Below, piece by piece: positions 1-34,167 of a DNA stretch of 34,167 bases (within the stretch, counting starts at the first letter, position 1; each line of letters starts with the position of its first letter). The stretch comes from Jimgerdemannia flammicorona. Taxonomy: Eukaryota. Below the pieces are notes generated by a model that was not told the DNA's origin, searched no databases, and saw only the letters and a list, made by a program, of their open reading frames with translations. The DNA lies in contig RBNJ01000284.1 of the NCBI GenBank assembly GCA_003990765.1, positions 1-34,167 of the forward strand, given 5' to 3'. Position numbers and translations under genes: made by a program.

Positions 1-319
1 TTTGGTTGAGAAAAGGCACCAGATGTCCTATGATGGTTCCTTTTGGCAGGATGATGGTCTCCCAACTTTGGTTGGTTGCTCGGGAGTGTACTGGGTTCAT
101 CTTGTCTGGGAATGTGTGTCCCTCTATGTCCAGGTGTGGGATATCTTCCTTGGGTTCAAAGAAAAGGTTCCTGGGGTCGGGTGGTGCAAAGATTTCGAAA
201 GTGGTTTGTTCTCCAGGCTCCAGGATGAGATTCTTGTGCAGTCTGACTGGTTGGCAGTATACTTGCTGGGGTACATTCCTCTTAAGGTGGTTGACTTGAA
301 GGAGATGTACCTCTTTCCT

Positions 320-732
320 GTCTGAACTTCCAAATCCTTCAGCTCGTCTTGTCCCTTCAGTTAGTTCAGAGACTTCCTGTAACTGTGGGGTCTTGACCTT
401 CATGAAGACTGCTTGGGCAATCTTCTGTCCTCTAATGATTCGGTGCCATTCTACACTGCTGTTGTGTAGGATAACCTTGATTTCGCCTGTATATCCGGGG
501 TCAATGGTTCCTCCTTCTACAGTTATCCCTTGTCTGGCAAGCCCAGACCTTGAGGTCAGTTGAATATAAGCTCCTTGAGGTGGCTGCATGGCTAATCCGG
601 TTCTGACCATGAAGGTTTTTCCAGGCTTGATAGATTCATCCTCCAGGCTGTGAAGATCATATCCTACATCTTCTGGGTGGGCTTTGGTCGGGGGTTTGGC
701 CTTGGGGTGCAGCAGGGCATACTGGGCAATAT
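320..732 (-). other. dut: Trimeric-type dUTPase domain in Pol, element A (no internal stop)
   Basis: Manual translation gives all five dUTPase motifs: DVGYDL, SRSGLA, GTIDPGYTGEIKV, GQKIAQAV, RRAEGFGSSD. It is missed by the ORF track because the frame runs off the window. Confidence 0.95.
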
Positions 733-2039
733 CCTTGCTGAGTTCGGGTTTTCCTAAGGCTGAAGCTCCACTGGCAGAGAGCCTCCAGGCTCTGAGGTTG
801 AGGTGTGGCCATCTGGCTCCAGTAGAGGGGTCTCGAAGGTAATTGATTCCCCTTCTTCCTGTAGGGTCAAGGGCTTCCATGAAGTTGGTAGCATCTTCTG
901 CCCATCCTTGGCGGGTTGCATGCCTGATGAGAGCTAGGACATCTTCTCCCAAATCGTAGATCTTGAGGATTCTTCTTCCTGGCTTCTTGGTCTGGCTTTT
1001 TCGGATCTGGCTTTTTCAGATCTGACTTCGGTTATCTCCTTTCTTCAAAGTGTGCACTGCAATATCATGACTGAGATGAATCTTCTGATGTCTGCAGTCT
1101 CGGCAGTCAGGGTGTCTCCCATGGTTGCAATATCCCATTACTCGGAAATGGTGTTCCCGGCTGTTTATCTCCTGTTGTCTTGGGAATCGGTACCCATCTT
1201 GATCATAGGTGGGTGGAAGGGTAGACAAGAGATATATTTCTGTGTGGGTAAAGAAGCCTTGTCCTCTAAATCGGCTTTGTAACCTTGTGGTGACTTCTTG
1301 GAAGGTGGTAGACTGTGTGAGAGTAGTTGGGGGTTCTGGTCTCTGGGGTCTCTGTCTTTCTTGTTGGTCCAGCAGATGACACTGATAGCAGTAGTCTCGG
1401 GGAGAGTGGAAGACCATTTGATGTGGACATCTTCCTAGCCGGAAGGCTTCCTCTTGGTGGGTTTCTTTCTTGGGAATAATGGTGATAGTACTAAGTCCTT
1501 CCTCTGTATTCCAGGGGTCATTGTCTTCAGGTGGTGTCCAGCGAGGATCATCCCAGGGGATGAGTTCAGGGACTTCTCCTTCATCAGGTACTTCTTGTTC
1601 AGGAACTTCTTGGTCAGAAGTTTCTTCTTCCTCAGATGATTCTTGGTCCCAAATTGCTTGTACTTCTGCAGCTACAGTTGCAGGAGTTTTTGGAACATGT
1701 CTGCATTTCTTCTTCTTCCTTCTGCACTCTGGGCAGGCTGTGCCAGGCGATTTCCTTGTTCCCATGATCTTGGAAGAGTGCTCGGGACACTTGTGTCTCT
1801 TGAGGTATGTAGGGCATCCTTTGGCTTCTCCTGCAATAGCTCCAATGGTGATAGGGATAGTGTTCCTGGCCCACACATTGTCTTCTGGTCTGTCATCCAC
1901 CAGATTGATTCGGGGATTGAGTCTGGGATCATTTCCATCTTCGGATTCTTCTTCCTCTTCTGTAGTAGACTCCTCACTGCTGGCATATTCTTCCTGAATA
2001 GTGACCTTCTTTTTCTTCTTGGATTGCTCATAACTGGTC

Positions 2040-2400
2040 ACCTTAACTCGGTACTTCTTGCCTTGGTAGTCAAACTTGAGTACTTGTTGGCCAATATCAA
2101 CAACTGCATTCATTTCCTTCATCCAATTGGTGCCAAGAATCATGTCATAGGTGACAGCTTCTGTGACAACAGCTTTGGGGATGGAAAACTGAATGTGTCC
2201 AAGAGAGATGGTGATATTCCGTACTTCTCCAAGAGGTTGAGTTCGGGCTCCATCTGCCACTATAATGCTGAGATTGGATGGTCCATCAATGGGCCATTGG
2301 AGGGTATCCAGGAATCGTTTGGTAATGACACAGACAGCTGCTCCTGTGTCTATGAGGATTTTCGCTTTTTGTCCTCCAATGTCTCCATGTAAGTAGGTGC
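2040..2400 (-). other. Retropepsin-type aspartic protease domain, element A
   Basis: KILIDTGAAVCVI ... IIVADG ... YDMILGTNWM within ORF 1016..2872. Confidence 0.93.
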
Positions 2401-3007
2401 TGACATGTCTTTCAGCTGCCTGGACAGAGATGGGAGCTGGTTCTTGCTGTGGGATTGGAACTCGGCCAGTGCTAGACCTAGTGGTTCTCAGCAATTTGTT
2501 TCGGACTCCAGCTGGTGTCAATTGCAAGAACTGCAGGAGAGGAACTTCCATCTTGGCTTCTTGAATCTTCTGCCAGGCTTCATTGTAAATATCCCTAGGC
2601 ATGGTTTTCAGAGTGGACTTCTTTTTAGGCTTTGGGGCAGCAGATTCCTGTTCTTCTTGTTCCATTTCTTCATCTTCTGGTGGCAGCTCGTTTGTCTCAG
2701 GCACAAAAGGTGAGGGGGTTCGGGGAGGTGTTTCAACTTGTTCCTCCTCATGTTCTTCATCTTCTTCTTGAATGATTCTCCTGCTGATGTTCCTTGATGG
2801 TCTTCCCACAGGTCTCTTTCTTTTTTCTGCTGGGTAAACTGTCTTTCGGGTGGTAACCTTGGTAGGGTACAAGTCTAGGTCACTGTAGTCTTCACTGTTA
2901 CTTGCTTCCTCAAAATCTTCGATAGGATGGACTTCAGTCTTCTTGTACTGGGTGTCATTCCTTCGGTTTGGTGGTTCTGAATCTCTTCGGTCACTTCTTT
3001 TGTTGTC

Positions 3008-3049
3008 ACATTCAGTGGCATAGTGTCCGAATTGTCCACAGTGGAAGCA
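3008..3049 (-). other. Gag CCHC zinc knuckle (CFHCGQFGHYATEC), element A
   Basis: C-x2-C-x4-H-x4-C read in frame just after the TGA at 3068-3070. It is not shown in the ORF track. Confidence 0.92.
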
Positions 3050-4466
3050 TTGGACTTGGGCTCTGTCTCAGGCAGGGTACCTTCTTTCTTCTTGCTGATA
3101 ATTCCTGTTATCTCTTGGTGGATAACCTTGGCTCCTCTGTGGTGGGTATCCTCTGTTGTCTTGGTAGCTCCGATTTTTACGTGTGGTGAGTTTTTCAATC
3201 TGTCCAACCAATCGGTCTAACTTGGAGCTGAGGTCTTGGATTTCACTTCTGTCTTTCTTTCCTTCCTTGGCTGGCCTTCTTTCCTCAGATCTTTCTTGTC
3301 CTTGAAGGAGTCCTTGCAGGGCCTTGACCAGGATATCTTCTTTATCTTCTTTCTTATCATGATCACTCCAGGTGGTTCCTTGCCTGACATCAAAGAATCC
3401 TTGGGCCGCATCTACTTGTTCTTCAGACCTTCTGATGCCTAGGGTGCAGACATGCTGGGCAATATTCGGGGGAATTCCATTCATGAAGGTCATTGGACCT
3501 ATGATGTCCTGGTTGGTGGCATTGAACCTGGCAGAGTGCATCCTTTTCTGGATTCTTGTGAAGAAGGCTCTGGGTGATTCTCCAAGATTCATCTTCATTC
3601 CCATGATGGATTCCTGGGCCTTGTGGTGGGTTTCATTTCCAGCATACTTTTCTATGAGCCAGTAGACCATGGCCTGATATTCTAGCTCATAGGAGGCTGC
3701 TGCTTTTATCTGTCTTGCTAGTTCCGAATCTGGGTTGTTTGCTGTTCGATGGAAAATCCCTCTGGCTGGTTCTCTGAGCTGAGCTTTGTAGATGGCAATC
3801 TTCCTTTCATCTGAGAGATTCCTCAAGGCTGCGATTCCTTCGATTCCATCAAGGAATTCTCTGGGGTCTTCTTCTGGGTATCCTGCAAAGATTGGCAATG
3901 AGGTGGCCATTTCTTCATCACTTTCTTCTGATTCTGGTTTGGGTTCGGATTCTGATTCTGATTCACTTTCTGAACTGTCACTAGAGACCAGGGTGCTTGG
4001 GTATCCTGAAGATGGTGTTCTGGTCCTTGGGCAAGGTGGAGTAGGCCTAGGTATCCTTGTAGAGGCTACTTCTGGTTCTGCAAGAGGTTGTGGTAGGGGT
4101 TCCATTGGTGAGATGGGTGGGACTGGTGTATGCTGTCTGGCTGTAAGATGTTGGGTCCGGGTAATAAGTTCGTCTAGTTCTTGTGCAAGCTCTCCAAAAA
4201 CTCTGGCAGGACTGTCTGTATTGTCTGCTTGATCTGATTGATCTGGTTGATCTGGTTGAGGATTTCGGACTGTACTGCCTCCTACTTCTGGTTGGGATCC
4301 TTCTGATGCTGGGTAGTTGGCAAGTCTTGAGGTGATTACTTCTCTTCCTGTCCAAATGCTAGTGATGACTGGTTCTCCTGTAGTGGCAGAGATTGGTGTT
4401 GTATCAAATGTATCCAGTTTGACTGTGGGTTCTTGTGAGCTGAAAAGTCATGTCGATTTTGAAATA

Positions 4467-4484
4467 TTCTCAGTTGAGCTCCCA
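4467..4484 (-). promoter_or_regulatory. Primer binding site, tRNA-Pro-like, element A
   Basis: Minus strand reads ...TGTTACA-TT-TGGGAGCTCAACTGAGAA. This resembles the tRNA-Pro PBS type (TGGGGGCTC...) after transitions; B has TGGGGGTCCAACTGGGAA at the same place. Confidence 0.7.
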
Positions 4485-4486
4485 AA

Positions 4487-5918
4487 TGTAACATGCCAGC
4501 TCAATGGAGGCAAATTACAAGGTTGGGGGTTGATGTAGTTTGGCTTGAGCCCCCAGTTACTTTGTCAAAAAGCAACAAAATGTTCTGGGTGTTTAGCAGT
4601 ATAATAGTCAAAATCTGGATACTATGCGAATGGTTTCCTTTTTGGGACAGGTTCTTGGGTGTAGTGGCGATTTATATGTCTTTTCCTTCTTGGGTCAACT
4701 GGGAATGGCACGATTTGTGTGTAGTGTGAGCGGTTTCCTTCTTGAGTAATGGGTGATTTCTGTGTAGTGCGACGATCTCCTTGTGCATAATGGTCTGGCA
4801 ATTTAGCGGTTCTCCTTATGCGGTTTCTGTGTGATGATCTCTGTATAGCATGGCGGATTCCTTATGCGGGACATTCTGATAATTCAGCAGATGACTCGAT
4901 TTGGGTGCGGGTTTACTGGGAATGTATGGCGTGGGTTCTCCTGTCTGGGAATAATGCTGGCGGCGGATTTCTTCTTGGGCTCACTGGGAACGATGAATAA
5001 CTCGGAAGGTGCAAATCGGGCTCTTCTGGGAATAATAGCTCGGGTGATGCGGGCTTTCTGGGAATACGGACAACTTGAAAATGGTGGATGATGCAGATTT
5101 GGCGGGCTTCTTGGAAACGGTGGCTTAACTGGGAATTAACTCGGATGGCACAGATTTGGCTTCAACTGGGAATATGGTGGATAACTCAAAAGCGGCGGGT
5201 GACATGGGTAACTCGGATAGCTCGGATTCTTCCCAAATCAGTGGGCTTCTAACTGGGAAACAGCGGCGAAGTTCTTCCTTGAACTTGGGTGGCAAACTTC
5301 AGACTTATCTGGCAAGCGTACCAATAGTTCCAAAGGCGGTGAAGTTCTTCACTCGAACTTGGTAGCAAAATCAGCTTTGTATCGGAAAATGGACCGGAGT
5401 GGAAGAGAAGAGAACCAAGCTCACAACTTCTTGGCAGTAGCTTGTTGCAGGCGTATCTCCTAAGTGTTGCAATCCTTCCTGGATCAAGTGGCTTTTGGCA
5501 GCCATTTCTCCTAAGTGTACCAGATAATTGACTTTTGCTTTGGTTTGTATTCAACTTTCGGACTGAGGTTTTATTCACTCTCGCCTCTGGGGTAATTTAT
5601 ACAAGTTGGTTGCTATCTGGTTACTATGCGGCTAACTATAGATTTGCTATCTTTGGTAATGTTTGGGTGTGTCCTCCGGGTACAGGTATGTCCACAGGAC
5701 ATGAGTGTGTCTACAGGACATGAGTGTGTCAGCCGGACATGAGTGTGTTCTCAGGACACAGGTAAACAATCCTGATCTGGTGTCTTGGCTAATTATAAGT
5801 GTGGTGGGCATGAGTAACTATGATATACTGGAAGTCACATCATGCTGAGTAAGTTTGCTAATTGTTCGCGCCATCTGGCTAAGTTATAATTCAGGTAGTA
5901 TGTTTTTGGTCTGTTATA
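4487..5918 (-). repeat. 5' LTR of element A (~1.43 kb)
   Basis: Termini on the + strand are TGTAACA (4487) and TGTTATA (5918, mutated TGTTACA). Both ends align with both LTRs of B. Minus-strand TATAAAT (~5600) is followed by AATAAA (~5572). Confidence 0.88.
5685..5762. repeat. ~19-20 bp tandem repeat (CAGGACATGAGTGTGTC core, 3-4 units) in U3 of LTR A
   Basis: Visible repeated units. A different ~19-bp repeat occupies the same position in the B LTRs (~32961-33020, ~24365-24425). Confidence 0.8.
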
Positions 5919-7070
5919 CTATACTAGGAGTAGTTGTGTGAAGGGATATTGTGGGGAAGTGCTCAGAAGTTGTGTTCGGATTGTTTAGGTATTCAAGTCT
6001 GAGATTCTGAGATCTGGGGGAGGGGGTATTTATACTAGTGAGGGGCTATCTGAACTATGCTAAATATGGATGTACCACTAAGTGCCTTGCTGAGTCAGAA
6101 TGCAGTCATGTAGTACAAGTGTAATCTGATATATCAAGAGATCGTCTGACTGCTGAGTCAGTTCACAGTCATGTCATACAAGGCTAATCTAACTATACTA
6201 TGACTGCTAAGCTATTTATAGGTTTAGGTGCTGTCTGGTTAGTCTTTGATAACATCACTATTGATGACATCATCACTGGCAAAGTCTGTGCAGTTTTCTG
6301 ACTTCTGACATCATCAGTTTCCAAGGTGTCGTCACTTCTATCTCTTACAGATTAAGACTGTCCTCAGTGGTGGTGGTTGTACAAGGATAACAGGTCTTGG
6401 TTCTCATTTTTTTTTGTCTGCTGGCGCATTTGTGAGGACTGGCCATTCTCGTCTAGGGTGAGGGCTCCCAATGTCATGGCTGGGGGTTTGAACCTCTCAG
6501 AAATAATATTTTCTGTAATCCGAGACATTTTCTAGTAGTAATATCTGTCACATGAATGGCTTGAGATTGGTTTCGACGTTGTTGGCTTTCTTGAGTTCAG
6601 ATGAAGCATCCGTCACTCTCCAACGGAGGTGACACAGATAGAGCGAATGGAGTTGTTCAAATGTGTTTTACTTCTGCTAAGTAATGAGGTCTTGTATAGT
6701 TGCGGTGTATCCTGGTCTTGAGTTGATAAGTACAGTTCGTGAACCTTTTGGTAGATGAGATAGGGTTCTTCTTGTCTCAATTAGAGTTCGGTAGTTTTGG
6801 TTTCCTTTTGTAATAGTACAGTATACCAAACTAGTTATAGCGGTTCAGAGTTAGTCTTATGGTTGTAGTACTTCTTCTAGTATTCTTGTAACTTGGTGGT
6901 GGGTTCTCATGCTTGCTGGCATATTTCGTGTAACCAGATGATCTCTTCAATAACTTGTTTTGTAGTCTTGCATGGGGTTTCCAGATTAGTCCTGAGGATG
7001 CCATGCGATTTTGGTGGCTTGGAGGTTGTGCGCTTACAGGTAAACTATGCCTGCAAGTCTCCTTCTACAT
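5919..7070 (-). mobile_element. Decayed Gypsy 3' remnant D: integrase C-terminus, 3' region, PPT and part of the 3' LTR (5919-6334), interrupted by element A
   Basis: Minus frame ~6960-6720 reads EEIIWLHEICQQA*...QEY*KKYYNHK...VLL...EEPYLIYQK, matching the integrase tails of B and C. A purine tract AAGAGATAGAAG precedes TGACGAC at 6334, and there is a minus-strand TATAAATA at ~6030. Confidence 0.7.
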
Positions 7071-8440
7071 GTATCTGAGTATACTATATACTAATAAAGA
7101 ATTTGACTTTATCAGTCTTGTATTATAGAATTTAGTGAAGGCAGAATGAACTCTTGGGTTCTGCTGTATCTGAGGTCCCCTCTGATCACCAATGGTTAAG
7201 CTAGCCATCATATATATCTTCATCAGGCTTCAGCTAGAATATGGCCTCTCACTTCTATCAGCTTTCTGCCCAGCTACTACCACAGAGCTTCAGGTGTTGA
7301 AGCATTCTGAATAGGTCTTTGAAAATACTATCACTTGGGCATTTGGATTCTCTTACCAGCCCCTGCTTGGCAGTTTGATTCTCTGGCCAGCTCCTGCTTA
7401 GCAGTTTGATTCTCAGCCTCTCTTCCTTCCTTTATCATATATTGGACCTCTGTTGTATATTCTAAGTCTATTTGGATTGGTACAGTAAGTCTGACAATGA
7501 CTCAATTGACCCCCTTAGTAAGCACTTTATCATACATCTCCTGGGTTCTATCATTGATAAGTTCTGTGTTGGACATCTTAGCTTGACTTCCTCAACTGAT
7601 ACTGAGACCTCCATCCTTAGATCTCTAAGACTTACTTGCTCCACTCCTTTTTCCAGTCCTTTTTTCAGGATCAGTTATTACAAGAATGAGCCACTTCTTC
7701 TCAGGCTCTCATTTGATATATCACTCTCTATGGCCATTTACAGTCATGAGGAGCTGACTGTATCCTCTTCTTCTCCACCTAGCTTATATGCTCTGCTCTC
7801 ATCTGACTTTATGGCTACTTTGGCCAATCCTGTCTCTGCTTCTATAGAAATAAGTTTCATTATAGCTATCTCTATAAGTACAGTCTTCTCAATAGTTTGT
7901 ACACTACTTTCTGAGATAACCCTGATTATGATGAATAGCTCAATTGGTTTACCAGTGATAAATAGAAGGAGGAACTTCATGCTTACCCTCTTCATGCTCT
8001 TCATAAGATAGCCCACCATACCATAAATACTATTTGTAATTCTGGTGAAGAGATTGCATATTTTTTTTTATTTTTCTTTTTTCTTATTCATCTTAATTGG
8101 TTTCCTTGTTGTTGAGAGCACATTGAGTTATACATCTCATGTCAGTCATTTGGTATTTGGATATTAATACTATTCCTATAGTTGATACTGGACTTATGTA
8201 TATTTTATTCTAACTTCTCTCTTGTTTGCTTCCTATATTTATTATCTTTACAGCCATAACAAAATGATTTATCCAGTCCATCTATAGGGTGGTCACCTCT
8301 CTGAACTTTTTTTTATTCTTTCTAGCTAGTTGTTTACTTCACTGGTTTTTTTTTGCTTTTCTCATCTTAAGAGTCTTTACTGTTTATTGCTCTGATGTAT
8401 CTTTTCTTCTCTATAATGAATATATTCTTACTTGAAGCTC
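7070..8440 (+). mobile_element. 5'-truncated LINE copy (end of RT, C-terminal region, 3' UTR)
   Basis: Colinear direct repeat of ~11430-12830 throughout, e.g. ATACTAATAAAGAATTTGA at ~7088 and ~11448, and TTACTTGAA at ~8428 and ~12801. Boundaries are approximate. Confidence 0.85.
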
Positions 8441-11400
8441 AACCCTAACCCTGGATCAATGCTCAGCTAATAGTGCAGCTTGCTATACCCTTGATGCCCC
8501 CTGTTCCTATATATATCATCTAATATCCCTTTAGAAGATACCCCTACTGTCACTTCTACCACCACTCTCTGCAAGTCCTCAGCCACCCCTCTTACTCATC
8601 CTAATGTAAATATATAGTTCAAGACTCAGAAGCAAGTGAACAAGTAGGCTGCTAAAGTAACTATATCACAGTCTGAAGTGCTGCCTAAGGAGGTAACCTA
8701 TAAGGTTGTACCTTTGACTGCTAAAGCCATGCCTCTTAAAAAGAGCAAAGCCAAGGCCTCTGAGCAAGAGCCCCAAGTTGTACCTGTGGATCCTAGTACT
8801 GCTAGTCTATCTTCATCTCTCACTTTGACCCCATCTCTATCAAATTGTACAATACTACTACTAAGAAGATCTCTATCAAGGATAGAACCCAGGCATACTC
8901 CAAGCCAGAGAGAGCTGTAACTGTAGCTATCCTTTTGTATATAATGCACAAGCTGACCTCTTAATTGTTACTAACTAAGAAGAGTGCTCAGCTATAGTAT
9001 ATTTATATTGATAGCTTTGCTTATTTGAAGATTGAGCAGATCTGGAAGAACTTATATGATATCTATATGATATTGTCTAAAAATCTCAATATATTATTCA
9101 TCTTGGCATTGACTTTCAAATTTCTCTTGTGCTCTGATTATATCATGATCTTTCAAAAGAAGATAAAAGTACTTGGGTTCTTGGTGGTCTTAGTCAGAAA
9201 CTTTGTGCTCTCTCAGAACAAAAATACTACAGAGAATATAAAGGTATAGGTCCTCCAATCCTTCTATGCTTGGGTCTGGCAGTTGGCTGGTGATGTCACT
9301 ACAAAGAGACCTGAGATACAGATCTTTTACAAGATATGGGCCACCAAACTAGGCCTCTCTCTCCTCTCTGTTGCTCCCCCATCAGCTGGCCCTGCTTTAA
9401 AGATAGTCGTACTATTGCTATTAGATGAAATAGCAATAGATCTTGAGTTGAAATCCTCTACTTTAGGTGCCTTCCCAGCTGTTGGTGCTATTACACCTAA
9501 TCTACAATATGAGTCAGATTTCTCAATATATATAGACTAACTTAGGACAAGTTCAATATACTCAGTTGGTTGATTGGTCCTGCTCTCAACATTCTTTTAT
9601 TTGAGAAATATGATATATTCTGCTGTATCTCTCTCTCTATATATATATCATCTTCTTTAACATTATACAGGATGTGGGTCATCAAAATAGTGGTCTCATA
9701 GTCCTTATATCAAACTATTTCACTCTCTCATTTCTGGGTCCTCCACCAATCCCTTCCATATCTGGCTTATATTCTAGGGCTTGGCTTTGGCTGGAGTTTA
9801 TGCCACCCCCTCTCTTTCTATTAATGGTTTCCATGATCTTGTATCTGGTCCCTTTCTAGGTAAGATTCTTTTGATTGATGATATCAATATATACTTTAGT
9901 ATCTACTTTAGTAATGTCAACTCTAGTCCTTACAATAGATGGATGTTGTCAATATCTCCAAGATGATATAGTTATTGAATCATCTGACCCTAGTGACTGG
10001 ATCTATATATATTGAACACATATTTGCTACTACATCTCTCTATATATCTCTTACTTACACTATCTCTCCTATTACTACTAACAATTCCTCTCTCTTTACT
10101 ATCTTTTTTCTCTTCTCCCCCTCACTAGTTGCTGTCTTGGCTGGTATCTGCTGCTTCTCTATGAAATATCTGACTGACTTGGTCATCTAAGCCCATCTTC
10201 AAGAATCTTCAGTTATCATTTACAATAATATTATCAGATCCATCTACTCCATTTGGGACCATATCTCTGGCTTTCATTCTGTGGAAGATTGTTAACAGTT
10301 TGTTGATTCTCTCAACTCTCTTTTGATATCTAGTTTATAGTCTATCTGTGAGGACATTCTGGGCTCATATGATGCTCAAGAGATCATGACAGTGCTGCTC
10401 TTGTGGTGGGACCTCCTTCATAGTGCATCTTTGGTCTCCAATACCATTTGTGGTTTTAAGCAAGTATACTACTTTACCCCCTCTACTCTCCTCCAGTCTC
10501 GCTCTCCTGCTATTCTGATATTCAATAATGTGATTTCTTACCTTACTACTATATTTGACCAACTGAATGCTATCTTGCACCTCAACAACTCTGAGGACAT
10601 CTTCTCCCTTGGTATGGGGGCTCTTAGACTATAGCTTCAGTTTGAGCAATCTGTAGTTTAGAGGGCCATCTGCAGCTACTTTCTCAAAAAGGCCTGTGAT
10701 ACTGACTCCTTATATATCCAGATTCTTTAGATGATAGCAGGTGAGAAGGATGCCCCCTGTAGTCTGTCAAAAGCCTTGTTCTTCTTCTTCTAGTTGTATA
10801 TGGTTTGGGGGCTCACTCTCTACTGCTGGAATACCACCATTATTTCCCTAATTCTCAAGAAGGAGAAATCCTGGACAATTGATGATTTTCACTCTACTAC
10901 TCTTACTAAGATATTTCACTGACTCTTTGAGCAGTATTTAGAAGACTACATCAAGACCTGAAGTGGCCTGATGGAAATATCACATTATCAAGGTAGTTTC
11001 TGAATCCACTTCTCTCCCTTTTCTATTTCTTACTCTTAAATGAGATATAGGCCAAGGAGTAGAGCTGCCATGTCTGTCTTAATCTCTGGCAGGCATATGA
11101 CTGAGTCTCCCTTAAGCTCATTCTTTTCTGACTTGAGGAGCAAGATACCAATATAGCTCACCTTGGCTCTTTGATGGCTTTATCAATCCTCTTGCTACCT
11201 TTTTTGATAAGCAGTTTAAGGAGTATAACTTCCTCCTCAAGCTCTTCTTTGCTGATGATATTACTCTTACCCCTCACACTGCTGCTGAAAGTCAAAGGAT
11301 AGTTGACTTCTGTAAGAATTGGCTCATGGTGAATAGTAGAGAACTCATCTCTAAAAAGTGTAGTTATGTAGCCCAGCTAACTGTACTGTATTGATTAGGG

Positions 11401-12830
11401 GTGAGCCATACCCACAACCCCTCTCTTATATATATCTGGGCATGCTATATACTAATAAAGAATTTGATTTTGTTGATCTTATATTGCAGAATATAATAAA
11501 GAGAGAATATACTCTGAGGTTTTACTGTATCTGTGGTCACCTCTGGTTATCAAAGGTCAAGCTGGCCATTATACATACTTTCATTAGGCCTTAGCTAGAA
11601 TATGGCCTTTCTCTTCTATGAGTCTCCTGTCTAACTACTATCTTAGAGCTTCAGATGTTGATGCTCTATAAGCAGATCTTTGATGATGCTGTTACTTCAG
11701 CAGTATATTTTCCAGCTGACTCTTACTTGGCAGTTCAATTCTTAGCCTCTCTTCTTCCTTTATTACATGTTGGACCTCTGCTACATGTTCCAAGCATATT
11801 TGGATTTATATGGCAAATCTGGCTACAACTCCATTAGTCCTCTTAGTGAGTACTTTTTCATATATCTCTTAGATTCTATTATTGATAAATTCTGATATTG
11901 GACCTCCTGGCTTGACTTCCTTGACTGGTACTGAGACCTTCATCTCTAGATCTATAAGACTCACTCACTTCACTTGTCCTTTCTTTGGAATCAGTTGCTA
12001 CAGAAATAGGCTTTCTCCTCCCAGGATCTCATTTAGTATATTATACTCTATGGCCACTTATAGTCAAGGGTATCTAATCACATCCTCTCTTTTTCCCCCC
12101 AGCTTGTATATTTTGCCCTCACCTAGTATTATAACTACTTTGACCAACCCCACTCCTGTCTCTGTAGAGATCAATTTTATTGTGACTATCTTGTTGAGTG
12201 TAGTCTTCTCAATAGTTTATATTTAGTCTTCTGAGATAATACTAATTGGAAATAACTTGACTGGTTTACCAGTGATGAATAGCAAGAGGAACTTTATATC
12301 TTCTCTCTTCATACTCCTTATGAGTCTGCTTACTATACTATCAATACTATATATAATTCTAGTAGCTATCTTGCAGTGGAGTTCTGTCTTATCAAAATTA
12401 CAAAGATGCTTAAGTAATTGAGCAATTGCATATTTTCTTTATTATTTTCTTCCTTCTCCTCACTTGTCTTGATTGATTCTCTAGTTGTTGAGAGTTTATT
12501 AAATTATATATCTTATATTGGCTGCTTGGTATTTGTTTGTTGATATTATTCCTGTAGTTGGCACTAGGCTTATATATATTGTATTTAGCTTTTCTCTTTG
12601 CTTTTTATACTTATTATCCTTATGGTCACAACAAAATGGTTTATCTAATCCATCAATAGGATGGTCACCTATCTGAGCTTTCTTTTTGCTCTTCTTATCT
12701 GGTTGTTTACTTTATTGATCTCTTTTTGCTTTTCTCATCTTAGGAGTCTTTGCTGTTTATTGCTCTGATATACTCTTCTTTCTCTACAATGAATAAAATC
12801 ATTACTTGAAACCTACTTCTATCCCTACCT
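8440..12830 (+). mobile_element. Decayed non-LTR retrotransposon (LINE): possible ORF1 remnant, APE endonuclease, RT, C-terminal Cys/His knuckle
   Basis: APE remnants at 9670-10030 (GHQNSGLIVLI; GVYATP; ILLIDDIN for GDFN; IEHIF for IDHIF). RT remnants at 10690-11450 (WNTTIISLILKK; QGSF*; LNLWQAYD*V; LFFADDI; YIYLG). HTFIRP*LEYG at ~11575, and CLCRDQFYCDYLVEC at ~12155 as a decayed CxC-H-C knuckle. Confidence 0.88.
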
Positions 12831-14170
12831 AGACTGTCTTTATAGTCTGATTGATCAAGTTGATCTAATTGATCTGATTGATCTAGTTGATCTAATTATC
12901 TAATTGATCTGATTAATCCAGTTAAATCAGATCTCCTAGTTGTAAGTCTGTTGGTACTAATTGTAAATTCTGTACTATTCTGGCTTTTGGTTGAAAATCT
13001 TCTACTACTGGATAGTTAGTAAGTCTAGAAATAATTACTTTACTTTTTGTCTAAATACTGATAATATCTCATTCTACTATAATAGTAGAGATTGATTATA
13101 TATTAAATATATCTGGTGTGGTTGCTGGGTTTCTATAAACTAGAAAGTTATATAGATTTAAAGAAAATCTTTACAGTTAAGCCTCCAAATATAATATATA
13201 AGCTTAATAGTATAAAATTAAAAGGTTAAAAGATTTGTATATATAGTTTAGCTTAAACTCTTAGGTACTTTGTCTAAAGCAATAATATATTCTCTAATTT
13301 CTTAATAGTGTTTAGTAGTATAATAGATAATTTTGGATATAGTAATATTAGAATAGTTCTGGTGTATAGCAATAATTTTATGTATAGTATATGTTAGTTT
13401 TCTTATATATATAATTTCTACATAATAATCTTAAGAGTATAATGATCTCTAAAAGTATATAATTTTTATATAATGATCCCTATATAGTATGAGCAGTTTT
13501 CAAAAGTATATGATTTTTATATAATAATATCTATATAGTTTAACAATCTCTAAAAGTATATAATTTCTAGTATAATAATCTTGGTAACTTTCTAATTCAG
13601 TAGTAAGTTACAAAAAATAGTAATTACTTGAAAATGATAAATTCTATAGATTTTCAATATCAGTTGATCTCTTGAATAATAACTCAAATATGCAGATTTC
13701 TCTTGACTAATAAAGTTATATCAAAGACTAGCTTTATTAATATAAATATAAGTTTACTATAAGTTGCATCAAATAGGCTAGCTTTATTATAAGATATATA
13801 GACTCATTAAATAGTAGCTCTTTTCTAAGTAATGAGTTCTCTTTAAATAGTAACAGATTACTTAAAAATAGTAGCTTTTCTAACTAATAAAGTTATGTCA
13901 GAGACTGATTTATTTGTATGAGATTATATTAAGAGACTGCTTTTACTATATAGGTATATCTTATTCTAAATGGTCCTTGTAAGATATATATTAGATTGAT
14001 ATAGATTCTTTCTAAATTAGTAGATTTCTCAAATGATAGTAAAGTTCTTTACTTGAACTTAGTAAAAAATCTTAAATTTTGGACTAATTCTTTATATTAG
14101 AAAGTAGTCTAGATGAGAAAATGACCTATAACTTAGTAATAGCTCATTAGTAGGTTTCTAGTTTTTGTTA
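12830..14170 (-). mobile_element. Extremely decayed family-1 Gypsy fragment E (gag leader, PBS, most of the 5' LTR from ~13190)
   Basis: Aligns by eye to A 4210-5400 and B 31860-32820, with most TG/CA converted to TA (LTR terminus TGTAACA -> TATAATA at 13190). The 9-bp GATCTRRTT leader repeat is expanded at 12845-12925. Confidence 0.85.
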
Positions 14171-14179
14171 AGATGATAA

Positions 14180-14529
14180 CTTAATATATTAATATATAAT
14201 TATACTATTTTATCAGATTTATATTATTTATTATTAATATAACTTTGAGAACTTCAATAAATATCTCACTCTTTACAATAAAGGTAATAAGCTCTGCTAG
14301 TACTAAGCAGCTATAGTATTTAAATATACCTCTTTAAATATATTATGCTAGAAATATCAGACAACTAGTCTAGTAATATAAATATGAAAATAGATATACC
14401 AATTATGAGTATTCCTATAGGTATAACTATAATAACTATAGATATAGAAAATATATTCTTAGTTATAAGTATAAATACAGCAAAGAGATCTATTCTGATC
14501 TTTGATGGGAAAGATTATATAATCTGCAT
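14180..14529 (+). mobile_element. Decayed Ty1/Copia 5' fragment F (LTR end, PBS, gag N-terminus)
   Basis: AGGTAATAAGCTC at 14282 resembles the Copia GGTTATGAGCCC/GGTTATGGGCCC priming site. The frame from ~14383 ends ILIFDGKDYII, like the Copia gag N-terminal IPxFDGxNYxxW motif. Confidence 0.55.
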
Positions 14530-14636
14530 TGGCTGGTGATTTAAGATGAATTCCTCACTTTCAAGCTGAAAAATGAACAACCCCCACAACAACTACTCTG
14601 ACTACAAGAGCCACCCCTGCAAGAATTCAAGACAAG

Positions 14637-17600
14637 ATGGAAATGCACTCCCCAACATTCTATGGATATACTACTGAAGAGTCAATCCTGACCTTCATTG
14701 AAGACTTTGAACAATTTGCTGCCATATGAGCCCTTGGTGTGGATGCTCAATTGGCCCTTCTACTAGTCAGCCTCAGAGGACCTGTCAGAGATAAGTTCAA
14801 TGCAGCCACCATTGCTGATACCAGTGCAGCCAAACTTGCCAACATGAAGGCCTTCCTCAGAACAACATATTATACCAAAGAGATCAAGCAAGCTCTCAAG
14901 GATCAACTCAATACTATCTGCCAGGGACTTAGTGAAGATCCCAACTCATTCTATATCCGAATTTGCCACCAGATTGTCTTGGCTGACTATGATGACTGCC
15001 TCAAGGAACAAATAGTGGATTCAACCTTCCTCAAAGGAGTTCACTCTGAAATTGCTCTAGCAATCCAGTCTACCCCAGCTGTACTGATCCTTGATCAGAA
15101 AGTTGTCTTTGTACAGAGATATTGGACTGCCAGACACCCTGCCAAACACTCAATGGAGAAAATAACTGGCATCAAGATAGAGCCATCAAAGCCAACTAGT
15201 ATCATACCTACCACAGTTGTAAACAGACAACCAACCCCACCTACTCCAAAGACAGCCAAAGCTGACCCAGTGGAAGAACTTGCCAAGCAGTTTGCCAAGA
15301 TGACTGCACATCTTGGTGATGTTGTTAGAGAAGTCTGAAGTACCAACAGGAGACCAGTGCAGAGATTTGCAGCTGCTACAGAAGAACATAATATCACATG
15401 CTTCAGATGTAGAGAAGAAGGCCACAATGCAAAGAATTGCATGACCGAAACAAGATACAAAGCCCAACCAAGCAATGCTAGCAGAACCAGAGAACAAACC
15501 AATACAGTAGTCATCGAGGAGATTGGTGATACTGATGATGAAGAATACATGAGGAGCTTGAATTCTACCCTGCTATTGAAGGTACCTGAACCCAGTCCAA
15601 GCCCTATGACAAGAAGAGCAACAGCAAGCCATTTGGAAGACCAAAGAAGACCCCAGCTGTCACTATTCAAAGCAAGACTCAACCCAAGGAGATTGATCAA
15701 GACATGGAGTTAGATGAAGCTGCCCACCAAATCATTGAAGGCACTACTTCAGTCTCAGAAGAAAGCAAAAGCAAGAAGGAACAGAAGCTGTGCAAGACCA
15801 AGATCCACCAGTATGACATCTACAAGGACCTCAAGGAACAGAAGGTCAATGCCACCTTTGGACAGCTAGCTGAAGTCCCTGCCTTCAGACAGCAGCTGAG
15901 AGTAGGACTTGCAACTACTGCCAAGAATCAAGAGTACAAGATTGTAGAAGCTCACAATGCACAGAAAGAATCCGAGAACTCAGATGAAGAATCCGAAGAT
16001 CAGCACAAGACATCAGCCTATACCCCCTGCCAGATCGAAGACTGTATCTTTGATGCCATTATTGATACCAGTGCTGGAGGATGCCTCATGAGCAAGAAGG
16101 CAATTGACTGCCTAGGTTGGAAATTGAAGAGCCCACCAAGATGGTCTATGTTACAGCAGATGGTACATGAGCTACCCCTCTTGGCAAAATCCAAGAAGTC
16201 CCCATCAAGATAGAAGGAGCTACCATCCCAGTAGACATGATTGTTATAAGCACCACCAACTATGACATCCTCATTGGCAACCAATGGCTTCACAAGACAA
16301 AGGCCATCATTGACCTCAATGCCCAGAAGATGCAGATTAATTATAGAGGAAGAAAGGTATGAGTCTCTATCAATGTCCACAAAGGAATTCTACCAGACAT
16401 GGAGGAAGGAGATGAAGAGGACACAGAAGTCTTCATATACTTGGTGAACAAGAACAAGAGCAAGACACCTAAGCTCACAGATGAGCAGTGGTATAATAAG
16501 ATCATCGATGGCTATACCCCTCAAGGAAGATGCCCCCATGGTACTAAGATGTACTGCTCTGAATACCTGAATGACTGCTGGTTCTGTATCAGTGAAGTCA
16601 GAAAGATCCACCAACAGAAACATAAACAAGAAGCTACCGAAGTAAAAAGGAAAGCCAAAGAAGATGACCAGCTCCCAGAGCTTCAAGCTGACAGTAATGA
16701 TAAGGAGGAACAAGAATCAGACATCACCCTCAAGGTCAAGAAGTTTCACCCCAAAGCCAAGATCCCAGAATACAAGACTGAAGGAGCCATAGGAATGGAC
16801 CTTGCCAGCATTCAAGATGCTACCCTTGAACCACAGACCACCACCCTACTTGGCACTGGAATAGGAGTCAAGCTGCCAGAGAACCATGCTGGAATTATCA
16901 AGACCAGGAGCAGTCTGGTCAAAAGTGAAATCTCAGTTGAAGGAGGAGTAATTGACCCTGATTACACTGGTGAGATCTTCCTTATAGTTAGAAATCACAA
17001 CCACACTACCCCCTTCGAAGTCAAGAAGCATGACAAGATTGGTCAGATGCTGATCCACGAAATTAAGAAACCCAAGATCATTGAAGCCATCGAACTCATC
17101 AAGACCAAGAGAGGAGAACAAGGCTTTGGATCTACTGGAAGAGGAGTCTATGCCACAACCAAGATTACCGAACTTGAACATAAGAAAGATAAGGATCAGA
17201 ACAAGCACACATATACTATTGGAGAAAACTTTCCCCTGGAGGAATAACTTCTCAAGATCCTTCATCAGAATGAAGGAGTACTTGCTACAGACTTCAGGGA
17301 TATCCACAATCAAGAACCCAAGTACTATCATGAAGTTGACACTGATGATACCAAGCATATCTACCAAAAAGCCAGACCAATACCACCTGCCTACAGAGAG
17401 TGGCTGTGAGCAGAACTCAAGGAAATGGAAGAAGCCAGAATCATCAAGCAAGCTATCAGCCCCTGGGCCTCACCCATTGTCTTTGCCCCAAAGAAAGGAA
17501 GCAAGCCTGGAGAATTTGCACTAAGACTCTGCATTGACTACAAGAAACTCGATGCCATCACCAAGAAGGATAGGCAGCCCTTGCCAAATATTCAAGAAAT

Positions 17601-18658
17601 CCTTACCACTCTTGGAAGTAAAGCCAAATACTACACCACCTTGGATCTGTTCTCAGGCTTCCATCAGATTGGTCTCACTCAAGATGCCAGTGAGAAATCA
17701 GCCTTCATCACATCTGATGCCACCTATATCTACCTGTGAATGCCATTTGGAATGTGCAATGCCCCAGCAAGTTTTTAGTGAATGATGAATGGAGTCTTCA
17801 GAATGAGATTGGAAAATGGCTCTTTGTCTATGTTGATGATGTGATCATCTTCAGCAACACTGCATGGGAATATGTCAATCACATACAGCTAGCCCTCAAG
17901 AAGCTCAAGGAGCATGGCCTCTACATCAAGCCTAAGAAATGCAAATTTGCAGCTCAAGAAATCACCTATCTAGGACACCTCATCAATCAGACCAGAATCC
18001 ACACAGACCCCATAAAGATTGAGGCTGTTGCAGCCTACCCAAGACCCAGAACAACTACAGAAGTCCATGCCTTCCTTGGACTGGCCAGCTACTACAGAAG
18101 ATTCATCAAAGGATATTCCAACATTGCAGCACCTATATACGAGCTTCTGAAGAAGGAGACCAAATTCGAATAGACCAAGGAGTGACAAGAAACCTTCAAT
18201 GAACTCAAGACCAGGTTGACCCAAGCACCTATCCTCAGAAGACCAGACTGGAACCTAGAATTCATCCTGCAGACAGATGCAAGTGCTATAGGACTTGGAG
18301 CAGTCCTAGCTCAAAGAAAGATGGACATGAATATGTCATCTCCTATGCAAGCTGAGGTACCCATGGAGCAGAACAGAACTATGAGTTATGCAAGCTCAAA
18401 TACTTAGCAGTAGTTTGGGCAGTAGATAAGTTCTACTACTACCTAGCTGGGAAATACTTCACCATTCAAACAGACCATTCCACTCTTGCCTGGCTATTCC
18501 ACACTCTGAACTCCAAAGGAATATATACCAAATAGATCTACAGGCTGCAAGAGTATGACTGTACTATCAAGCACCACTTAGGAAAGACTAACACCAATGC
18601 TGATGTACTCTCAAGGACACCCCGAAATACCCCCATCAATACTATTCAATATGAATAA
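14637..18658 (+). pseudogene. gag-pol: gag-PR-dUTPase-RT-RNaseH of element C (multiple stops and 1-nt frameshifts)
   Basis: PTFYGYTTEESILTFIEDFE (gag); CFRCREEGHNAKNC; AIIDTSAGG (DTG->DTS by G->A at CpG); [75 protein letters not shown]. Confidence 0.93.
16729..17139 (+). other. dut: dUTPase domain in Pol, element C (no internal stop)
   Basis: AIGMDL, TRSSLV, GVIDPDYTGEI, KIGQML, RGEQGFGSTG within ORF 16399..17247. Confidence 0.95.
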
Positions 18659-19900
18659 GGAGCTATACTATGGATTAATCAGCTACCTTAGGTAGTGGAA
18701 GATACCCAATCACCTCAAACCCTGGACAATCACCATCATCAACCAGACTTGGAAACAGTTTGAAATAGACAACACTATACTCAGAAAAGGAGGAAAGCTA
18801 GTAATATCCGAATACAAGAAGTATCAAGTAATGAAGGAAGTATACAAGCAAGGACACTTAGGAGGAACCAATACATACGACAAGGTGAGAAGAACCATGT
18901 GGTGGCCCAAGATAGAAGAAGACCTGTGCCAATTTGTCAAAGAGTGTGACAAGTGCCAAAAACAGAAACAAGATCAATAAGACCAGGCACCCAGGTCATC
19001 AAGAATTGAGCCTATCCCCTTCCACCACATCGCAATGGATATCATTGGACCACTACACCAGTAATACTATCAGGAAACTACTATATTATAGTTATTGTAG
19101 ACCTCTTCACCAAATAGATAGAGGCAGGAGCATTACAAGATGCCAATGCCCTCTCTATAGCTGACGTTCTGTACTGAGAAATCATCTGCCATTACAAGAC
19201 ACTGAAGCAAATCACAACAGACCACAGCACAGAATTTGTGAATAGATTCTACGAGATAATGTATCAGAAATACAAGATCCAGCACATCAAGACCACCGTG
19301 TACCACCCTCAAGGAAATAGACAGACAGAGAGAACCAACAAGACTCTCAAGAACATCCTAGTGAAGATCTCAGAGACATATGAGAATTGGGATAACTATC
19401 TCCCAACTGCCCTCTCTGTCCTATGAGACATATGGTCACAGAGCACACACTTTACCCCAAGGGAGCTGCTCTTCAGAGAAGAAGATTCTGATGGAATCTC
19501 AGTCACAAATCTAGACCTAACTTAGAGACAGGTTGATACAGAAATCCGGAGACTATACCAAATCAGGAAGAAGGCTGAAGATTACATCACCAAGTCACAA
19601 GTGCTGATAAGAAAGAATGTGGAAAAGAATCACAAGGCCCTAGAACCCATCTGAATTGGAGAAAAGGTTCTACTATATTGAAATATGGTAGAAGTCTCAT
19701 GATCATGAAAACTGGAGCCCAAATGGGAAGGATCCTTCTACATGCAAGATATTAAGAGAACTACCTTCTGGCTTAGAAAAATCTCAGGGACCATACTGCC
19801 TACCACAGTACATAGGAACAGACTCAAGAAGTACCATGAATCTATACAAGAGAAGCAAAATGTGATGACTGCCTATGAGGTTCTAGTCCATGAATCATAA
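18651..19900 (+). pseudogene. int: Integrase of element C (HHCC, rve core, GPY/F-like tail; no chromodomain seen)
   Basis: MNKELYYGLISYL...GHLGGTNTYDKV..WWPKIEEDLCQFVKECDKCQK; HHIAMDIIGPL; TTDHSTEF; YHPQGNRQTERTNKTL; KLEPKWEGSF; VHRNRLKKY. Confidence 0.9.
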
Positions 19901-20173
19901 CAGCATATCCCATGAAAAGCAGGCTATCTATCTGGACCATTCTCTAAGAGATACAGTACTGGCAACTACTCATCCATGAGACTTTTGAAGTCAGAGGAGT
20001 TCAAACTGTCAACTGGTTGGTCAAGATCAGAATCAGGCCCTTGCTTTATATGAAGGGAGCGACTCTTCACCATCACACCAAAATACAAAGAGAAGATGCT
20101 AGCCCATAAACACCACTTTTTGACCCCTTGCCAGAGGTTATGGGATCAACAAATTTTTCAGGACTGGACCAAT

Positions 20174-20213
20174 GAATAAGGATGCTCAGGAAGATCCTTA
20201 TTCAGGAGGAAGA
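20174..20213 (+). promoter_or_regulatory. Hairpin and polypurine tract of element C
   Basis: AATAAGGAT...ATCCTTATT inverted repeat, then AGGAGGAAGA directly abutting TGTAACA at 20214. Confidence 0.75.
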
Positions 20214-20342
20214 TGTAACAGTGACTCCAGAATGATGACATCAGCACAGGAGACAGCCTTTCCTTGCAAGCCATCAGATCGGAGTACAAGAAGATCATAC
20301 AGCATACAAGATGAGTAATGATGACCAACTGTAAGTCATTGT

Positions 20343-20432
20343 AACCACAGTACAAGCATTCTGAAGAATATAAAAGAAGGATCAAGAAACCACAGTACAA
20401 GCATCCTGAAGAATATAAAAGAAGAATCAAGG
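20343..20432 (+). repeat. 45-bp direct duplication, each unit containing TATAAAAG
   Basis: AACCACAGTACAAGCATYCTGAAGAATATAAAAGAAGRATCAAG occurs twice, with TATA at 20369 and 20414. Confidence 0.9.
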
Positions 20433-20500
20433 AACTGCAGTAGCAGCAACCAACAAGAACCACCAATCTCAAAATAGCTCAAAGACTAACCACAAATGAA

Positions 20501-21306
20501 ATGCCTGCTGCCCACCCAACCTCAAGGTCAAGGAACTACCAAGGTATCTCAGTTGAAGAAAGGATGTTCCAAGACATCAGAAGAGCCATGAGGACCTGCT
20601 CAAGAAGGGCTCCTAGTGTTAACCTGGATACTGCAGACCCCTATCACTTCATCCTCTACCACCATGAAATGGAAACAAGGATCACTATTGCTACCAAATA
20701 CCTCCAAATATGGCAGGAGTATGAAATAGGAAACCAACTCTGCCGGGAGTTCTCACAGGCCAGCACTCAAGAGCTACAAGATACCACTTCCATAGATATA
20801 TGCGAAATAAAGATAGCTACAAAGTCCATCAGATCTTCAGGCATGCACCATGGTCAATCTCCAACTTGGAGTATGTTAGAGTCTCAGATTTCAGAGACCT
20901 GTCATTCTGCTATATCAATGCACTAGAAGCCAGGGTGGCTACAGAAGCCCAGTCTACTATCACTCTCAACAGTAAAGAAGTAGAAGACTTCTGGCATCCT
21001 ATCCTTCAGAACAACCCAGACCAATTCCTGCAAGGATTGATCTCAGTATTCCAAGGCCCAAGTATCCAGGTTAGGCCTTCCCAAGACCCCACATTTGTTC
21101 CTTATTTTGTAGAAGAGAACCTCATAGACTGGAGAGCTCCAGATCTTATTCCTGATTTCCCTGCCAAATGTGATGATGTCATTGGTGATGATGTCATCCC
21201 ATGCCACATTGAAGTATGTGAAAATGACGAATTCACAGATCTCATCACCTTTAGTAATGATGATAATGATGATGAAGCCCCCATGATCCTGAACATTCTG
21301 CTCTAA
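20501..21306 (+). pseudogene. Accessory ORF of unknown function inside LTR C (~268 aa, one 1-nt frameshift near 20816, acidic tail)
   Basis: ORFs 20501..20926 and 20800..21306 join at ...EIKIA/YKVHQIF. It is homologous by eye to 34006-34167(+) and 24590-25104(-). Confidence 0.75.
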
Positions 21307-21318
21307 GTTCCTTATTAT

Positions 21319-21475
21319 ACTAGATAATGCCAGCACTGGTATTTTGATATAACACTGGATAATGCCAGCACTGGTATTTTGATGTAACACTGGATAATGC
21401 CAGTACTGGCATTCTGAGGTGATGCGAAATTGTTCCAGCACTGGTATTCTGATGTAACACTAAATTATACCAGTA
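21319..21475. repeat. 35-bp tandem repeat (~4 units) with a palindromic core in LTR C
   Basis: Unit is ACTGGATAATGCCAGCACTGGTATTTTGATGTAAC. A perfect palindrome AATGCCAGTACTGGCATT lies at 21396-21413. Confidence 0.9.
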
Positions 21476-21816
21476 TCCTGAACCTGTATAATCCTTAGTG
21501 CCGACTCTGGAACTTAGTAGTTTTAGTTATTGGAATTTATATTTAGCTTTATATCTTAGCAACTATTGAATTGTATTTTGTATAAATACCTCTCTTATTT
21601 CCTCTGAAATAAAGTCAGTTCCAGTTCACTTACACACAATCTCTTGTAAGCAATCTGAGAGATAACAAGACAGTTAAGATAAGAAGTTTGAGGACTATAA
21701 GACCTTGGGAAGGCACTCCAATAAGAACTTGCTTATAACAAACTTGAGTTAGTCTAAGAGATACATCTTAAAGAGAATCTGGCATATTTGAAGGACTCAG
21801 CAACCACTATGTGACA

Positions 21817-23400
21817 CTATCTATATGTCAATAAATACTATATCACTATTGTTATAATATGGGACATATATATAATTGTCTACTTTATAATATATAAATC
21901 TATTATTAAGGAAATATTTATCAATTCTTTTATTCTATAACTATGCTACTTGTTTAATATTATATAATCTCTTATATAATCTACATATAAGCTCACTATT
22001 TTTATATCCTTATAGTTGATGAATATATAGTTTAGTATCTATATTTCTATTTAGGAATACTGTCTTTATATCCATTTGATAGATTTTGAGATTATATATC
22101 ATACTAATTATAAGGAGTATTCTAAATAATATAAGCTTAAATATAGGTAAAAATATTTTATTATAATCTATACTATAATTCTATGAGTATTTCTTAGTAA
22201 CAAAATGAGTTTTATATTACTCTATACTTCTGTCACTCTTGTATTTAATCATATAGACCTACTTTAATCTAATCATTTGGTGATTTGATAAAAGAAATAC
22301 TAAATCTCTTATATTATTCTAGATTAGTAAATTATATTCTTAATCTATAACTCATTTTTATTTCTTACTATCAGGATTGGTTATAGCTTTATTATACATA
22401 TTTGGCTTGTCAGAAGATATTGCAATATATATATATTTATATACTTTAGTATAGCTTACATAGCCCTGATATTATTATCTAAGACTTACTAGTATAATCC
22501 AATAATTTTCTATATTGTAATGAGTTTCTCAGTAAATGTTAGAGTACTTTTATTTGCTCTTTGTAGAGGATTTCTCATTACTAAAGAGTTCACTATTATC
22601 TTTATCTTTGATCTCTATTATTCTGAGCTCAGATAACTCTGACTCAGATATATATAGTAGTTGAAAATAATTTTGATTAACCACTAGAGAGGTTGGCACT
22701 GATTGCTTTATTTGTATTAGCTGGAATATAGATATTGAGGGCTTAACTAGTTCATCCACATAGTTCTCTGAACCATTTTTGCTCTTTTCTCAAAACTGTA
22801 CATTATGCAATATAACTATATGATACTTATATAAATTTCAAAGTTAATATATCTTGCTAGAATATTCAAGAAATATGTACTTGTCAGCTTTTAGCTCAAA
22901 CTTATACTAATTAATATTGCTTTATTTTAGAATATATATATTATATCTAAATATATATAGATATGATATATATATTAGGCCTAGTTCTACTCTATAATTC
23001 TTCAGAAGTAAGATTATCATCTCTGAAATACTTATTGTTATTGGAATTCTTACTGAGAGCTCAAGAGATATATTAATTACAGATATATACTACTATATTA
23101 ATGGCTTTGGCCTAATAAAAATATGATAATCTGACTATACTAATTATCATTTAAGCTATTTCAATGATTATATAGTTAAATCACTCAGTTATACTATTCT
23201 GCTGAGATATATTAGAAGCTATCATTTAATAATATATGGTATATTTTCTCAGAAACTGCTTAAATATATTATTAATATATTTATATCTATTATCTAAGTA
23301 TATAGCATGTACTCTATATCCTATTCTACTTTTGGTAATTATTTTGAACTCTTTGAACTTCTTCAGGACTTTGCTCTTCATTAATAATAAATATATATAT
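21817..23400 (-). mobile_element. Heavily decayed Ty1/Copia element G: integrase core to RT
   Basis: Minus translation gives KSKVLKKFKEF..AIYLDNRYKY..SQQNSITE*FN..Y*AKAINIVVY (integrase) and FVTKKYS*NYSIDY..YQMDIKTVFLN..VFIDI*I (RT, cut at the WVDD motif by element C). IN-before-RT order is Copia-type. Confidence 0.88.
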
Positions 23401-24548
23401 TGTAATATTCCTGGCTCAATAAAGGCAAAATATAAGGTTGGGAGTAGATGTAGTTTGACTTAAGCCCCCAGTTACTTTGTAAAAAGTAATAAAATATTCT
23501 TAATGTTTAGCAGTATAATAGTCAAAGCTGGATATCTGTGAGTGATTCTGGCAATTTTCTTATTTGGACAGGTTCTTGGGTATAGCAGCATTTTAGTGGC
23601 AAATGATTTAGTATAACAGTCTCTATATAGTATGACAATCTCCAAAAGTATGTGATTTCTGCATGATGATCTTGTGTAGTATGAGTGGATTCCTTATATA
23701 GGGTAATCTGGCAATTTAGTGGTTTCCTACTTAGGTGACGGGCAATCTCTGTATAGCATGATGATCTCTGTATAGTGCAATGGATTTCTTATATATAATG
23801 ATCTGACAATTTGACAGATAACTCAATTTGGGTACCAATTCTCTGAAATAGCTCACTGGGAATTATACTTGTAGGATTCTTCTGTACTGAGCTCACTGAG
23901 AATAAATGAATAACTTAGATATTATAGATTCTTGACAAGTTACATCAAGACTGACTTCATTTATTTGAATGGATCACTGTGAAGTTGTATCAAGAGACTG
24001 GCTTGTGGCAAGATTCCTTAAAGCTCTCTGAGAATATGGGTAACTAGGATTCTTCAGGCTTATCTGGCAAGTGAACCAAAATATAGTAGCTTATTCCTTA
24101 AGTGGTGGATTACTCAAAAGGCAGCAAAGTTCTTCCTTGAACTTTGATAGCAAATCTTCAGACTTATCTAGCAAGCAAATTAAGGCTTTTTATTAGAAAG
24201 TAGACTAGAGTAGAAAGGGGACAAATGCTCAATCTTTAGAGACTTCTTTGGTGTTTGCATTTTGGACTGAGGTTTATTCACTCTTGTCTCTGGGGTATTT
24301 TATACATTATAATTACTATCTAGTTGCTATGTGGCTAACTATAGATTTACTACTTATAGTAAGTTGTACAGGTCCAGCATAAGTATACAGATCCAGCACA
24401 GATATGTAGGTCCTGCACAGATATACCTTATCTGGTAGTCTGGCTATTTATATAGTTTTCTGCAGCAATGGTTGTTGTGTCTGATTACTATGCTATATAT
24501 TCACATCATCAGAGTTATAATTTGAGTAGTATGTTTTGGTATATTATA
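23401..24548 (-). repeat. 3' LTR of element B
   Basis: TGTAATA...TATTATA termini (mutated TGTAACA/TGTTACA). Colinear with 32109-33133 apart from a ~110-bp extra block at ~24080-24190. Confidence 0.9.
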
Positions 24549-24589
24549 TCAGTCTCCACTAAAGGATAGTCTGTCCTCAGACTGTCTTT

Positions 24590-25104
24590 TAGTCATTATC
24601 TCAGTGTGAATAGGCATCTTCTGCATCAATACCCATTTCATCATCTTTGTTATCTGTGCTATAGTTGCTCTATTCTAGGAGTTCTTCTTCTTCTTCTGAG
24701 AATAAGATTTTGACAGCATTAATGATGCTCATATAGGTGGCTAGGTTCATTTCTCATGCATCATACCAGGAGAATTGTGCTTATATTGGGGCTGCACAGT
24801 TTTGTTTATAAAGAGTGTAGAGCCTGTCTGCAGCAGTGATATCTCTCCTTGATAGTCCTGTAGTATTTCTGATATATGTTTGTTCTGAGACTGAGAGGTT
24901 CTGCAATTGTTCTCCAATTGTATAATGGGCCTGAAGTTGATGGACCTGTAACAATCATCTGGCCAGAACAAGATTCTCTTGATGAATTTGGATTCTCTGG
25001 AGGGTAGTCTCATTGATTTCTCGAAATTGAAGTAGGGGAACTGACAGTAATTGAAATGAGCTGAGGATATGAGTCTGAAGGTAGTTGTCAACTCTCTGTT
25101 TCAT
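24590..25104 (-). pseudogene. Accessory ORF of unknown function between integrase and PPT of element B
   Basis: The ATG at 25104 overlaps the integrase end (stop 25088-25090). It reads MKQRVDNYL...HQENLVLAR*LLQVHQLQAHYTIGEQL...NTTGLSRRDITAADRLYTLYK...AQFSWYDA*EMNL, then an acidic tail. The stops fit C->T. It is in a different frame from track ORF 24747..25091. Confidence 0.7.
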
Positions 25105-28100
25105 GATGTGGGGAAAGATATATCTTGAGGTAATTGATATATACTGGTGTCCTTAGGGTTCATCCATCTATACCTCTTAAATAGTTGCTAGTTCCTCTGA
25201 TGTTGTGTATAAGATAAGGTCCTTCTCATTTGAGCTCCAATTTGGTAGTGAAGTTTGTTTCAATCATGCTTCTCCAAACTAGTACTTGATCTCTAATCTT
25301 AATCCTCTGGTCTTTCTGTTTCTGGTCATAGTACTTCTTTTGTCTTTCTTGAGCTTTGGTAATCTGAACTCAGGTCTGATTACATAACTGTTCTGTCTTC
25401 TTGAGGAGGTCTCCAAGATTCTCATAGTCAGCAGTTCTGGTTTTCTTGGTAAACATTATTTCAAATGGCTTTTGTTTGGTAGAGATAGCAGGGGTGTTCT
25501 GAATTTCCCATAGGATCTCAGGTAAGCAGAGGTCCCAGTTGGTAGGTTTGACTTAGGCAAGTCCTTTCTTGATGATCTGGTTCATTCTTTCTGTTATACC
25601 ATTGGTCTGGAGGTAGTATGATGTGGTTCATTTGAGGTGAATCTTGTGAATTCAGATATAACTTGTGATTATATTGTTGATAAATTCTGTGCCTTAGTCA
25701 GAGATGAGTTCTTCTGGAGATCTATATCTGAGTGTGAGTCTATGGAGAAGACCTACAATGGTCAAGGCAACTGTGATATCTATTAGGAAAGCCTCAGGCC
25801 ACTAAGTCAGATGTTCTACAAATACAAGAATATATTTGTTTCTTCTTGGTGTAACTGGTAGAAGTCTAATTATATCTACTCTCTATCTCTGAAAGATATT
25901 ATCTGGTAGTGTGATTAGTTGTAGTAGTGCTTGATAGTTCTTCCTTCCTTAGTACTTCTGGCAGATGTCACATTTCTTGAGCATGTCCAAGACTTATGTT
26001 CTGAGGTGGGGCAAATGTTGGTATATTGTTTACAACTTTTCTTCTATATTTGATTGTCCTTGGTGGGCTTTCTGATATTCCTTTCAGATGAGATCTTCTT
26101 GTGTCTTGATGGTCTGAGGAGCTTCTTTTAGGGTGTAGTTTCTTGAGACACCCTGCTTCTGGTTTATTGGGGCTAGCAGAAAAGTACATCAACATTGTTG
26201 TGAGCTTTCCCTGCTTTGTAGATGATAGTGATTTGGTAATCCTGAAGGATAAGAAGCCAGTAGGCTAGGATTCCAGTGGGTTCCTTGCAGTTAAATAGCC
26301 ATTTGAGGGCTGTATGGTCTGTAATCAGGGTGAATCTTTTTCTGATAAGGTAATGCTTGAACAGAGTGACTGTCCATATGACTGTAAGGCATTCCAGTTT
26401 AGTGCTACCATAGTTCTGTTGCTGCTGATTGATAGCTCAGCTTGAATAAGCTATCATATAGTGTTATTGGTCAGGTCCTTCTTGGAGTAGAACTGCTCCT
26501 AGACCATCTTTAGAATCATTTGTGTATAAGATGAATGGCTTCTGTAGATTAGGGGGCACAAGAATTAGTGCTATAGTCATGTGGTTCTTGAGTTCTTTGA
26601 AGGCTTTCTCTTATGATTCTGTCTATTTGTAAGGTACTTCTTTCATGAGAAGGACTTAGATTGGAGCAGTGATTTGGGCAAAGTCCTTGATAAACCTTCT
26701 ATAGTAGGATACTAGTATCAGAAATGATAGTGTTTCCTTCAGGGTCTTGGGTACTGGCCAATTATTGATCTTCTTAGTTTTCTTTGGATCTGCATGAATT
26801 CCTTCTTTTGAAACTATAAATCTAAGGAATTCAAGTTTCTGTTACTCAAAGTAGTATTTATTTGCATTGAGTCTCAGGTGGTTCTTGCAGGTGAGCTTGA
26901 AGAATTCTTCTAGATAGTGCAGGTGTTTTTCTAAATTTGCTAAATAGATGTTGGAATCATCCATATATACAATTAGGCAGTAGTGGATCAAGGGGGCATA
27001 GACTGAATTCATCATCCTCTAAAAGGTGGGAGGTGCATTGCAAAGTCCAAAGGGTATTTGGAGATATTCAAACAGTTTTCCTAGAGTAAGAAAGGCTGTC
27101 TTTTGAGTATCTTTAGAGTCTATGGAGATCTCATAGAATCCTGTAAAAAGGTTAATACTGCTGAAGAATCTGGCATCTTGTAACTGATCCAAAAGGTCAT
27201 TGATTCTGGGCAAAGGATAGGCATTCTTTTTGGTGACTGAATTGAGTTTCCTGTAATCTACACAAAGTCTCTATCCTCCTTTCTTTGGTACAATAAGTAT
27301 AGGGCTGACCCAGGGGCTGGTAGAGGGTCGGATGACTCCATTGTCTAAGAGTACTTGAATGTACTCTTTTTCAAATATTTTTAAGGATGGGGTATTCTAT
27401 AGGATTTCTGCCGAATGGGTGTTGCATTTCTTATATTTATTGTAGTAATATGATGGATTGTATGGCAGATTGCCATAATCAGTAGTGAAGATATCTTGAT
27501 ATTTGTTGAGAAGCTTTACTAGTTGTTACTATTGTTGGGTTGTCAATTCTTCTCCAATGTTAGTAGAAGGCTTCACTGTCTCCTGGGTCGCAGAGGGGCC
27601 TTTCCTTTCTTCTGGGACCTTTTGCCATTTCCTGATAGGTTTAGTTCATAAACTTCTATATGAGTTCAGTTGAGAAAAGACACCAGATGCCCTATGATGG
27701 TTCCTTTTGGCAAGATGATAGTTTTCCAACTTTGGTTAGTTGCTTAGAAATGTACTGGGTTCATTTTGTCAGAGAATGTGTGTTCTTTTATGTCCAGGTG
27801 TGGGATATCTTTATTGGGTTCAAAGAAAAGGTTTCTGGGGTCAGATGGTATAAAGATTTCAAAGGTTATTTGTTCTCCAGACTCCAGGATGAGATTCTTG
27901 TGCAGTTTGACTGATTGGCAGTACACTTGCTAGGAGACATTTCTCTTGAGGTAGTTGACTTGAAGGAGATATACTTCCTTCTTGTCTGAACTTCCAAATC
28001 CTTTGGCTTGTCTTGTTCCTTCAGTCAGTTCAGAGACTTCTTGTAATTGTGGAGTCTTGACCTTCATGAAGACTGCTTGGGCAATCTTCTGTCCTCTAAT

Positions 28101-31100
28101 GATTTGGTACCATTCTATACTACTGTTGTATAGAATGACCTTGATTTTACCAATATATCCTGGGTCAATAGTTTCTCCTTCTACAGTTATTCCTTGTCTG
28201 GCAAGTCCAGATCTTGAGGTCAGTTAGATGTAAGCTCCTTGGAGTGGCTGTATAGCTAGTCCAGTTCTGATTATGAATGTTTTTCTAAGCTTGATAGATT
28301 TGTTCTCCAGACTGTAAAGATCATATCATACATCTTCTAAGTGAGCTTTGGTTGAAGGTTTGGCCTTGGGATGTAGCAGAGCATACAGGGCAACATTCTT
28401 ACTGATTTTAGGCTGTCCTTAGGCTGAGGCTCTAATAGCAGAGAGCCTCCAGGCTCTGAGATTGAGGTGTGGCCACCTGGCTCCAGTAGAGGGGTCTTGG
28501 AGATAGTTGATTCCTCTTCTTCTTGTAGGGTCTAGGGCTTCCATGAAGTTGGTGGCATCTTCTACCTATCCTTGGCAGGTTGCATATTTGTTAAGGGCTA
28601 GGATGTCTTCTTTTAGATCATATATCTTGAGGATCCTTCTTCCTGACTTCTTGGTCTGGCTTTTTTGAATCTGGCCTCTGTTATCTCCTCTCTTCAAGAT
28701 GTGAATTGCAACATCATGACTGAGGTGAATCTTCTGCAGTCTTGGCAGTCTGGGTGTCTTCTGTGGTTATAATATTCCATTGCTCAGAAATAATGTTCTT
28801 GATTGTTAATTTCTTATTGTCTTGGGAATCAGTATCCATCTTGATTATAAGTTGGGAGAAGAGTGGACAGGGTATACTTCTATTGGGTGAAGTGACCTTG
28901 TCCTCTGAATTGGCTTTGCAACTTGGTAGTAACTTCTTGGAAGGTAGTAGACTGTACAACTATATTTGGGGGTTCTGGTCTCTGGGGTCTCTATCTCTCT
29001 TATTGATCTAGTAGATGGTACTGATAGCAGTTGTCTTGAGGAGAGTAGAAGACCATTTGGTGTAAACATCTTCCTAGCTAAAATGTCCTCTCTTGATGAG
29101 TTTCTTTCTTGAGAACAATGGGGATTATACTGAGTCCTTCTTCCATCATTGTCTTCAGGTAGTATCCAGCAAGGGTCATCCCAGGGAATGAGTTTGGGGA
29201 CCTCTTCTTCTTCAGGTGCTTCTTGTTCAGGAACTTCTTGATTAGGAACTTCTTCTTCCTTAGATGATTCTTGGCCCCAAATTGCTTATACTTCTATAGC
29301 TTCAGCTGCAGGTGTTTCTGGAATATGTCTGCATTTCTTCTTCTTCTTTCTGCACTCTGGACAGGCTGTACCAGGCGAATTCCTTGTCCCAATGATCTTG
29401 GAGGAGTGCTCTGAGTACTTGTGTCTCTTGTGGCAGATGGAGCATCCTTTGATTTCTTCTACAATAGCTCCAATGGTAATGGGGATAGTGTTCTTGGCCT
29501 ATATATTGTCTTCTGGTCAGTCATCTACTAGGTTGATTCTGGGATTGAGTCTGGGATCATTTCCATCTTTAGATTCTTCTTCTTTCTCTATAGTAGACTC
29601 TTCACTGCTGGCATATTCTTTCTAGATAGTGACCTTCTTCTTCTTCTTCAATTGCTCATAGCTGGTCACCTTAACTCTGTACTTCGTGCCCCAGTAGTCA
29701 AACTTGAGTACTTGTTGACCAATATCAACAACTACATTCATTTCCTTTATCCAGTTGGTACCAACAATTATATCATAGGTAATGATCTCTGTGACAACAG
29801 CTTTTGGGATAGAGAACTGAATGTGTCCAAGAGAAATTATGATGTTTTATACTTCACCAAGGGGTTGAGTTCAGGCTCCATCTGCTACCATAATACTGAG
29901 GTTGGATGGTCCATTAATGGGCCATTGGAGGGTATTCAGAAACTATTTGATAATGACACAGATAGCTACTCCTATATCTATGAAGATTTTCGCCTTTTGT
30001 CCTCCAATGTCTTCATGTAAGTAGGTGCTGATATATCTCTCTGCAGCCTGAATAGATGTGGGGGCTGACTCTTGCTGTGAGATGGGAACTTGGCCAGTGC
30101 TAGACCTAGTGGTCCTCAGTAATTTGTTTTGGACTTCAGCTAATATTAGTTGTAGAAACTACAGAAGGGGAACCTCCATCTTGGTCTTTTGAATCTTCTG
30201 CCAGGCTTTATTGTAGATATCTCTAGACATAGTCTTCAGGGTGTACTTCTTCTTAGGCTTTGGGGCAGTAGGCTCCTGTTCTTCTTGTTCCATTTCTTCA
30301 TCTTTTAGTAGCAGCTTATTTGACTTTGAGACAAAAGATGAGGGGGTTCAGGGAGGTATTTCTACCTGCTCTTCCTCATATTCTTCATCTTCTTCTTAGA
30401 TGATTCTTCTGCTGATATTCCTGGATGGCCTTCCTATAGATCTCTTCCTTTTTTCTGCTGGATAAACTGTTTTCTAGGTAGTAACCTTGATAGGATACAG
30501 GTCTAGGTCACTATAGTCTTCACTGTTGCTTGCTTCTTCAAAGTCTTCAATAGAATGAGCTTTGATCTTTTTGTACTGAGTATCATTCCTTTAATTTGAT
30601 GGTTCTGCATCTCTTCAGTCACTTCTTTTATTATCACATTGAGTGGCATAGTGTCCAAATTGTCTACAGTGGAAGCATTGGACTTGGGCTCTATCATAGA
30701 CATAGTATCTTCTTTCTTCTTACTGATAGCTTCTGTTATTTCTAGGTGAATAACCCTGGTTTCTTTGTGGGAGATATCCTCTATTATCTTGATAACTCTG
30801 ATTTTTGTATATAGTAAGTTTTTCAATCTATCAAACCAATCAGTCCAACTTGGAGCTGAGGTCTTGGATTTCACTCCTATCCTTCTTTCCTTCTTTGGCT
30901 GGTCTTCTATCTTTGGGTCTCTCTTGTCCTTGAAGGAGTCCTTGTAGGACTTTGACCAGAATGTCTTCCTTAACATCCTTCTTGTCATAGTCACTCCAGA
31001 TAGTTCCTTATCTGATATCAAAGAATCCTTGGGCTATATCTACTTGCTCTTTGGACCTTCTGATACCTAGAGTGTAGACATACTGAGCAATGTTTGGGGG

Positions 31101-31744
31101 AATCTCATTCATGAAGATCATTGGACCTATAATGTCTTAGTTGGTAGCATTGGATCTGGTAGCATGTATTCTCTTCTGAATTCTTGTGAAGAAGGCTCTG
31201 GGTGATTCTCCAAGATTCATCTTCATCCCCATGATGGATTCTTGAGCCTTGTAGTATATTACATTTCCTGTATAGTTTTCAATAAGTCAGTAGACCATGG
31301 CTATATATTCCAGCTGAAAGGATGTTGCTACTTATATTTCTGCTATAAGTTCTAAATAGATCATTTGCTGTTCAGTGGAAAATTCCTCTGACTGGTTCTC
31401 TGAGCTGCACTTTGTAGATGGCAATTTTTCTTTTGTCTGAGAGATTTCTCAGGGCTGCAATTCCTTCAATTCCATCAAGGAATTCCCTAGGGTCTTCCTT
31501 CAGATATTCTGCAAAGGTTGGCAATAAAGTGGCCATTTTATCATCACTTTCTTCTAATTCTGGTTCTGGTCCAGATTCTGATTTGGATTCTGACTCTGAT
31601 TCACTTCCTGAACTATTGCTGGGAGTGGAAGTGATTGAGTATCTTGAGGAGGGTGTTGCAGATCTTAGTTGAAGTAGAATGAGCCTGGGTATTCTTGAAG
31701 AAGCTGCTTCCAGTTCTGCAAGAACTGGTGGTAAAGGTTCTATG
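25088..31744 (-). pseudogene. gag-pol: gag-pol of element B (gag ~30640-31744, PR ~29670-30030, dUTPase ~27984-28395, RT ~26620-27450, RH ~26170-26550, IN 25088-26167)
   Basis: Colinear with A over gag to dUTPase. Motifs include PRINDLLDQL..PFGLCNAPPTF, YMDD, FILYTNDS, CDICQK and KLELK*EGPY, with many stops. Confidence 0.92.
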
Positions 31745-32108
31745 GATGAGATTGGTGGGACTGCTGTAGGGTATCTGGCTGAATTATTTCAAGCTTATGT
31801 AATAAGATCTTCTAGTTCTTGGGTAAGTTCTCCAAAGTCTCTAACTGGACCACCTGTATTGTCTGGTTGATCTGGTTGGGGATTTTGGACTATATTGGCT
31901 TCTAGTTCTGGTTGAGATCCTTCTGATACTATATAGTTGGTAAGTCTTGAAGTTATTACTTCTCTTTCTGTCCAAATACTGGTGATGACTGGTTCTTCTG
32001 TAGTGGTAGAGATTGGTATTCTATCAAATGTATCCAGTTTGACTGTAGGTTCTTGTGAGCTAAAAAATCATATCAATTTTTAGAAATCTTCCCAGTTGGA
32101 CCCCCAAA

Positions 32109-33133
32109 TGTAACATGCCTGACTCAATGGAGGCAAATTACAAGGTTGGGAGTAGATATAGTTTGGCTTGAGCCCCCAGGTACTTTGTTAAAAGCAATAA
32201 AATGTTCTTGGTATTTAGCAGTATTATAGTCAAAGCTGGATATCTGTAAGCGATTCTGGTAATTTCCTTATTGGGACAGGTTCTTGGGTGTAGCGGTGAT
32301 TTTGTGGCAAACAATTTGATATGATGGTCTCTGTGTAGTGTGACGATCTCTAAAAGTATGTGATTTCTGCATATGATCTTGTGTAGCATGAGTGGATTCC
32401 TTATGTGGGGCGATCTGGCAATTTAGCAGTTTCCTTCTTGGGTGATGGGTGATCTCTGTGTAGTGCGATGATCTCTGTGTAGCACAATGAGTTCCTTATG
32501 TGTGACAATCTGGCAATTTGGCAGATAACTCAATTTGGGTGCTGATTTCCTGAAATAGCTCACTGGGAATTATACTGGTTGCAGATTCTTCTGTACTGGG
32601 CTCACTGGGAATAAATGAATAACTGGATTCTTGGCAAGTTATGTCAAAGACTGGCTTTGTTTGTACAAATGAATCACTGCAAAGTTGTATCAAGAGACTG
32701 GCTTGTGGCAAGGTTCCTTAAAGCTCTCTGGAAATGTGGGTAACTAGGATTCTTCAGGCTTATCTGGCAAGTGAACCAAGACTTTGTATCAGAAAGTAGA
32801 CCAGAGTAGAAAGGGGACCAATGCTCAATCTTTAGAGACTTCTTTGGTGTTTGTATTTCAGACTGAGGTTTATTCACTCTTGTCTCTGGGGTATTTTATA
32901 TATTGTGGTTGCTATCTGGTTGCTATGTGGCTAACTATAGATTTGCTACTTATAGTAAGTTGTGCAGATCCAGCACAAGTGTGCAGGTCTGGCACAGGTG
33001 TGCAGGTTCTGTACAGATATATGTCTGGCTATTTATATAGTTTTCCACAGCAATGGTTACTGTGTCTGGTTACTATGCTATATATTCACATCATCTGAGT
33101 TATAATTCAAGTGGTACATTTTAGTATGTTACA
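32109..33133 (-). repeat. 5' LTR of element B
   Basis: Perfect 7-bp inverted termini TGTAACA (32109) / TGTTACA (33133), adjacent to the PBS. Confidence 0.92.
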
Positions 33134-33139
33134 ATATAT

Positions 33140-33635
33140 TGTAATAGTTGATCCAAATTAGGATCACAAATCAGAAAAATTAGACATTTGATTATAGTAT
33201 CTGAACCTAATTCTCAATATAGTATAGTCTTACAAATAGCAGTCATTCCACAACTATTAAAGTTCTTATGAATGTTAAACTCTTCACAGATATTGAAGAT
33301 TTTACAGATATTAAACTTTTGGCAATAATCAAAGTTTTAGCATATGTTAAAAGATTTAATACTTATAAAAAGTGACTCACAGAAAACATAGTCATAACTT
33401 AGCCATCTTATAGCTAGCAAACTTGTATAAATATCTTCAGTATCTAGAGTGAATAAACCTCAGATTGAAATAGTTTAAAGCAAAGAGAAAGCAAAGAAAC
33501 TAGTAAGTCTGTGGGTAGATACACTTCGAACTCACCCACTCTTACATCCTGAGGACTCTATAGAGTCAAAGAAATTAAGTTTCCAAGATACAGAAATCCA
33601 ATATACTTCTATAGTTATGTATCTATAACATTATA
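33140..33635 (+). repeat. Solo LTR of a related Gypsy family, 4-bp TSD ATAT
   Basis: TGTAATA start and CATTATA end. It contains ACTTGTATAAAT...AGAGTGAATAAACCTCAG (33422-33463), homologous to the TATA/polyA block of the A and B LTRs. Removing it restores the Copia integrase frame. Confidence 0.75.
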
Positions 33636-33798
33636 ATATCTTATATATATAACTGTCAATAAAGATAATAAAATACTTCTTTTTAGAATATAAAGATATA
33701 TATATTGACCAATATATATCTATATATATAAGATTCAGAAACTCAGATATAAACTTTAATTATTTCTCAAATAGTTATCAGGAAGCTTTGTTTTCTAT
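33636..33798 (-). mobile_element. Continuation of Copia element G (integrase N-terminal core)
   Basis: Minus translation LNLIYIDIYWSI...KKYFIIFIDSYIYKI is a decayed LxLVHTDVCGP...KYFIxFIDDYTRKT. It joins in frame to 23400. Confidence 0.8.
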
Positions 33799-34167
33799 TG
33801 TGATGTATGCAATTGACAACGGAGTACCAGTGACTGCTAAGATCAGACAACATAATGGCATGACAATCAAATAGACAGTCTGACCCATTAGGTGATCATC
33901 CCAAAAGAAGACAAGATGATCCGAGCCAAAATGAAGACCACGTTATTTAAGGAACCATACTCCGCCTCAGGGACCAGCACCAAAGAACCAAGTACCTACT
34001 ACACAATGCCTCCCATTTGCCAATCCAACCAGACCTCCTGCTGCTCTACCCCTTTGCCTGGCCCAAAGACCCTGATCTTTGAAGCTATCAAGAAGGCCAT
34101 CTGGCACCCAGATACTTCCGAACACTTGAACTTCTACACTGAGGACCTTGGACACTTCATCAACTAC
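33799..34167 (+). mobile_element. Start of another LTR (element H), truncated by the window edge
   Basis: Abrupt composition change at CTAT|TGTGATG interrupting Copia G. It contains a homolog of the LTR-C ORF at a similar distance from the LTR start. Confidence 0.65.
34006..34167 (+). CDS. Accessory LTR ORF homolog, 5' part (open to the window edge)
   Basis: MPPICQSNQTSCCSTPLPGPKTLIFEAIKKAIWHPDTSEHLNFYTEDLGHFINY aligns with RMFQDIRRAMRTCSRRAPSVNLDTADPYHFILY of 20501+. TATTTAA lies upstream at 33944. Confidence 0.7.
   Translation, partial: MPPICQSNQTSCCSTPLPGPKTLIFEAIKKAIWHPDTSEHLNFYTEDLGHFINY

What the first reader, a model, noticed from the sequence alone, without database searches (positions are those of the whole stretch)
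20501..21306. Unrecognised accessory gene family shared by three divergent Gypsy elements, sitting inside the LTR in two of them
Seen: in C the ORF lies downstream of PPT|TGTAACA (20214) and upstream of the main TATA/AATAAA (21581/21608), i.e. in U3. The LTR starting at 33799 has an ORF ~200 bp in whose N-terminus matches (IFEAIKKAI..LNFYTEDLGHFINY vs MFQDIRRAM..VNLDTADPYHFILY). Element B has a third homolog outside its LTR, overlapping the integrase stop (HYTIGEQL..NTTGLSRRDITAADRLYTLYK..DA*EM vs EYEIGNQL..DTTSIDICEIKIAYKVHQIFR..DFRDL). B and C both end in acidic tails. The likeness is at protein level, not obviously at DNA level, which implies long-term selection. Established: U3-encoded genes are known in retroviruses (MMTV sag, lentiviral nef overlapping U3) but are not a standard Metaviridae feature, and no signal peptide or TM helix suggests env. 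Inference: a trans-acting regulator or anti-silencing factor that would survive in solo LTRs.
Basis: partly seen in the sequence, partly recalled or inferred. Interest (0 to 1): 0.85.

Follow-up and report, generated by a model that had tools for sequence, protein, structure and literature searches.

The report
Protein gene inside a retrotransposon LTR
A conserved gene for an acidic protein of unknown family appears to sit inside the long terminal repeat of two Gypsy-type retrotransposons, a place where such elements normally carry only control signals.

Summary
The ORF is real. Window 20501-21306 encodes about 268 codons without a stop, split over two frames by a one-base length difference near 20824. 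Twelve database proteins in 9 clusters match it, all from metagenomes. They include an intact 271-aa form and relatives at 29-47% identity.

The ORF fragment at 34006-34167 (element D) is a true family member (HMM E 3e-8; BLASTP 1e-9 to P0010). Direct C-versus-D BLASTP is not significant.

The third claimed homolog (element B, 24784-24954, minus strand) is not supported (HMM E about 0.7-1; hhalign probability 1.7%).

Placement inside the LTR is supported only indirectly:
- Nine metagenome contigs pin the LTR 3' end at 21816.
- The polypurine tract at 20204-20213 is followed by TGTAACA, the same heptamer that starts element B's verified LTR.
- No polypurine tract followed by TG lies downstream of the ORF.
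- Element D starts 207 bp before its ORF.
- Contig depth over the ORF is 2.2-3.2 times the internal depth in 4 of 4 runs.

No copy with two LTRs and no RNA data could be obtained.

The protein has no Pfam, PDB or fold match and no membrane helix. It has a helical core and an acidic tail. A trans-acting regulator or adaptor role is inference only.

Verdict: a new variant of a known kind; moderately interesting.

The parts
14527..20213 (+). Internal part of Gypsy-type element C (gag zinc knuckle, protease, dUTPase, RT, RNase H, integrase). It is degenerate, and its 5' end is cut inside the primer-binding site, so the 5' LTR is missing.
   Evidence: Pfam hits: zf-CCHC 15339-15710, dUTPase 16363-17244, RVT_1 17410-18170, Integrase_H2C2 18696-18977. 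Colinear with element B by tblastx up to C 19834. Window 14527 onward matches the loose-end consensus that follows 21816 in metagenome contigs.
20204..20213 (+). Polypurine tract AGGAGGAAGA, directly before the proposed LTR start.
   Evidence: It is one of three purine runs of 9 or more followed by TG in 19900-21816, and the only one followed by TGTAACA.
20214..21816 (+). Proposed 3' LTR of element C (1603 bp), TGTAACA...TGTGACA.
   Evidence: 3' end: loose ends behind 21816 in 8 X1 contigs and 1 X3 contig run on into PBS and leader sequence, and depth collapses after 21801. 5' end: the same heptamer as the repeat-verified LTR start of element B at 33131, no later polypurine tract followed by TG before 21681, and a depth step in the bin that holds 20214 in 4 of 4 runs.
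20343..20442 (+). Tandem repeat of 45 bp, 2.2 copies. Each copy holds TATAAA (20369, 20414), 87-132 bp before the ORF start. Candidate promoter or enhancer for the ORF.
   Evidence: Copy number varies among metagenome copies (joints that skip 50, 53 and 79 bp, table 5).
20501..21306 (+). Accessory ORF, about 268 codons, read in frame 2 up to about 20824 and then in frame 1. No stop in either part.
21319..21473 (+). Tandem repeat of 35 bp, 4.4 copies, between the ORF stop and the downstream TATA box.
   Evidence: Copy number varies in metagenome copies (table 5).
21581..21613 (+). TATAAA (21581) and AATAAA (21608): candidate promoter for the genomic RNA and poly(A) signal.
   Evidence: Motif positions only; function is inferred.
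33799..34167 (+). Left end of element D (starts TGTGATG after 26% GC flank), running off the window. It may be a 5' LTR or a solo LTR.
   Evidence: The flank 33132-33798 has no pol-like match to the rest of the window.
34006..34167 (+). First 54 codons of element D's member of the ORF family.
   Evidence: HMM E 9.2e-7 and 3e-8; BLASTP 1e-9 to P0010.
24784..24954 (-). Not accepted.
   Evidence: not significant. It lies upstream of B's LTR start at 24546.

Best explanation
Element C is a dUTPase-bearing Ty3/Gypsy retrotransposon. Its 1.6-kb LTR carries a complete gene for a soluble, acidic protein of about 270 aa (pI about 4.5-4.9). The protein belongs to an orphan family known only from such elements and from metagenome contigs. 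The gene starts 287 bp inside the LTR. Upstream of it is a 45-bp tandem repeat with two TATA boxes. Downstream are a 35-bp repeat array, a third TATA box and the only AATAAA outside the ORF. Element D, a diverged lineage, carries a member of the same family 207 bp from its left terminus. Shown here: the ORF, its family, the LTR 3' end, and the similar position in D. Inferred: each LTR copy (5', 3' or solo) could make a roughly 1.2-kb monocistronic mRNA from the upstream TATA boxes to the LTR's own poly(A) signal, while the genomic RNA starts at the downstream TATA. Also inferred: the protein acts in trans as a regulator or adaptor. The basis for that is a helical core followed by a disordered acidic tail with two conserved short hydrophobic motifs (DLIxF and LNFLL), a make-up typical of acidic activation or protein-recruiting tails.
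For: ORF and family. 6 of 12 candidate proteins matched at E 1e-36 to 1e-69 and 61-77% identity. A profile search of 1.84 billion representatives gave 5 clusters, 3 of them new, at 29-47% identity to P0005. Twelve database proteins in 9 clusters are known. The start MP(A/P) is kept in all 5 sequences that reach the N-terminus. A C-terminal LN(F/I) motif is kept in 8 of the 10 sequences whose tail I examined (7 of them in A3; the window's own copy is in A1), despite tails of different length. Under substitutions alone at 15-30% change per site, only 2.4% to 0.08% of simulated copies keep both parts open. Placement. Loose ends behind 21816 in 8 X1 contigs and 1 X3 contig read ACTTGGTGCCCATTGGCTGGTGATTCAAGA, which matches C's own truncated 5' end at 14527. 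Element B's LTRs, defined by repeat alignment, start TGTAACA and end TGTTACA. C has polypurine tract|TGTAACA at 20214 and ends TGTGACA. Purine runs followed by TG occur only at 20087, 20204 and 20555 before 21681. D's ORF lies 207 bp from a junction with unrelated AT-rich DNA. Mean contig depth over the ORF versus the internal part is 2.4, 3.2, 2.2 and 2.3 times in X1, X3, X6 and X9. The tool warns that depth is a poor measure. Protein. No membrane helix; 10-19 acidic against 2-4 basic residues in the last 60. The AlphaFold model has helices at 47-150 and a tail with pLDDT under 50 from 217.
Against: No copy with two LTRs was seen, and C lacks its 5' LTR, so the LTR 5' boundary rests on motifs, analogy with B, D's position and depth. 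No loose end at 20214 was among the 24 rows shown, with 301 more not shown. The C and D sequences upstream of the ORF do not align. D could be a truncated element rather than an LTR. Database proteins are ORFs picked by gene callers from many copies, so open frames are an ascertained sample. No DNA of the homologs was available for dN/dS. The family is small (5 representative clusters), and all members come from short contigs of 720-4848 bp. The structure model is poor (mean pLDDT 55, pTM 0.42). The proposed function has no direct support.
Confidence: 0.6

Rival explanations
1. The ORF is an ordinary third ORF lying between pol and the 3' LTR, as in Athila/Tat or bdelloid elements. The true LTR would be short (about 300-500 bp) and start downstream of 21306.
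For: Additional ORFs of Gypsy elements normally lie there (PMC5408684, passages read). X1 shows loose ends before 21521 and 21522 (4 contigs). C has no 5' LTR in the window with which to check.
Against: No polypurine tract followed by TG lies between 20565 and 21680. The loose letters at 21521/21522 look like diverged copies of the 35-bp repeat unit, whose copy number varies among copies (table 5). D's ORF starts 207 bp after a junction with unrelated AT-rich DNA. Depth over the ORF is LTR-like in 4 of 4 runs. The TGTAACA start matches B's verified LTR start.
Confidence: 0.13
2. The ORF is inside the LTR but in R, not U3. Genomic transcription would start at the upstream TATA boxes (20369, 20414). 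The ORF would then be the first reading frame of the genomic RNA, ahead of the primer-binding site and gag, and would be repeated at the RNA's 3' end.
For: Two TATAAA motifs lie 87-132 bp before the start codon, and the only AATAAA outside the ORF is at 21608.
Against: R would be about 1.2 kb, far longer than is usual (general knowledge of LTR elements; not tested here). A third TATAAA at 21581, just before the AATAAA, fits the usual U3/R layout.
Confidence: 0.15
3. The ORF is a captured piece of a host gene, or a chance open frame, with no role for the element.
For: LTR elements can carry captured host sequence (general knowledge). This window's copy is frameshifted.
Against: A profile search of 1.84 billion representatives found only 5 clusters, none with a name or a Pfam domain. 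A 'longer' search found no fused form (0 of 969 candidates). Conserved blocks persist down to 29% identity in a second element lineage in the same window. Neutral drift would close the frame.
Confidence: 0.04
4. The protein is not a regulator. It would be a structural or trafficking helper of the particle, for example one that recruits host factors for nuclear entry or steers integration towards the AT-rich DNA where these elements sit.
For: No chromodomain was found at the integrase C-terminus of C (no Pfam hit after 19423), although the frames there are broken. All four elements lie in 22-26% GC DNA. The tail motifs could equally be docking motifs.
Against: No similarity to any known targeting or capsid domain. 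Location in the LTR, with its own TATA boxes, fits a separately expressed factor but does not exclude this role.
Confidence: 0.2

Closest known systems
MMTV sag (superantigen ORF in the U3 region of a betaretrovirus LTR)
   Same: A protein gene of about 270-320 codons lies inside the LTR, downstream of the polypurine tract. It is therefore duplicated at both ends of the integrated element and kept by solo LTRs. Searches for 'LTR ORF' and similar phrases returned essentially only MMTV papers (search listings).
   Different: No sequence match to any Pfam family. No membrane helix, whereas Sag is a type II membrane glycoprotein (recalled). The element is a Ty3/Gypsy type with a dUTPase, not a retrovirus. 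U3 versus R is not settled here.
Additional ORFs (ORF3, env-like or enzymatic) of Ty3/Gypsy elements such as Athila/Tat and the bdelloid Vesta, Juno and TelKA families
   Same: An accessory reading frame lies 3' of pol in a Gypsy-type element. Some of those lineages also carry a dUTPase (PMC5408684, abstract and passages; PMC2864245, passages).
   Different: Those ORFs lie between pol and the 3' LTR, and many have membrane or enzymatic domains. This one lies after the polypurine tract, has no recognisable domain and has no membrane helix.
Retroviral accessory genes that overlap the 3' LTR and act on transcription (foamy-virus Tas/Bel, lentiviral nef) - recalled, not tested
   Same: A 3'-terminal accessory gene reaches into U3. 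An acidic C-terminal region, as in acidic activators, is the basis of the functional guess.
   Different: No sequence or fold similarity was found. Here the whole ORF, not just a part, lies within the LTR. No activation or DNA binding has been shown.
dUTPase-bearing fungal Gypsy elements (PosPlaTy3-5 of Postia, Phanerochaete elements, Tuber Tmt1)
   Same: A dUTPase lies between protease and RT, as in C, A and B (PMC2864245, passages).
   Different: That paper's figure legend lists an 'add. ORF' of unknown function for some elements, but the figure is not held, so its position and sequence could not be compared. The host of this window is unknown.

Membership tests
Ty3/Gypsy (Metaviridae) LTR retrotransposon (element C) | Domain order gag - protease - RT - RNase H - integrase, with integrase after RT | tested here: met
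   zf-CCHC, dUTPase, RVT_1 and Integrase_H2C2 occur in this order. Protease and RNase H are assigned by colinearity with A's and B's Pfam-supported domains.
Ty3/Gypsy (Metaviridae) LTR retrotransposon (element C) | Two LTRs with TG...CA ends, a primer-binding site after the 5' LTR, and a polypurine tract before the 3' LTR | tested here: inconclusive
   Only the 3' LTR is present. Its end (..ACA at 21816) and the following primer-binding site come from metagenome contigs. Polypurine tract|TG lies at 20204-20215. The 5' LTR is lost.
The new ORF family (P0003-P0014) | Significant profile match over the conserved blocks | tested here: met
   C: E 5e-77 and 4e-38 for its two parts. D: E 9e-7, and 3e-8 with a model that holds no C-type sequence. 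B: E 0.7-1, so B is not accepted as a member.
LTR-borne (U3) ORF of the MMTV sag kind | The ORF lies wholly between the LTR's 5' end and the transcription start (U3) | tested here: inconclusive
   Inside the LTR is supported indirectly. The transcription start is unknown, and TATA boxes lie on both sides of the ORF.
LTR-borne (U3) ORF of the MMTV sag kind | Type II membrane glycoprotein with sequence similarity to Sag | tested here: not met
   No Pfam family at E up to 1 other than a chance ATG5 match. Highest 19-residue hydropathy is at most 1.05.
env-like ORF3 of Gypsy elements or errantiviruses | Located between pol and the polypurine tract, with a signal peptide or membrane-spanning and fusion segments | tested here: not met
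   The ORF starts 287 bp after the polypurine tract. No hydrophobic segment. No Pfam env family.
Retroviral transactivators (Tas/Bel1, Tax) | Sequence or fold similarity | tested here: inconclusive
   No Pfam, PDB-sequence, Foldseek or VIA match. However, the model is poor (pLDDT 55).
Retroviral transactivators (Tas/Bel1, Tax) | Activates its own LTR | not testable with these tools
   Needs a reporter assay.

The most novel reading that the evidence does not exclude
Each LTR of these elements is a self-contained gene: its own TATA-bearing repeat, an ORF of about 270 codons, and the LTR's poly(A) signal. Solo LTRs left after recombination would then keep producing a trans-acting protein that serves the whole family, for example by activating LTR promoters or by countering the CpG-methylation silencing whose footprint is strong in this window. 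That would be a shared 'public good' encoded in the one part of a retrotransposon that survives deletion, which is not a described feature of Metaviridae.
Probability: 0.22. Interest if true: 0.85.

Novelty: new variant of a known kind. Interest (0 to 1): 0.55.

Why it matters
LTRs of Gypsy-type elements are treated as non-coding control regions, and annotation pipelines mask them. A conserved protein gene inside the LTR would be duplicated in every full element and kept by solo LTRs, which usually outnumber full copies. Its dosage and persistence would therefore differ from those of gag and pol. If the protein regulates transcription or silencing, it gives a handle on how large transposon-rich genomes of soil eukaryotes keep elements active despite methylation. 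It also adds an orphan protein family with no Pfam model.

Tried and rejected
- Whole genome: none is held for this window.
- DNA context of the homologs: the metagenome scan gave one locus, L001, whose match is seeded by the search pattern, holds stops and lies in unrelated 27% GC DNA, so I treat it as chance.
- Viral-contig scans found nothing with A2, C's dUTPase piece, P0010 or the PBS motif. Genome-contig scans also found nothing.
- Alignment A3 was too diverse for the locus scans, so they were re-run with A2.
- No RNA holder was listed among 11 runs, so expression is untested.
- No loose end at 20214 appears in the 24 rows shown; 301 more rows were not shown.
- Function searches gave nothing usable: Pfam, PDB sequences (best E 0.28), Foldseek PDB (0 matches at E 0.001 or below), VIA wide (best Z 4.2), and the ESM Atlas (best score 0.83, TM at most 0.33).
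- A 'longer' search for fused forms scored 0 of 969 candidates.
- Host identity: a pol-region search gave only two unnamed metagenome proteins.
- Earlier scan notes: none in 3 look-ups.
- DNA alignment of C's and D's pre-ORF stretches was uninformative.
- Terminal inverted-repeat scoring did not separate the candidate LTR starts.
- A's and B's LTRs hold no family member.
- Literature: 6 searches found no Gypsy element described with an ORF inside its LTR. The library lacks most subscription journals, and figures and bioRxiv supplements were not seen.

Full report
**Setting.** The window is a nest of degenerate Gypsy-type retrotransposons separated by spacers of 22-26% GC.
- Element A (minus strand, 1-5659) and element B (minus strand, 23401-33131) are about 85% alike.
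- Element C (plus strand) runs from 14527 to 21816.
- Element D starts at 33799 and leaves the window.
- A, B and C each carry a dUTPase between protease and RT. This layout is known in fungal and bdelloid-rotifer Gypsy elements (PMC2864245 and PMC5408684, passages read).
- No whole genome is held.
- All 11 listed runs hold only part of the 3.8-kb stretch: at most 0.20 of its sampled words. Nine of them are soil metagenomes, and none is on record as RNA.
- The host is therefore an unidentified eukaryote, probably from soil. Contigs at least 80% like the stretch were laid from both soil runs examined.

**The observation.** Two overlapping ORFs lie at 20501-20926 and 20800-21306.
- A word-indexed search gave 6 of 12 candidates at E 1e-36 to 1e-69 and 61-77% identity. 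One of them, P0005, is an intact 271-aa protein that spans both window frames.
- The frames switch near 20824. There, 3 of 3 X3 contigs hold one more letter (table 4). Neither part contains a stop.
- A profile search of 1.84 billion representative proteins found 5 clusters. Three were new (P0009, P0010, P0011), at 29-47% identity to P0005.
- With further cluster members, 12 database proteins in 9 clusters are known. All come from JGI or ENA metagenome contigs of 720-4848 bp. None has a name beyond 'hypothetical protein'.

**Signs that the frame is read.**
- The five sequences that reach the N-terminus (C, D, P0005, P0009, P0010) all start MP(A/P).
- A C-terminal LN(F/I) motif follows an acidic stretch of variable length in 8 of the 10 sequences whose tail I examined. 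Indels there therefore keep the frame.
- In a substitution-only simulation, 2.4% to 0.08% of copies keep both parts open at 15-30% change per site.
- Gene callers pick open frames from many copies, so this is an ascertained sample. The stronger argument is that blocks stay conserved down to 29% identity.

**Element D.** The quoted peptides lie in one frame that opens with Met at 34006.
- Direct BLASTP of D against C's N-terminal part is not significant (E 5.8).
- D does match the family model at E 9.2e-7. It matches a model built only from P0009-P0011 at E 3e-8, among 1041 six-frame pieces.
- It matches P0010 at E 1e-9 with 42% identity.

**Element B.** The segment 24784-24954 (minus strand) is the first non-family hit in two of the three models (rank 4; rank 9 in the narrow one). 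It aligns to the expected model positions.
- The scores are chance-level: E 5.5, 0.71 and 0.97, and hhalign probability 1.7% with P 0.029.
- C and B are colinear through pol up to C 19834 and B 25118. The B segment therefore corresponds to C's spacer after pol, not to C's ORF.
- B's repeat-verified LTRs, and A's, contain no member.
- I reject the third homolog.

**Is the ORF inside the LTR?** C has lost its 5' LTR, so the window alone cannot prove it. The evidence is as follows.
1. The LTR's 3' end is fixed. In 8 X1 contigs and 1 X3 contig, the sequence after 21816 reads ACTTGGTGCCCATTGGCTGGTGATTCAAGA. This is a primer-binding site and leader, and its last 21 letters match C's own cut 5' end at 14527 with one difference. 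Depth falls about 30-fold after 21801.
2. B's LTRs start TGTAACA and end TGTTACA. C has AGGAGGAAGA|TGTAACA at 20204-20220 and ends TGTGACA.
3. Purine runs followed by TG occur at 20087, 20204 and 20555, and then not until 21681. An LTR that started after the ORF would have no polypurine tract.
4. D begins with TG at a sharp junction with AT-rich DNA that has no pol-like content. Its ORF starts 207 bp later, against 287 bp in C, where 45 bp of that distance is a tandem duplication.
5. Summed contig depth over 20405-21166 is 2.4, 3.2, 2.2 and 2.3 times the mean over 18500-20150 in X1, X3, X6 and X9. It rises in the bin that holds 20214 in 4 of 4 runs. The tool warns that depth is a poor measure.

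Against this, no loose end at 20214 is among the rows shown, with 301 rows hidden. The stretches before the ORF in C and D do not align. I put the ORF inside the LTR at about 0.8.

**Anatomy of the LTR**.
- A 45-bp repeat of 2.2 copies lies at 20343-20442, with TATAAA at 20369 and 20414.
- The ORF runs 20501-21306.
- A 35-bp repeat of 4.4 copies lies at 21319-21473.
- TATAAA lies at 21581 and AATAAA at 21608.
- The LTR ends at 21816.
- Both repeat arrays vary in copy number among metagenome copies (table 5), as enhancer-like repeats often do.

From this layout I infer a promoter in front of the ORF that uses the LTR's own poly(A) signal, and a second promoter for the genomic RNA. The alternative is that the upstream TATA boxes start the genomic RNA, which would place the ORF in a very long R. 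Sequence alone cannot exclude this.

**The protein.**
- It has no Pfam family and no solved relative by sequence.
- The AlphaFold model is poor: mean pLDDT 55, helices at 47-150, and a tail under pLDDT 50 from residue 217.
- Foldseek, VIA and the ESM Atlas gave nothing above chance.
- It is acidic (pI 4.5-4.9), has no membrane helix, and carries 10-19 acidic residues in its last 60.
- It is therefore neither env-like nor Sag-like.
- The acidic tail with conserved DLIxF and LNFLL motifs suggests a recruiting or activating tail. This is a guess from composition.

**Comparison with known systems.** By position, the closest parallel is the sag ORF in the MMTV LTR. Searches for ORFs in LTRs returned essentially only MMTV papers. 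Additional ORFs of Gypsy elements are well known, but they are described between pol and the LTR. I found no description of a Gypsy LTR that holds a conserved protein gene in 6 searches. The library lacks many journals, and the 'add. ORF' figure of PMC2864245 could not be seen.

**Verdict.**
- The ORF and its family are real, and two of the three claimed elements share it.
- Its place inside the LTR is likely but not proven.
- Its function is unknown, and a trans-acting regulator or adaptor is the best guess.
- I rate it a new variant of a known kind, of moderate interest.

Noticed in passing
window 2-1015 (-), 16363-17244 (+), 27933-28223 (-): Elements A, C and B each carry a dUTPase domain between protease and RT (Pfam E 1e-27, 2e-27 and 7e-17). 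This layout is reported for some fungal and bdelloid-rotifer Gypsy elements.
   Followed up: partly
window 7034-12800, 14527-21816, 23401-33131: CpG is almost absent from the elements (observed/expected 0.01-0.09), and CpA+TpG is in excess (ratio 1.4-1.75). This is the footprint of deamination of methylated CpG rather than classical RIP. The AT-rich spacers have TpA/ApT of 1.05-1.22.
   Followed up: partly
window 12801-14526, 21817-23400, 33132-33798: Spacers of 22-26% GC rich in TA separate the elements, and all four elements abut such DNA. This hints at an insertion preference or at old decayed repeats.
   Followed up: no
window 7034-12800: Two degenerate segments about 75-81% alike lie 4.3-4.4 kb apart on the plus strand (repeat families D3, D15, D18). 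There is a weak RVT_1 hit at 11137-11391. This is another decayed retroelement, possibly duplicated in tandem, with no tblastx match to A, B or C at 1e-5.
   Followed up: partly
window 23401 and 33131 (element B ends): The flanks next to both ends of element B read ATATAT. That is consistent with a short target-site duplication, but it is weak evidence in TA-rich DNA.
   Followed up: no
window 4500-5659 (-): Element A's 1.16-kb LTR has long stretches with few stops and repeated proline-rich peptide motifs in the sense frames. They show no similarity to the ORF family.
   Followed up: partly
window 20496-20591: An ATG five bases upstream of the ORF start opens a 31-codon frame that overlaps the ORF start. 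Its context is weaker (C at -3) than that of the main ATG (G at -3). Read from the sequence.
   Followed up: no
window 33410-33472: A fragment of 27-55 bp in D's left flank matches part of the A/B LTR in inverted orientation (blastn E 2e-5).
   Followed up: no
L001:10001-10237: The only metagenome locus returned is a 27% GC contig. Its 30-32% match is seeded on the search pattern and holds stops, so it is probably chance.
   Followed up: yes
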